DNA from: a virus | Taxonomy: Duplodnaviria > Caudoviricetes | Direction: 5' to 3' (one strand) | Virus record (IMG/VR): IMGVR_UViG_3300048031_000576 | Coordinates: 1 to 57,051 of that record | DNA: 57,051 bases | In this document: piece by piece, positions 1-57,051 of the stretch | Layout: every line of letters starts with the position of its first letter | Numbering within the stretch: position 1 is the first letter of the stretch | Program-made: the position numbers and the translations under genes | The notes under the pieces: generated by a model | Databases searched by the model: none | Seen by the model: the letters and a program-made list of their open reading frames with translations, nothing else | What the model was told of the DNA's origin: nothing

Positions 1-2079
1 GAAGCCATCGAGGAGTCGATGGCGAACCTCTCCTACCGACTTCGGAAGGAGGTGGACGACTTCGCCGCAGGCGTGATCATGGGGCAGGCTCCATCTCTGG
101 AGCAGCACACCTCCGCGCTCTACAAGGCGTTCGCCCCTCTGCGGAAGGCGTTGGGTGGCACCACGACCATGTACCGAGGTCAGCCCATCAACCCTCCGAA
201 GATCGACCGGAAGTGGCTGTCGTGGACTACGGAGCCTCGCATGGCGGCTCGGTTCACGGACATAAGTGGAGACCAGATCATCGAGGCGAAGGTGAAGTCC
301 TCGGACGTGGTGGCCGGAATCCTGTCCCCACGCAATCCGAACTACATCGAGTTTCTGGTCAAGAACCGACCGGAGTACCAGACCCGCAGCCAGAAGCAGG
401 TGCCGATCTACTACGCCCTCTACATGCCGCTGAACCCCCGGTTCTACGACGACATGCCCGAGAACTTCTCCGGCCTCTCCGACCGGGAGCAGTTGGAGTT
501 CAACTACCCCGACTGGAAGCGGTGGTTGAAGGACAATGAGAGGGCTGTCGAGAGGGCTGGAGGGAAAGTCATGCACAGCGCCCCTCCAAAATACGATGAC
601 CGCGCACCCTTCCTCGGAGTCCTCATGCCAGCCGATGCGGAACTTCCCCCGGCGCTCGCCGCTCTCGATGACGCCGAGTATGGGCGTCCCATGCCAAGGT
701 ACATGGGGAAGGTCGCATCAGCCGCCCGTGTCGCTTCCCGGTATGCGGCGACCACGCCTCTCCCCCCATCGTTCCCGAAGACCGAAATCGGGCTGATGAC
801 GATGGACGAGTTTCTGGAGTACCGGAACCCACAGGGCAAGTTCCACGAAACAGAGACGTGGGACTACGACGTGATGAAGATGAACCGCCCCAAGGAGTCC
901 CGCCTTGGGGAAGCGATGGGGTACACATTCGACCAGATGCGGGGTGGAATCAAGGTCACCGAGAAGGACTCACACTCAGCAGGCGTTCCGACCCTTGCAG
1001 GCGTGATTCACAACGGCACCCTCTACTACTCCAACGCCCGAGAGGGCCGAAACATCCCTGACTTCTACTTCGGGATTCGTGCGGACAAGAAGGGCGAGAT
1101 CGAGATCCGTGGCCGCGAGCAGGTAAAGTACCTCTCCGAAGTGCTGCCCAGCATTAGCCCCGTAGCGAAGTGGAACGTCCAAGAGCACCCGAACATCATC
1201 CAACGGCTCATCGTGAAGGGTGAGCAGATGACCCTCCGTTCGAAGGACGGCGGACGCGGATACGCACCTACCCTCGTGATCCTCAACTCCGAGGATCTGG
1301 TAGTCGCCCAAGCCTCGGACGAGTGGGGTGCCACCCTGATTGCCGTGGCCCGTGAGTACCGAGGCCGAGGTCTGGGCAAGATCATCGGCAAGAGGTGGTA
1401 TGAACTCAACCCGAGCAACACTTCGGGCGGGTTCACTTCGGCGGGGGAGGCGAACGCCCTTGCTCTCTGGCGTGACCGGGTGCGCGAGTTCAAGGCTCGT
1501 GGTTGGTACTCCGAGATGATCCGAGAAGGCAGGATCACGATGGACAGGCTGCGGGAAATCTTCAGTGGAGTCAAGGACTCCAAGCGTGACTTGGAGGAGT
1601 TCAAGGCACTCTACTTCTCCGATGAGCGTAAGCCCGACCCCACCGAGCCCACCGGGGACATTCTCGTGTGGTCAGACGGAGACACCGGAGCCATCGTCTA
1701 CGACCGGGCGTTCTTGGAAGACCCCGATGACAGATTCATCCATGGCTATGGGATCCTGCGACACACCCCTCAAACGGGCACTTACATCTTCTCCATCGAA
1801 TACGACCGCCCCTACGCCGAGATGACCACCAAGGCTCTCATGCAGGCGGCTCGGGACGGAGGGGATGACCGGCTGTACGACGGCGACGGGTACTCGGACA
1901 TCGTGGAAGCAGAGAACATTTCCGGCGTCGAGCGGGACGGTGATTACCTCGTTCTGACCCGCGACCTGTTCCCGCTCCGACAGGAGGCCCGGAAGGAGAA
2001 GCGTATCCGCAAGTCTGTGGACCCCTACGACGAGAAGTTCTACCTGCTGCAAGAGCAAGCAGACTCCAAGTGGCGGTAG
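1..2079 (+). CDS. Multidomain putative virion-cargo protein: N-terminal ADP-ribosyltransferase-like domain, RVASRY tag, GNAT acetyltransferase-like domain; possibly 5'-truncated by the window edge
   Basis: Frame is open from base 1 (first ATG at 19). MYRG...LSWTT...EFLV resembles R-S-E clade ART motifs; IAVAREYRGRGLG is a GNAT acetyl-CoA motif A; RVASRY at 727-744. Confidence 0.7.
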   Translation, partial: EAIEESMANLSYRLRKEVDDFAAGVIMGQAPSLEQHTSALYKAFAPLRKALGGTTTMYRGQPINPPKIDRKWLSWTTEPRMAARFTDISGDQIIEAKVKSSDVVAGILSPRNPNYIEFLVKNRPEYQTRSQKQVPIYYALYMPLNPRFYDDMPENFSGLSDREQLEFNYPDWKRWLKDNERAVERAGGKVMHSAPPKYDDRAPFLGVLMPADAELPPALAALDDAEYGRPMPRYMGKVASAARVASRYAATTPLPPSFPKTEIGLMTMDEFLEYRNPQGKFHETETWDYDVMKMNRPKESRLGEAMGYTFDQMRGGIKVTEKDSHSAGVPTLAGVIHNGTLYYSNAREGRNIPDFYFGIRADKKGEIEIRGREQVKYLSEVLPSISPVAKWNVQEHPNIIQRLIVKGEQMTLRSKDGGRGYAPTLVILNSEDLVVAQASDEWGATLIAVAREYRGRGLGKIIGKRWYELNPSNTSGGFTSAGEANALALWRDRVREFKARGWYSEMIREGRITMDRLREIFSGVKDSKRDLEEFKALYFSDERKPDPTEPTGDILVWSDGDTGAIVYDRAFLEDPDDRFIHGYGILRHTPQTGTYIFSIEYDRPYAEMTTKALMQAARDGGDDRLYDGDGYSDIVEAENISGVERDGDYLVLTRDLFPLRQEARKEKRIRKSVDPYDEKFYLLQEQADSKWR

Positions 2080-2111
2080 CCCTTTGTGATGCTGGTGGGC
2101 AAAACCACTTG

Positions 2112-2142
2112 AAAAGCCCCCGCGAACTTCTGCTCGCGGGGG
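2112..2142 (-). terminator. Putative intrinsic terminator between convergent genes
   Basis: 9-bp stem CCCCCGCGA/TCGCGGGGG (2117-2142) followed on the minus strand by CTTTT. Confidence 0.55.
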
Positions 2143-2159
2143 TCAACAGATCCACAAGG

Positions 2160-2318
2160 TCACTCAGCGGAGGTATCGGCTGAGTCCTCGGTATCGGCAG
2201 TGTCCTCGGTATCGGCAGTGTCGAGGGGTGCAGAGGTGTCCTCAGCGCCCGAGTCACTGGAGTCCTTGTCGCCGCAACCGGTGATTACGGTGATCATCAG
2301 AATCAGGAAGTAGTTCAT
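2160..2318 (-). CDS. Small acidic lipoprotein (52 aa, absent from the ORF track)
   Basis: GAGGAG RBS; MNYFLILMITVITGCGDKDSSDSGAEDTSAPLDTADTEDTADTEDSADTSAE has a hydrophobic signal, ITG-C lipobox and 18-nt repeats encoding DTADTE. Confidence 0.7.
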   Translation of the reverse strand: MNYFLILMITVITGCGDKDSSDSGAEDTSAPLDTADTEDTADTEDSADTSAE

Positions 2319-2383
2319 TGTCGTCTCCTCTCAGACATTTGGATTGATGTCTGTACCGTGCAATGCGTGTATTGAGGGTTTAC

Positions 2384-2416
2384 CGATATTTGGTCTATCA
2401 CTAAGCCACGGGTAAG
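2384..2416 (+). promoter_or_regulatory. Putative late promoter motif CG(G/A/T)T(A/G)-N6-CTAT-N11-GGGTAAG
   Basis: CGATA tttggt CTAT N11 GGGTAAG; same spacing recurs before eight other genes or at the window end. Confidence 0.55.
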
Positions 2417-2435
2417 AATTTGCGGGAGCCCGCCC

Positions 2436-4625
2436 ATGCCCAATAAGCCCTCGACGGAAAGCGTCCTTCGCCGCCACGCTGATTTAAACCCGCCACTGGG
2501 TGTTCCCGGTGGTTCCTGCTACCTCCAAGACAGGATCACGCGGAACGTCCAGAGCCCACGGAATCAACAGATTCTTTTGGATCGGCATCTTCGTCAGAAG
2601 GACAAGGGTGGCCGTGGGACCGTGTACGAGCAGGCGATCTACGGGGGGGATCACTCAGAGGGCCGTGTGAGAGGAACGTCGATCAAGCGGCTTGAGATCG
2701 ACCCCCATGCTCAGTACCGGATGGATCAAAAGGGTGTGAGCATGTCTCAGATCTACGCTCTGCTGAAGGATTTTCATGCTGCGTTTACAGAGGAGCGTCG
2801 GGACGGGTATGGGCCGTTGTTGAGAGGACTTCAACAACCAAACGAGTTCCGGTATGAGTATAAGGGGATTCGGGCGTACCTTCGTCCGTTGAGGCTCTAT
2901 GATCCCGTGAGATGGTCAGAAGAGAAAAGGAAGGGGAACAAGCCGGGGCTTGAATTGCATCTGAGGACTGTGCATCCCACCAGTACACGGGACTACACCC
3001 CCACGCCCCCTGACCTCTGCCCCGAAGCATCAAAGGTGGCTTCCCGGTATGCCTTGAAGATGGCTCCCGTTCCGGGTGTCAAGACTCTGGTGACGGACAA
3101 GTCTCAAAAGGGCTTGCCCACAGATACAGACAGAGAGAAGCAGGTAAATCTTCCCTTGCCAGGGTCAGCGACCCCTGGTGGGTCGGGTCGTGCGATCCCG
3201 CAGTTTTCGTACAACACCCCTGATTCGGGGTCCGATCTCAAGCCCCGAACATTGGGTATTCCCGGCGAGCAGTACGGTCATCCGTCGAACAACACATACA
3301 ACACGGTGACCCGCCGCGTCATCGAGAGCAGCAGCGGTCCCGTCTCAGATCTCAAGGCGTACCTCATGGCTCGGCATCGGCTCTACGAGGCAGAGGACTA
3401 TGATGCTCTTTTGGAGTCGATGGAGAACCCGAAGGAGGTTCGTCGTCTTGCTGGGTTGATCGGTGATGTAGACGAGTACCTGACGGACAAACGCCGTCCC
3501 TTAGATTCCCGGTATGATGGGGATGCCCTTACGTTGTTGGAAGAGGGTCGAGCGGTGATCCATCTGTCGGACGGGGGGTATTCACGACTCACGCTGGCGT
3601 TTGACATCCCCCATGTTCTGTGGATCGACCGAGGGCTTTCGTCTGCGAAGGTGGTGGAGCGTTGGGAGCGTACACGCGCAGCGTCCTCCAAGCGTACTCG
3701 CATCGCGAGTTCCCGGTGGCCGGGTGGCCGATATCCTGATGTGAAGTCCTACACGGATCATTTTGAGGTGGGCGACGAGGGCTATCCGGAGTGGTTTTTC
3801 GTGTCTCAAGGGAGCCTGAGTGCTGCACCTGACTATGGAACCTCGGACGCCGCGTTGCCACGCGGCAACGTGGCGTCTTCAGAGGATTCTGAGGAGGGTG
3901 TCGAGAAGGTCGCCTACAAGCGGAGGTGGCAAACAGGTCAACGTCAGCGGAGATCACGGGGGTCCGATAGGATCAAGCGGAAGCAGTACAACCGCCGAAA
4001 CAAGCAGAAGCGGAAAACACAGTCACGTCGGTGGCGTCAACGGAACAAGAACAAGCCCGCTTTCCGGCAGAGCGAGCGTCGTCGTCGTACACAGAACCGT
4101 ACTCGCAAACGGGCGAGCGTCTTGACGGTCCCTGATATCGCCTTCCTCATCGGTCCCGAACAGATGCTTGGGTATATCCACTCAATCTCCCCGATGAGTG
4201 GCATGGTCACCATTGAGTTGGACGAGACAAATGTGAGCCAGTTGGATTCACTGCCTGTGGAGTTGTTCCTCCGCATGGCCGTGTTCTTGACTGAGCAGGA
4301 TATTGATGCGTTCTATGATCTGGTGGACGTTGAGATTGGTCCCAGCGCGTATGCTGATCTGAACAAGCGGCAGGTTCGGCAATGCGCTTTTCGGTATGAC
4401 CGTGATCCCGACTCCGACGAGTTCAAGTCGGATTGCTTTGGCCTTACCGACGAGTACGAGTTGTCGTCCATGGGTGCGGATCAACTGGATTCCGTGGTCA
4501 CCCACTTAGTTCAGGGGTTCATTGAGGAGGGTCACGCCCGCTCTCAGACGGATGCTGACAACCCGGAGATTTCGGACGAGTACGACTCTCACCTCTACTA
4601 CGGAGAGGTCGATGTCAAGCGGTAA
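2436..4625 (+). CDS. Multidomain putative cargo protein with KVASRY tag, possible DUF4258/RelE-like RNase segment and Arg-rich tract
   Basis: 729-aa ORF; IDPHAQYRMDQKGV resembles the HA..RM motif of DUF4258-like proteins; KVASRY at 3033-3050; long R/K/Q-rich stretch. Confidence 0.65.
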   Translation: MPNKPSTESVLRRHADLNPPLGVPGGSCYLQDRITRNVQSPRNQQILLDRHLRQKDKGGRGTVYEQAIYGGDHSEGRVRGTSIKRLEIDPHAQYRMDQKGVSMSQIYALLKDFHAAFTEERRDGYGPLLRGLQQPNEFRYEYKGIRAYLRPLRLYDPVRWSEEKRKGNKPGLELHLRTVHPTSTRDYTPTPPDLCPEASKVASRYALKMAPVPGVKTLVTDKSQKGLPTDTDREKQVNLPLPGSATPGGSGRAIPQFSYNTPDSGSDLKPRTLGIPGEQYGHPSNNTYNTVTRRVIESSSGPVSDLKAYLMARHRLYEAEDYDALLESMENPKEVRRLAGLIGDVDEYLTDKRRPLDSRYDGDALTLLEEGRAVIHLSDGGYSRLTLAFDIPHVLWIDRGLSSAKVVERWERTRAASSKRTRIASSRWPGGRYPDVKSYTDHFEVGDEGYPEWFFVSQGSLSAAPDYGTSDAALPRGNVASSEDSEEGVEKVAYKRRWQTGQRQRRSRGSDRIKRKQYNRRNKQKRKTQSRRWRQRNKNKPAFRQSERRRRTQNRTRKRASVLTVPDIAFLIGPEQMLGYIHSISPMSGMVTIELDETNVSQLDSLPVELFLRMAVFLTEQDIDAFYDLVDVEIGPSAYADLNKRQVRQCAFRYDRDPDSDEFKSDCFGLTDEYELSSMGADQLDSVVTHLVQGFIEEGHARSQTDADNPEISDEYDSHLYYGEVDVKR

Positions 4626-7149
4626 CCATCGGTGGGCGTATGTGAAGGGTGACATCCGTTCCCCTCAGACCCCCGGAGGGCAGAACCGCCAGCCGCAGCG
4701 GAAGCAGACTCCGCAGGAGAGGTTGAAGCGGAAGCGGCGACATCAGCGGAACAAGGCTCGGGACAACCGAGATGCCCTGCGGCGTTACCACACCAAGTAC
4801 AAGAGGAAGCGGAAGATGACGCAGCGGAGAGAGGAGTACCGGGAGAACCCAGAGCGGTACGAGAGGAAGGCTCCACGGGAATATGAGCGCCCGGACAAGA
4901 CGGCTGTGGCGCAGCGGTACGCGGCTCGTCCGATTCCTGTGGACAAGGCACAACTCCGCAAGATCGCTCAGGGGCTTGTGGACGCGATGGTCGCCAAGGC
5001 TCGTAAAGCCGGGAATGGTAGCGGGTGGGACTACAGGCCGCTTCACGCATACAACAGCCGTAACGGTGTGACGGCGCAAGGCCCGAGCGTTCTCATTGAG
5101 AACCCCTTGGTCTACGGGTCCGGTTTTGTAGGCAAGCCTCTGACCATTCCTGTGTGGGGAGTGACCGCGAAACTGAGGAAAAGAGACCCCCGACGAATCC
5201 ACGTTGACACCCGACGAAGCCGTGTCCCCAGCGCATCATACGCAATCTGGGATGAGAGGAACCAGTGGATTGAGATTCGGTTCAACGCTCGTCTCAGTGG
5301 AGCGGAGTTGGAGGATTCCAAGACCGTAGACGATGTGTACAGCGTTCTTCTCCACGAGGTCACACACGCCACCGAGATGGTCATTGACCGCGCACTTGCT
5401 GAACGCGAAGCCAACCCAGATCGACCCACTCACACCAGCCACCGTCCCGATTACTACGACATCCCGGTTGAGGTGCGTGCTTTCATGCAACAGGTGGCAG
5501 ACGAAGTGGAAACCGCTGTCCGCTCTGGGGTTCCGTTCAGGCAAGCGTTGAAGGAGAGCCGATCTTGGCAGCGTGTGTCTCCCCGCATGAACCAGAAGAA
5601 TCTGAAGAAGATTATGAAGGGGGTCTACACCTACATCGAGGAACAGGGTCTTCCTGTTCGGACAGCGAGCCGCCTCTGGTATCATGGCTCCCCGAAGCGG
5701 TTTGAAGGCTTCAAGACCTACGAAGGCCACACCTTCGGCAAGGGGCCGTCCGAGGTGCCTCTTTTCTTCAGCCCCTCCAAGTCCTTCGCCAAGATGTACG
5801 CCACGGGTCCAGAGGGGACGATCTACGCCGCCCGGTTGACGTGGCGGAAGGTCTTTGACGGCGGGGACTTGTATCAGGATTCCCGATACTGGCCCCCGGA
5901 GTATGAAGACCTGACTCCAGAGGGCAAGACCCTGTACGACGACCTCGCTGATGGAAAGGTGTTCCCCGGTGTAGACGAGGACGACCTGCTTGACGGCTAC
6001 CCGAGCCTTTGGGCGCAGATTCTCCGCATGGACTACGACATCATCGAGGATGCGGCGTTCAAGCGTTGGCTCAAGAAGCACGGCTACGACGCTGCCTATG
6101 TCACAGGCGATGGGGAGCAGAACGTGTTTGTGTTCTCCCCGAATCAGGTTGAGATCGTTGAGGTGATGGGTGAGCATCCCGAGTGGTCCGGTGTCCGAAC
6201 TGCCGGTGACGTGATGCTGTACGACCAGCACAACCCGGCAAACAACGAGATCAAGCAGCCCGGTTCTGATGTGAACTACCGTGCGGTGGGTCCGACCACG
6301 TATGAAACCATACCGGATCAGAATCAGGGTGAGCCCCCCGGTAATCGCGTGCCCAACAGACAACTCGACGGAGTGCCCCCGGCGACCTCAAGGGTGATCC
6401 CAGAGCAGATGAAGGAAACCTTGAGGGACAACATGACCTACGTGAAGGGGTCGGCGCGTAAAACGCGGGAAAACCGGATCAGTAAGCACTTGGCACTGAA
6501 GAAGATCTACGAGCAGGCGCACGATCCCGAGGGGATTGAATACGGATCTGCTCATGTGATCTCTGATTGGGGGGATCGGCAGTGGTTGATGTCGTACCTC
6601 ACCTACACGGGCAAAGTACGAAAAGTGCTGGTCAGCGGTCATGTGACCGGACCGGGGCGGGTGTACTTAGCGGTGCTGCCGTTCAGTACCCGTCGAGCGG
6701 CTTTGCTCTCCGAGATCATGGGGAATTGCGGACCTAAGATCCGCGAGCGTGCTCGTGGTCTTCAGTTCAACAGGGTTCGGGTCAACCCCGATCAGGGACT
6801 CCTCTTGTACGACGTGCGAGGAAAGGATGGGGACGTTTACCGCGTGCGGCTCAAGGGGGAGCGAAAGGGCAACGTCAAAGCATTGGCGAAGATGCCCCTC
6901 AAAGTGTCTTGTTCATGCCCTGCTTTTCGTTGGCAGGGGCCTGAGCATTGGGCAAAGAAGAACAGGTACCTGTACGGTAAACCCGTGGGGTCCGCGTCCA
7001 AACCCGCAGTCCGTGATCCCGGAGGTAAGCACTGGGCGTGTAAACATGTGTACGCGGTTTTGGACGCAAAAACAGGGCTCCGCTTTGCGAGAGCGGAGCC
7101 CTATGTGGGTCGGGTAGTGTCCATTCACCGACAAAAGCGAGGGGAGTGA
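4612..7149 (+). CDS. Polyvalent-type protein: Arg-rich N-terminus, AVAQRY tag, zincin metallopeptidase, ART-like domain, SWIM zinc finger
   Basis: GGAG RBS before ATG 4612; HEVTH...EVRAF (zincin); WYHGS...FFS...YA (ART-like); CSCPAF...CKH (SWIM). Confidence 0.75.
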   Translation: MSSGNHRWAYVKGDIRSPQTPGGQNRQPQRKQTPQERLKRKRRHQRNKARDNRDALRRYHTKYKRKRKMTQRREEYRENPERYERKAPREYERPDKTAVAQRYAARPIPVDKAQLRKIAQGLVDAMVAKARKAGNGSGWDYRPLHAYNSRNGVTAQGPSVLIENPLVYGSGFVGKPLTIPVWGVTAKLRKRDPRRIHVDTRRSRVPSASYAIWDERNQWIEIRFNARLSGAELEDSKTVDDVYSVLLHEVTHATEMVIDRALAEREANPDRPTHTSHRPDYYDIPVEVRAFMQQVADEVETAVRSGVPFRQALKESRSWQRVSPRMNQKNLKKIMKGVYTYIEEQGLPVRTASRLWYHGSPKRFEGFKTYEGHTFGKGPSEVPLFFSPSKSFAKMYATGPEGTIYAARLTWRKVFDGGDLYQDSRYWPPEYEDLTPEGKTLYDDLADGKVFPGVDEDDLLDGYPSLWAQILRMDYDIIEDAAFKRWLKKHGYDAAYVTGDGEQNVFVFSPNQVEIVEVMGEHPEWSGVRTAGDVMLYDQHNPANNEIKQPGSDVNYRAVGPTTYETIPDQNQGEPPGNRVPNRQLDGVPPATSRVIPEQMKETLRDNMTYVKGSARKTRENRISKHLALKKIYEQAHDPEGIEYGSAHVISDWGDRQWLMSYLTYTGKVRKVLVSGHVTGPGRVYLAVLPFSTRRAALLSEIMGNCGPKIRERARGLQFNRVRVNPDQGLLLYDVRGKDGDVYRVRLKGERKGNVKALAKMPLKVSCSCPAFRWQGPEHWAKKNRYLYGKPVGSASKPAVRDPGGKHWACKHVYAVLDAKTGLRFARAEPYVGRVVSIHRQKRGE

Positions 7150-7319
7150 TGTTTGAGCCGTGTCCCGTATGTGGTTGTGACCCGTGTGACTGCGAGGATT
7201 ACTCGGGTTCCTTGAGCATCTTGTTCGCCGCGCCTTCCACGGGGAGTCTTCCTATCGCTGCATCCAGCAGGGTCACACCACGGATTGCTTCGGTGATTTC
7301 GTTGAAGGCTCGCTTGTAG
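7149..7319 (+). CDS. Possible small Cys-rich peptide (CPVCGCDPCDC)
   Basis: TGATG stop/start overlap with the upstream gene; 56 aa; overlaps the convergent gene by 121 nt. Confidence 0.3.
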   Translation: MFEPCPVCGCDPCDCEDYSGSLSILFAAPSTGSLPIAASSRVTPRIASVISLKARL

Positions 7320-7525
7320 TCAGGCTCCATTCGGACCTCGGTTTTGCCCGCGTGTCCGTGGATTGCGTTGATCTCTCCGATGTTGTCGTAGATCGTGATG
7401 GAGGGATGCTCAGACAACCAGAATAGAGCAACCCGTCCGTTGTCGGCCACGAAGCCTTGAGCGACCCGCCCGGTGCCACTGATGCCGGACTCGTCCTCGT
7501 TTCTCCAGAGGTAAAACACCTTCAT
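7199..7525 (-). CDS. Conserved phage hypothetical protein
   Basis: F.L.R..D.SG.SGTG.VA.G....G...W...S...Y......IHGH.G.T pattern recalled from a widespread phage family; ATGA coupling to the upstream gene. Confidence 0.75.
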   Translation of the reverse strand: MKVFYLWRNEDESGISGTGRVAQGFVADNGRVALFWLSEHPSITIYDNIGEINAIHGHAGKTEVRMEPDYKRAFNEITEAIRGVTLLDAAIGRLPVEGAANKMLKEPE

Positions 7526-7947
7526 GTGATATGACCCTTCATTAATGGGTATTCAGACACTTCTGTTTCCGTCCACGGGGGAGATCTGAGAATATGGTAG
7601 CCCCTTTGTTGTAGCAGACCCTCTGCAACCTTTTTGGCATTCGAAAGGGAGTCAAGGGGTCCGATTTCTTCCCCCGAATCCATAAAGACGAACCAGTCCG
7701 AGCCTATCTCTGGCTGACACACCTCTACGTGATATTCTTCGGTCGCGGTATTGTATTGAAATCCTCTCATGGTGGGGTATACCAGTCGATCCCCCTTCAT
7801 AACGGGTGGGGGAAGTATCTTTTCCCTCCAGCGTGGTTCCAAGAGACCTCTTCTTAGGATCTCTCGGCGTAGAATCGCGAGATTCACAGGGTCATCCAGG
7901 ATCCCCGCCAGTGTCAGGTAGCGCGGGCTGACCCCTTCCTCACTCAT
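7522..7947 (-). CDS. Hypothetical protein
   Basis: 141-aa ORF overlapping both neighbours in a minus-strand operon. Confidence 0.65.
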   Translation of the reverse strand: MSEEGVSPRYLTLAGILDDPVNLAILRREILRRGLLEPRWREKILPPPVMKGDRLVYPTMRGFQYNTATEEYHVEVCQPEIGSDWFVFMDSGEEIGPLDSLSNAKKVAEGLLQQRGYHILRSPPWTETEVSEYPLMKGHIT

Positions 7948-8170
7948 GGCTTTCGCCTAAGAGGTGCGAGATCGACGGGGTCACCTCATAGAGAACGATT
8001 GTTCTACCCAATACATTCTTCCATTGTCGGACACGCTCGCGGCTGACGGTAAAAGCAGTCGCGATTTCCTGGTTGTTGTCGTTTGTTTTGAATCTTTCCA
8101 AGAGATTATGGAAGGCATCCTCTCCGTACTTTCGGATTAGATTCTCAGCAACCTTTTCTGGTGGGGTCAT
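7940..8170 (-). CDS. Small helix-turn-helix protein (sigma region 4-like)
   Basis: NQEIATAFTVSRERVRQW matches the sigma70 r4-type HTH pattern. Confidence 0.7.
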   Translation of the reverse strand: MTPPEKVAENLIRKYGEDAFHNLLERFKTNDNNQEIATAFTVSRERVRQWKNVLGRTIVLYEVTPSISHLLGESHE

Positions 8171-8218
8171 ATGAGTCCCTTTGAGGGTGGGGGGGTGTTT
8201 TTAGCGTACCCCCTCACG

Positions 8219-8629
8219 TTATTCCTCGGTGTATCCCGCGTGAAGAACCTCACGCCCTTCAGGATCCTTGATCCAAGAGTCTTCTTCCATGTGGATGTGA
8301 CCCGTCCACCATCCGGGCTGACGCTCCGGTATAGGCGTTCCGTCCTCAAAACGGAAGACTCTTCTTGGCTCCCTCTTGAAGATCTCCAGAGCCTTTCTCT
8401 CCCGCTCCTCATAGGAGAGAGCCTCATCGCAGAGGATCAAGGTGGCGGCATCTTCCAGGTCAGACAAATCCTCTTTGATTTGTCTGACCGTGCCCGGAAG
8501 GTTCTCGGGAGAGAGGTTTACTGAGGGGAGTGCCTTCCACCATGCCTCCAACTGGGCAGGGGAAAACTCCGTCTCCCAGTACCATGTTTTCCAGCCGTAT
8601 TCTTCTTCCAGTAGAACGGTGGCTATCAT
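8219..8629 (-). CDS. Hypothetical protein, paralog of 8626-8997
   Basis: Shares WETxFSPAQLEAWWK and HxHxEEDSxxKDPxG with its neighbour. Confidence 0.75.
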   Translation of the reverse strand: MIATVLLEEEYGWKTWYWETEFSPAQLEAWWKALPSVNLSPENLPGTVRQIKEDLSDLEDAATLILCDEALSYEERERKALEIFKREPRRVFRFEDGTPIPERQPGWWTGHIHMEEDSWIKDPEGREVLHAGYTEE

Positions 8630-8997
8630 ATAAAATTCCCCTGTGGATCTTTGAGGTAAGAGTCTTCCTCAAGGTGCTGGTGTGCCGTCCAAAATTCGGC
8701 GGCACGGCGGACCGGTTCTCCGGTATCGCAGAAACGGTACAAAAACGGGGCGCGTTTGTACCACTCGGCCCACATGGCGAACCGCTCCTCGTCCGATTTG
8801 GACGGGAACTCCTTCAAGAGTTCCTCCTTCTTCAACTCGGACGGGCGGGGGTCTTCCTCAACCTCCCGCATGTCCTCCAGGGGGAATCCTGGACCCTCGT
8901 CCTTCCACCATGCCTCCAACTGGGCAGGGGAAAAATCGGTCTCCCAAAGGAAGACCTCGTATCCGTACTCATGGATTACCCAAACAGACACACCCAT
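8626..8997 (-). CDS. Hypothetical protein, paralog of 8219-8629
   Basis: AAGGA RBS before ATG 8997; same two motifs. Confidence 0.75.
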   Translation of the reverse strand: MGVSVWVIHEYGYEVFLWETDFSPAQLEAWWKDEGPGFPLEDMREVEEDPRPSELKKEELLKEFPSKSDEERFAMWAEWYKRAPFLYRFCDTGEPVRRAAEFWTAHQHLEEDSYLKDPQGNFI

Positions 8998-9053
8998 GTT
9001 GATTTCCTTTGCCCCCTGTCGTTTGGGGGGCGTTGTTGGCTTCACCCTATAGG

Positions 9054-9084
9054 TAAGAAAGGAGCCCGGATCGGTACCCCCCCC
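9054..9084 (-). promoter_or_regulatory. Putative promoter motif GGGGGGT-N9-GGCTC-N3-TCYTA (copy 1)
   Basis: Minus strand GGGGGGT ACCGATCCG GGCTC CTTTCTTA, upstream of gene 8997. Confidence 0.55.
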
Positions 9085-9086
9085 AG

Positions 9087-9272
9087 TCAAAAACGTTCCA
9101 CGTCACGGTACACGGCACCGTACACGGCATCGTACACGGCCCAGGACACGGCACGGTCAACGGCATCGTCCACGGCATCTTCCACGGCACCGTCCACGGC
9201 ACGGTACACGGCCCAGTACACGGCCCCCCACACGGCACGGTTCACGGCACGGCTCACGGCAACGTTAGTCAT
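9087..9272 (-). CDS. AVxx mini-protein A12 (61 aa, terminal unit, ends DVERF)
   Basis: MTNVAVSRAVNRAVWG...; GGGAG RBS; 8-nt overlap with the previous stop. Confidence 0.7.
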   Translation of the reverse strand: MTNVAVSRAVNRAVWGAVYWAVYRAVDGAVEDAVDDAVDRAVSWAVYDAVYGAVYRDVERF

Positions 9273-9459
9273 GGTTGATCTCCCACACGGCAGCGTCCAC
9301 GGCCCAGTACACGGCACGGTTCACGGCACGGTTCACGTCACGCCACACGGCACTCCTCACGCCACGGCTCACGGCAACGTGTACGTCACGGCTCACGCCA
9401 CCGCTCACGGCACAGTACACGGCTTCGATCACGGCATCCTCCACGGCAACGTTAGTCAT
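9265..9459 (-). CDS. AVxx mini-protein A11 (64 aa)
   Basis: MTNVAVED...AVWEINHD. Confidence 0.7.
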   Translation of the reverse strand: MTNVAVEDAVIEAVYCAVSGGVSRDVHVAVSRGVRSAVWRDVNRAVNRAVYWAVDAAVWEINHD

Positions 9460-9667
9460 GGTTGATCTCCCACACGGCATCGTCCACGGCCCAGTACACG
9501 GCACGGTTCACGGCACGGTTCACGGCACGGTTCACGTCACCGGTCACGGCACGCCTCGCGGCAACGTGTACGTCACGGTACACGGCACGCCTCACGGCAA
9601 CGATCACGGCAACTTTCACGTCACGCCACACGGCACGGTTCACGGCACGGTTCACGGCGTTAGTCAT
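9452..9667 (-). CDS. AVxx mini-protein A10 (71 aa)
   Basis: MTNAVNR...AVWEINHD. Confidence 0.7.
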   Translation of the reverse strand: MTNAVNRAVNRAVWRDVKVAVIVAVRRAVYRDVHVAARRAVTGDVNRAVNRAVNRAVYWAVDDAVWEINHD

Positions 9668-9863
9668 GGTTGACCTCCCACACGGCATCGTCCACGGCCC
9701 AGGACACGGCACCGTCCACGGCACGGTACACGGCACCGGTCACGGCACGCCTCGCGGCAACGTGTACGTCACGGTACACGGCACCGTTCACGGCAACGAT
9801 CACGGCAACTTTCACGTCACGCCACACGGCACGGTACACGGCCCAGGACACGGCGTTAGTCAT
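9660..9863 (-). CDS. AVxx mini-protein A9 (67 aa)
   Basis: MTNAVSW...AVWEVNHD. Confidence 0.7.
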   Translation of the reverse strand: MTNAVSWAVYRAVWRDVKVAVIVAVNGAVYRDVHVAARRAVTGAVYRAVDGAVSWAVDDAVWEVNHD

Positions 9864-10059
9864 GGTTGATCTCCCTCACGGCAACGTGTACGCCACGCCA
9901 CACGGCATCGTCCACGGCTTCGTCCACGGCACGGTACACGGCAAGGTACGCGGACCACGACCCGGCACGCCTCACGGCAAGGTACACGGCCCAGGACACG
10001 GCAAGGTACACGGCATCGTCCACGGCACGCCTCGCGGCACGGTTCACGGCGTTAGTCAT
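9856..10059 (-). CDS. AVxx mini-protein A8 (67 aa)
   Basis: MTNAVNR...AVREINHD. Confidence 0.7.
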   Translation of the reverse strand: MTNAVNRAARRAVDDAVYLAVSWAVYLAVRRAGSWSAYLAVYRAVDEAVDDAVWRGVHVAVREINHD

Positions 10060-10231
10060 GGTTGATCTCCCTCACGGCAACGTGTACGCCACGCCACACG
10101 GCATCGTCCACGGCATCGTCCACGGCAGCGTCCACGGCATCGTCAACGGCATCGTCAACGGCACGGTACACGGCAAGGTACACGGCAGCGTACACGGCAC
10201 GGTTCACGGCACCGTACACGGCGTTATTCAT
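10052..10231 (-). CDS. AVxx mini-protein A7 (59 aa)
   Basis: MNNAVYG...AVREINHD. Confidence 0.7.
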   Translation of the reverse strand: MNNAVYGAVNRAVYAAVYLAVYRAVDDAVDDAVDAAVDDAVDDAVWRGVHVAVREINHD

Positions 10232-10415
10232 GGCTGACCTCCCACACGGCACGGTTCACGGCACGGTTCACGGTCCAGTACACGGCACCGTCAACGGCAG
10301 CGTCAACGGCAACGTGTACGCCACGCCACACGGCATCGTCCACGGCAGCGTCCACGGCATCGTCAACGGCATCGTCAACGGCACGGTACACGGCAAGGTA
10401 CACGGCGTTAGTCAT
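10224..10415 (-). CDS. AVxx mini-protein A6 (63 aa)
   Basis: MTNAVYL...AVWEVSHE. Confidence 0.7.
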   Translation of the reverse strand: MTNAVYLAVYRAVDDAVDDAVDAAVDDAVWRGVHVAVDAAVDGAVYWTVNRAVNRAVWEVSHE

Positions 10416-10647
10416 GGTTGATCTCCCTCACGGCAACGTGTACGCCACGCCACACGGCATCGTCCACGGCATCGTCCACGGCAGCGTCCACGGCATCGTC
10501 AACGGCATCGTCAACGGCATCGTCAACGGCACGGTACACGGCAAGGTACACGGCATCGTCAACGGCCCAGTACACGGCACGGTCCACGGCACCGTCAACG
10601 GCAGCGTCAACGGCCCACCACACGGCACCGTACACGGCGTTAGTCAT
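10408..10647 (-). CDS. AVxx mini-protein A5 (79 aa)
   Basis: MTNAVYG...AVREINHD. Confidence 0.7.
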   Translation of the reverse strand: MTNAVYGAVWWAVDAAVDGAVDRAVYWAVDDAVYLAVYRAVDDAVDDAVDDAVDAAVDDAVDDAVWRGVHVAVREINHD

Positions 10648-10882
10648 GGTTGATCTCCCTCACGGCAACGTGTACGCCACGCCACACGGCATCGTCCACG
10701 GCATCGTCCACGGCATCGTACACGTCAAGCCTCACGGCATCGTTCACGGCACGGTTCACGGCAAGGTACACGGCCCAGGACACGGCATCGTTCCCGGCAA
10801 GGTACACGGCCCAGGACACGGCACGGTTCACGGCAAGGTACACGGCCCAGGACACGGCTTCGTTCACGGCATCTTTAGTCAT
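10640..10882 (-). CDS. AVxx mini-protein A4 (80 aa)
   Basis: MTKDAVNE...AVREINHD. Confidence 0.7.
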   Translation of the reverse strand: MTKDAVNEAVSWAVYLAVNRAVSWAVYLAGNDAVSWAVYLAVNRAVNDAVRLDVYDAVDDAVDDAVWRGVHVAVREINHD

Positions 10883-11034
10883 GGTTGATCCTCCCGCACG
10901 GCATCGTTCACGGCATCGCTCACGGCACCGTACATGGCACCGGACACGGCCCCCCACACGGCCCAGGACACGGCTTCGAACACGGCATCGGACACGGCAA
11001 ACCACACGGCTTCGCTCACGGCATCTTTAGTCAT
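10879..11034 (-). CDS. AVxx mini-protein A3 (51 aa)
   Basis: MTKDAVSEAVWF...AVREDQP; ends in an ATGA overlap. Confidence 0.65.
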   Translation of the reverse strand: MTKDAVSEAVWFAVSDAVFEAVSWAVWGAVSGAMYGAVSDAVNDAVREDQP

Positions 11035-11114
11035 GGTTGATCCTCCCGCACGGCATCGTTCACGGCATCGCTCACGGCCCAGTACACGGCATCGATCACG
11101 GCATCTTTAGTCAT
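11031..11114 (-). CDS. AVxx mini-protein A2 (27 aa)
   Basis: MTKDAVIDAVYWAVSDAVNDAVREDQP; ends in an ATGA overlap. Confidence 0.6.
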   Translation of the reverse strand: MTKDAVIDAVYWAVSDAVNDAVREDQP

Positions 11115-11319
11115 GGTTGACCTCCCGCACGGCTTCGTCCACGTCACGGTACACGGCATCGTTCACGGCCCAGTACACGGCATCGATCACGGCACCGAAC
11201 ACGGCACGGTCAACGGCAGCGTCCACGGCATCGTCCACGGCCCAGGACACGTCACGGTTCACGGCATAGATCACGGCAACACCCACGGCGTGCCGCGATT
11301 GTTGTGTCTGTGTCCCCAT
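11107..11319 (-). CDS. AVxx mini-protein A1 (70 aa, leader unit with a unique N-terminus)
   Basis: AAGGA RBS; MGTQTQQSRHAVGV...AVREVNHD. Confidence 0.7.
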   Translation of the reverse strand: MGTQTQQSRHAVGVAVIYAVNRDVSWAVDDAVDAAVDRAVFGAVIDAVYWAVNDAVYRDVDEAVREVNHD

Positions 11320-11341
11320 GTTCAATTTCCTTTTCTGTCTC

Positions 11342-11377
11342 TATAGGAGGTGAGCCTCGATCTACACCCCCCTTCAC
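11342..11377 (-). promoter_or_regulatory. Putative promoter motif (copy 2) upstream of array 1
   Basis: GTGAA GGGGGGT GTAGATCGA GGCTC ACCTCCTATA. Confidence 0.6.
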
Positions 11378-11404
11378 ACAGGAAAGCCCCCCGCGTTCGT
11401 TTTC

Positions 11405-11437
11405 CGGTGACTCGTCTATACCTACGGCTGGGGTAAG
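11405..11437 (+). promoter_or_regulatory. Putative late promoter
   Basis: CGGTG actcgt CTAT N11 GGGTAAG. Confidence 0.6.
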
Positions 11438-11458
11438 GTCACCGGAGGAGCCCCCCGC

Positions 11459-12196
11459 ATGGCAGCACAGATCCGAAGCAGCATCCCTGCGAAGCCGACG
11501 ATTGACAATGCCAGTCGGGATGATCTCGTGGTTGGGGATGTGATCACGCTTGAAGCGGTGCCCCCTGCAATCGGGACAACATGGGCATGGACACTGGTTT
11601 TCGTTCCAGAGGGCAGCACTGCTGTGCTGACTCCCCCCGCTTCCGCAAGCACAGCAGGGCCGGTCACATTCACTGCTGATCTGGCTGGACCCTACCTCGT
11701 CCGGCTCACTGTGGATGCGGGACTTCCGACCGAGGACACCCAGTATGTCCGACTGAGGGCACTGACTTCTACGCTGGGGCTGAAGTTGGTGGCTGCTGGG
11801 GAACGGCGCGACTCCACGGGCGTGATCCCAGTCGATGTGGACTCTGAGGGCTGGGCCAACGAACAGAACTACAACTTCCAGCGGCTCGAAACCGCCATCG
11901 CATCGGCTGGTGGTGCTTGGTCGCTGGTGAGCGTTGCTGGGGTCACCCACACTGCCACGGATGGTGAGTTCATCGTTATCACTGCCACCACAACGGTCAT
12001 CACACTCCCTGCACCAGTGCTCAACCACCGCGTTGCATTCAAGTTGGCTGTGGTTCCCGTTGACGTGCAGGTCAAGACCAGCGGTGCTGGGGTTCTGATC
12101 GACGGCACTGACTACTCAGGGGTTGGGCTTCCCCTCACAGCACAGTGGGAGCAGTTCAACGTGATCTCGGACGGCTCAAACTGGTTCATCTTCTGA
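11459..12196 (+). CDS. Virion structural protein (Ig/PKD-like N-terminus, fibre-like C-terminus)
   Basis: WAWTLVFVPEGS...FTADLAGPYLVRLTV is PKD-like; paralog of 13810-14385. Confidence 0.7.
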   Translation: MAAQIRSSIPAKPTIDNASRDDLVVGDVITLEAVPPAIGTTWAWTLVFVPEGSTAVLTPPASASTAGPVTFTADLAGPYLVRLTVDAGLPTEDTQYVRLRALTSTLGLKLVAAGERRDSTGVIPVDVDSEGWANEQNYNFQRLETAIASAGGAWSLVSVAGVTHTATDGEFIVITATTTVITLPAPVLNHRVAFKLAVVPVDVQVKTSGAGVLIDGTDYSGVGLPLTAQWEQFNVISDGSNWFIF

Positions 12197-12203
12197 GGTT
12201 GAC

Positions 12204-13805
12204 ATGGCTTACTCCCCCACAGTTCGCAGCACCGTAGACACAGGCAATAGCACCACCGCTGCTCTTGGAGCGGCTGGTGTTTTTCCGGGTTCCTGGAACG
12301 ACATCGAAGTCTGGAACGGGATCAGTGTCATTCTCAATGGCACTGCGGCCAGCACCGCTCCCGGCACACTGGTGATGCAGTTCAGCCACGACGGGGTCAC
12401 GGTCCTCAAGGCAATCACGGTCGCGGTGGGGGACGTGGTTTCGGCCTCGCCTCGGACGTTGGGCGTCCTCGCCAAGTATTTCCGGGTGGTCTACACAAAC
12501 GGCGCACAAGCGCAGATCACGTTCAGCCTCCAGACGATGCTCCACTCGTCGCAGGTCAACCCCGTATCCCGGCTGGATGACGGTTTTGACAATGTAGACG
12601 TGACCAACGTGCGGGCTGTGCCCTCGGGCCAGCAGCCGGACGGTGACTATGTGAACGGAAAAGCGGACGGCACCGCATTCTCCGACTCGACCCCGCTGGT
12701 GGCGGGTGACACGTACAACTCCGGGTGGGTTGACGCTGACGGGTGGGTCACCATCGAGTTGTTCTTGACCTCTGACCAGTTGTCGGCGGTCAGCGGAATC
12801 TCAGTCCAGTACACCGACGACGTGCAGGGTGCCGCAACGGTACGCGCCACGGACAACTACACCTTCACACAGAACGACCTTGACCGGGGCTACCTCGCCC
12901 TGACCTTTCCGACGCGGCTCGATGGGTTTCGTATCCAGTACACCAATGGGTCCGCCCCACAGGGTTCGTTCTTCATCCAAGCGGATCTGCGGACCAACAG
13001 CAGCCCTCTTCGGACGGATTCTTCGGGGGCGTTGATCACAGGCGACTTCACCCTTGAGGTCGCGCTCGGCAACATCCCCAACCACACCAACGGCACCAAG
13101 TTCGGTGCCGTTGGGGACATCGACAACGCGGATCCTACCCCCGTCACGGTTTGGCGTGCGGGAGATAGCGGCTCTGCTTTTCGCCGCAAGACCTTCGCCA
13201 CGGTAGCCGCGAATCTCTGGGTTGCCAGTACAGACAACGCTGACACCGCTGACATCACTCTGATCATCAACGACGCGAGCAACACCCTCGTCACGGCCAC
13301 CGTGACCCTGACGGGTCAGACCCCGGTAGACACAGGGGTGAGCGCCCTCGACTGCAACACAGCCTATGTCAGTGGCAACGACCAGACGCTCGCCGGGGAT
13401 GTGTGGGTCACCAACGCGAACAACTTCGTCGTACCCGGAGTTGGCGGGGGTGTGCCGAATGACCCCACGGAAGTTCAAGCCTACATCCCGGCAGCGGACG
13501 GGCGAACCCAGCAGGCTGTGTACCGAGTCCCGGCAAACACCACCATGGTCATCCGGGAGTTCCACGCCTCAATGCTGGCGGGCACGGGACAAGCGGCGGC
13601 TAAGGTCAAAGTGCTTGTATGCAAGCCCGGTGAGTCTTGGTACACGTTGAGGCCATACCTGATGTCATCCAACTTCTCCTTAGAGCGCCCCGAACTCATC
13701 GCGCTCCCAGCGGGAACCTTCGTTGAAGTTGTGCTTGACGACGTGGCCTCAAACAACACCGACACCACGGTGATCTTCAACTATGACCTGATTGTGGGAG
13801 CATAA
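12204..13805 (+). CDS. Putative virion structural protein
   Basis: 533 aa, beta-rich composition, two internal repeats (F.G.W.D / Y.SGWVD), in the structural operon. Confidence 0.7.
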   Translation: MAYSPTVRSTVDTGNSTTAALGAAGVFPGSWNDIEVWNGISVILNGTAASTAPGTLVMQFSHDGVTVLKAITVAVGDVVSASPRTLGVLAKYFRVVYTNGAQAQITFSLQTMLHSSQVNPVSRLDDGFDNVDVTNVRAVPSGQQPDGDYVNGKADGTAFSDSTPLVAGDTYNSGWVDADGWVTIELFLTSDQLSAVSGISVQYTDDVQGAATVRATDNYTFTQNDLDRGYLALTFPTRLDGFRIQYTNGSAPQGSFFIQADLRTNSSPLRTDSSGALITGDFTLEVALGNIPNHTNGTKFGAVGDIDNADPTPVTVWRAGDSGSAFRRKTFATVAANLWVASTDNADTADITLIINDASNTLVTATVTLTGQTPVDTGVSALDCNTAYVSGNDQTLAGDVWVTNANNFVVPGVGGGVPNDPTEVQAYIPAADGRTQQAVYRVPANTTMVIREFHASMLAGTGQAAAKVKVLVCKPGESWYTLRPYLMSSNFSLERPELIALPAGTFVEVVLDDVASNNTDTTVIFNYDLIVGA

Positions 13806-13809
13806 GCAC

Positions 13810-14385
13810 ATGGCGACCGCAAGCATCCAGAATCTCCGAAATGGGATCACCCCGATCACCGACGCCAGTCGGGATGATCTGGTCGTGGGTGATGTGGTCA
13901 CCCTGTCGTCGGTCAATGCAGGCACAGCCTATCAGTGGAGCATCGCGTTCAAGCCCGAGGGTTCAACTGCGGTTTTCTCCAGCACAGGCACAGAAAGCGC
14001 CATCATTCAAAATCCAGGCACGTTCACGGCGGACAAGGACGGCTCATATCTGATCCGGCTCGCGTTTACTGACGGGACGGGAACCACGGAACAGTACGTC
14101 CGGCTTCGTGCATTGACCGCTTTTGGCGACCTCAAACTGGTCGCCGCAGGCGAGCGGTACGGCACCCTCCGAATCCCGGTGGACATTGATCCTGCGGGTT
14201 GGGCCGACGAGCAGAATTACAACCTCAACCAGATTCTCTTGCTTATCCAGGAAAGCAATAACTACTCAGGAAACACCCCCGCAGGAAACGCCACATGGGC
14301 AGCGGGCGGCGATAACACACTCACCAACGCCATCGACCGGATTGCTACGGCTGTTCAAGGGTTGCTTGGTGTCCCGATTCCGTAG
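13810..14385 (+). CDS. Virion structural protein, paralog of 11459-12196
   Basis: Shares ASRDDLVVGDV, QYVRLRALT, LKLVAAGER and GWA.EQNYN. Confidence 0.75.
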   Translation: MATASIQNLRNGITPITDASRDDLVVGDVVTLSSVNAGTAYQWSIAFKPEGSTAVFSSTGTESAIIQNPGTFTADKDGSYLIRLAFTDGTGTTEQYVRLRALTAFGDLKLVAAGERYGTLRIPVDIDPAGWADEQNYNLNQILLLIQESNNYSGNTPAGNATWAAGGDNTLTNAIDRIATAVQGLLGVPIP

Positions 14386-14395
14386 GAGGGCTTGA

Positions 14396-17300
14396 GTGCC
14401 TGTCTATCTCCCCGGACTGACCTTTGGCGGGCTTGGCTATGGTGGGGCCTCTTATGGGTACTCGCCCTACGGGTCTGGTGTCCACCCCCGGCTCCCCGTC
14501 CCTGTAGATGGGGGCTACGGTGGTGCCCCGTATGGGCTGGCTTCTTATGGGTCGGTGGACATCACCCCTCCCAGAGTCAGTGGTGCTCAGGCTCTTGATG
14601 CCTACAGGGTCGAGGTCTTTTTCAACGAAGCCATGCGCGATGACGCGGCTCTCGTTGATCCTGCGTCGTATTCCTTCGCGGCGACGTATGGCGTTGGGAT
14701 CACCAGTGTCTCCGTAGCGAAGGGCAACGTATCTGGACTCGGCTACTCTTCGGTCATCGTCACCCACACGGGATCAACGCTCGGTGGGCAGTACACGGTC
14801 ACGGTAACCGGAGTGGTGGACATCGCCGGGAACCCGGTCGGACCCCCTCCCACGGACACAGCCGTCTTCTATGCCTTCGGGGACACGGCTACCGCGACAG
14901 TCAGCCTCCCGGTTCCTGACGACGGGAGAACCGTTCAACTCGACTTCGTGAACAGCCTTGGCAGTTCACAGGACATGCTCACGGAAGTCGAGTTCTCTCC
15001 CGGCGTGGACAGCACCGCTTCCTATGGGATCAGCACGACCTACCCGGTGACCCCGACCATTGGCTCTGCCAAGCAAGACGCCACGGTGCTCTCACGGGTG
15101 CTGCTCGACGTGCATCCGATGACGAGTGCGGTCTATGGCCTGACGCTCGGACCCTCTCTCGCGTTTGACTACGACGGTTCTCTGCTGCCGGATGATGATC
15201 CCAACCTGACGGGAACGGAGATCGGCACCGGGGCCAGTGTCGCCAGTGCTCAGGGCTTGCTGCTCACCAAAGCAGCAGGGGTTCAGTACGGCTGGTCTTT
15301 CGGAGACACCTCTGGCCGGATGATCCCCGGCACGACCTACCGGGTGGATCTCAAGTATGACCTGACCGGAACCAGCATCGTCCCGGCTGTGCTGAACAGC
15401 ACCTTGTCCACGTTCTCGGTGTCTGACGGAGCGATCCAGATTGATCTGGTGATCGCTGACGTTGCCGGGAGCAAGATCATCACGATCTATTCGGGGGCAT
15501 ACTCCTCGACGGTACTGGCTTCATGGGACACGCTCGGTCAGCACACGATCACTGTCCTGCGGAATCAAAAGGGTGACTTTTACTCCGTCCTGTTTGATGG
15601 GATCCCCCTCAACTCCTTCGCGATTGCCAGTGCAACAGGGGCAGCGACGTATGCTCCGGGTGCAGCGTTTGTCTTGGGGGCCGCTCATGCTGTGACCCTG
15701 TTCAAGTTGCAGGGGGTCAAGAACACCTCCAGCACCACGCTGTTTACGGGTGCATGGAACTTCATCCACGGACTCGGCACGTCCTTCACGGGATCTGCCG
15801 TCCTCGCTAAAGACCGGATCATCACCCGGTATGGACCTCTTGTTCGGGGCTGGGGAGACAACACCCCGGCGACGAAGGAGGACGTTGAGGTACGTCTGGA
15901 CGGCGGGGTCATCGACATCGCTGGGTTGAACCCCTACGTTGGTGAGATCTACCCGACGATCCCGATCCCCCTCGCGGCGGCTGGGACGTTCACGGTTGAG
16001 ATCGACTACATCTGGTTTATGAACCCTGCGATGTCGATGGTGGGGTTGAACACCAGAGGCTTGACCCTCAATACATGGGATCGCAGCACGGGTCACACAG
16101 CGGGCGTGCCTTCTCCGACCCCTGTGGGATCAACCGGGGCAGTCAAGACCAACCGCTTCCCGATGGGTGTGGCTCTCGGCCCCTACAAGCGCGAGTCACC
16201 CAAGCAGATCGGACACAAGTACATCGGCTTCCAGAAGGGTGGGTACTCTGCCCTCCTCAATCAACCCACGACGCTGTTGCTCAACCAGAACCCCCACGCG
16301 ATCAGTGTTGGGGGGCTGAGTGCTGAGGCATTACAAGCATCGGGTGTTTTTGACGGGACGGTTGACCCCACAGCGGCACCGACTCCGTGGGTTCTTGGCG
16401 GAGTGGACACTGGGGGTCTGGTCGGTGACGGGACGTACCGTGTGGTTGATCCATCTTCGGGTCCATACGGCATCGGCACGGCGGCGATCTACACACGGGA
16501 TCTTGATCTCTCGCTGAACACTCAGGTCACGGACATCGCTCGCTTCAAGGTGGTGTCCTACACGGCAGACGGGGTGTTCACCGGGGTCGGCTTCGGACTC
16601 CATGACGGGGCGCATCTCGTCGTCGTCGGTGCCTTGATCGTAGACGGGGTTCAGCATGTCGGTGTGCTGCTCGATGGGGCGAAGACGCATTTGGAGGAGG
16701 GCTGGCAGATCGGTCCTGCTGTGGATGCCACGGCTCTGACTCAGACGACGATTCAGGTTGCCTACACGGATCTGCCGTCCGGGATTCAGTCGGGGGATCG
16801 GTTCCGCATCGCAAGCGGGTCGCAAGCCGGGGTGTACACCATCGCGGACTGTGGACTCAATCTGGATGAGGATGGGGTCTACGTCGAGATCACCCTGACG
16901 AGTGCGCTGCCGACAGACATCGGGTTGTTTGAGGCTGGTTCGTTCACGGTTCTCTTTGAGACTCCGTGGGATCAGGGCTTGATCTCGTTCCGGGTCTACT
17001 CGGAGTTCCCACAAGGCTCTGCCACGGTGTATCTGGGCGGCGCGATCTCTGGTTTGGTCGCGAGTCTCGATGAGGTGGCTCCGTATCCGGCGCAGACGGC
17101 GTTGCTGCTCCCGGCAACAGAGAAGGGCGTGGCGTTCTGGGGGAGCCTGTCCCGCAGGGCTATCTCAAACTCCATCTGGGATCTGACGCAGTACATCTCT
17201 GAGCCTGCGTTGATGGTTCAGACGGTGCAGGGAATCACAGCCCTGACGGAGATGAACACGCTCCCAGAGGATGACCCCAATGACCCGTGGTATCGCGTCG

Positions 17301-19810
17301 GAAACTTCGGTGAAGCCCTCGTAGACAGCACGGGGGATCAACTCCTGCTCAAGAGCACGTCGGGGTCAGATTCTATCCCGGTCGAGTTCACCTATGAGCG
17401 GGTTGAGCCGTACCTGACTCCCAAAGTCAACGCAGACACCGAGGCGACGTTCTTGGTGGAGTCGGGGATCTTGGGTGCCGGGAACGCTTCCGTGCGAGTG
17501 CGGGACACGGCACGGGAGGCGTTGCTGACGACGCTCCTCTATGTGGAACGTCCACTGGACGGGACACGGAGCCTCGTACCGATCCGTCCGAATGTCTCGT
17601 TGAGCGGATTGCAGACCCCCACGGATGCGGGATGGACAGGCGCGGGCACGGCTCCGTTCGTCCGAGGTCAGACGCTTCAGTTCTCAAAGGCGGGCACGGA
17701 CACGGCTTCGTGGACAAGGACAGCGTTCAGCGACGGGGTGGTACAGGACGAGGGCTTAATCTTGGAAGCCCGGTTCTCAGTGCAATCGTTCACTGTCGGG
17801 TCAAACGGCATTGGGTTCTACTTCGGCGGCTTGTGTCAGGTGTCAGGTGTGCTGGAGCGCACCGTCTACCTGACTCTCGGCACTGGAATCGTGGAACTCA
17901 GGAACCGCAGCCTGACGGTGATCCAGAGTTTCGCCTACGCTTGGGACGACTCAGCGGAGCACACCTACCGTCTGCTCTGTGATCCTATCGCGGACATCGT
18001 TGTGCTGGTCATTGACGATGTGGTGATCGGCTCGACGGTGTTCGCTGGCTTCAGCACGGGATCCAGCCCCGCATACTTGAGGGGCGTAGTCGGGCTCATC
18101 GGTGACGGTGCCTGTGAGATCACGCTGGATGATGTCAGTGCTGTGCCCCTGCGAAGCGTAGCCCAAGCGGGGGACACACTCGGACGCACCTTCGGCGTGT
18201 ACCTGCGGCGGACTCCCACAGGTGGTGACCCCAGCCCGGATGACATCGACTCGTACCGAATTCCACGAACAGACGGCACACCCAACGTCTTGAACAGCAG
18301 CCTGCTCGCGATTCCTGAGCCTATGGACTGGCAGGCGTTCTGCCGTGTTCGCATGTACCTTGATCTCAACTGGGGGCTCTCGGTCTATCTCCCTGATATG
18401 CCTCTGCCTCCCGGTGCTCCCGGCGCGGCACTTCCTTCGGAGACCACGGACCCGGCAGCGGCTTGGATCAACGTCGAGTACGGTGACCTGCCTGTGTATG
18501 GTGCTGTGTTCCGAGGCACGGTGGCTTTCGGGGCGTTGGATTCACGGGCGATCTCTCAGACCCGCTGGGACTCGGTGCGGTATCGCATCAGGGCAACACC
18601 GAACGGCTTTGGCATCGCACCGCAGAACATGGTTCTGAACAGGGCGTTCACGCTGACGAGCGGGGAGTACAACCTCGACACGACACCCGAGACCGCGACC
18701 ATCGTGTCCCGAACGCCGTATCTGGTGTATGTGCCTGACTCGGCCATCTTCGCTGACCGTGTGTTCGTGGTGCAGGTTGACGGGTCTGTGATCTCGTCCG
18801 CGCTGTACTCGTTCGACAAGACCACTCAGAATCTCCAGTTTGATTCTTCTGCTCCGCTGCCTTCGGATCAGCACCCGGTCACGGTGACGTTTGCAGTCGG
18901 TAAGCCCATCACCCAGCAATACCTGTGCAGCCAGCCTCTTGAGGAGACGGTCACTGTCCTCAACGAAGGCACCCCGCCGATCCCGTCTGACTTGGATCAG
19001 CCTGCTGAACGCACGGTGGAAGCAGGCAGTAAGATCAACGACCCGTCTGACGTGCTGGATGACGCTGAGTCACTGGTGCTCAATGACCCCCTTCGGGTGG
19101 TCACGTTCACCGACGACGAGGACTCGATCTACGCCGACTTGCAGTTCTGCACGAAGGAAGACGGCGACAACGTACACATCACATCGCTCTGTGACGGTCC
19201 CGGTCCCGGTCATGGCCTTGCTGAGATCGCTATCGCTGGACATTTCACCACGGACGTCCACTCTGTTCCAGAGGGTCCGGGGGGTCCGTGGACGGGGTCA
19301 CCTTCGATCAAGGGATCCACGACCCACTTCAACCCTGCCACGATCTTGACCGCGAGCGGTGGGTTTATTCTCGGCGGAAATATCGGCCCAGGCACCGCGA
19401 TCTTGTACCCCAACCAACGTGGTCCGTCAGGGCTCCCACCTGAAGGCGGGATGGGTCTGAATCAGGACTTTGCTTTGCGGTTGGAGGATGTGAACCCCCG
19501 AACGGAAGACCTGGACACTCCCAACCGTCTTGGGGACAACACACCTCCAATGAGTGCTGACCCCACGGTTGACCCCAACCCGAATGGGGTGCCCACGCCA
19601 AATGGCAACGGAGCGGTAGCATACAAACTGGAGGACTACGCGGGGGTAACTGCTTCGCGGTTGGGTCCGTGGGGTGGGCTCACGGCTTTGCAGACGAGAT
19701 CACTGCTGGCTGGAGGCACTCTGTTGAACGGATCTGAGTTTATTCTGGAAGGGGGTCAGCAGGTTGAGACCCCCACGGTAATCGAGGGATACATCCGAGC
19801 GGCAAACTGA
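14396..19810 (+). CDS. Very large putative tail/baseplate protein (1804 aa)
   Basis: GGAGG RBS and GTG start; GYG/PYG-rich N-terminus; Ig-like and lectin-like beta segments. Confidence 0.75.
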   Translation: MPVYLPGLTFGGLGYGGASYGYSPYGSGVHPRLPVPVDGGYGGAPYGLASYGSVDITPPRVSGAQALDAYRVEVFFNEAMRDDAALVDPASYSFAATYGVGITSVSVAKGNVSGLGYSSVIVTHTGSTLGGQYTVTVTGVVDIAGNPVGPPPTDTAVFYAFGDTATATVSLPVPDDGRTVQLDFVNSLGSSQDMLTEVEFSPGVDSTASYGISTTYPVTPTIGSAKQDATVLSRVLLDVHPMTSAVYGLTLGPSLAFDYDGSLLPDDDPNLTGTEIGTGASVASAQGLLLTKAAGVQYGWSFGDTSGRMIPGTTYRVDLKYDLTGTSIVPAVLNSTLSTFSVSDGAIQIDLVIADVAGSKIITIYSGAYSSTVLASWDTLGQHTITVLRNQKGDFYSVLFDGIPLNSFAIASATGAATYAPGAAFVLGAAHAVTLFKLQGVKNTSSTTLFTGAWNFIHGLGTSFTGSAVLAKDRIITRYGPLVRGWGDNTPATKEDVEVRLDGGVIDIAGLNPYVGEIYPTIPIPLAAAGTFTVEIDYIWFMNPAMSMVGLNTRGLTLNTWDRSTGHTAGVPSPTPVGSTGAVKTNRFPMGVALGPYKRESPKQIGHKYIGFQKGGYSALLNQPTTLLLNQNPHAISVGGLSAEALQASGVFDGTVDPTAAPTPWVLGGVDTGGLVGDGTYRVVDPSSGPYGIGTAAIYTRDLDLSLNTQVTDIARFKVVSYTADGVFTGVGFGLHDGAHLVVVGALIVDGVQHVGVLLDGAKTHLEEGWQIGPAVDATALTQTTIQVAYTDLPSGIQSGDRFRIASGSQAGVYTIADCGLNLDEDGVYVEITLTSALPTDIGLFEAGSFTVLFETPWDQGLISFRVYSEFPQGSATVYLGGAISGLVASLDEVAPYPAQTALLLPATEKGVAFWGSLSRRAISNSIWDLTQYISEPALMVQTVQGITALTEMNTLPEDDPNDPWYRVGNFGEALVDSTGDQLLLKSTSGSDSIPVEFTYERVEPYLTPKVNADTEATFLVESGILGAGNASVRVRDTAREALLTTLLYVERPLDGTRSLVPIRPNVSLSGLQTPTDAGWTGAGTAPFVRGQTLQFSKAGTDTASWTRTAFSDGVVQDEGLILEARFSVQSFTVGSNGIGFYFGGLCQVSGVLERTVYLTLGTGIVELRNRSLTVIQSFAYAWDDSAEHTYRLLCDPIADIVVLVIDDVVIGSTVFAGFSTGSSPAYLRGVVGLIGDGACEITLDDVSAVPLRSVAQAGDTLGRTFGVYLRRTPTGGDPSPDDIDSYRIPRTDGTPNVLNSSLLAIPEPMDWQAFCRVRMYLDLNWGLSVYLPDMPLPPGAPGAALPSETTDPAAAWINVEYGDLPVYGAVFRGTVAFGALDSRAISQTRWDSVRYRIRATPNGFGIAPQNMVLNRAFTLTSGEYNLDTTPETATIVSRTPYLVYVPDSAIFADRVFVVQVDGSVISSALYSFDKTTQNLQFDSSAPLPSDQHPVTVTFAVGKPITQQYLCSQPLEETVTVLNEGTPPIPSDLDQPAERTVEAGSKINDPSDVLDDAESLVLNDPLRVVTFTDDEDSIYADLQFCTKEDGDNVHITSLCDGPGPGHGLAEIAIAGHFTTDVHSVPEGPGGPWTGSPSIKGSTTHFNPATILTASGGFILGGNIGPGTAILYPNQRGPSGLPPEGGMGLNQDFALRLEDVNPRTEDLDTPNRLGDNTPPMSADPTVDPNPNGVPTPNGNGAVAYKLEDYAGVTASRLGPWGGLTALQTRSLLAGGTLLNGSEFILEGGQQVETPTVIEGYIRAAN

Positions 19811-19978
19811 CTAACTCACGGCATCGTTCACGGCACGCCTCACGGCACGCCTCACGGCTGCGCTCACGGCCCACCACACGGCACCGGTCACGGCACGCCT
19901 CACGGCATCGTTCACGGCACGGTCCACGGCCCAGGACACGTCACGGTACACGGCACGCCTCACGGCAACGTTAGTCAT
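19811..19978 (-). CDS. AVxx mini-protein B11 (55 aa, terminal unit)
   Basis: MTNVAVRR...AVNDAVS. Confidence 0.7.
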   Translation of the reverse strand: MTNVAVRRAVYRDVSWAVDRAVNDAVRRAVTGAVWWAVSAAVRRAVRRAVNDAVS

Positions 19979-20168
19979 GGTTGATCTCCCACACGGCTTC
20001 GTCCACGGCACGGTACACGGCACGGCTCACGGCAGCGTTCACGGCACGCCTCACGGCAAGGTCCACGGCATAGATCACGGCACCGTACACGGCTTCGTCC
20101 ACGGCACCGTACACGTCACGCCACACGGCACCGGTCACGGCACCGTTATTCATGGCATCGTTATTCAT
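19971..20168 (-). CDS. AVxx mini-protein B10 (65 aa)
   Basis: MNNDAMNNGAVTG...AVWEINHD. Confidence 0.7.
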   Translation of the reverse strand: MNNDAMNNGAVTGAVWRDVYGAVDEAVYGAVIYAVDLAVRRAVNAAVSRAVYRAVDEAVWEINHD

Positions 20169-20406
20169 GGCTGACCTCCTCGATCACGGCACGCCTCACG
20201 GCACGCCTCACGGCACGCCTCACGGCTGCGCTCACGGCCCAGTACACGGCACCGTTCACGGCACGCCTCACGGCCCAGTACACGGCATCGTTCACGGCAC
20301 GGTCAACGGCATCGTCCACGTCACGGTACACGGCACCGCTCACGGCAGAGTCAACGGCACGCCTCACGGCCCAGTACACGGCACCGGTCACGGCACCGTT
20401 ATTCAT
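20161..20406 (-). CDS. AVxx mini-protein B9 (81 aa)
   Basis: MNNGAVTG...AVIEEVSHE. Confidence 0.7.
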   Translation of the reverse strand: MNNGAVTGAVYWAVRRAVDSAVSGAVYRDVDDAVDRAVNDAVYWAVRRAVNGAVYWAVSAAVRRAVRRAVRRAVIEEVSHE

Positions 20407-20596
20407 GGCTGACCTCCTCGTTCACGGCACGCCTCACGGCACGCCTCACGGCACGCCTCACGGCATCGTTCACGGCACGGTTCACGGCAACGTTCACGGC
20501 AACGATCACGGCAACTTTCACGTCACGGTTCACGGCACCGAACACGTCACGCCACACGGCACCGGTCACGTCACGCCACACGGCATCGTTAATCAT
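20399..20596 (-). CDS. AVxx mini-protein B8 (65 aa)
   Basis: MINDAVWR...AVNEEVSHE. Confidence 0.7.
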   Translation of the reverse strand: MINDAVWRDVTGAVWRDVFGAVNRDVKVAVIVAVNVAVNRAVNDAVRRAVRRAVRRAVNEEVSHE

Positions 20597-20774
20597 GGCT
20601 GACCTCCTCGATCACGGCACCGTTCACGTCACGGTACACGGCAGCGGTCACGGCAAGGTACACGGCCCAGGACACGGCATCGGGCACGGCACGGTACACG
20701 GGACCGGACACGGCACTCCTCACGGCACGGTACACGGCCCAGGACACGTCACGGTTCACGGCAACGTTAATCAT
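20589..20774 (-). CDS. AVxx mini-protein B7 (61 aa)
   Basis: MINVAVNR...AVIEEVSHD. Confidence 0.7.
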   Translation of the reverse strand: MINVAVNRDVSWAVYRAVRSAVSGPVYRAVPDAVSWAVYLAVTAAVYRDVNGAVIEEVSHD

Positions 20775-20985
20775 GGTTGATCTCCCACACGGCAGCGTTC
20801 ACGGCACTCCTCACGGCACCGCTCACGGCACTCAACACGGCACGGTTCACGGCAGCGGTCACGGCAAGGTACACGGCCCAGGACACGGCATCGGGCACGG
20901 CACGGTACACGGGACCGGACACGGCACTCAACACGGCACGGTTCACGGCCCAGGACACGTCACGGTTCACGGCAACGTTAATCAT
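20767..20985 (-). CDS. AVxx mini-protein B6 (72 aa)
   Basis: MINVAVNR...AVWEINHD. Confidence 0.7.
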   Translation of the reverse strand: MINVAVNRDVSWAVNRAVLSAVSGPVYRAVPDAVSWAVYLAVTAAVNRAVLSAVSGAVRSAVNAAVWEINHD

Positions 20986-21160
20986 GGTTGATCTCCCACA
21001 CGGCACCGTTCACGGCACGCCTCACGGCAAGGTCCACGGCAGCGTCCACGGCACGGTCAACGGCATCGTCCACGGCATCTTCCACGGCAAACCACACGGC
21101 TTCGGACACGGCCCAGTACACGCCACTCAACACGGCACGGTCCACGGCATCGTTAGTCAT
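20978..21160 (-). CDS. AVxx mini-protein B5 (60 aa)
   Basis: MTNDAVDR...AVWEINHD. Confidence 0.7.
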   Translation of the reverse strand: MTNDAVDRAVLSGVYWAVSEAVWFAVEDAVDDAVDRAVDAAVDLAVRRAVNGAVWEINHD

Positions 21161-21230
21161 GGTTGATCTCCCACACGGCATCGGACACGGCCCCCCACAC
21201 GGCATCGTCAACGGCTTCATCGTTAGTCAT
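21153..21230 (-). CDS. AVxx mini-protein B4 (25 aa)
   Basis: MTNDEAVDDAVWGAVSDAVWEINHD. Confidence 0.6.
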   Translation of the reverse strand: MTNDEAVDDAVWGAVSDAVWEINHD

Positions 21231-21465
21231 GGTTGATCTCCCACACGGCAGCGTTAACGGCACTCCTCAAGGCACCGCTCACGGCAGCGTCAACGGCAAA
21301 CCGCACGGCAGCGGTCACGTCACTGTACACGGCCCAGGACACGGCATCGGGCACGGCACGGTACACGGGACCGGACACGGCACGGTACACGGCAGCGTTA
21401 ACGGCACTCCTCAAGGCACCGCTCACGGCCCAGGACACGTCACGGTTCACGGCAACGTTAATCAT
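21223..21465 (-). CDS. AVxx mini-protein B3 (80 aa)
   Basis: MINVAVNR...AVWEINHD. Confidence 0.7.
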   Translation of the reverse strand: MINVAVNRDVSWAVSGALRSAVNAAVYRAVSGPVYRAVPDAVSWAVYSDVTAAVRFAVDAAVSGALRSAVNAAVWEINHD

Positions 21466-21640
21466 GGTTGATCTCCCACACGGCAGCGTCAACGGCACTC
21501 CTCACGGCACCGCTCACGGCACCGTGAACGGCACGCCTCACGGCAACGTCAACGGCAGCGTTCACTCCACTGTACACGGCACGCCTCACGGCATCGTGTA
21601 CGTCACGGCTCACGGCACGTCTCACGGCATCGTTAGTCAT
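21458..21640 (-). CDS. AVxx mini-protein B2 (60 aa)
   Basis: MTNDAVRR...AVWEINHD. Confidence 0.7.
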   Translation of the reverse strand: MTNDAVRRAVSRDVHDAVRRAVYSGVNAAVDVAVRRAVHGAVSGAVRSAVDAAVWEINHD

Positions 21641-21746
21641 GGTTGATCTCCCACACGGCATCGTCCACGGCACGCCACACGGCAAGGTCCACGGCATAGA
21701 TCACGCGGTCTTCGAAGTTAGCCGTGTAGTCCGGCTTCCTCAGCAT
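21633..21746 (-). CDS. AVxx mini-protein B1 (37 aa, leader unit with a unique N-terminus)
   Basis: GGGGAG RBS; MLRKPDYTANFEDRVIYAVDLAVWRAVDDAVWEINHD. Confidence 0.6.
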   Translation of the reverse strand: MLRKPDYTANFEDRVIYAVDLAVWRAVDDAVWEINHD

Positions 21747-22404
21747 CGGGAACTCCCCCGACCCGAAGACCTCCAAGGGTTCCGATAAGTTTGCCCGCAA
21801 CGTTGGGATCCACTTTAAAAAGAAACTCGCCATCCTCTCCAACGGCTTCGATGCTTTCGGGATCTTGCATATTAAAACCGCGAATCCAGCAGTATGGTAT
21901 CGGCATGTGCCCCACCACATCATCCCACGTCAGCGGAACGATATCCGTGACCCACGGGGTGTACTTCATGGTGTCCCCGGTGGTCTTTATCTTGACTACC
22001 TCGTCACTTGACGCCCAAGTAGTATGCGTGCCTTCCTTGAACCCTAAGCGAGTTCCCGCCACCCAAAAAACGGTCCCTTCAATGCCATCTGAGACTCTCC
22101 GGACGCGGTGACCTTTTCGGGGTAGGCCCCGTCGGGTGATTTTGACGTGATCCGACAAGAGTTGCACCCACCCTCTTTTCGGACCCACCCCTGGTTCCAG
22201 GCCGGGGTATATGGGGTGTATTTTTTCCTTGTCTTCGTAGAGGGGCTTCTGTGACCCGTCTTGGGATATCCCCACGCGGTCGTGCCCGATCCACACAAGG
22301 GTTCCCCGCAGCCCGTCGGGTCCGACCACCTCTGCCCCTATTTTTATCGGGAGTAATTGCTCGCGTGCTTCCCGTGGGCTCAGGGCGGGAGTGTTCTCAG
22401 CCAT
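21718..22404 (-). CDS. Hypothetical protein with two SH3/KOW-like repeats, first gene of the array-2 operon
   Basis: GGAGG RBS; KIGAEVVGPDGLRGTLVWIGHDRVGI and RKGHRVRRVSDGIEGTVFWVAGTRLGF. Confidence 0.7.
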   Translation of the reverse strand: MAENTPALSPREAREQLLPIKIGAEVVGPDGLRGTLVWIGHDRVGISQDGSQKPLYEDKEKIHPIYPGLEPGVGPKRGWVQLLSDHVKITRRGLPRKGHRVRRVSDGIEGTVFWVAGTRLGFKEGTHTTWASSDEVVKIKTTGDTMKYTPWVTDIVPLTWDDVVGHMPIPYCWIRGFNMQDPESIEAVGEDGEFLFKVDPNVAGKLIGTLGGLRVGGVPDAEEAGLHG

Positions 22405-22424
22405 GGTCCTTCCTCCAAGACTCA

Positions 22425-22460
22425 AATAAGAGATGAGCCCCGACCGGAACCCCCCTTCAC
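22425..22460 (-). promoter_or_regulatory. Putative promoter motif (copy 3) upstream of the array-2 operon
   Basis: GTGAA GGGGGGT TCCGGTCGG GGCTC ATCTCTTATT. Confidence 0.6.
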
Positions 22461-22741
22461 GGGATTCTTGTGCTGTCGGTATCCCTTCTATCAGGCTCAG
22501 GTGCTTAGGAGGTTCCGCACATGGGTTGTGGTTGCAGGAAGAAGAGTGCATCATCTTCCTCTGTTTCCCGCAGAGGTAGTGGTCGTGTCCCGTCTCCTAC
22601 GGCAACGGGTACGTCTTCTCCCATCCGGGTTTCGCGTGCTTTGCCGCGCAAGCCCGTGACCCAAAGACTCCCCCAAGGGAAAAAGGTGCGGAAATGAACA
22701 ACGCCTACTATCGGGTAGCGTAGCCCCTGACGGAGACTTGA

Positions 22742-25700
22742 ATGGCTATCCACGATAAGTATTTTCCCGGATCTACCGTTTCCCGGTACCTCTCACCAAG
22801 TGAGCGGTCCTGGGATGAGGCTGTGTACCAAAGTGGGAAACCCGTCCTTGACTCGGAGTTGAATCTTTCACAGGAGGTAAACCGTGAATTTCGCCGCCTG
22901 ATTCAGCAACGGGAAACCCCCTCCGGGTTTTTGCGTGGTCCCGTCCCGTTGACGGCGGCATATCAGTTCCCGGCACCTGGAGATGCAGACTTTGTCGTAA
23001 ATGGCTTCTACATGAGCAAGAGGACTGCCCTGGTTGCCAACATTCCTCTGACCATTGAGTACACCAACACAACCACACAAGGTCGGAATCAGATTCAGTT
23101 GGACTCGGCACCGATCAACGGGGGGTCGCCCCCTGACGTGAAGCGGTCTGACTTTGTGTTCTTGGAAGTCTACCGAGCACAGGTGAGCCACTCACCGCGA
23201 GCCAGCGGGACGCTCACTGTTTTGACGACCCCGACGACGGGCACGATCACCATCAACGGCCTTGCGTTGACCCCCGCTGGGGGTGCTCGCACACCCGGAG
23301 GAAATGACTACAACAACACGCTGGGATCAGTAGCCGCTATCGCTGCTGAGATTCGCGATGCCCTCAACGACCCCGCAAACGGTTTCGCGGTTGCAGTCAC
23401 GGCACAGATCGATCTCACGGTGTCCGCACAGGTGAACCTTCGGGCCACGGATGCCTTCGCTGGTGCGGCGGGTAATGCCGTCGGGTTTATTGAGTCCACC
23501 GCTGGTGTCGAGTTCACCCTGAATCCTCTCGGGGGCTTCCTGACAGGCGGTGCTGACACCCCCAACAAGCCGACTCAGGCGACGATTTACCGGCACGGCA
23601 ACGTCAATGCACCCGCTGGTGTGAATCTGTTGGATGACATCAGTGATCCCACCATTGGCACGGAGAGCACCAAGCGTGTTCAGGTTCAGTACCGTATTCG
23701 CGCCACGGGTCAGCCCGAAGCCGTCAACTTCAAGCAGGAAAACGGCTTCAGCAACGGCAATGTGCAGGCTCAGGGTAGCCAAGCAACCACCGTCAACCAG
23801 TATCGTTTTGTTCCCGCTGATGGTGTCACGGTTGAGGCGTACATCGAAGTCACCGGAGTAGGTGTAATTGCTCCTGGCGATGTGATCACGGTGGATGGTG
23901 TTGCTCTCACAGCGGTGGCGGGTGCTCCTGTGGGTGCTCAATTCGACGTGAGTTCAGGAGTTCCTGCCACCATCGTGACCAGTATCGTTGCCGCAATTAC
24001 AGGCAGCGTTGCCACAGCAAGCGCGACTTCATTCGGGACGTTTGCTCAGGTGGTTCCAGCGACGGCAGGAGACAACATCACGTTGGCGACGACGTTGACC
24101 ACAGTGACCTCTGTGAATTTCGCGGTGAACTCCGCAGTGTCTTACGGGTACGTGGACAACGGGTTGTTCATCTCTGGTGACGGCACTCAGGGGGCCTCTA
24201 CAGATCTCGGCACGGTAGATGGGTTCGTGTACGCGATTCCCATGTGTTTCGTGTTCCGCAGGAATGATGCCAGCACCACAGGTGGTTTTGACCCGGTGGC
24301 GAACACCAACGGCGCGATCTCACAGGGTCACGCGGGCTTTGCCAACACCCATGGCATTGGTGCGATCCCTGCCACGACGAGTGATCGTCCTGATCAGAAC
24401 TTCCATGATGCGATTGTGAGGGGAGATCTTTTAGACCTTCGTCGGCATGTGAGTCCTGGGGGGGTTGATCTCAAGGCAGAGTTGGAGTCGCAGATGACTG
24501 CTCTGTTGGACGGCACCCTTCGAACATGGGCTCTTGATACTCAGGGAGTCACTGAACTCGGAGGTGGCTCAGGTGATGTCAGCCCGGTGTACCTTGTGTG
24601 CAACGAGGTTGGAGACCAAGACACCACCCGTGGTGAGACTGTCGGTACGTGGGATCACATACGTCGCCGGTTCGCGGATCAGTCGGTAATCGAGCGTCGG
24701 ATTTTCCCGGTGCTTTCGACTTCCGCAGTGGGCACAAACCCCGGTTTGTATGCCTCCCCGAATCCTGCTGGCTGGCAAGAGGGTCAGGTCATCCATATAG
24801 ATTTGGACAGCCTGGATGCCTCTGGTGAGGGCGACTGGACCCCCACAGGATCTCCGGTGGCGGTCACGAATCAGTGGCCTGCGGGAACCAAGGTCACGGC
24901 GGTTTTGCGGGTCATCCACGACGACGGCAACTATGCCGCACCTATCGGACAGGGGGTAGAGATCGATTTGGTTCAAGGCGTGGGTACATCTCACGTTGAG
25001 ATCACGTTGGCTCCCAACAACCGACAGGCAAACGGTGGTGTTTCGGGTGCAGCGGCTTACGATTTGGTTCCGGCATCCCCGGCAGTGGGTTCACCACGTC
25101 GGATCTTCGTGGAATTGGAGATCACCTACCCCCTCGGAGAAGGTGCAGCGGCAACCCCTGATGAGACACTGACTCCAGCGGCCACGGTGACGGCATACAA
25201 GGGTGCTGCCCTTGAGAACGACACCAGCAAGCGCCCTACGGATTGGGAAGACCTGATCGCTCCTCAGTTTCGTTCGGGCTACCGTGAGTTCTCCTTGGAA
25301 TACGTTGCCAACGAGATCGGCACCGGTATCGGTTCTGGAACCCCGATCACAGAGTCCGTGGTCAGCCGGACACTGGACGAGTTGATCTTGCCTCGACGGA
25401 TGTTTGGGACGGGTGCGACCACGGTGACCGTCACTGAACAGGGCTCGGGAGCCCCCACACCTCGCCCGATTGATGTGAACGCGACGACATGGGGATCCTC
25501 GGAGCGTAAGGTCGTCCTGAATGGGAACCTGACGGCGGCTCAGAGTCTTTGTTCGGTGGACTTTTACGCACAGGATCCGATTCCTGACTTTTCCAGTCCC
25601 GGTGATCGCTACCAAATTAGCGTATACTTCCGGTCGAACGCGCCCCAGACGGTAGGGGTGCAGGCAGGGTTTCCGGCCACTTCGCCTCTTCCGGCATCGC

Positions 25701-26272
25701 TGGGTCTGAAGCCCTTGGTGATGAGCCGCGAGTTATGGACGGGAACGACTTCTTCGGGGTCACTGGACCTTGCGTTTCCCTACAGCAATCCTTCGGATCA
25801 GATCGCGGTGAACGCGGACTCGGCCACGGGACCAAATCCGGCTTTTCCGGGTGAGTGGGCCTTGGCGAGTCTCGCCAAGATCAGCGTAGGCGACTTCGAC
25901 GCTGAGACGGGGCTGCTGAACCTGCACCAGATGGTCGCGGCAGACCCGAACAGCGATTTCACGTTCACTACCCGTGACTGGGATACCGATTTCCGTGGGC
26001 ATTACAAGGTGTCGGATCTCTCCGCATACCGTCCTACTGCTATGGCCCAGCCGCTTTCCGGCGTGGCAACCCACAAGGTCTGGTTCCCTTTTCTGGCTCA
26101 AGCGTCCGCCGACAATGTGTACTTCCGTAAGGGAGAGGTCTTGCTGGTGGTAGTCAGTCGATATGCACTCCTTGATGGAGACAATGTGGTTCGTTTTACC
26201 GATGGGGGCACAGATACCTGTGCTGCGGTGTACCGGACTCGCGGTCTTCTCCTTCTGGCTTCGGAGCAGTAA
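22742..26272 (+). CDS. Large virion (baseplate/tail) protein, paralog of 31825-37092
   Basis: QSGKPVLDSELN, DPTIG.E.T.RVQ.QYRIR, GTVDG.VYAIPMC.VFRRN and RPD..F.D.....D.LDLRR shared with 31825. Confidence 0.8.
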   Translation: MAIHDKYFPGSTVSRYLSPSERSWDEAVYQSGKPVLDSELNLSQEVNREFRRLIQQRETPSGFLRGPVPLTAAYQFPAPGDADFVVNGFYMSKRTALVANIPLTIEYTNTTTQGRNQIQLDSAPINGGSPPDVKRSDFVFLEVYRAQVSHSPRASGTLTVLTTPTTGTITINGLALTPAGGARTPGGNDYNNTLGSVAAIAAEIRDALNDPANGFAVAVTAQIDLTVSAQVNLRATDAFAGAAGNAVGFIESTAGVEFTLNPLGGFLTGGADTPNKPTQATIYRHGNVNAPAGVNLLDDISDPTIGTESTKRVQVQYRIRATGQPEAVNFKQENGFSNGNVQAQGSQATTVNQYRFVPADGVTVEAYIEVTGVGVIAPGDVITVDGVALTAVAGAPVGAQFDVSSGVPATIVTSIVAAITGSVATASATSFGTFAQVVPATAGDNITLATTLTTVTSVNFAVNSAVSYGYVDNGLFISGDGTQGASTDLGTVDGFVYAIPMCFVFRRNDASTTGGFDPVANTNGAISQGHAGFANTHGIGAIPATTSDRPDQNFHDAIVRGDLLDLRRHVSPGGVDLKAELESQMTALLDGTLRTWALDTQGVTELGGGSGDVSPVYLVCNEVGDQDTTRGETVGTWDHIRRRFADQSVIERRIFPVLSTSAVGTNPGLYASPNPAGWQEGQVIHIDLDSLDASGEGDWTPTGSPVAVTNQWPAGTKVTAVLRVIHDDGNYAAPIGQGVEIDLVQGVGTSHVEITLAPNNRQANGGVSGAAAYDLVPASPAVGSPRRIFVELEITYPLGEGAAATPDETLTPAATVTAYKGAALENDTSKRPTDWEDLIAPQFRSGYREFSLEYVANEIGTGIGSGTPITESVVSRTLDELILPRRMFGTGATTVTVTEQGSGAPTPRPIDVNATTWGSSERKVVLNGNLTAAQSLCSVDFYAQDPIPDFSSPGDRYQISVYFRSNAPQTVGVQAGFPATSPLPASLGLKPLVMSRELWTGTTSSGSLDLAFPYSNPSDQIAVNADSATGPNPAFPGEWALASLAKISVGDFDAETGLLNLHQMVAADPNSDFTFTTRDWDTDFRGHYKVSDLSAYRPTAMAQPLSGVATHKVWFPFLAQASADNVYFRKGEVLLVVVSRYALLDGDNVVRFTDGGTDTCAAVYRTRGLLLLASEQ

Positions 26273-26275
26273 ACC

Positions 26276-29200
26276 ATGCCTCGTAATGTAGATCCCGGAA
26301 CCATTCAGGTCGGAAAGGGCCTTGCCCCCGAAGGCACGGTAGAGGACAACTCGCTGAGGCGATCTGAGCGGGACGTGGATCCACTTCGGGTACACATCCA
26401 CGACTCCAGTCGAGCCCACATGGCGGAAGCCATTGGAATCAAGGACGAAGGTGATTGCTATACCAGCGACGACGTTGAGGGCGCACTACAGGAGATCTGC
26501 GCGGGGTCCGGTGCCGGTCGGCTCAACGGGTTGATCTCGGGTGGCACCTTCAACGAACTCGGCAACGCTCCGAATGGTAGTGGAGCACCCGTGGCTCTGG
26601 TGCCCTTGACACTGGGTACGCCTACAGAGGTAGCCCTGAGTGCAGGAGTGTTGGTTGCAGGCGGGCTGACGGTCACTCTTCCCGATGCCGCTGTGTCGTA
26701 TTTCATCTATGTGGATTGTGATGCCGCCAGCCCCGCTTACCGAACGCTGCAATTCACGGCGGGTACTCCACCAGAGGTTGAGAGTGCTACCGGTGTCGAG
26801 CATGTGATGATCGCTCGCGTGGACTGCGACGGTGCCGCTCAGATCACAGCATGGCAAGATGCCCGCTTTTTCGTGCGAAACCTCGACCGCAAGGTGCAGT
26901 ATTCCTCACGTAATGGCGAAAACGTCGATGCGTGGAGCGAGGGGTGTTTTGCCACCCTGGAGTCGTTCTTTTTCTGGATGCAATTCTACGGTGACACCGG
27001 GACATCGGAAGAGCAGAAGGGCACTGTTCTGATCCGAGGGACACACAATCTTTCCGCCACGCTGACGGTGCCCTCCAACCACCTTCAGTTTATTGGCGAC
27101 GGTGAGGCGGTCCTCACAAGCGGAACGCTCACGGCCCCCTTGATTGATGTCTCCAACCGGAGTGACATTCTTTTTCGTGGGATCACGTTTGCGCGGAGCG
27201 CGGGCGAGACAGCGGCCATCACGGGGTCCGGCACGATCTCTCAGGTCAAGATCGAGAACTGTTCCTTTGCTGGGGGTTTTCCCCAGTGCGTCACGTTGAC
27301 TGGGGCTTCTTCGGTCATGGTGCAGGGCTGCTCGCTGGTTGGGTTCAGCGGCGTCGGGCTCAACTTTGATGACTGTGAGAATGTGACCGTTGAGGGGGGG
27401 CTTCTTCAAGGCTCCTCGTCCACGGCGGGTGTTCAGTGCGGGGCCACGACCGCTTGTGCTGGAGTGGTTATCTCCAACGTCGAGGTCAGTAACACTGACT
27501 ACGGTGTGCGGGTGTATGACACTGCGGAAGTGCGGATTGTGTACAACTCTTTCAGCACGGCGGCACAGGCAGCGATCAACCTCCAAGGGTTGTGCATTGA
27601 CTACGCGATCCAGGGCAACGTGATCGACGGTAGTTTGGGGGCTTCCGAACCAACTTCAACGGGAGTCTTCGTACAAGGCAACGCGACAGGGGTTGCGGCA
27701 CGAGGGGTAATCTCGACCAATGTGATCCGTAGATGCCATGACGGGATTCTGGCTGTCGGGTTCGACAACACCAACCTTCTTGATTCCCTGGTGATCTCGG
27801 GCAACGTGCTTTCGGAGATTGCTCACGATCAAGACGTGCGGGCAGACACTTTCAGTGGTGTGGGTACGAAGGGAATCGGTCTGGAGTTGTGTCTCTCCGT
27901 GACCGTGGCTGAGAATGTCCTGGAGGATGTGGGGTCGATTGCCGGTGTCGCCTTTGGTGACCCGGTGTACTCGTTGCCCGTGTATGTTCGCAACTGCCAG
28001 CAGATCCTCGTGTCCGGGAACCAGATTCGGACCCCTCAATCATTTGGTATTGGGGAATCCGCTGGCATGGTCTTCGCCACGGGGAAGCAGGTAGGCGGGT
28101 TTCTTTCCTCTCTGCTCAGGGTGGAAGGCAACCTACTGACCTTCAATGACGCGAACAACTCGTCTAAATATGGGATTCTGTTTGTGGCTTCAGACGCCAC
28201 AGTAGTTCCTGTGTTCAATGAAGTCTCCGTGTCCCGGAACTCTTTGAAGGCGGGGACCGGAACCAAGGCGGTGAACTCGGGCGTGTTGTTCACGACGGCT
28301 GATATCGTGACGGGGGTGTTGACCGGAGGCACGTTCTCGGACGTTCACGTTGCGGGGAACCATCTGGAAAACCATCGGGAGTACGGTGTCGCCTTCTATC
28401 TCCTGAACACGTCGGAGAGCCACGACAATAGGTTGAACAACCTCACGGTCGAAGACAACAACCTGACCGGCGACACGCCCACGTCTCAGGCTGTCGGTGT
28501 CTTCCTTGCGGCTAAATCTACAGCGGCGGCTTACAAGTCCCTTGTTGAAGGTGTTTCTTTTCAGGGGAACGTGATCCGTGGCTTCGGCTATGGTGTGCGT
28601 TGTACTGTCGAGGACAGCAATATCGCCCAGCCCTCAGTGTGTCGCGATATCTCTCTTGATGGGAATCACGTTTATGACCTGTCCACGGTCCCTGCTTCAC
28701 CAAAGTCCATAGGTGTTTCCTTTACGACTACCGGCGTGGGCATCAGTGAGAGCACCAATGTGAGTCTGTCGGGCAATGTGATCCGAGGTGACGACACACC
28801 GGAAGGTGTCGCGGTTCAAATGCCGGGTCATGCGGCAACGGGGCTTCGGGTGGACGGGAACCTCTGTGAGTTGGGGAACGGTGTCGCGACGATTGATCGT
28901 GGTATTGAACTCGTGATGGGCGACAACGCGGCCACCCGTTCTCTTCGAAATGTGTCCTTTAGCGGGAATCAGGTCCGTATTCAGAACGCGAACGCGGGAG
29001 GATTTGCCCTGCATTGGTCGCTGAACCGGATCGGTGTTTCTCAAGCCCGGATCACAAACAACATTCTGGTTGCGGGGGGTCAGGATGCACTGGTTCTCGC
29101 ACACCAAGGTGACGCGGGTGCCTTTGAGGGCTTGACCGTGGAGGGGAACACCATCAGTGATTTCGCTGGGGGCGAGGGTCTGCTGTTTGACTTGAGCAGC

Positions 29201-30406
29201 ACGGAGTTGAGTCTTCAGCAAATCTCTTTCAACCGCAACCAGATCATGGGTCCGCATGACACCACGAACACCGCGAAGGCATCCCTTCGTTTGGTGGCAA
29301 CCCAAACGGCAGGCTCGTCCTTTAGGGGCGTTCAGGTCGAGGGGAACATGATCGGCAGCAGCGTGGGGAACTACCCGCGACGAGGCATTTCTCTCGCCTT
29401 CCCTACTCAGACGGGGGTTATCTTTCAGTGGGAGAACATCAGCATCTCGGACAACGATGTGCAGATGGAATTTGCCGGTGGAGGAGTTTCCGTTGGGGTG
29501 GACCTACTTCTTAGGCAGGTTCAAGCAACTCCCTCGTTTGCCGAGAATGTCCGAGTTGAGCAGAACACGATTCAGGTTCAAGCCTCTGGGGCAATCACCG
29601 CTCTTACCTCAAAGGGTATTCAAATCGAGACTACCTGTAATGTCCGGGGTCTGTCGATCTCCAGCAATCAGGTTGACTGTGCAAACTCGCAGTCTTACTT
29701 CGACCACGGCATCCGGCTTTACCACACGTTCAGCACGGCTGAGGCGGAACAGGGAATTGCTCCAGGACCAACGACAAACTACGTGGTAGGGACTACCGCA
29801 GGAGTCTTCCACCCGGATTTCCGCTTCCCTGATCCCACTTCGGACGATTTCAATGCGGTCTCTTGGGAGGCGGTATCGATCTGTGCCAATCAGGTCCGAA
29901 TCTCCGCTGGTCAGAGCGCACCCAATCCGGCCTCCGATGCACAGCGGGGGGCGTTGTCCCTTCAGCATGTGCGAGTTCTCACCGGTCCCGTGTACCTTGG
30001 TGTGTGCCTCTGGGGCCTCGTGTGCTCAGGCAATGTGCTCAGATCCCCGAAAACAAACTCCGTGACCTCAGCGGGCAACGCATTGGAGATGTTTGGTTTT
30101 CGCACAAATCTCATGGGGGTCTATGCTGCGTGGCCCAACGGGGGGAGCAGCACAGATGCTCAGTTCGTCCAGGAGGGCTGGGCGGTGACTGGGAACTCCT
30201 CCACTGACTTTGCGCGTGAGGACGGGTCCGCTCCTGGGACATTTAATGGTCAGTGCGTGAAACTTCGGCAGACTGCCGCCACGGCGACTTCTTCTGGGAT
30301 CAACTCTTCCAACACGGCCCAAGATAACGGGGTGTCCACTGGTTGGGATGACCTCCAGTTGCTCGGTGGCACCCTCAACAGCAACACCTTCCCCCGTACT
30401 TACTGA
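26276..30406 (+). CDS. Tail spike / right-handed beta-helix protein (possible depolymerase)
   Basis: More than 20 (I/V)x(I/V)xGN(x)(I/L) parallel beta-helix repeats. Confidence 0.8.
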   Translation: MPRNVDPGTIQVGKGLAPEGTVEDNSLRRSERDVDPLRVHIHDSSRAHMAEAIGIKDEGDCYTSDDVEGALQEICAGSGAGRLNGLISGGTFNELGNAPNGSGAPVALVPLTLGTPTEVALSAGVLVAGGLTVTLPDAAVSYFIYVDCDAASPAYRTLQFTAGTPPEVESATGVEHVMIARVDCDGAAQITAWQDARFFVRNLDRKVQYSSRNGENVDAWSEGCFATLESFFFWMQFYGDTGTSEEQKGTVLIRGTHNLSATLTVPSNHLQFIGDGEAVLTSGTLTAPLIDVSNRSDILFRGITFARSAGETAAITGSGTISQVKIENCSFAGGFPQCVTLTGASSVMVQGCSLVGFSGVGLNFDDCENVTVEGGLLQGSSSTAGVQCGATTACAGVVISNVEVSNTDYGVRVYDTAEVRIVYNSFSTAAQAAINLQGLCIDYAIQGNVIDGSLGASEPTSTGVFVQGNATGVAARGVISTNVIRRCHDGILAVGFDNTNLLDSLVISGNVLSEIAHDQDVRADTFSGVGTKGIGLELCLSVTVAENVLEDVGSIAGVAFGDPVYSLPVYVRNCQQILVSGNQIRTPQSFGIGESAGMVFATGKQVGGFLSSLLRVEGNLLTFNDANNSSKYGILFVASDATVVPVFNEVSVSRNSLKAGTGTKAVNSGVLFTTADIVTGVLTGGTFSDVHVAGNHLENHREYGVAFYLLNTSESHDNRLNNLTVEDNNLTGDTPTSQAVGVFLAAKSTAAAYKSLVEGVSFQGNVIRGFGYGVRCTVEDSNIAQPSVCRDISLDGNHVYDLSTVPASPKSIGVSFTTTGVGISESTNVSLSGNVIRGDDTPEGVAVQMPGHAATGLRVDGNLCELGNGVATIDRGIELVMGDNAATRSLRNVSFSGNQVRIQNANAGGFALHWSLNRIGVSQARITNNILVAGGQDALVLAHQGDAGAFEGLTVEGNTISDFAGGEGLLFDLSSTELSLQQISFNRNQIMGPHDTTNTAKASLRLVATQTAGSSFRGVQVEGNMIGSSVGNYPRRGISLAFPTQTGVIFQWENISISDNDVQMEFAGGGVSVGVDLLLRQVQATPSFAENVRVEQNTIQVQASGAITALTSKGIQIETTCNVRGLSISSNQVDCANSQSYFDHGIRLYHTFSTAEAEQGIAPGPTTNYVVGTTAGVFHPDFRFPDPTSDDFNAVSWEAVSICANQVRISAGQSAPNPASDAQRGALSLQHVRVLTGPVYLGVCLWGLVCSGNVLRSPKTNSVTSAGNALEMFGFRTNLMGVYAAWPNGGSSTDAQFVQEGWAVTGNSSTDFAREDGSAPGTFNGQCVKLRQTAATATSSGINSSNTAQDNGVSTGWDDLQLLGGTLNSNTFPRTY

Positions 30407-30414
30407 GGTAATCC

Positions 30415-31587
30415 ATGAGGATCTTCACAGACATTGCATCCCATGACACGACGGGTGTAGCCCCTGGAGGGCGCATCATTCGCACGGATTCAACTCCGGA
30501 GGCGGGTGCAACGACGGAGATCAATGGTCAGTTTGTGTTTCCCGTGCCAGAGGGTGCGGCTCTTGAGGTGGACTCTTCGTCGTTCTACTTCCCCCAAGAA
30601 AACCTGAACAGCATCCCGTCACAGGCGGCAGCGGAGTTTCTGATCCGCTACCCGATGTACGACCACATCCTGTACAACTTCTACCTCGACAACGAGGACG
30701 TGGGTGCGTTTGACATTGCTGCCTTTGCGGACTTCCCTTCGTTGTCGAACACGACTCCGGTACTTCCAACAGCACTGGTCGCCCCTGCTTCTGCGCGTTG
30801 CACCCTTGGGCGTGCGTCCGGTCCTGGTGCCGTGGGAATGGTCCCGAACAGTCTGGGGATGCTTCCGAGGTCCGATGCGCGGGCGGCTCCGGTATACGGG
30901 TGTGCGGTCACGGCCACGATTGACCTGTGGGAGTACAATCCCTGCTACATTGAGGTGATTGCTTCCCCTGCTGCGGTTGGTGCCGTGATCTCAATAGGCG
31001 GGGTGAGTCTTTTAGGCTTTGCCGGTGCCCGTACTCCGGGGTCCAATAACTTCAATGCAACGGCGGGATCCTCGGCGTTGATCGCCGCAGATGTAGTGGC
31101 GGCGATCAATGACGGCGCGAATTCTTTTTCGACTTTCGTTCAGGCAAGCGTTGATCCCACGGTTCCCTCAAGAGTTCGACTGAAGCCCGTTCCGGCAACC
31201 AATACAGCGGTTACGGTAACCACCAGTGCCGCAGGTTCGTACACCGTGGTAGAGAGTCACCCCGGAACCGACGAAGTGATGCTGTGGTGGAAGGTGTCAG
31301 GATCCTCGACCTCAGAGGATCTTGGCTTTTCCAACAAGGGCACGTCAGCGGGTCAGAACAGTCCTGCGATCAAGACCTTGACGGAGACGGACCCTGAGAT
31401 CGCCCCCTTGCTTGTGTACGCGAGTGTGGACAATGGGGTTTCCTGGTCTTTGGTGCCCTATCTGGAGCCCGTAGATTTGGTGGGGGCGGGATCCGACTTG
31501 CGGGTGTGCTTCATCAACACCGGGACAGCCTCGTTGTACTTGCATGGTTTCTGTGTCCTCTTCCCTGACCTTCTCCCCCCGCTGTGA
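30415..31587 (+). CDS. Virion structural protein
   Basis: GAGG RBS; carries the GARTPG.N..N...GS...IAA....A.ND.AN.F module also found in 22742. Confidence 0.7.
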   Translation: MRIFTDIASHDTTGVAPGGRIIRTDSTPEAGATTEINGQFVFPVPEGAALEVDSSSFYFPQENLNSIPSQAAAEFLIRYPMYDHILYNFYLDNEDVGAFDIAAFADFPSLSNTTPVLPTALVAPASARCTLGRASGPGAVGMVPNSLGMLPRSDARAAPVYGCAVTATIDLWEYNPCYIEVIASPAAVGAVISIGGVSLLGFAGARTPGSNNFNATAGSSALIAADVVAAINDGANSFSTFVQASVDPTVPSRVRLKPVPATNTAVTVTTSAAGSYTVVESHPGTDEVMLWWKVSGSSTSEDLGFSNKGTSAGQNSPAIKTLTETDPEIAPLLVYASVDNGVSWSLVPYLEPVDLVGAGSDLRVCFINTGTASLYLHGFCVLFPDLLPPL

Positions 31588-31745
31588 GGTAGACTGTGCG
31601 CCACATTTCAGCACATGGCTTGAAGGGTAAGCAGAAGAAGCGGTTGGCCTCTGCTCGGAGGGTGATCTACCGAAAGATTCTGCGAGATCCCGGAGCCTCC
31701 GAGGGTCAGAAGCGCGAGGCTCGCCTAAAGTTGAACGCTTTGACA

Positions 31746-31779
31746 CGGTAGCCGTTCTATTCGCTCACCGTAGGGTGAG
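31746..31779 (+). promoter_or_regulatory. Putative late promoter
   Basis: CGGTA gccgtt CTAT N12 GGGTGAG. Confidence 0.6.
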
Positions 31780-31824
31780 GTTGGGAGAGGGTAGCCTGTC
31801 TCAAGATCCCTTCGGAGAAATAAC

Positions 31825-34800
31825 ATGGCTCAGGATTTCGGAAGCGGCGTTAGTCGAACATTATCCGCATCGGCACGGCAGTTTCTCCAGGCGGTGTGGC
31901 AATCGTCTAAGCCACCGCTGGACTCGGAACTGAACCTTGTAGCCCAGATCAGCGGGGAATCCCTTCAGAATGTCGTCCGGTCAGAGATGCACTCGGGGTT
32001 CTTTCTTGACCCCATGCAGTCCGACTCGGACTTCATGACGAGCGAGAACTGGAGCAACTGGTTCAAGATCGGGCGTCCTGCCAACGGGAGCACGGGTGCC
32101 GCGTTTTTGTGGGCCAATGTGAACGGTTGGGTGATTCCTGTTTCGGGCTCCGGTGTTTCTGAGGGTGACCCCAGCAACCGTGTGAATCTGTTCAACCCCC
32201 CTGCCACGGACTCCCGGATTGACCTCGTGTTTTTGGAGGTGTGGCAGGCTCAGGTGTCTCCAAACCCCAGCACCGCGAACAAGCCCTCTGCCAGCGCGAT
32301 CTACAAGTACGGCAACGTCGGATATGGTGGGACCAACATCTCTGACGATATCCAAGACCCGACGATTGGCTTTGAGACCACTGAACGGGTGCAGTTGCAG
32401 TACCGGATTCGGGTCGTCGGCAGCGGCACCGGGCTTGGTGACTCTGTTGATCTGGCTCAGTACCCCGACGGGCTGGATGACCCCAACGCGATTGCTCAGG
32501 GTACTCAGGCGGCTCCTGTTGCTGGGTATGCCTTCAACAATATGGGCGATGTTCTTGGGGATCGGGGTCTGTGGAGAGCGGGTGCAGGGGATTCTGTCAG
32601 CCGTGCCGCCCTTGGTACTGTGGATGGCTATGTCTACGCGATTCCTATGTGCGCGGTGTTTCGCCGGAATGAGAGCGCCTTTGTGGCGCTGACCAGCAGC
32701 GGCAATGCAAACCAGAATGGCTCGTTCAACCGCAATCCCGTGTCCGGATCCATTACGGTTCCACTCCAGGCGACTCGGACGCTCGCCACGGTGACTCTGG
32801 CAGCAGGCATTGATGAATCCGCGACGGGTCTGGTTTCGGTGACCGGTCTTGCGGGATCCGGTCTGGACAACGTGAACATCGACTGGACCGGCACGGTGAT
32901 TCAGATTGGCGATGAGATGATGGTCTTGCAGGGCGTGGACGCTGGGGCAGGGACCATTCAGATCGCGTCGATCACAGACGTGGCACCGTTGACTCCGTAC
33001 TATGGTCGTGGTCGTTTCGGTACAGAAGCCACGAGTCATCAGACGGGTGCTGAGATCAAGTTCTACACGTTCCGTCCTGACGGGGTGTTTGCGGATCAGA
33101 TCACCACCAACGATATCCTGGATCTCCGTCGGTCAGTCACGCTCGGTGAGTGGTCGTATGACTCCCTGTTGAAGCACAACTTGAGCAAGGTTCTCAATGG
33201 GAGTCTTCAGTCGTCGTACAAGCAGGGCAACGGAACCGACACTCAAGGCACCAAGATCATCGAGGTGGACACGTTTTTGGGCAAGGGCACGGGGACACTC
33301 CCAAACCAGACGGAACAACTCGACGGGTTCGACGGAATTCGGACGGTGTTCTCAGACAGTGCCGTTGTCCAGAACGACATCAGCCTGCTTCTGACTCCCA
33401 GCGGAGGTAACGTCAGTGTTTCGGGGAACACCTGGGAGGTTGCGGCGGATTTCTCCGTGTCGGGATTTATTCCTTCCAGTGGAAGTGCCTGGACGAACGG
33501 CTCTGTGATCTCGTTGTTCTTGGGCGGGGCTTCAGGGTCCGACGGCGCACGAGCGACTTCGGTTTCGGGCGCTCGTTTCATGCGCTTTGTTTCCCCCAAG
33601 GAATACTGGCTCTCCCGTGATGAGGTCAGCGGGATCGGGTTTTCCGGCAACCAGACGCCGTTCTTGATGCGGTTTGCGGGAGATGGGGTCACGGCACCTC
33701 AGAGTTGGAGCCAGCCTGCGGGCAAGGGGGAGTCCTCAGCCAACCACCCCGGTCCGATGTTCCCTCTGCCTGAGCACGACTTCCAGAGCCCCTACATGGT
33801 GCTCGGTGGCGTGGTGAACACCCTCTTGTTCAGTGCCACTGCGAACACCTTTGCAGGCAACGAGGTGCAGTTCACGGGGCTCAACTTTGACCTCGCCGGT
33901 CAGTGGGCTGAGGACGCAAGTTCACCTCGCCGGACGACCACGAGTGGGATCACCCACTTGCTTTTGCACGGCAAGCGGAATCTGTACGACATGCTGACGG
34001 CTGGAGGCAGGGATCTCAGCGGCGGGAGCAGTGAGTTGTTCCTGATCCTGACGGGCGGCACCAACGACATCGGTGTGTTCCGCGTCGTTGGTGCCGGAAC
34101 CATTGGCTACACCTACCAAGATGCCACGGCAGCAGATCGCTTGATCTTGGCCCCGGTCGGACCCGCATCCAACATCACTGGTGGCGAGGTCGTCACGGCG
34201 GCGGTTCGTTCGCACGATATGAACACGGAGGACAACCCCGGTACGTCTTACGCGGCTGCGGTGATCGTGATTACGGACCTCGCGGCAACAATTGGTGCAG
34301 GCACCAACCCGTGGAACGGGTTGTCGGCGGCTTCTATCACCAGTGACTTGATCTTGGACACCAGCATCCTGTATGGCCCGAGTCGTGGCGGGATGGCTCG
34401 CGTTCCCGATGCCCTGGAAAGGTTTGCTCTGGAGCAGCCTGAAGCCTCTGGTATTGAGGTCTTGCGTGAAGCCCCTGAAAACATCGACCCGTCCCCCTCC
34501 GACATCCGATCCCGAATAGGAGCCCCTGAAGACGAGTATTACTACAACGCCCAGCCCATGCAGGCATGGAACCGTTTGCCGGGTCTTGGTCTTCACGCCC
34601 CACATGCTCCTGATTACGGTGACGGTCGGTACAACTTTGAGACTCTCCGTGAGTCAGAGTTGCTGGTAGACCACGGGTCCAAAACGGTTGTGTTCCGCCC
34701 CTTCCAGCAGGTCAACATGAGTTTGCCTCTTCGGACAGCGGCGGCGGCTCAACTCCCCACCAACTACGACGACGGGGTGACACCCATCGACGGAGCAGGG

Positions 34801-37092
34801 TTGTTTGCGGCGACTTCTCAGCAAGAGATCTTCGCGGTGCCTCCTGAGTACATGCCACGTTTTGGTCGGCAGGATATTCCTGTGCGTTCCGTGGCCGGGT
34901 CTTCGGGTCCGTACTACGGTATCAACCACCTGTTCAGTGACACCCCTACGGGTGCTGATCCCACGCGGGACATCATTGGTGGCACGGCAGCAGCCGGGGT
35001 GCTGAAGATCGTGACCGGTGCCGCCTCTGGCCTGGACTATGGCGAGTGGAACGGCGCGAACTCGTGGTATCAGGGTCGTTTGTACGAAGACGTGAACGCC
35101 CGGTCCTCGGATCTGAACAAGGCGATGCGTGGTATCCAGTTGCCCCCGTATTTGGGTGTGGCGCGGGTTTACGGGATCTACGACAAGCGTGACTACGACG
35201 TGAACGGGTCCGCGTGGACGGATGCCGGGTTCACCCCTGACGGTGGTGTGGGAGCCGGGACAAACCTGATCCGTACCGCTGCGGGCAAGCAAACGCTGTT
35301 CTTGGTCAAGGACGGCGCAGCCGACGTGATCGCAAACGCAGACGCCCACACGTATGTGATTCCGGAAGAGGCAGTGGACATCACGTTGTCGCCCAACTTC
35401 GTCGTGGGAGAGGTCTTCGACGGTCTTGAGTACGTGGTCGAGGTCGCGGTCTTTGGGTTCGCCCAAGGGTTCGTGAATAAGAACAATTACGTGTTGAACC
35501 GGAACAACGCGCTGTCGGACTCGCTCCGCACGTCGATTCGCATGATTCTTCCTGCGGCAATGCCCAACGGTGTCCGGGGCTACGTTGCGCATCAGCGCAC
35601 GGTCTATCAGGGTGATCCCTACATGACCCGCGACGGCGCGACGATCCAGACGGCTGACTATGAGCAACGGTACGGTCAGGTGTCGGTGGCGAGTGCTTTC
35701 GCGGTGAACGCACCTCTTCAGCAGTACGACACCAACAACGCTCAGATTCCTGAGATCCCGAACGCCCGGTCTTTGGAGGTGTTGGCGACGGCAGACTTCT
35801 GGACGACTCTGGGCACAGGCAAGATCGGCGGACCTGTTCACGCGGGCACCCCCACGGATGCCGGATTCCTGTCCTCTCCAGGGACACGTCTTCCGGGAAC
35901 CAACACGGAGAACCCATACCAGCCTGCGGCACGGGCGTTCACTCTTTCGCAACAGGCGGATGGCACCTACGCGGATCTCGTCATTGAGATCACGGACAAC
36001 ACTCAGTTGACCAACTTGAGTGTTGTGCTCATCCGTGGCTCCCAGACAGTTGCTTTAGATCAGGGAGTGGCATGGGTCATTGGTGCCGATGCGGTGGCGA
36101 CGGCACGCGCCCTGACCAATGCAATCAATGGCAACAACGCGGCAAAGAACCTCGTTGCTGTCCGGGCATTTCAGCGAGGCAACGCGGTCATGCTGTCCTC
36201 ATACTTGCCCGGAGCACAGGGGGGCAACTCTACGGTATCCTTGACTCTGATTGGTGGTGGTGCGCCACCCAGCGGGGTTCAGTTGAACGTTCCGTATGCT
36301 TACGGAGTCACACCGAATCAGTCTGGATTGCTCAACGGAGTAGATGCCCCGGTCAATGGTTCACGGGTGGCTGCGGCTCCGACCCCTGTTGGGATCACAG
36401 GCATGACGGATCGGTTGCCACTGGGAATTCTGGTCAACGACTCGGACTTCCTGGGTGAAGATCCACTCCGCAAGGGGGTCACCTACGAGATCCGCTCCGG
36501 TGGCGGGGCTCAGGCCACGACAGAGGTGGCGACATTCAACGCTGACGGTCTTCCAAACGCTCAGTTGAGCGGTACGTTGGGTATGGCTGACGGGGCGGTT
36601 CTTCAGTACACGGCGTACAACGCGACCTCGGCACCGGATGGCACTCGTCGGTTCCGTTTGTACCGTGGCGGGGGCTCTGCCTACGTCGTTGATCCTGTCC
36701 GTGGTGGGGGTCCGGTTGATCTGAGTGCCGGGGGAATGTCGGCTGGTGACCTCCCGGTCTTGAAGGGTGCTGTGCTTGCGGGTCGGGCGTACCTTGTCCG
36801 CAATGGCTACGAGGATGCCTTCACCGGGAACGTGGTTCGCTCCTACGGGGACGAAATCCAGATGGTGATCGTGACCACGGCAGTTTACGGCAAGGGTTTG
36901 TCCTGCGAGCATGGGTATGCGTTGGACGGGTTGCTCTCCCCGACTGACTACGGGAAGGGCTACGCGGCGGCTGATCGATACCGTCTGGAGGGCAAGCCCC
37001 TCCTCAAGTCGGCTTCCGCGTTACTTGACCCGAACATCCCTCTTGCACCGTATCCGCCAGAAGACCCGGCAGACGATGACCCCTGTGCTTGA
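31825..37092 (+). CDS. Very large virion (baseplate/tail) protein, paralog of 22742-26272
   Basis: 1755 aa; shared motifs as listed for 22742. Confidence 0.8.
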   Translation: MAQDFGSGVSRTLSASARQFLQAVWQSSKPPLDSELNLVAQISGESLQNVVRSEMHSGFFLDPMQSDSDFMTSENWSNWFKIGRPANGSTGAAFLWANVNGWVIPVSGSGVSEGDPSNRVNLFNPPATDSRIDLVFLEVWQAQVSPNPSTANKPSASAIYKYGNVGYGGTNISDDIQDPTIGFETTERVQLQYRIRVVGSGTGLGDSVDLAQYPDGLDDPNAIAQGTQAAPVAGYAFNNMGDVLGDRGLWRAGAGDSVSRAALGTVDGYVYAIPMCAVFRRNESAFVALTSSGNANQNGSFNRNPVSGSITVPLQATRTLATVTLAAGIDESATGLVSVTGLAGSGLDNVNIDWTGTVIQIGDEMMVLQGVDAGAGTIQIASITDVAPLTPYYGRGRFGTEATSHQTGAEIKFYTFRPDGVFADQITTNDILDLRRSVTLGEWSYDSLLKHNLSKVLNGSLQSSYKQGNGTDTQGTKIIEVDTFLGKGTGTLPNQTEQLDGFDGIRTVFSDSAVVQNDISLLLTPSGGNVSVSGNTWEVAADFSVSGFIPSSGSAWTNGSVISLFLGGASGSDGARATSVSGARFMRFVSPKEYWLSRDEVSGIGFSGNQTPFLMRFAGDGVTAPQSWSQPAGKGESSANHPGPMFPLPEHDFQSPYMVLGGVVNTLLFSATANTFAGNEVQFTGLNFDLAGQWAEDASSPRRTTTSGITHLLLHGKRNLYDMLTAGGRDLSGGSSELFLILTGGTNDIGVFRVVGAGTIGYTYQDATAADRLILAPVGPASNITGGEVVTAAVRSHDMNTEDNPGTSYAAAVIVITDLAATIGAGTNPWNGLSAASITSDLILDTSILYGPSRGGMARVPDALERFALEQPEASGIEVLREAPENIDPSPSDIRSRIGAPEDEYYYNAQPMQAWNRLPGLGLHAPHAPDYGDGRYNFETLRESELLVDHGSKTVVFRPFQQVNMSLPLRTAAAAQLPTNYDDGVTPIDGAGLFAATSQQEIFAVPPEYMPRFGRQDIPVRSVAGSSGPYYGINHLFSDTPTGADPTRDIIGGTAAAGVLKIVTGAASGLDYGEWNGANSWYQGRLYEDVNARSSDLNKAMRGIQLPPYLGVARVYGIYDKRDYDVNGSAWTDAGFTPDGGVGAGTNLIRTAAGKQTLFLVKDGAADVIANADAHTYVIPEEAVDITLSPNFVVGEVFDGLEYVVEVAVFGFAQGFVNKNNYVLNRNNALSDSLRTSIRMILPAAMPNGVRGYVAHQRTVYQGDPYMTRDGATIQTADYEQRYGQVSVASAFAVNAPLQQYDTNNAQIPEIPNARSLEVLATADFWTTLGTGKIGGPVHAGTPTDAGFLSSPGTRLPGTNTENPYQPAARAFTLSQQADGTYADLVIEITDNTQLTNLSVVLIRGSQTVALDQGVAWVIGADAVATARALTNAINGNNAAKNLVAVRAFQRGNAVMLSSYLPGAQGGNSTVSLTLIGGGAPPSGVQLNVPYAYGVTPNQSGLLNGVDAPVNGSRVAAAPTPVGITGMTDRLPLGILVNDSDFLGEDPLRKGVTYEIRSGGGAQATTEVATFNADGLPNAQLSGTLGMADGAVLQYTAYNATSAPDGTRRFRLYRGGGSAYVVDPVRGGGPVDLSAGGMSAGDLPVLKGAVLAGRAYLVRNGYEDAFTGNVVRSYGDEIQMVIVTTAVYGKGLSCEHGYALDGLLSPTDYGKGYAAADRYRLEGKPLLKSASALLDPNIPLAPYPPEDPADDDPCA

Positions 37093-37130
37093 CTTTCACC
37101 TATTCTGAGTGACTTATGCAGGAGAACAAC

Positions 37131-37511
37131 ATGACGCGCAAACTGACCGCATCTGACCGTACCGCCTTGATCCGACTTGCGGGTGTGTTGCCCAAGGGTA
37201 GCGCCGAGCGCCGAACCCTCCTCGCTCGGCTCAAGGGGGGTGTCAACCTTGACTTCACCCACAGGCTTGACGGACTCAGCGTGAGGCTCAAGTTCAAGGG
37301 GACTGCTGGAAAACTCAAGGTGACCGGTAGGATGCACCCGTTCTTCCTCGGCCTTGACCCTTTGGACTGGGAGACTGTTGACAACTCCATCACAATCAAC
37401 CGCGAGGACAAGCCCGGAAAGGAGATTCCTTACAAGGTCCGCCGCGCAGTCGTAGACGAGATCCTCCGCTACATGAAGTCCACCTTCAAGAAGGAACTCT
37501 CGGGAAAGTGA
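37131..37511 (+). CDS. Basic hypothetical protein
   Basis: GGAG RBS before ATG 37131; MTRKLTASDRTALIRLA... Confidence 0.65.
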   Translation: MTRKLTASDRTALIRLAGVLPKGSAERRTLLARLKGGVNLDFTHRLDGLSVRLKFKGTAGKLKVTGRMHPFFLGLDPLDWETVDNSITINREDKPGKEIPYKVRRAVVDEILRYMKSTFKKELSGK

Positions 37512-37589
37512 GAAGCACGGCACCCCGTATGAGTACGCTGAGGCACAGCGGGATGCGATTTACCCTCGATAAGCGGGTACAGGTAGGGC

Positions 37590-38381
37590 ATGACAACGCT
37601 TCAGCCCTACCGACAAACCGCCGTCACCCCAGACACCTACGAGGCTCTGTGCCGTCTTGAGCGAGCAGCCAAGCGGCACGGAGACATCACCCTCTTGTAT
37701 GAGGGTGTCCCTGCGAGGCAGGCTTCGTGGGAGGGTGTCGAGAAAGACGCGGGGCCTTTGGGACTGCCCCCACATCTCTCGATGCGTCCTACGGGGCGAG
37801 AGGTGTACCTGCGTATAAGGGGTGTGGATGATCCCATGCACCGCTTGGCGATCTTGTGGAGTCTCACGGTGCCTCTGGGGTTCATTCCGTGGAGTCGGTA
37901 TCCGGTTCCGTCGAGCACGAGCCATGTGTTCCACTACATTGGTCAGTGGGACACGCTGGGTGACTTCCTTCATGGTGAGGGTCGCGGTGATCTCGCATGG
38001 CCGTCTATGTGCTGCGCGGCTCAGGTCGAGGTCGGCACATGGGCAGGAGATCAGATCACGGAGCGCACGATTCAGATGCACCTACACAGGTTGGGTATTC
38101 ACTGTGGTCCGGTGGACGGTGTTCTTGGTCCGGTGACACTGTCCGCATTGAAGGCGTTGGGTCTTGAGGGGTTAGAGAGTAGCCTGTTGATTTCGGCGTT
38201 GAGGGGGCTCACGGTCAATGCACCGCAGCCCCAGCCTGCGCGTCATCAGGGCAGTGTGATCCTGAGCGGGTGCCCGACGACGGTATTTAGCACAGGCGGG
38301 ATCCATACCGTCAAGACCAAGACCGGGTATGCGTTGACGGTGGATGGTCCCGGCAGGTTGATTGTGGAGGTTGGTGAATAG
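37590..38381 (+). CDS. Peptidoglycan-binding domain protein
   Basis: IQMHLHRLGIHCGPVDGVLGPVTLSAL matches the PG_binding_1 DGxxGxxT motif. Confidence 0.75.
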   Translation: MTTLQPYRQTAVTPDTYEALCRLERAAKRHGDITLLYEGVPARQASWEGVEKDAGPLGLPPHLSMRPTGREVYLRIRGVDDPMHRLAILWSLTVPLGFIPWSRYPVPSSTSHVFHYIGQWDTLGDFLHGEGRGDLAWPSMCCAAQVEVGTWAGDQITERTIQMHLHRLGIHCGPVDGVLGPVTLSALKALGLEGLESSLLISALRGLTVNAPQPQPARHQGSVILSGCPTTVFSTGGIHTVKTKTGYALTVDGPGRLIVEVGE

Positions 38382-38430
38382 GGGGTTCTATTCAACGGGG
38401 TTCGGGTAGGCTTCATTTTGGAGGTGCCCC

Positions 38431-40014
38431 ATGGGTCAGTCAGTACACGAGCGTTTAAAGGCAGTCCGACAACGTCAAGATTTGAATCTTCCTCGCCCCC
38501 CCAACTTCCGGGAAACGTTGATCAAGCGAGATGGGAGTGAGGTTCCGTTGACCTTACGCCCTTACCAGCAACAGATGGTGGTGCATCTGATCGCCTTGAC
38601 CCGTTTTGTGGTTGGTGACGACTGTGGTCTTGGTAAAACCATCGAAAGCATCGCCGCCCTGTGCCACCTGTGGAAGCGTGATCCCGACATGAAGGTGGTT
38701 GTGCTCACCAAGAAATCGAGTGTGCCGCAGTGGGAATCCGAGTTTGAGAAGTTCACTGAGGGTGTTCAGGTACTCATGGCTGTGGGCACCCCGAAGAAGC
38801 GGGCAAAGGCTCATGCGGCATGGGAGCAGTCCACGGGTCCAACTGTGTTGGTACAGGGCTACTCGTCGGCGTGCAACGATTTCGGCACGATCCAGCATTG
38901 GGAGGGCTACACACTGATCATGGACGAGGTGACAGTGGTGAAGACCCCGACGACGCGGGTACACAAGGTCTGCCGTCACTATGGGAGTCAGGCGGGCCGC
39001 GTATGGGGCTTGACTGCAACCTTGATCAAGAACAACCTCATGGAAGGCTTCGGGATTTACAAGGTCGTGGTGCCGGATTTGTTCCCGATGAGCCAGGGAG
39101 GGTTCATGAACAATTACTGCATCACTCGTATGCAAAGGGTTGCGAATGGTCGTCAGGTTCCAGTCATCGTGGGCTACCGGCAGTCTGACATCGAGAAGTT
39201 CCGCGACAACATCGATCTTTACTATCTCGGTCGTCCGAAGCACCTTGTAGCCAAAGACCTTCCGGTTCTGACCTCCCGGACGGTTCGTGTGGGGATGACG
39301 AAGTTTCAGCACGAAAAGTATCAGGAAGCCCTGTCAGGGTTGTTGGAGTTGGGCAGCGGCGATGAGCGTGAGACGACGCAGTTGACCGCATTGATCTACT
39401 GCCAAGAGATCGTGAACCACCCTGCGCTGATCGAGTACCCCGACTACAAGAGCGAGAAACTTGATGCCCTTATGGACATGGTGACCGACGGTGGTGATTT
39501 CCATGGCGAGAAGGTGATTGTCTTCACCCGCTTCAAGGAAATGGTGAACCACGCGATCCCCGTGATGGAGGCGAAGGGTGTACGGTGTGTGCGGGTCACT
39601 GGGGATGAGAACGAGGCCCAGCGCAAAGCGGCCATGGACGCCTTCCAAGACCCCGCTGATCCCACGCGGGTGATCTGGATCACGATGGCTGGTGGTGATG
39701 CCATCAACCTTCAGGCTGCGAAGGCAATGGTCTTCTACGACTCCCCCTGGAGCGCGGGTGACTACCTCCAGATTGTCGGTCGTATGATCCGAATTGGGTC
39801 CGAGAACGACACATGCTATGCGATCCATCTGGTGTGCCGAGACACAATTGACGAGCGTGTCATGCAAGTCGTCCGCAAGAAGATGAACCTCATCGAGCAG
39901 GTTCTCGGCGAGCGCGTCAAGGGCAAGAAGGACAAGGACGTGGTGTATGAGGCTGGGTCCGAGGTGAAGGATATTTTTGATGCGATGATCGCAGATGCCC
40001 GGACCCGTCTGTAA
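38431..40014 (+). CDS. SNF2-family helicase/ATPase
   Basis: LRPYQ, GDDCGLGKT, MDEVT, LTAT, INLQAA and GRMIRIG motifs. Confidence 0.9.
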   Translation: MGQSVHERLKAVRQRQDLNLPRPPNFRETLIKRDGSEVPLTLRPYQQQMVVHLIALTRFVVGDDCGLGKTIESIAALCHLWKRDPDMKVVVLTKKSSVPQWESEFEKFTEGVQVLMAVGTPKKRAKAHAAWEQSTGPTVLVQGYSSACNDFGTIQHWEGYTLIMDEVTVVKTPTTRVHKVCRHYGSQAGRVWGLTATLIKNNLMEGFGIYKVVVPDLFPMSQGGFMNNYCITRMQRVANGRQVPVIVGYRQSDIEKFRDNIDLYYLGRPKHLVAKDLPVLTSRTVRVGMTKFQHEKYQEALSGLLELGSGDERETTQLTALIYCQEIVNHPALIEYPDYKSEKLDALMDMVTDGGDFHGEKVIVFTRFKEMVNHAIPVMEAKGVRCVRVTGDENEAQRKAAMDAFQDPADPTRVIWITMAGGDAINLQAAKAMVFYDSPWSAGDYLQIVGRMIRIGSENDTCYAIHLVCRDTIDERVMQVVRKKMNLIEQVLGERVKGKKDKDVVYEAGSEVKDIFDAMIADARTRL

Positions 40015-40093
40015 CGCTCGGGGTCGAAAAAGGGGGGCACGGTTTCCGGCCCCCCAAGGTAAGCCTAAACACAAATCTGAGTGAGGTGGTGGT

Positions 40094-40825
40094 GTGAGTA
40101 GTGCCCCGGATAAGGAGTGCCTTTTATGCTTGGGTACGGGCTTCGTGGAGGGTGAGTACAACCCCCCCCACCCCCCGTCCTATCAGCGGTGCGATTGTGT
40201 AGTGAAGAAGGACATCATTGCCAACGTGGAGCGGGGGATGAAAGGCTTAAGCAGCAAGCCACGGGTGGAGTCCTCCCCCTTGTTGGGGAAAGAGATCTAC
40301 AATCTGTGGCTGACAGCGGGGTCTGAGTTCTTCCCCCACCTTCGTCATGTGGCGATCCGTCAGCCGACGACCTGGAGTTTCAAGGTCGTCAGCGATGCTG
40401 ATTTGGTAACGGCATGGCTGGGGTCGATTGCGCTGAAGGGTGGGGAGATCCTTGACCCTGACGCCTACATGGTCAGCACAAAGTACATCTCGATCCCTGA
40501 TTTGGTCGTTCCTCCTGATCTGTTGGTGATCCGTATGGGGATCAAGGCCGCACGAAACAGCGCCAGTGCGGAGGTGCTTGCGGAAGCACTGAACACGCGG
40601 TTCCACAACGATCAACCGACATGGATCTGGGATCAGCCAAACCATCCCCTCAATACCGGTCACCTGTTTTGGTCGGACGAGGTGGCCGGGGTGCTTTCGG
40701 GATTCACTCGGGTCAAGGGGCTGGCTCCATCGAAGGCTACTCGTAAAGGTGTCGCCAAGAAGCCCCGGAGACAGAGGAGTGCTCTGGGCACACGTAAGAC
40801 GCTTCGCGGTGGGGGTGAGGGATGA
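40094..40825 (+). CDS. Zn-binding DnaC/IstB-like protein, apparently lacking Walker A
   Basis: CLLCLGTG...RCDC N-terminus; DLLVI and LNTRF...PTWI resemble the DnaC C-terminal part; lies upstream of DnaB. Confidence 0.55.
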   Translation: MSSAPDKECLLCLGTGFVEGEYNPPHPPSYQRCDCVVKKDIIANVERGMKGLSSKPRVESSPLLGKEIYNLWLTAGSEFFPHLRHVAIRQPTTWSFKVVSDADLVTAWLGSIALKGGEILDPDAYMVSTKYISIPDLVVPPDLLVIRMGIKAARNSASAEVLAEALNTRFHNDQPTWIWDQPNHPLNTGHLFWSDEVAGVLSGFTRVKGLAPSKATRKGVAKKPRRQRSALGTRKTLRGGGEG

Positions 40826-42297
40826 AGGCGTTACTGAGGTCGTGTTTCTTAGACGGGAAGACCGACGACGGGGAATTGTTCCTGCGGAATGCCCAGGCAC
40901 TCAAGGACTGCGGTCTGGGTTTTGATATCCCTGAAGACGGGGTGATCTGGAAGTACGTTCAAGATTTCATTGGTCAGTTCCACCATGTCCCAGATGCGTC
41001 CTCGATTCGTGGTCACTTTGAGCGTGTGTCTCAGATTCCCGTGCTGGATCGGCTGGACGTTCTCTGCGTGGAAAAGCCAAGGGTTCAGGGCAACTTCATT
41101 CAGTTGCTTGAGACACGGGTTGAAGATCGCCGGGTTCGATTGGTGTCTGAGTTGCTTTCGGAGGCTGCACACATTGTGTCCTCCGGGGTCACGGTCAAGG
41201 AGGGCAAGAAGGAGACGCTGCTTCGGGGGCCTGTCCATGCTCTGAGGTACATCCTGGATCGAAGCCATGAGGTGATCACACCGACGAGCGGAGAACGCTT
41301 GTCTGGTGACGTGACTTCAGATGGAGATTCCTTTCTGGCGGAATACGACCGTGTGGAGAGTGACCCCCTTGCGGGGATCGGTCAGTTCACGGGAATCCGT
41401 GAGATGGATGAGGCGGTCAAGGGAGCCAAGCGTGGGGAACTTTGGACTCATGCCGCGTTCACCGGAGGGCTGAAATCAACCTTGGCGTTGAACTGGCACT
41501 ACAACCAAGCGGTTTACTACAGGCACTCCTCCATTCTGTACAGTTTGGAGATGCCTTATCGTCAGGTGCGCCGGATCTTGTATGCGATTCACTCGGAGCA
41601 CCCGAAATTCTTTGAGGTCCGAAAGGCACTCAAGATCGGTCGGTCGCTGGACTACGAGAAGATCCGTGACGGGGAGTTGTCTGCGGCGGAAAAGCAGTAC
41701 ATGGTCAATTACGTGGTTCCAGACTTCAATGACCCTGCGAACCAGTACGGGCACATTCACATTGAGGTCACGGATCCGAACAAGTCAGATTTTACGGTGA
41801 ACGATCTCCGCAGCCGGGGAGAACTGCTCTACCAAAAAGACCCCGCGATCAAGATGATCACGGTGGATCACGCCGGTCTGATGCAGTCACGCGGTAAGTA
41901 CAGCGGCACCACGGAGAGGTTGAATGAGGTTCTTCGTGATCTCAAGAGAACGTCCATGAACTTCAACGGGGGCACAGGAATCGCCGTAATCGCCCTGTTC
42001 CAGATTTCCCGTGAGGGCTACAAGTCTGCCGAGAAGAACGGTGGTAAGTACAATCTGACGCATCTTTCCTACGCAAACGAGGCTGAGAGGTCTTCCGACA
42101 TCGTGACTGCGGGCTGGGTTGATACCGAGTTGAGGGAGGGTAATCTGGTCAAGTTCCAATGCCTCAAGTCACGGGACCACAAACCGTTTGAGGATTTCTA
42201 CTCAGGTGTGCTTTGGCCTTGTCGTCGGATTGTGCAGGCCAATGTGAGCCCTTCACAGCGAGACAACGCTGTCCGCGAACTTGACTTGGATATCTGA
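40822..42297 (+). CDS. dnaB: DnaB-like replicative helicase
   Basis: FTGIREMD, GEL...AAFTGGLKST, YSLEM, TVDHAGLM, LFQISRE, ERSSD and KSR motifs. Confidence 0.85.
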   Translation: MKALLRSCFLDGKTDDGELFLRNAQALKDCGLGFDIPEDGVIWKYVQDFIGQFHHVPDASSIRGHFERVSQIPVLDRLDVLCVEKPRVQGNFIQLLETRVEDRRVRLVSELLSEAAHIVSSGVTVKEGKKETLLRGPVHALRYILDRSHEVITPTSGERLSGDVTSDGDSFLAEYDRVESDPLAGIGQFTGIREMDEAVKGAKRGELWTHAAFTGGLKSTLALNWHYNQAVYYRHSSILYSLEMPYRQVRRILYAIHSEHPKFFEVRKALKIGRSLDYEKIRDGELSAAEKQYMVNYVVPDFNDPANQYGHIHIEVTDPNKSDFTVNDLRSRGELLYQKDPAIKMITVDHAGLMQSRGKYSGTTERLNEVLRDLKRTSMNFNGGTGIAVIALFQISREGYKSAEKNGGKYNLTHLSYANEAERSSDIVTAGWVDTELREGNLVKFQCLKSRDHKPFEDFYSGVLWPCRRIVQANVSPSQRDNAVRELDLDI

Positions 42298-42298
42298 T

Positions 42299-42787
42299 AT
42301 GCGTGTGATCCACGTCCTCCGCAAACCCCTGTCCGAAGGCACCGTGGCCTCCAACGTCCTCAAACACGGTTGCGGTGGCTTGAACATCGACGCCTCAAGG
42401 ATCGGAACCGACGACAACCTCAACGGGGGTGCCTACGCCGAGAAAGCATCGGAAAGGCACGATGGTGCTGAGAACTGGCGGTACAAGCGGGGCGAGCACG
42501 GCAACGCTGGTGAGTATCAACCGCCTTCAGGAAGGTGGCCTGCCAACGTGATCCTTCAGCATCTCGATGGTTGCCGAAGGAGGGAAAACATTTGCGAGCC
42601 GGGTTGTCCCGTGGCACGGCTGGATGAACAGAGTGGCGAACGACCAAGCGGCGGGTCCGCGACCAAGAGCGACCGCACAAACAGCCTGTACGAAGACGGG
42701 TTGAGCCAGCGCATCATCTCTCCCTACACGGGCAAGAGAGGAGCCAGCCGCTTCTTCAAGCAGATCGGAAGCGACTCCGATGGGTAG
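42299..42787 (+). CDS. DNA methyltransferase internal fragment (no catalytic or SAM-binding motifs)
   Basis: RKPLSEGTVASNVLKHG.GGLNIDASRI, GRWPANVIL and GASRFF are typical of the middle of phage N4/N6 MTases; DPPY and FxGSGT are absent. Confidence 0.7.
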   Translation: MRVIHVLRKPLSEGTVASNVLKHGCGGLNIDASRIGTDDNLNGGAYAEKASERHDGAENWRYKRGEHGNAGEYQPPSGRWPANVILQHLDGCRRRENICEPGCPVARLDEQSGERPSGGSATKSDRTNSLYEDGLSQRIISPYTGKRGASRFFKQIGSDSDG

Positions 42788-43376
42788 AGGTCGGGAGGTC
42801 GCTGACCGGATCCGTGCCGAAATCCCCATCGTGGATGTTCTGTATGACTACGGCTACCGGGTTCACCCTGACGGTGAAGACCGGGAGCAGCAGTTTTCCT
42901 GTGACCTTCACGGTGATGGTGCTGACCGAACACCATCAGCACGGGTGTACCCAGAGTCAGCGTCGTTTCACTGTTTCGCCTGCGGGAGATCACGGGACGC
43001 GATCACACTGGTACGCGAGAAGGAGGGGGTCGAGTTCTGGCAGGCAGTGAAGATGCTGGAGTCGAAGTACGGCTTGCCCCCGCTGCCGTGGTCTGCTCCA
43101 GAGAAGGACGAGAAGCCTCAGACTGAACGTGAGGTCCGTCAAGCCCTACAGGTACAGGGTCAAACCTCAGCACAGGTCATCACTCGTATAGATCGGCTGA
43201 TCGACACATGCTGCCGAGAACGTACAGTGGCCCCGGATCAGTGCGCGGCGTGGTGGGAGGCCCGAGATAAAATCTCTATGGTTCGGCGGAAGGGTGAAGT
43301 GCCTGAAGACGTTGCTCTTAGTGCGGCACTGAAAGTTTTAGCCTCCGTTCGTTTATTCCTGGGGTTGAGCACCTGA
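42780..43376 (+). CDS. CHC2 zinc-finger protein (stand-alone primase Zn-binding domain)
   Basis: CDLHGD...RTPS...FHCFACG...DAI.LV...EG..F.QAV..L; no TOPRIM domain. Confidence 0.85.
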   Translation: MGRGREVADRIRAEIPIVDVLYDYGYRVHPDGEDREQQFSCDLHGDGADRTPSARVYPESASFHCFACGRSRDAITLVREKEGVEFWQAVKMLESKYGLPPLPWSAPEKDEKPQTEREVRQALQVQGQTSAQVITRIDRLIDTCCRERTVAPDQCAAWWEARDKISMVRRKGEVPEDVALSAALKVLASVRLFLGLST

Positions 43377-43414
43377 CCCTTCCGGTATGTCTTTACAAGC
43401 AGGAGAGAACCCAG

Positions 43415-46198
43415 ATGAGCATGATGGAGTTGTTTGCGGACCTAAACCGCCCCAAGGTTGAGCGGAAAGAGTGGATGCAGGACGTTGACTTGAGGCTTGC
43501 AAAGGACTCAGATCTTGACCTCATCGCGCAAGAGTGCATCGAGAACGGTGTTTACGGGCTTGACCTGGAAACTACGGGGCTGGATCAGCGGGCCTTTGAG
43601 ACGGATACCGGGCGAGAAGAAACCGTGGACAAGATTGTGGGCGTGTGCGTGGGCACGTCTACCAAGAAAGGCTGGTACATACCGGTGAGACACCGTGAAG
43701 AGGGTGCCTCAGCCAATGTTCCGATGCGTCGGGTCAAAGCGATGATCGAGGAAGTGCAGGCAGGGGGGGCATTGGCGGTCTTCCACAATGCCAAGTTCGA
43801 CCTGAAATTCCTGCTCTGTGATCCCGTGGGTCAGATCGGAGAGTGGGAGGATGTCTCATCGTGGCACTGCACGCTGGTCTTGGCTTATCTGCGGAACTCC
43901 CGAGAACGTCGTAAGGGATTGAAGTATCTGTCGAAGTCGGAATTGGACCGCGAGATGATCGAGTTGAAGGAGTTGTTTCCTCCTGAAGCGGTCAAGGCAA
44001 AGAAGATGGACTTCTCGACTCTTGACCCGACGTGGGATCCTGTGGTCTGGTACGCTGCTGCTGACGCGGTAAACACGCTGGCTCTATATGAAATCCTTCA
44101 CCCCTCTGTGGTGGGCAAGGACAAGCACAAACGTTCTCAATCAGGCATTTACAAGATGGAGCGCGCCTGTTTACTGGCGACGATCTGGATGGAGAACTGC
44201 CGGATACGCATCAACCGGGGTCGCCTTGAGGATCTGATCAGGCTCGGTCAGAAAGAGTGGTGGGAGTGCATCCAAGAGGTGTACGCGGAAGCGAACTTGA
44301 TCCTGGGTCGGGATGTACGTCCCTCATGGGTTTTGGGCATGGAGGGCTCGTATGACCCCGCGATACTGGATCCGAATTACATGGAGATGCGGGAGTCTGC
44401 CTCTCTCGGCAGCACGGACAAGAGTCTCCCTGTGGTTACCAAGTCCGTTCCTCGGCTGGACAATGCACGTCAGCAAGAGACGGTTGATTTCCCCGCTGTG
44501 TATGACCTCACGATTCCCGCGAAACTCGGCATTTTGCTCCGAGAAGTCGGGGTAAAAGGCTTAGCCGTCACGGAGAAATCCGGTCAGGTCAAGACGAGCA
44601 AGGACGAACTCGACCGGGTGATCACGGAGGCGGGTGACAAGTTTCCTTTCATGGTGAAGGTGAAGCGGTTTCGTGAGGTCAGCAAAGGCTTGGGTACTTT
44701 CTTGTTCCCTATCTGGTGGGACACGACTCCGGAACGTAGTCCTGACGGCTGTGTTTGGGCCAGTTTTAATGGTCTGAAGGTCGATACTGGGAGGTTTAGT
44801 ACACCGACTCCACGCGACAAGCACAAGGACCGCTTCATGGGACAGGTGCGGTGGGGCGTCCACATGACTCCAGCGACCTATGACAAGTCGAAGCCCGTGT
44901 GCGTCCGACAAATCCGAGAGGTGGTCGAGGCCCGACCCGGCTACATCATGTTCGCCATCGACTACTCTGGTGTGGAGTTGCGGATCGTCACGAACCTGTC
45001 CAGGGAGCCAAAGTGGATCAATGAGTTCTTCCGGTGCTCTTCCTGTGATCACCAGTTCGACCGCAGTGCGCTCCCTCCTCCTTTTTGCCCGTCTTGCGGA
45101 TCCGACAAGATCGGCGACCTCCACAGTCTGACCGCTCTTGGGGTACACGGAGACAAGATCAAGGGCACCCCGGAGTTCAAGCAGCGGAGGCAGGAAGCCA
45201 AGGCACTGAATTTTGCTATGGCTTATGGTGGTGGAGGTTCAGCCGCACAGCGCGCAGTTGGTGTGGACAAGGCTGAGGGCTGGAGGATCAAGCGCAAGTA
45301 CGACAATACCTACAAGACGCTTCAGCGATGGTGGGGTGATCAGCACCGGGTTGCACGCGATCAGGTCTATGTGTCCACTGCCTATGGGCGGAAGTATCCG
45401 GTGCCTGACATCGCCCACCCTGATGGTGGATTCCGGTCAAAGGCTGAGCGCAATAGTGTGAATGGTCCCGTCCAAGGAACCAGTGCCGACATTATGAAGT
45501 TGGCAATGGCGAAGTTGTATCGGGCGTTCAAGGAGCGGGGCTGGATCGCAGAGCGTCGGGTCTACATGACGATCACCATCCATGATGAGTTGGTCTTTGA
45601 GATCCGCGAGGAAGGAGCGGGTGACGTGGTAGATGTAATTGAGAAAATCATGGTCCTCGACTCGGTGGCTCCTTTGTTCGGGAAGGCGAATCCGTGGATC
45701 GTCCCGCTCAAGGTAGACATTGAGTTCGGTAGTAATTGGACCGTGCCCTTCAACTTGACTGAGATGTCCTGGAATAAGGGCGGGGGTGAGTGGACGGAGC
45801 GTTGGGTAAAGGCGTTCCCGAGCCAGTACAAGAACTACCTGTCGTGTGGCGGGGAGCCTGTTGAGGGCTCTGTCCCGGAGGTGGTGGAGAGGGGTGTGCC
45901 CCTCCGAGAGATGGACGGGACTGACGCAGGGATCCGCACTCCTGACAGGATCGGCCCCCCGGCGAATCACGTTCCGGCGAATCACGTTCCGACGAAGGAG
46001 GGTTCAGCCTATGTCTTCAAGATGAAGACCACGATTGAGAACGCTCAGATCTTGGCTCGTGTTCTTCAGTGGTGTCAGGGTCGTGGGATGGACTTGTTGC
46101 ATGTCCGGTCTGCGGACGGTGTGGATCTCTTGGGTGCTCCTGTGCGTGTGGCCTACGAGGAATTTCGGATTGTCGCAGACTACGAGGGGCTACGATGA
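43415..46198 (+). CDS. polA: Family A DNA polymerase with 3'-5' exonuclease
   Basis: DLETTG, FHNAKFD, YAAADA (Exo I-III); TGRFS; DYSGVELR (A); RQEAKALNFAMAYG (B); IHDELV (C). Confidence 0.95.
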   Translation: MSMMELFADLNRPKVERKEWMQDVDLRLAKDSDLDLIAQECIENGVYGLDLETTGLDQRAFETDTGREETVDKIVGVCVGTSTKKGWYIPVRHREEGASANVPMRRVKAMIEEVQAGGALAVFHNAKFDLKFLLCDPVGQIGEWEDVSSWHCTLVLAYLRNSRERRKGLKYLSKSELDREMIELKELFPPEAVKAKKMDFSTLDPTWDPVVWYAAADAVNTLALYEILHPSVVGKDKHKRSQSGIYKMERACLLATIWMENCRIRINRGRLEDLIRLGQKEWWECIQEVYAEANLILGRDVRPSWVLGMEGSYDPAILDPNYMEMRESASLGSTDKSLPVVTKSVPRLDNARQQETVDFPAVYDLTIPAKLGILLREVGVKGLAVTEKSGQVKTSKDELDRVITEAGDKFPFMVKVKRFREVSKGLGTFLFPIWWDTTPERSPDGCVWASFNGLKVDTGRFSTPTPRDKHKDRFMGQVRWGVHMTPATYDKSKPVCVRQIREVVEARPGYIMFAIDYSGVELRIVTNLSREPKWINEFFRCSSCDHQFDRSALPPPFCPSCGSDKIGDLHSLTALGVHGDKIKGTPEFKQRRQEAKALNFAMAYGGGGSAAQRAVGVDKAEGWRIKRKYDNTYKTLQRWWGDQHRVARDQVYVSTAYGRKYPVPDIAHPDGGFRSKAERNSVNGPVQGTSADIMKLAMAKLYRAFKERGWIAERRVYMTITIHDELVFEIREEGAGDVVDVIEKIMVLDSVAPLFGKANPWIVPLKVDIEFGSNWTVPFNLTEMSWNKGGGEWTERWVKAFPSQYKNYLSCGGEPVEGSVPEVVERGVPLREMDGTDAGIRTPDRIGPPANHVPANHVPTKEGSAYVFKMKTTIENAQILARVLQWCQGRGMDLLHVRSADGVDLLGAPVRVAYEEFRIVADYEGLR

Positions 46199-46524
46199 GA
46201 AAGCGGCGTAAAGAGGTCATGGGGTCATTCCAGCATGACGGTGCAGGGCACACTTGTAGTCAGGCACCGTTCTGGCCCCCGGTGGAGATCGAAGCCTACG
46301 GGGAAACCTCTGCTCAGGCTCTTCGGTACGTGGTGTCGGATTTAATCTTCCAACGGATCCGGACGTGGGAACAAGTGTGTGGCCTGATGGAGATGAATCC
46401 AAACAAGTGCCTGACGTGCCCTTATGTACTGCGTGACGGAAAGCGCCTCAAGCCCGTCGGGACGGGGCTGGGAAAGCATATCCACACACGGAGAAGCATT
46501 AAAAAGAGTCGTCAGGGGGGCTGA
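46195..46524 (+). CDS. Hypothetical protein
   Basis: ATGA overlap with the polymerase stop; CLTCPY motif. Confidence 0.6.
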   Translation: MRKRRKEVMGSFQHDGAGHTCSQAPFWPPVEIEAYGETSAQALRYVVSDLIFQRIRTWEQVCGLMEMNPNKCLTCPYVLRDGKRLKPVGTGLGKHIHTRRSIKKSRQGG

Positions 46525-46565
46525 AGTATCCTTCCCCCGGTACACACAAACAAGAGGAAAAACAC

Positions 46566-47069
46566 ATGAACATCTTCATCACGCACGACGACCCCGTTGA
46601 GTGTGCGTCGGCACTGGCAGATCAGCATCTACAATCTCAGGTTGAGGAGGCGGCAAAGATCCTGACCGCAGCCCTCTACCGGCATGAGATCACAGACCGT
46701 GTTCTGGGTCAGCCCCGCAACACCAATGGCAGGTACGCTCAGTGGGCGGCGGAAAACTGGAATCAGTTTATGTGGCTTGCCATTCACGGCATGGCTTTGG
46801 TGGACGAGCACCATTTCCGTTTCGGCGGGGTACACAAGAACGCAAAGGACATTCTCATCGCCGGGAACATCGGGAGTCTCATGCTTGATGAAGATCCCCA
46901 CACCCCATCCAAGTGGCCCCGAAGCAAAGCCTCAGAAGTTTTTACTGACCGGGATGTGTTCCGGGCTTACCGGCAAGTTCTCAGAGAGAAATATGCCGTG
47001 TGGGCTCAAACAGGACGTGCCGCATGCTGGACTGGGACGGAGCCTCCAACGTGGTTGCAGCCACGTTGA
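46566..47069 (+). CDS. Pyrimidine-dimer DNA glycosylase-like (DenV/Pyr_excise family), divergent
   Basis: MNIF...DP..CA..L.D.H.....E....L, WA...NF.WL..HG..L..E...RF...HK and AYR motifs. Confidence 0.7.
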   Translation: MNIFITHDDPVECASALADQHLQSQVEEAAKILTAALYRHEITDRVLGQPRNTNGRYAQWAAENWNQFMWLAIHGMALVDEHHFRFGGVHKNAKDILIAGNIGSLMLDEDPHTPSKWPRSKASEVFTDRDVFRAYRQVLREKYAVWAQTGRAACWTGTEPPTWLQPR

Positions 47070-47089
47070 TCCCTTGCCACTTCTGCTCT

Positions 47090-47129
47090 CCCCCCACCTC
47101 AGTATAAATCCCCCCACCTCAGTATAAAT
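47090..47129 (+). repeat. Perfect 20-bp tandem duplication immediately before a start codon
   Basis: CCCCCCACCTCAGTATAAAT x2. Confidence 0.85.
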
Positions 47130-47130
47130 A

Positions 47131-47994
47131 ATGAACACCTTGATCTTCGGTGACGTTCACGGGGACGCGAAGCCCCTTCTCTCCCTGCTGTCCCGCACTC
47201 GTGGGCTTATCGGTCCCGATGCTCCGCTCACCATCTACTCGGTGGGCGATCTCATCGACCGTGGCCCGGACTCCAAGCGGGTCATTGACCTGTGCATCCA
47301 GCACGGGGTCAGGAACCTGCTCGGGAACCACGAACTGTGGCTCCACGAGTGGATCACCACGGGCAAGGTGAACTCCAAGATCCCTCTGTCCTCTGCGATG
47401 GGTGGTGCGGCGACCCTGCGCTCCTACGGGATCGACCCGAATCAGAAGGCTGCTCGGGTCGATCCCGTCAGTGGTGGCGAACTCCTGCACGTCTCTTCCC
47501 GGTGGCTGGAGAAGGAACTCGACCGTGTGGTTCCACAGGAGCACCGCGAGTACATCGCCAACGGGGAACTGTGGGCCGATGTGCGCCACGGGGACACGAC
47601 CTACTTCATCTCACACGGTGGGATCTCTGAGTCGGCGGGGAGCGTGCTCTGGAATGATCCTGTCGTCGCCAATCTCCGAAACTCTGTGCCGAATCCGAAC
47701 CGTGCGACGAACACTCACTTCGCAGGGATGCTTTACGACACTCTGTTCAAGGTGGCACCGCAGCAGATCCTCTGGACGGGTGCGAAGAAGGGCAAGGTGT
47801 TTCGTCTTCCCGAGGGGTGTGTGCAGGTATTCGGTCACACACCGTGGCGTGGCGGCGCTGAGATTGCGGATCACTACGTCGCGCTCGACACCGGCTGCGG
47901 GACGCGCCCCCCATACAGGTTGTCGGGCCTGCTTCTTCATGCGGACGGTCGTCGGGAGATCCTCACCTGTAACCGCAGACTAAGTGCAGATTAG
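47131..47994 (+). CDS. Calcineurin-like metallophosphoesterase (lambda NinI/ApaH-type)
   Basis: GDVHG, GDLIDRG, GNHE, HGG, GHTP and DTG motifs. Confidence 0.9.
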   Translation: MNTLIFGDVHGDAKPLLSLLSRTRGLIGPDAPLTIYSVGDLIDRGPDSKRVIDLCIQHGVRNLLGNHELWLHEWITTGKVNSKIPLSSAMGGAATLRSYGIDPNQKAARVDPVSGGELLHVSSRWLEKELDRVVPQEHREYIANGELWADVRHGDTTYFISHGGISESAGSVLWNDPVVANLRNSVPNPNRATNTHFAGMLYDTLFKVAPQQILWTGAKKGKVFRLPEGCVQVFGHTPWRGGAEIADHYVALDTGCGTRPPYRLSGLLLHADGRREILTCNRRLSAD

Positions 47995-48040
47995 CGGTAG
48001 TCCGGCTATCACTCCCCCCCTTATCAGGAGGGTGATAGCC
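47995..48040 (+). promoter_or_regulatory. Putative late promoter with an overlapping RBS-flanking hairpin
   Basis: CGGTA gtccgg CTAT; inverted repeat GGCTATCAC/GTGATAGCC (48004-48040). Confidence 0.6.
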
Positions 48041-48041
48041 A

Positions 48042-49196
48042 GTGAGCACCGAAGTCCAAGCGGGATTCCCTTGTCCTCACTTGATCGTTGAGGAGATTGT
48101 TTCCTTGGGGTCAGACCGCAGGAGTCTTGAGACTCGGGCACCGATAGCCAGTGCTCCCTCTGTGCGGGTTTTGGTGAACAACCAGATCTACGTTCCACCA
48201 GGAGGCTTTTCCTCACAGGCGGTGCTTCAAGGGGGTGCGGGGCCTTACCGGATTGAACGCTGCACGGGGTTGAAGGGTTCCACCGAGAATCAGATAACGG
48301 TGACCTCAAGCGTTGGCACGGCTACGGTCTCGTTGCCCTTGGGATCACGGGTCAAGGTTGCAGACCTTGAGCGGGCGCTGAAGTTGACCTCTTTGGACTC
48401 TCTGGTGACGATCTCGGTGCGGGGAGGGTCGATCACTTTTTCAGACACGGCGACAACGGGGGCACGTTCTTTCGTCCGGGTCACCGGGGAGGGTGCGTCA
48501 GCATTGCGTTTTACGCAGCGTGGTGCTCGCGGTCGCTTGGTATATCCAGGGTGGGATCTGATCTCACGTCAGGACGTATATCCCAGTGTAACGGCACGCG
48601 GTTTGATCCCGGTCGCCGCGAGATACCCGCGCTTTAATAAGCCCGTGCCAGGAAATCCCGTCATCAAGGTCACATATGCCGCAATGCCTGAGCGGTGTCC
48701 GAGGTGTCAGGCGACGTATGTGGAGAACGACTACCGCTTTGACCTGGAAGGTCAGATCAGGATTATCCAGAACGAGGATCTGCTGTACCAAACCTGTCTA
48801 AAAGCAATTCTGACCCTGAAGGGCAGCAACCCGTACCATCCTGGATATGGTTCCTCCGTGATGTCCCGAGTGGGGCGCAAGAGTACGCAAGCCTCTGCGG
48901 CTCGGATTCGGGAGGACGTAATCAACGCCTTGTCTCAGGTACAAGGCGTTCAGTCTCAGCAGCGGAAGTACCAACAGGTCAAAGACCGTGAGAGGCTGTA
49001 CCGGGTAAATTCAGTCACGGTAACACCTTCCCCGAATGACCCCACGGTGTTCCATCTGGACATCTCAGTGACAAACGGAACAGGCAAGCCCGTTAGCCTG
49101 AACATCGTGTACTCAGCCCCCGGAGCGGTGGCGTTAGCAGGTTCAAACGGCCAGTCTTTGGGTGCCCCGTCTTCTCAACGCTTCTTGATAGAGTAG
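48042..49196 (+). CDS. Baseplate wedge protein with C-terminal gp25/GpW-like domain
   Basis: LYQTCLKAILTLKGSNPYHPGYGS matches the gp25 T..G..P..P.YG pattern; precedes a J-like gene. Confidence 0.75.
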   Translation: MSTEVQAGFPCPHLIVEEIVSLGSDRRSLETRAPIASAPSVRVLVNNQIYVPPGGFSSQAVLQGGAGPYRIERCTGLKGSTENQITVTSSVGTATVSLPLGSRVKVADLERALKLTSLDSLVTISVRGGSITFSDTATTGARSFVRVTGEGASALRFTQRGARGRLVYPGWDLISRQDVYPSVTARGLIPVAARYPRFNKPVPGNPVIKVTYAAMPERCPRCQATYVENDYRFDLEGQIRIIQNEDLLYQTCLKAILTLKGSNPYHPGYGSSVMSRVGRKSTQASAARIREDVINALSQVQGVQSQQRKYQQVKDRERLYRVNSVTVTPSPNDPTVFHLDISVTNGTGKPVSLNIVYSAPGAVALAGSNGQSLGAPSSQRFLIE

Positions 49197-49200
49197 TCGA

Positions 49201-52200
49201 ATGACAACCCCACAAATTCTTGGTCCCGACAACGTGCTTCGTCAGGTGGTGGTGTTCAGCACCACGTTAGACACGCGCCTCTTCAGCGGCACGATCCCAG
49301 AAAGCAGCATCGACGTTCAAGTCGCCATCAACGGGTCGGGCTTTTCGTCCGACGACACCTTGATCCAATGGGGAGACGGGTCATGGCTGGTTCCGAATCC
49401 TGCGTATGAGCCGGAAGGATTGGTTCTTCTTGAGGGTCAGAACACCATCGAGGTCAGGGCGCTCTTGCCCTCTGGATCTGTGACCCCCCCTGCCCGTGCT
49501 GAGGTTCGGTTGATCTCGGATGCCTCTGTAGGAGTCACCGCGACGGCTCCTACGAACATCTCGGTGAACCAAAACAACAACTCGGTGACCATCCAGGCCG
49601 AGGAAGTCGCTTCTACGGGATTCCGTGGAATGAACTTTTATGCTTCTCAGTTCGCGGGTGGTGGGGTCACAGGGTACGCCCGGATCAACGTCGCTCGTGT
49701 GGCTGAAGGCACGGTAACGAAAGAAGTCGAGCAGTTTGCTTCTCAGGCATCAGACATTGAGGTGAAGGTTGACGCGGCGGGAACCCCCGTCGCGGACCCC
49801 CTGTATTTCCGTGTCACCGGCCAGCAGGAAGATCAGAACGAGAATGTTTTACAGTCGGACATTGATGTTCGATACGAGGTGCCTGAGACAGCCCGTAAGA
49901 TCAGGATGAGTCTGATCCTGGATCAAGTACGTGACGTGACCTTGTATTCATTCCTCCACAGCCGTCAGGCGGGTCCAACCTCGACGCCCGCCACGGTGCG
50001 TGTGAGTTCTTTCACCAATCTGGGCGCTGACCAGCCCCTCTACTACGTCGCTACTGCGGTGTTCTTCGATGAGAGTCAGAACATCGAGTATGAATCGTCA
50101 TTCTCCCCAGAGGTGGTGGCTCACCCCGAGTTGGTGACTACGGCTATTGGGTCAATCCCTACCGTGTCCCGTCAGGACATCGTAAAGCAGTTCATCACCG
50201 CGATTTTCCGGTCTAATCCACAGGTACGTGTTGAGGCTGGGAGTGTCCTTCGGGACACGGTGATTGACCCTTATGCCTCCGAGAGTGAGCGTCTGAGGTT
50301 CCTGCTGGACTTCTACAACCGTGCTCGCACCCCCACGCTGCTTCTTCAAGTGGATGACCCTACAGGGAGCGGTGTCAGCACCCCGGTCAGCCAGTCGGGC
50401 TACAAGCAGGCGTTGAAGGTCGCGTTGTACCTCAGCAGTGATGCGGAGGTACAATCCCTGATCGATTCCGCTTTTGAGGCGTATGCGAGCAACTTTGGTG
50501 TGCGTCGTAGGACGGGTACGGCTTCCTTGGGTGAAGTGTTGTTCTTCACCTCCACTCGTCCGGAGGCGACGATCTTGATCCCGTTGGGGACGACGGTATC
50601 TGGCGGCAGTGTGTCGTTCTCTACTACCCGTGGGGCGTCTATCGCGGCGGGTCAGATTGCTTCCTACTACAACCCGATCTCAGGAACGTATCAGGTAGCA
50701 CTTCCTGTGCAGGCTACGACAACGGGATCGTCCACCAATATTGGAGTGGGTCAGGTCAACCGCGTGGTGTCCAGCGTGGGGGTGAGCAATCTACAGGTGA
50801 CGAACCTCGCAGCGATGGCTGGTGGACAGGACTCAGAGAGCAACCTCGCATTGACCACACGGGTACTCAACCGGCTGGCATCGGTGGATTCAGGCACCGA
50901 GCGCGGGTACTTGCAGACGGCTGCTGATGTTCCCGGCGTGGTCAAAGCCAACGTGGTCGCCGCTGGCAACCCCCTCATGCAACGAGATCTGAACACAGAC
51001 GATGAACACAAGGGAGGCAAGGTAGACATCTGGGTGCAGGGTGAGAACCTTGCCACAATCACCGACACTTTTGCGTTCACCTACGAGATCAGTCAGGACG
51101 TTCAGTTTGAGGTATTGGATGTCAGCACACTGTTGTTCCGGGCTGTGGACAGCACCTTGTCCGAGAGCAGCCCGATAGCGGAGATGCTGGACAACGCGGC
51201 AGAGGGCCTGGAGTTCGTGAACGCTTCAACGGGTGAGGTTTTTGATCTCACCGGGGTGGTGATCAAGACGTACAACACGGTCCAACTGGATACGAGCCTT
51301 GCTCAGCCAGCGGTGGCTCTGACGGATGTTGTTCTGGGCTCATACCGAAAGCAGTCGGGAAGTCAGTTCGTGCTCCCGCGTCAACCCGTTGCGGGAATCA
51401 CTTCCGTCGTGGGGACGGTGAGCAGCACTCTTCCGGAAGATGCGTACCTACTCGCACACCCAAACGCGCCGTTGGACACAGGACGCTCTTCCTTGGCCGG
51501 GGACTATCTTCAAATCAACGGGTACACCGACAGCACCGGAACGGTGCTCCCAACGGGTGCCACCGTTCCGGTGTCCGATGAGTCTCATGTGCTGATCGGT
51601 CAGTACCCTGAGTTCTTGGACAGCCTTGGGGCCAACTACCTAAGCATCGTAGTCAAGAGCGCGGATGGGCTTACCACCTACGCAGGTCCAAATGACCCCA
51701 GCGGAGTTCCAGATTATCAGATCTCTCTGGGCACCCAGACCACTGCCGTCAGCATTACCCGCACGGAAACAAGCCTGATTCCCAATGGTGCCACGGTGCT
51801 GATCTCCTATGAACATGATGAGAATTTCACGGTCACCTACACAACAAACCTGATTGTCAGCCTGACTCAAGACTCGGTGGACGCGAGAAAGCATGCCACG
51901 GCAGATGTGCTGGTAAAGGAAGCGATCCCGGCATCGCTTGACCTGGAGGCTACGGTCGTAGTGATCCGAGGGAGGGACTCCAGCACGGTAGACACAGCCC
52001 TCCGCACGAATCTAAGCAACTTCTTCAATAACCTTCGGATCGGTGATCCCGTCCGCCAATCCGATGTGGTGAATGTGATCGAGCAGACCAACGGTGTCTC
52101 ATATGTCCTGCTGCCACTGACCCGCATGGTCCGGCAAGAGGGGGGCACGGTCGTTCGGGAAAGCCTGTCCACGGACACCTCTGCGGAGAGCGTACTGTTG

Positions 52201-52662
52201 ACGAGCCTGAGCACCAACGCCGCTGTGGTGTACCTCTTGACTCAAGAACTGGCGGCGGCAACCACCAATGGTGGGGGGCAGGAGGGCGACTTCAAGGGTG
52301 TCTTCCAAGATGATGCCGCTCTTGACCTTCTGGCAGGGTCAACCATTCTGGAGTCCTTGGGGGTGTCTACGGGGTTGGCATATATCATTGGATCCGGGGG
52401 TGCCGTGATCGAGGGCTACTCCGATGACGCCACATTAATCTCACAGGGGTTTGTGAAAGAAGGAGGAAGGAAACGTGAACGCCTCCGACTGACGGCAAAT
52501 CGGGTTTCGGTATCTATGGCTATTGGGGATGCCCCTGTGAATCACACTTACGCTGTGACATATGTCGTAGGTAATGACTCGGGGGCAAAAAACATAGATC
52601 CTGGTGCTGCTGAGTATTGCCGGGAAGGTTCATTTACCTTCACTTATGATGAAGATCGGTAG
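49201..52662 (+). CDS. Baseplate J-like protein
   Basis: GSVLRD, ASNFGVRR...G.V.F, IPLGT.V, G...N.G.G.V, GGQDSES..L..R and GGKVDIWV. Confidence 0.85.
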   Translation: MTTPQILGPDNVLRQVVVFSTTLDTRLFSGTIPESSIDVQVAINGSGFSSDDTLIQWGDGSWLVPNPAYEPEGLVLLEGQNTIEVRALLPSGSVTPPARAEVRLISDASVGVTATAPTNISVNQNNNSVTIQAEEVASTGFRGMNFYASQFAGGGVTGYARINVARVAEGTVTKEVEQFASQASDIEVKVDAAGTPVADPLYFRVTGQQEDQNENVLQSDIDVRYEVPETARKIRMSLILDQVRDVTLYSFLHSRQAGPTSTPATVRVSSFTNLGADQPLYYVATAVFFDESQNIEYESSFSPEVVAHPELVTTAIGSIPTVSRQDIVKQFITAIFRSNPQVRVEAGSVLRDTVIDPYASESERLRFLLDFYNRARTPTLLLQVDDPTGSGVSTPVSQSGYKQALKVALYLSSDAEVQSLIDSAFEAYASNFGVRRRTGTASLGEVLFFTSTRPEATILIPLGTTVSGGSVSFSTTRGASIAAGQIASYYNPISGTYQVALPVQATTTGSSTNIGVGQVNRVVSSVGVSNLQVTNLAAMAGGQDSESNLALTTRVLNRLASVDSGTERGYLQTAADVPGVVKANVVAAGNPLMQRDLNTDDEHKGGKVDIWVQGENLATITDTFAFTYEISQDVQFEVLDVSTLLFRAVDSTLSESSPIAEMLDNAAEGLEFVNASTGEVFDLTGVVIKTYNTVQLDTSLAQPAVALTDVVLGSYRKQSGSQFVLPRQPVAGITSVVGTVSSTLPEDAYLLAHPNAPLDTGRSSLAGDYLQINGYTDSTGTVLPTGATVPVSDESHVLIGQYPEFLDSLGANYLSIVVKSADGLTTYAGPNDPSGVPDYQISLGTQTTAVSITRTETSLIPNGATVLISYEHDENFTVTYTTNLIVSLTQDSVDARKHATADVLVKEAIPASLDLEATVVVIRGRDSSTVDTALRTNLSNFFNNLRIGDPVRQSDVVNVIEQTNGVSYVLLPLTRMVRQEGGTVVRESLSTDTSAESVLLTSLSTNAAVVYLLTQELAAATTNGGGQEGDFKGVFQDDAALDLLAGSTILESLGVSTGLAYIIGSGGAVIEGYSDDATLISQGFVKEGGRKRERLRLTANRVSVSMAIGDAPVNHTYAVTYVVGNDSGAKNIDPGAAEYCREGSFTFTYDEDR

Positions 52663-52671
52663 GTGGTCTAT
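52657..52671 (+). promoter_or_regulatory. Putative late promoter
   Basis: CGGTA ggtggt CTAT. Confidence 0.5.
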
Positions 52672-52719
52672 GTAGGGGGCTACTCTATGTAAATCCCCTC
52701 TTTCGCAGGACACCTTGCC

Positions 52720-53454
52720 ATGCGGGTTTATGAGACCCTTGTCTATGTGGGTGAGCAACTCCATACCCCCTTCCTTTTAGGATCCGTGCCAGAACCCGGA
52801 TCGGGGGAGGTTCTGATTCAGTACGCCAACAAGGCGGCTCGCCTACTCTTTGGAGACCGGAATCTGGCCGGAACTGATCTCAGTTCCTTGATGACAACGG
52901 ACATCGCAGCACAACAGCAGAAGTTCGTCCGCGAACACCTCTCCGACCCACTTCTCAAGAAAGCAAGAGATCTGACGTTCAATATTGACGGAACACAGGT
53001 CGAAACCAGAACTCATCTGGCGCACCTCAAAATAAACTCCGAGGAATACCTACTGATACTGATGCAAGACCAGACGGAAAACGCGAGACAGATGAAGGGT
53101 GCCCTACAAGAACTGGGGGAACTCCGCGCCGAAGCCGAAAGATCACGCGGGGAATCGGAAGCCAGCCTCAGACGACAGGAAACACTGAGCAATCAGGTCA
53201 GCCTCCTCCTGGAAAACCTCGGGAATAAGAAGGATAAGCAAAACTTCGACCGTAGATCTCTGGGGGCCGGGTTCAACCGACGTCAGTTGTTCGTCGGATT
53301 GCTATGCCTTGTGATCTTGTTGGGTGGCGCTTCCGTTGCCTCGGGCACGGCTAATCCAGAATCCCTCGCGGTTTTGGAACGACTCTTGTTAGTGCTCACG
53401 GGTGCCGTCGCCGCTCTCACCTCGGGTGTGCTGGACCCTCGGAACAAGCCATAG
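52720..53454 (+). CDS. PAS-like domain, coiled coil and two C-terminal transmembrane helices
   Basis: IQYANKAARLLFG...LAG..L..LM is a PAS signature; two hydrophobic C-terminal segments. Confidence 0.65.
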   Translation: MRVYETLVYVGEQLHTPFLLGSVPEPGSGEVLIQYANKAARLLFGDRNLAGTDLSSLMTTDIAAQQQKFVREHLSDPLLKKARDLTFNIDGTQVETRTHLAHLKINSEEYLLILMQDQTENARQMKGALQELGELRAEAERSRGESEASLRRQETLSNQVSLLLENLGNKKDKQNFDRRSLGAGFNRRQLFVGLLCLVILLGGASVASGTANPESLAVLERLLLVLTGAVAALTSGVLDPRNKP

Positions 53455-53521
53455 CCTTTGCCCCGGACGATGGTTTGTAGGTTCGGTATATAGTCAGGTC
53501 CAAGACCACGGCACCACGTTC

Positions 53522-53572
53522 CGTTGACCTCTCTATATTGGAGCATGGGGTGAAGGAGATTTCACCCCATGC
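53522..53572 (+). promoter_or_regulatory. Putative late promoter and 12-bp hairpin sequestering the start codon
   Basis: CGTTG acctct CTAT N11 GGGTGAAG; GCATGGGGTGAA-GGAGAT-TTCACCCCATGC. Confidence 0.6.
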
Positions 53573-54717
53573 CCTCCCGAACCGCCCAGAGAGTAGCCGC
53601 CCGGTACGTTCGTACCGCTACCCGTGGCAGGACCGTGGCAAACCAGTCCAGAAACAAGCACTCGGATGCCGCCCACTGGGCTGACAGCATCGCGAAGGAA
53701 CTGGCTCGGATGCTCCCCGGAGGCAAGAAGCATCGGGTTCTCGGTCGCGTCGAGTATGACAACGGCTTCATCAGCCTCATCTCTGGTGTGGGTCGGGCAT
53801 CCAATGGCACCGAGTTCTTCTACGCGAAGCCTGCCTACTACGCTAAGAGTGCTTTCAAGCCCGGTCACGGCTTCGTGATGCACCCCCGCTACATGAACAA
53901 GGCGATTGTCGAGGATCGGGGGGGTGCTCGCCCCCGTGAACTCGCCCAGAAGATCATGGCCGAACTGAGGCGTCAGCCTTTCGGGTCGTTGTCCGTGGGC
54001 GACGAGTCCTCCCTCGATGAACTCGCCTACTACGGGCTGGACGGGCTACTGGAAGGCAAGCCCGCCACGCTGTACCACGGCACGACGGCGTGGTTTCGGA
54101 AGTTCGACCGGTCCAAGTCCCGTGATGAACTGGTCAACCAGTTCTACGGTTCGGGCATCTTCCTGACCCCGAAGAAGTCGGTGGCGGGGCGGTACGCAAA
54201 CGCCAACCGCAACATCGGCTTCCCGCCCGAGATCATCAAGGACTTCAAGCGAGTGGACCCCAAGGGCGGTGCCTTCATGGAAGCCCTCTACAAGAACGGT
54301 GTCCCTGTATGGGATGACATAGATTGGGATAGTGATGAGGCTGATTGGTATCGGGAGGATAACACTGCCAACGAAATAACGGATGTGGCGGGGTGGATCA
54401 TCGGCAGCAAGGTCAAGCGGCTGAAGGATAAGGGTTTCGTCAACATCTTCTCGATGGACAGCGGGATGCCCGAGTACATCTACGACAGGTTGGATCACCT
54501 CGGCCTGAACTCGTTGAAGTACCGCCCCAAGGTCTACACGGTCACGGCGAACGTGAAGTACCCTCTGGTGACGGCATCAAAGTCGGAGGCTCGGAAGGCG
54601 AAGTCGAAGGGGTACGACAGTGTGATCTACACCGGGTCGGACCTCGTGGATGGGGTACCCGAAGTGGCGGTGTACGATCCCCGGAAGGTCCGCATCGAGA
54701 AGGTCGAGGAGTGGTAG
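53569..54717 (+). CDS. RVAARY-tagged protein with ADP-ribosyltransferase-like domain
   Basis: N-terminal TAQRVAARY; LYHGT..F.KFD...GSGIFLT....A.RYA...GYDSVIY...EVAVYDP. Confidence 0.75.
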   Translation: MPSRTAQRVAARYVRTATRGRTVANQSRNKHSDAAHWADSIAKELARMLPGGKKHRVLGRVEYDNGFISLISGVGRASNGTEFFYAKPAYYAKSAFKPGHGFVMHPRYMNKAIVEDRGGARPRELAQKIMAELRRQPFGSLSVGDESSLDELAYYGLDGLLEGKPATLYHGTTAWFRKFDRSKSRDELVNQFYGSGIFLTPKKSVAGRYANANRNIGFPPEIIKDFKRVDPKGGAFMEALYKNGVPVWDDIDWDSDEADWYREDNTANEITDVAGWIIGSKVKRLKDKGFVNIFSMDSGMPEYIYDRLDHLGLNSLKYRPKVYTVTANVKYPLVTASKSEARKAKSKGYDSVIYTGSDLVDGVPEVAVYDPRKVRIEKVEEW

Positions 54718-54840
54718 CGGACGGGTACTCTCTGTGTGTGGAGGTTCCCCCTCTGCCCGTAGGCACGCGGGGCGTAGTGAAGAAGCGGGAGAAGAACTAC
54801 TTCCTTGATGGATTCTTGAAGTAGCCTTCCGGCTGTTCCC

Positions 54841-54855
54841 CGGTATCTGGCCTAT
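54841..54855 (+). promoter_or_regulatory. Putative late promoter
   Basis: CGGTA tctggc CTAT. Confidence 0.55.
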
Positions 54856-54889
54856 GGGCTCCCACCTGTATGGCTGATGGGAGTGAACC

Positions 54890-54997
54890 ATGGGCACAGG
54901 ACGGAAGCCGATCTCTGGAGCCATCGCAGACGGCACCGCCATGTCCACAAGCGCAAAGCGCGTAGCGTCCCGGTGGTTCGTGGAGGATGCCGACTGA
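54890..54997 (+). CDS. 35-aa peptide consisting largely of the RVASRW tag (absent from the ORF track)
   Basis: GGGAG RBS; MGTGRKPISGAIADGTAMSTSAKRVASRWFVEDAD. Confidence 0.5.
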   Translation: MGTGRKPISGAIADGTAMSTSAKRVASRWFVEDAD

Positions 54998-55080
54998 ACC
55001 CCTGTGACTGCGACTGGGGCTACTCGGTCAGGGAGTCACGACACGAGGTGGTCGTTCAGGTCGATGTCATCGCCCCTTGA

Positions 55081-56868
55081 TTATACCCTTGACGTGTTTG
55101 ACCTCTTGATGCGGGGATGTTCGATGCGGGACGCCTCCGTCCGGCGAGCCCCCATCTCCTCGCGGCTCAACGGCTCCACGATGTGATCCTGCCACCGTGG
55201 AGTCAGCCAGTATTCCTTCCCGCCGTTCTCTCGGGCGAGCGTCCGATGGCGTCGGAGTTGGTCGATCTTCAGACTGTCCACGAACCGTCCGTACTCGCGG
55301 AGTGCCCGAACCTGCTCGGCGTGATCCGGCTCCACATTCCACCCCCGCGACGGAACGGTGTCCTGAAGGTATGTGGTGACCGGAATACCCCACGCCGGAT
55401 GGTTGGGGACAACGATAGGCAGGCGACCACCCCGGTCCATCCGTTTCATGTATCCGAGACGGTCCAGTTCGGCGGTGAACTTAGCCACCGCTGCACGATA
55501 CCGCTTCGGGTCGTTCTGTCGGAGGTAGTAGAACCAACGTGAGGGTGTCCACACACCGCCAAGGTACAAACCAGAAGGTTGAGTCAACGACTCACGAGCC
55601 GTGAAGACAGTGAAGTATTTGCGAAGCACGTCTCCCATGGAACCCTGCCACCGTGTCCCCCTTCTATCTACCTCCCCCTCAATACTTTCCACCCCCTTCA
55701 AGAAGCGGTCAACCTCATCCCCGAGACGATTCTCAAACTCTATGTCGCGGCTCTCATGGGGGATGCGCTGGTCAACCCACCGCTGTTCCTGCTCGTCCCA
55801 CCGCGTCCATTCTTTGCCTGCCGGGGTTCCCTGCACATCTGCCTCAGAAGGGTCGGTCAGTCCGGGGTGACCTGCATCGTCGGGGAGCGTGAGCAGTTCC
55901 TTGAGCAAAGACTGTGCGTAGTGCTTCATCTCGTGAGCGACCACGCGGTCAAGTTCGCGTAGTGACTGCTTGAACTGGTCGGTCTTCACAGACCCCTGCC
56001 TTCCCATCAAGGACTCGACTGACCAGTATCCACTCAAACCCGCAAACACGATCTCCCACTTGTGGGATGACCAATACGCATGGAACCCTCCAGTCGAGTC
56101 ATTACGCAATCCCGTGTCCTGCGGGTCGAACTTCATCTTCAGTGTTTTGCGGGGCTGCATAGCGGCTTCAAGTCGTGACCGCTCGGCCTCGTCGGGAACA
56201 CGACGCTCCCACAACTTCCACCCTGTGAGGTCCATCTTGCAGAGGGTTTCATTGAAAGAAGCACCCTTGGACAACAGGTTGGCGTTGGCCTTGCGTGTAT
56301 TGACAGCCTGCGTGACTTCGCTCTTGAAGTCGTTGAGCGCCGCGACCTTCTCCTCGACGTGCGAGACCACATCTCTCATAAGGGTAGTCCCGAAGGTGTA
56401 TGACTCTCCCATCTTGGACCGGATTCCGGGGTACATCCCCCCACTGAACTCAATGCCATCCATCGAGAACGTGCGGTCCACTTCCCACTCAGTACGAACG
56501 TCGCCGTAGTATTCTCTCCCCACAGCCGTGTAGCGGATCACCCGCTTTCGGATCTGAGCGTACAAGACGTTACGTTGAGCGGGCAGGTGGTAGACCAGCA
56601 GGTCAAAGGACTCACCCCTCTCCTCTGCCCTTGCCGCCGCCTCGACGGAGGCTTCCTGCTCGCGGAGCATCTTGCGAGCCTTCCGCAAACGAGCCTTCTG
56701 GCTACGCTCCTTCTTCTGGATCTCCTTCAGAACGCCCGAGCCCCAACGGGAAACGAAGAAGTACCGGGCAGCATCCAGTATTGCTGGGGGCGGTTCAAAG
56801 AGGGCAGCGTCCAGATACCGGGAAGCCACACGGCGGGATGAAGGTCGGCGGAACATGGGTGTCTCCAT
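55081..56868 (-). CDS. RVASRY-tagged zincin metallopeptidase-like protein (start 56868 or 56856)
   Basis: PSSRRVASRYL at the N-terminus; VAHEMKHYAQ...DIEFE. Confidence 0.75.
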   Translation of the reverse strand: METPMFRRPSSRRVASRYLDAALFEPPPAILDAARYFFVSRWGSGVLKEIQKKERSQKARLRKARKMLREQEASVEAAARAEERGESFDLLVYHLPAQRNVLYAQIRKRVIRYTAVGREYYGDVRTEWEVDRTFSMDGIEFSGGMYPGIRSKMGESYTFGTTLMRDVVSHVEEKVAALNDFKSEVTQAVNTRKANANLLSKGASFNETLCKMDLTGWKLWERRVPDEAERSRLEAAMQPRKTLKMKFDPQDTGLRNDSTGGFHAYWSSHKWEIVFAGLSGYWSVESLMGRQGSVKTDQFKQSLRELDRVVAHEMKHYAQSLLKELLTLPDDAGHPGLTDPSEADVQGTPAGKEWTRWDEQEQRWVDQRIPHESRDIEFENRLGDEVDRFLKGVESIEGEVDRRGTRWQGSMGDVLRKYFTVFTARESLTQPSGLYLGGVWTPSRWFYYLRQNDPKRYRAAVAKFTAELDRLGYMKRMDRGGRLPIVVPNHPAWGIPVTTYLQDTVPSRGWNVEPDHAEQVRALREYGRFVDSLKIDQLRRHRTLARENGGKEYWLTPRWQDHIVEPLSREEMGARRTEASRIEHPRIKRSNTSRV

Positions 56869-56882
56869 GTCCGTGGTTCAGC

Positions 56883-56897
56883 ATAGCCATGCTACCG
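56883..56897 (-). promoter_or_regulatory. Putative late promoter
   Basis: Minus strand CGGTA gcatgg CTAT. Confidence 0.6.
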
Positions 56898-57025
56898 ACG
56901 CTCAAGAAGTTGGTGGCCGAGGCGGAAGGTTGATCTCAGCCATCACCGAGGCGTTGATCTCGGCTATGCGAGGGTCGTCGCCCCTTGATCTCAGGGATGA
57001 CCTGACCCCCCTCCAGCCTCGACCT

Positions 57026-57040
57026 CGGTAGCCAGCCTAT
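57026..57040 (+). promoter_or_regulatory. Putative late promoter for a gene beyond the window
   Basis: CGGTA gccagc CTAT. Confidence 0.5.
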
Positions 57041-57051
57041 TGCTTTCGTAA

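Follow-up and report, generated by a model that had tools for sequence, protein, structure and literature searches.

Candidate operons of coupled mini-genes built from a hypervariable 12-nt repeat in a very large marine phage

Tetrapeptide-repeat proteins related to the arrays

The sole characterised relative of the repeats described here is gp54 of phage Tweety. Excerpts of the 2007 account (PMC2884959) describe a 12-bp unit with invariant positions 1-6, 9 and 12 and variable positions 7, 8, 10 and 11, and present Che8 gp57 and PMC gp51 as related tetrapeptide-repeat proteins whose copy number and word content differ between phages. In the portions of PMC9262239 that deal with it, gp54 is a counter-defence against Phrann gp29/gp30 which is mutationally tunable by repeat number, and Tweety escape mutants arise through repeat-number changes.

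A second group consists of many phage proteins in IMG/VR (among them L039, L014, L002 and L005) which carry (AVxx)n between an N-domain and DUF6745 (PF20530). PF20530 was confirmed in 3/3 loci of this type tested, and a literature search found no mention of DUF6745. The third group is a family of 223 free-standing small AVxx proteins with the tail D-P-x-H-P-A-L-Q-D-F-L (among them P0078, P0050, P0062 and P0098), which has no name in Pfam or NCBIfam. Several of its members appear to be located on one contig, and two-module fusions exist. The repeat is found in three architectures, flanked by gp54-type domains, preceding DUF6745 or forming free small proteins. The curiosity of Tweety gp54 is now linked to wider hypervariable A-[A/V]-x-x repeats in environmental phages, which provide many natural variants from which the binding target of the repeat could be worked out.

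Layout of the arrays and their cassettes

The window is the whole stretch of 57,051 nt that was analysed, positions 1-57,051 of IMG/VR record IMGVR_UViG_3300048031_000576 (Duplodnaviria; Caudoviricetes). It is a fragment of a very large marine phage, with a record completeness of 13% (CheckV). Two arrays of AVxx mini-ORFs were found, both on the minus strand, with 12 (array A) and 11 (array B) mini-ORFs, resulting in 23 mini-ORFs of 25-81 aa (Table 1). Tandem Repeats Finder called array A as a 12-nt tandem array at 9099-11266 (178.6 copies, score 520) and array B as a second one at 19816-21634 (151.1 copies). Array B was absent from the first-pass annotation, whose 12 ORFs in array A end exactly where they were found to end here; its observation that all peptides are distinct and free of internal stops also holds for array B. 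The peptides of array A follow the plan M-T/N-N/K + (A-V-x-x)n + W/R-E-I/V-N/S-H-D/E, and across the window the C-termini are W/R-E-I/V-N/S-H-D/E, REDQP, ERF or AVS, with 3-10 non-repeat residues at either end of the mini-ORFs. The first ORF of array B probably starts at the ATG at 21746 behind GGGGGAG, where it would overlap the end of the upstream gene.

Table 1. Positions of the arrays and neighbouring features in the window.
Feature	Position	Strand	Remarks
Terminator-like hairpin	7072..7104	-	Strong, 13 pairs then T-run; would close the array A operon
141-aa ORF	7522..7947	-	Last of the minus-strand block; without family assignment
136-aa gene	8219..8629	-	40% identity to 124-aa gene, co-oriented
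124-aa gene	8626..9000	-	Directly downstream of array A; ATG 8997-8999 behind AAAGGAAAT; paralogue of 136-aa gene
28-nt motif GGGGTWCCGRTCSGGGCTCMTYTCTTAY, copy 1	9053..9080	-	Between array A and 124-aa gene
Array A	9087..11319	-	12 overlapping mini-ORFs, 27-80 aa; matched on the minus strand by the small AVxx profile
Array A, mini-ORFs 1-6	11319-11107, 11114-11031, 11034-10879, 10882-10640, 10647-10408, 10415-10224	-	70, 27, 51, 80, 79, 63 aa, read from junction ATGs
Array A, mini-ORFs 7-12	10231-10052, 10059-9856, 9863-9660, 9667-9452, 9459-9265, 9272-9087	-	59, 67, 67, 71, 64, 61 aa, read from junction ATGs
Example cassette	9265..9292	-	GCCGTG-TGGGAG-ATCAACC-ATGACTAA
Divergent intergenic region	11320..11458		Flanked by array A (minus) and gene 11459-12196 (plus); promoter of the array A operon presumed to lie here
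Array B	19811..21746	-	11 overlapping mini-ORFs, 25-81 aa; also matched by the small AVxx profile
Array B, mini-ORFs 1-6	21746 or 21704-21633, 21640-21458, 21465-21223, 21230-21153, 21160-20978, 20985-20767	-	
Array B, mini-ORFs 7-11	20774-20589, 20596-20399, 20406-20161, 20168-19971, 19978-19811	-	
228-aa gene	21718..22404	-	Heads the putative array B operon; ATG 22404 behind GGAGGAAGG
28-nt motif GGGGTWCCGRTCSGGGCTCMTYTCTTAY, copy 2	22426..22453	-	Leader of the 228-aa gene

Among 296 canonical xVxx words, positions 1-6 were GCCGTG (entropy ≤0.6 bit), position 9 was C in 223 words (0.94 bit), position 12 was T in 232 (0.90 bit), and positions 7, 8, 10 and 11 showed 1.55-1.76 bits. A total of 260 words started with A; V at word position 2 was demanded by the word filter. 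The proposed 12-nt unit of GCCGTG plus six variable nt was upheld in these 296 words, and the words were combinatorial as had been claimed but more diverse than listed at first, with 55 distinct x1x2 pairs. D, Y, N, S, R, W and G were frequent among the variable x1/x2 residues.

Compared with Tweety gp54, as far as the excerpts of its description go, the window has the 12-bp unit, the fixed first six positions, the same variable positions and a phage accessory setting, but positions 9 and 12 are kept less strictly than in Tweety, where they were described as "invariant". The gp54 protein also differs in its Ala-Ala scaffold (Ala-Val in the window), in being a single ORF with unique N- and C-terminal domains as opposed to 23 free mini-ORFs without them, and in its mycobacterium host as opposed to a marine metagenome. 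Outside the repeat, no similarity between the window and Tweety gp54 was detected. The likeness to the DUF6745 proteins covers the identical GCCGTG hexamer, the AV frame, fixed third positions and combinatorial words (AVDS, AVGS, AVRG, AVDD). In 24 DUF6745-type loci the mean entropies of positions 7 to 12 were 1.21, 0.83, 0.14, 0.13, 0.68 and 0.16 bits, and positions 9 and 12 were near-fixed in L039 and L014 also. Proteins of the small AVxx family share a length of 60-120 aa, an M-x-x-N type start and xVxx words (AVYW, AVNR, AVDR, AVYR) with the mini-ORFs, but the HPALQDFL tail was absent from all peptides of the window and of L055, an independent metagenome contig of 1510 nt. A profile of the small family (18 proteins) matched 25 minus-strand places of the arrays with E values of 1.2e-18 to 6e-3, starting at profile position 3-16; no match went past position 69 of 85, and positions ~70 to 85 were unmatched in the window.

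The best paralogue pairs showed 121 differences, 83 of them at positions 7, 8, 10 and 11 and 18 at positions 9 and 12. Exact blocks of up to 119 nt were shared within and between arrays, whole mini-genes were duplicated and units differed by whole words, which supports the slippage or duplication origin suggested earlier. Uniform GCCGTG and third positions together with variable x1/x2 are the pattern that would be expected from homogenisation by recombination or slippage plus selected diversity, and we infer diversifying selection at x1/x2. Fixed synonymous sites beside variable non-synonymous sites would make the arrays a clean case, occurring in nature, of concerted evolution acting together with selection for diversity. 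Concentration of the variation at codon positions 1 and 2 of NNC-like codons, with no stops arising, is also a feature of the targets of diversity-generating retroelements (DGRs). A DGR target was ruled against in the window, where reverse transcriptase (PF00078) was absent (in a record that is 13% complete), no template/variable repeat pair was present and the variation was not restricted to adenine-derived positions.

A total of 21 cassettes of ~28 nt, each with GGAG, 6-7 nt, ATG and an overlapping stop, cut the repeat into the 23 peptides. In the example in Table 1 the order is word, GGAG, 6-7 nt spacer, ATG of the next ORF and TAA of the previous ORF 8 nt into the next ORF. The overlap was 8 nt in 19 cassettes and 4 nt (ATGA) in 2; in the two extra-base cassettes the upstream ORF ends in ...REDQP and the start-stop overlap is kept as ATGA. 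The minus strand carried 22 copies of the junction core CCATGAnTAA, 11 in each array, and the plus strand none; the 22nd ATGAnTAA (20153) is a nested in-frame duplicate. GGAG/GAGG was located 6-7 nt before the junction ATG in 21/22 cases in the window and 8/8 in L055, and the large genes of the same phage have GGAG 6-10 nt before the start. The first-pass annotation had described a constant 28-nt cassette with the RBS, the next ATG and the previous stop; the coupled hand-off stood but the constancy did not, with several variants found.

As in the overlapping stop/start coupling (ATGA etc.) of prokaryotic operons, the start in the window precedes the end of the preceding ORF by 8 or 4 nt, and as in prokaryotic translational coupling the Shine-Dalgarno lies within the upstream ORF. 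Unlike ordinary coupling, it is iterated here 10-11 times running with one repeated cassette and paralogous mini-genes, for which a full-text literature search found no case. CCATGAnTAA cassettes were found in 0/46 IMG/VR AVxx loci; flank motifs showed a single ORF with N-domain, repeats and DUF6745 in 27/46 loci, whereas the repeat in the window is chopped. The earlier statement that no such system had been described did not hold for the word, which was known from Tweety gp54 (2007; excerpts of PMC2884959) and is widespread in the DUF6745 proteins, nor for free-standing small AVxx proteins, which are present in public data, but it did for the chopping of the repeat into coupled mini-genes, which appears to be undescribed.

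The reading that we favour, at a probability of about 60%, is that of two minus-strand operons of coupled mini-genes in which a gp54/DUF6745-type repeat module was cut by cassettes. The operons would hold 12 and 11 translationally coupled mini-genes, each encoding a different 25-81-aa peptide that consists almost wholly of (Ala-Val-x-x)n. The repeat would be cut by the 28-nt cassette instead of being embedded between globular domains, and a ribosome ending one peptide would begin the next at a start 8 nt before the stop. In N-terminus and repeats the peptides resemble the small AVxx family, without its HPALQDFL tail. Translation and coupling are predicted here from the arrangement of starts, stops and ribosome-binding sites.

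Each array could instead be one long repeat protein made through +1/+2 frameshifting at every junction, or a decayed giant gp54-/DUF6745-like gene. Relatives do carry up to ~130 AVxx units in one ORF (L014), and the AV frame is kept one or two bases out of register at each junction. This reading is very improbable, however, as the junction is a conserved SD-bearing start-stop cassette and not random damage, the same cassettes are kept in L055, and the P-site GAC before TAA appears to have no good +1 re-pairing. In addition, the window has no N-domain or DUF6745; PF20530 had no match in its six frames at E ≤10, the neighbouring genes gave no hit, and hhalign probabilities were <1%.

Strand and reading frame

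The AV frame on the minus strand is likely the one that is read. Judged from sequence features, it is well supported, and the minus-strand coding proposed at first pass was borne out by GGAG at 21/22 ATGs, by the AV frame in L039 and L014, where the GCCGTG-N6 repeat is read in a frame fixed by the non-repeat flanks, and by the profile matches (25 on the minus strand, best E 1.2e-18; 5 on the plus strand, best E 5.5e-9). Both arrays are located within gene blocks of the minus strand, each starting from a divergent intergenic region, and the block of array A ends at the strong terminator-like hairpin. Codon adaptation (0.78 in the AV frame vs 0.75 in the antisense HG frame) does not separate the frames. 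The AV frame showed the strongest stop depletion (0 observed vs 18.7 expected), and two plus-strand frames were also depleted (3 vs 13.5 and 2 vs 9.3 expected); therefore the restricted vocabulary alone can produce depletion. It had also been argued that GTG/GTT swaps are silent in the AV frame but not in the plus-strand HG frame. This is correct but does not decide the strand, since the argument is symmetrical: x1 D/N/Y/H (NAC) variation leaves the Val (GTN) of the plus-strand HGxV frame unchanged.

A plus-strand reading of the arrays as (H-G-x-V)n or (T-A-x-x)n peptides would agree with these close codon adaptation values and with the stop depletion in plus-strand frames. Plus-strand frames are also open and, CATG being palindromic, show ATG-GNT-TGA overlaps. 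The plus strand carries the longest ORFs over the arrays (123-156 aa) and most genes of the window, and variation at positions 7 and 10 would fall on third codon positions, as is usual under purifying selection. Nevertheless, the plus-strand ATGs have no GGAG (upstream text CACGGC..GTTAGTC), in contrast to 21/22 on the minus strand, the profile matches are much weaker and the ORFs overlap adjacent minus-strand genes in antisense. Third positions fixed in the same way are also found where flanking domains set the AV frame and, according to the repeat description in PMC2884959, in Tweety gp54. We consider the plus-strand reading extremely unlikely. With the AV frame on the minus strand, the longest ORFs over the arrays are probably on the wrong strand and the 23 coupled mini-genes invisible to routine annotation; 0/7 array ORFs looked up (4 minus-strand, 3 plus-strand) were present in a collection of ~15 billion proteins.

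There is also a very small likelihood that the arrays act as DNA or RNA, as a protein-binding repeat field, repetitive RNA decoy or antitoxin mimic, and that the ORFs are incidental. Third codon positions are conserved, so nucleotide-level constraint exists, and all six frames are stop-poor for compositional reasons. Against this, 29 start-stop cassettes in two independent sequences, the window and L055, keep GGAG, spacing, ATG and the overlapping stop even across indels, and the homologous repeat is unambiguously protein-coding elsewhere. Rfam gave 0 matches at gathering score in the window, and two array segments folded no better than shuffles (z +1.25 and -0.29).

Independent copy, genomic setting and possible function

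The contig L055 showed 8 complete and 1 partial consecutive mini-ORFs in the same layout with different words, and a 1-nt frameshift was present in 1/8 of the complete ones. It has only 23 40-mers in common with the window and is partly syntenic with array B. The order of words within the arrays comes from a single assembly, and it is unlikely that, with the architecture itself real, assembly has partly produced the particular order and number of the window's words and mini-genes. Logan contigs in 4/4 runs covered the arrays only as ~100-150 nt pieces, none spanning an array, with many skip and go-back (alternative) joints among the pieces, and exact internal repeats reach 119 nt. On the other hand, L055 has nine consecutive mini-ORFs in 1510 nt, Logan contigs from 4 runs, each of a different study, agreed on the array borders, independent runs bridged array A in the same way at either end, and repeats of ≤119 nt should be spannable by ordinary paired reads. 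Overall, DNA of the phage was found in 20 holders in 10 studies; the phage is common in seawater data sets, thus material for testing exists.

The arrays are located in accessory islands between conserved structural genes, and a relative, L061, has ordinary genes in the place of array B. Five phage relatives (whole records of 45-297 kb) had no such arrays and no AVxx run whatever, so the arrays are specific to this lineage and dispensable for the phage group. The arrays might alternatively be a store of word cassettes that recombine into a tetrapeptide-repeat gene elsewhere in the ~87% of the genome that is missing, with peptide expression secondary. The 13% completeness of the record (CheckV), the blocks shared within and between arrays and, in the portions of PMC9262239 on Tweety, escape by repeat-number change would agree with such a store. 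We judge it highly unlikely, as no locus of expression is known, 21 ribosome-binding sites with start codons would be superfluous in silent cassettes, and the records of the five relatives are without any AVxx run.

Under the favoured reading of coupled mini-genes, the peptides may, by analogy, be simultaneously expressed variable binding surfaces against host proteins, among which defence components are the most plausible. The earlier idea of decoys or defence inhibitors would agree with Tweety gp54 as presented in parts of PMC9262239. Functional transfer from gp54/DUF6745 or from the small family is weak because the window peptides are without flanking domains and without the HPALQDFL tail. 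A germline combinatorial repertoire, in which two dozen co-made helical peptides would use their variable x1/x2 surface to bind and block different alleles or kinds of host defence proteins and be renewed by 12-nt slippage and mini-gene exchange, is possible but rather doubtful. If true, coupled mini-genes would represent a strategy of "many fixed binders", distinct from that of one tunable protein of gp54 type, and if the peptides are binders they would offer a compact natural scaffold for peptide libraries. One window peptide was modelled by AlphaFold2 from its single sequence as a single helix (residues 2-78, pLDDT 92.4), in agreement with the helical part of the claimed amphipathic helical periodicity. 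The amphipathic part was not supported; the hydrophobic period is 4.0 and not 3.6 residues, and the Ala/Val stripe would therefore wind around the alpha-helix and not form one face. In a full-length DUF6745 relative, the model of the repeat region had low pLDDT values of 27-41.

The divergent intergenic region (11320..11458) showed no sigma-70-like site. The 228-aa gene upstream of array B has a homologue with 33% identity in L061, which is array-free. Finally, the 28-nt motif GGGGTWCCGRTCSGGGCTCMTYTCTTAY showed 2 matches in the window and 0 in 100 shuffles.

Organisation of the two mini-ORF arrays

Tandem Repeats Finder detected two 12-nt tandem arrays in the window (see table). The junction core CCATGAnTAA occurred 22 times, on the minus strand every time, and when the junction ATGs were taken as starts, array A yielded 12 mini-ORFs of 27-80 aa and array B 11 of 25-81 aa; the 23 were distinct and had no internal stops. 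For array A, the first-pass annotation had described a two-level repeat, namely a 12-nt word of GCCGTG plus six variable nucleotides coding Ala-Val-x1-x2 (AVxx) and a constant cassette with a ribosome-binding site, the next ATG and the previous stop between mini-ORFs. Given the second array, the 22 junctions and the 23 distinct open mini-ORFs, this observation was confirmed at roughly twice its original extent, and the statement that no two peptides are identical and none has an internal stop applied to all 12 + 11 mini-ORFs.

The canonical words (n = 296) had GCCGTG at positions 1-6, C at position 9 in 223/296 and T at position 12 in 232/296, with high variability at positions 7, 8, 10 and 11. 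The Asp codon was GAC without exception at x1 and GAT without exception at x2. A total of 55 distinct x1x2 pairs were found, with x1 rich in D, Y, N, S, R and W and x2 rich in R, D, G, E and W, and the net charge of the peptides ranged from -14 to +6. The conserved W-E-I-N-H-D ending is largely imposed by nucleic-acid signals, in the order tGGGAG, spacer, cATGAc and TAA, and two extra-base cassettes gave REDQP instead; the ending was therefore not counted as a peptide motif.

Identical blocks as long as 119 nt were shared within arrays, whereas those shared by arrays A and B did not exceed 43 nt. Together with higher-order periods of 184-196 nt inside the arrays, the shared blocks point to duplication of whole mini-genes. 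Differences between best paralogues fell at word positions 7, 8, 10 and 11 in 83 of 121 cases.

Assembly artefact had been named as a possible objection to the array. Short-read contigs from 4 studies confirmed the array borders and did not confirm the internal word order; parts of the arrays were present as short pieces only in Logan contigs of 4 runs. In contigs of all 4 runs, two array-A positions were joined with 2011 nt skipped (shorter side 54 nt), and many more skip and go-back joints were seen inside array A. These alternative joints may stem from additional arrays in other parts of the genome, from variants in the population or from artefacts of the repeat graph.

Coordinates of the arrays, neighbouring features and features of related records
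Feature	Record	Position	Strand	Remark
Array A	window	9087-11319	-	12 mini-ORFs
Array B	window	19811-21746	-	11 mini-ORFs
12-nt tandem array	window	9099-11266		Tandem Repeats Finder
12-nt tandem array	window	19816-21634		Tandem Repeats Finder
Mini-peptide used in word-based search	window	9660-9863		array A
Alternative joint	window	9176 to 11188		Logan contigs
Strong terminator	window	7104-7072		end of array-A block
28-nt motif, copy 1	window	9053-9080	-	upstream of gene start 8997
28-nt motif, copy 2	window	22426-22453	-	upstream of gene start 22404
Small paralogous gene 1	window	8219-8629	-	downstream of array A
Small paralogous gene 2	window	8626-9000	-	downstream of array A, array-flanking
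Array-flanking gene	window	21718-22554		
875-aa ORF	window	4522-7149	+	adjoins array-A island
Substitution-dense region	window	11875-12300		end of gene 11459-12196 and start of gene 12204-13805
447-nt replacement	window	between 11875 and 11966		flanks identical
20-nt direct repeat	window	47089-47128	+	before ORF 47131-47994
18-nt tandem repeat	window	2172-2222		between ORFs 19-2079 and 2436-4625
Gene in syntenic gap	L061	6467-7135	+	phage relative without array
Gene in syntenic gap	L061	7217-7924	+	phage relative without array
DUF6745-family example	L039	3506-5182		IMG/VR locus
DUF6745-family example	L014	2429-5089		IMG/VR locus, up to ~130 units

Strand and reading frame

The repeat keeps several frames open on both strands, and an antisense plus-strand reading (H-G-x-V, the HG frame) had to be weighed against the minus-strand (Ala-Val-x-x)n reading (the AV frame). 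ATG..TGA overlaps were present on the plus strand too, because CATG is palindromic. The strand argument drawn earlier from synonymous GTG/GTT swaps proved symmetrical and not decisive, and codon adaptation did not discriminate (0.78 for the AV frame vs 0.75 for the HG frame; range of genes 0.69-0.80). Stop depletion against column shuffles was strongest in the AV frame; two plus-strand frames were also depleted, so this test is weak and helps the AV frame only weakly.

Four other lines of evidence decided the question. GGAG/GAGG, the same signal as before the large genes of the phage, stood 6-7 nt before the cassette ATG at 21/22 junctions of the window and at 8/8 junctions of L055, an independent metagenome contig, and nothing comparable was found upstream of plus-strand ATGs over the arrays. 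Both arrays lay within minus-strand gene blocks that begin at divergent intergenic regions, and the array-A block ended at a strong terminator. In other viral contigs, GCCGTG-N6 was read in the AV frame in mid-protein, with the frame set by non-repeat ends. A profile of small AVxx proteins gave 25 minus-strand matches on the arrays (best E 1.2e-18) vs 5 plus-strand matches (best 5.5e-9). On the grounds of the Shine-Dalgarno-bearing cassettes, the gene blocks and terminator, the homologous repeats elsewhere and the profile matches, the arrays are very probably read on the minus strand in the AV frame, as the first-pass annotation had proposed.

Relatives of the repeat and distribution of the cassette form

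An IMG/VR scan for five GCCGTG at 12-nt spacing returned 46 loci. In all 46 the repeat lay within one frame and ORF, and in none was the coupling cassette found. By their flanks, 27/46 loci formed one family with a conserved N-domain, (AVxx)n with combinatorial words and a C-terminal domain, which was DUF6745 in 3/3 tested (Pfam). Mean entropy at positions 7-12 over 24 loci was 1.21, 0.83, 0.14, 0.13, 0.68 and 0.16 bits, and the third-position fixity thus recurs in DUF6745-type loci. A literature search found no mention of DUF6745, and this phage family of N-domain, hypervariable (AVxx)n and DUF6745 is apparently undescribed. The family was widespread in phages. A PADLOC match in L014, one of its loci, was rejected as compositional, being a single match inside a low-complexity repeat.

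The DUF6745 proteins resembled gp54 of mycobacteriophage Tweety in which third codon positions are kept fixed. As described in PMC2884959, gp54 has a 12-bp unit in which the first six positions plus 9 and 12 are invariant and variation occurs at 7, 8, 10 and 11, a pattern taken by its authors as selection for variation. According to PMC9262239, gp54 acts in counter-defence against gp29/gp30 of the prophage Phrann, with escape mutants in which repeats were gained or lost. The gp54 sequence consisted of (AAxx)48 flanked by unique ends and had no Pfam family, and it is therefore a second flanking-domain family with this kind of module; Tweety was not recovered by tblastn with L014 as query.

A pattern search for the cassette returned no matches in IMG/VR or in GTDB genomes and one metagenome contig, L055. 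This contig is an independent example with the same cassettes and other words. L055 carried 8 complete and 1 partial mini-ORFs (25-68 aa) with words unlike those of the window, and only 23 40-mers were common to both. Its 25-aa ORF and its 'LSGVYW...AVDLAVRR' ORF were recognisably orthologous to array-B neighbours, with an extra mini-gene between them. Frequent frameshifts or stops in homologous arrays had been named as evidence against the coding reading; in L055 a 1-nt frameshift was present in one ORF. The earlier statement that no such system had been described held in part: the 12-nt level-1 unit is already known from Tweety gp54, and what is new is its variant as free-standing peptides and, most of all, as arrays coupled by cassettes.

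No (Ala-Val-x-x)x5 run was present in the whole records of five phage relatives or in a 485-kb phage record, and the relative L061 had ordinary small genes in the place of array B. The arrays are thus cargo specific to this lineage, carried in accessory islands that lie between conserved structural genes. Two L061 genes in this syntenic gap shared the N-terminus ...KRLRRILAQEGLTKTA, and the gap also held, in opposite orientation, a gene homologous to the 228-aa one that heads the array-B operon. In a blastn comparison with GenBank phages, array A had a single chance-like match of 100 nt.

Free-standing small relatives were recovered with HMMER, where one mini-peptide matched 134 proteins, mostly of 300-600 aa and ~35 of them small. 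The small relatives were complete (64-117 aa), with a start of the M-x-x-N type, xVxx words similar to those of the window and a conserved tail, D-P-x-H-P-A-L-Q-D-F-L. A profile search gave 223 small AVxx proteins at E <= 1e-5, none named and with no Pfam or NCBIfam family; members of ~150 aa were two fused modules. Examples are P0078, P0062 and P0147 (set P0043-P0247). From the equal size of the longest contig for several members, we infer that these lie on the same contig. The window peptides differed from this family in that the profile matched their start and repeats and not the HPALQDFL tail. The tail pattern had no matches in IMG/VR, 7 unrelated matches in GTDB and none in 5 records searched (4 of 5 IMG/VR relatives and the 485-kb phage record). 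Look-ups of the small protein P0098 gave spurious (AVNG)n runs only, and tblastn of the small family against phages gave no matches. Seven array ORFs, 4 from the minus and 3 from the plus strand, had no exact counterpart in the protein collection. A word-based query with one mini-peptide returned nothing homologous in the range of 36-118 aa; this negative was false and due to the word index, since the exhaustive HMMER search did give small relatives. Against Pfam and PHROGs, the mini-peptides had weak matches only (E >= 0.008).

Putative products, genomic setting and neighbouring features

A 79-aa peptide was modelled by AlphaFold2 from single sequence as one helix (residues 2-78, pLDDT 92.4). 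Ala-rich sequences are readily called helical, so the single long helix stays a prediction only; for a full-length DUF6745 relative, AlphaFold2 modelled the repeats with low confidence. The amphipathic helical periodicity proposed at first was not supported, as the hydrophobicity period was sharp at 4.0 rather than 3.6 residues (power 123-261 at 90 degrees vs 0.4-22 at 100 degrees) and word order was not arranged into a 3.6-residue face (mean z ~0, 20 peptides). With a period of 4.0 residues, the Ala/Val stripe would wind around the axis of an alpha-helix. Searches at the RNA level gave no Rfam matches, no tRNA and no RNA structure.

In the proposed model, one minus-strand transcript would span each array, and a ribosome ending one mini-ORF would have passed the next ATG by 8 nt and, with GGAG just upstream, could restart there, so that all array members would be produced together. 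The DNA would evolve by 12-nt slippage or unequal exchange plus whole mini-gene duplication; slippage or exchange would homogenise the scaffold and silent sites while x1/x2 diversity is kept. The probability of this anatomy and coding model of the arrays was put at about 0.8. A far more tentative suggestion, held to be less likely than not, is that the peptides form a repertoire of variable helical surfaces binding host proteins, plausibly defence components; it draws on the gp54 analogy, the accessory-island position and the composition of the variable positions.

The gene content of the window was that of a phage, with a family-A DNA polymerase, DnaB-like helicase, SNF2 helicase, baseplate-like proteins and several ORFs of 1100-1800 aa. 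CheckV completeness of the window, which makes up its entire IMG/VR record (57,051 bp), was 13%, relatives found via structural genes were contigs of 45-297 kb (completeness 9-67%), and the closest polymerase among GenBank phages belonged to a 485-kb 'uncultured phage' (45.7% identity); it is therefore likely that the window represents one part of a ~440 kb genome. A sequencing-run search found the stretch 7400-12400 in 20 DNA runs from 10 studies, most of them on seawater, and in no RNA runs.

The 28-nt motif GGGGTWCCGRTCSGGGCTCMTYTCTTAY was present in exactly 2 copies in the window (0 in 100 shuffles), one per array operon; in each case a non-repeat gene starts 21-53 nt downstream. The motif could be a common leader, processing or regulatory element. 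The adjacent small paralogues had 40% identity, both carried W-x-E-T-[DE]-F-S-P-A-Q-L-E-A-W-W-K and matched no Pfam, PHROGs or PADLOC family. The two array-flanking genes had no IMG/VR relatives, and two neighbouring genes gave unnamed clusters or scores < 0.9 only in the ESM Atlas. The 875-aa ORF had an ART-PolyVal domain (ADP-ribosyltransferase of polyvalent proteins) at E 1.7e-7, just above the Pfam cut-off.

The substitution-dense region was seen in Logan contigs of 3/4 seawater runs, with a 447-nt replacement inside it, and resembles a part of a probable structural gene that is hypervariable at the population level. The perfect 20-nt direct repeat had two copies, no further copy within the window, and ended 2 nt before an ATG. 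The 18-nt tandem repeat had 2.8 copies with 93% matches.
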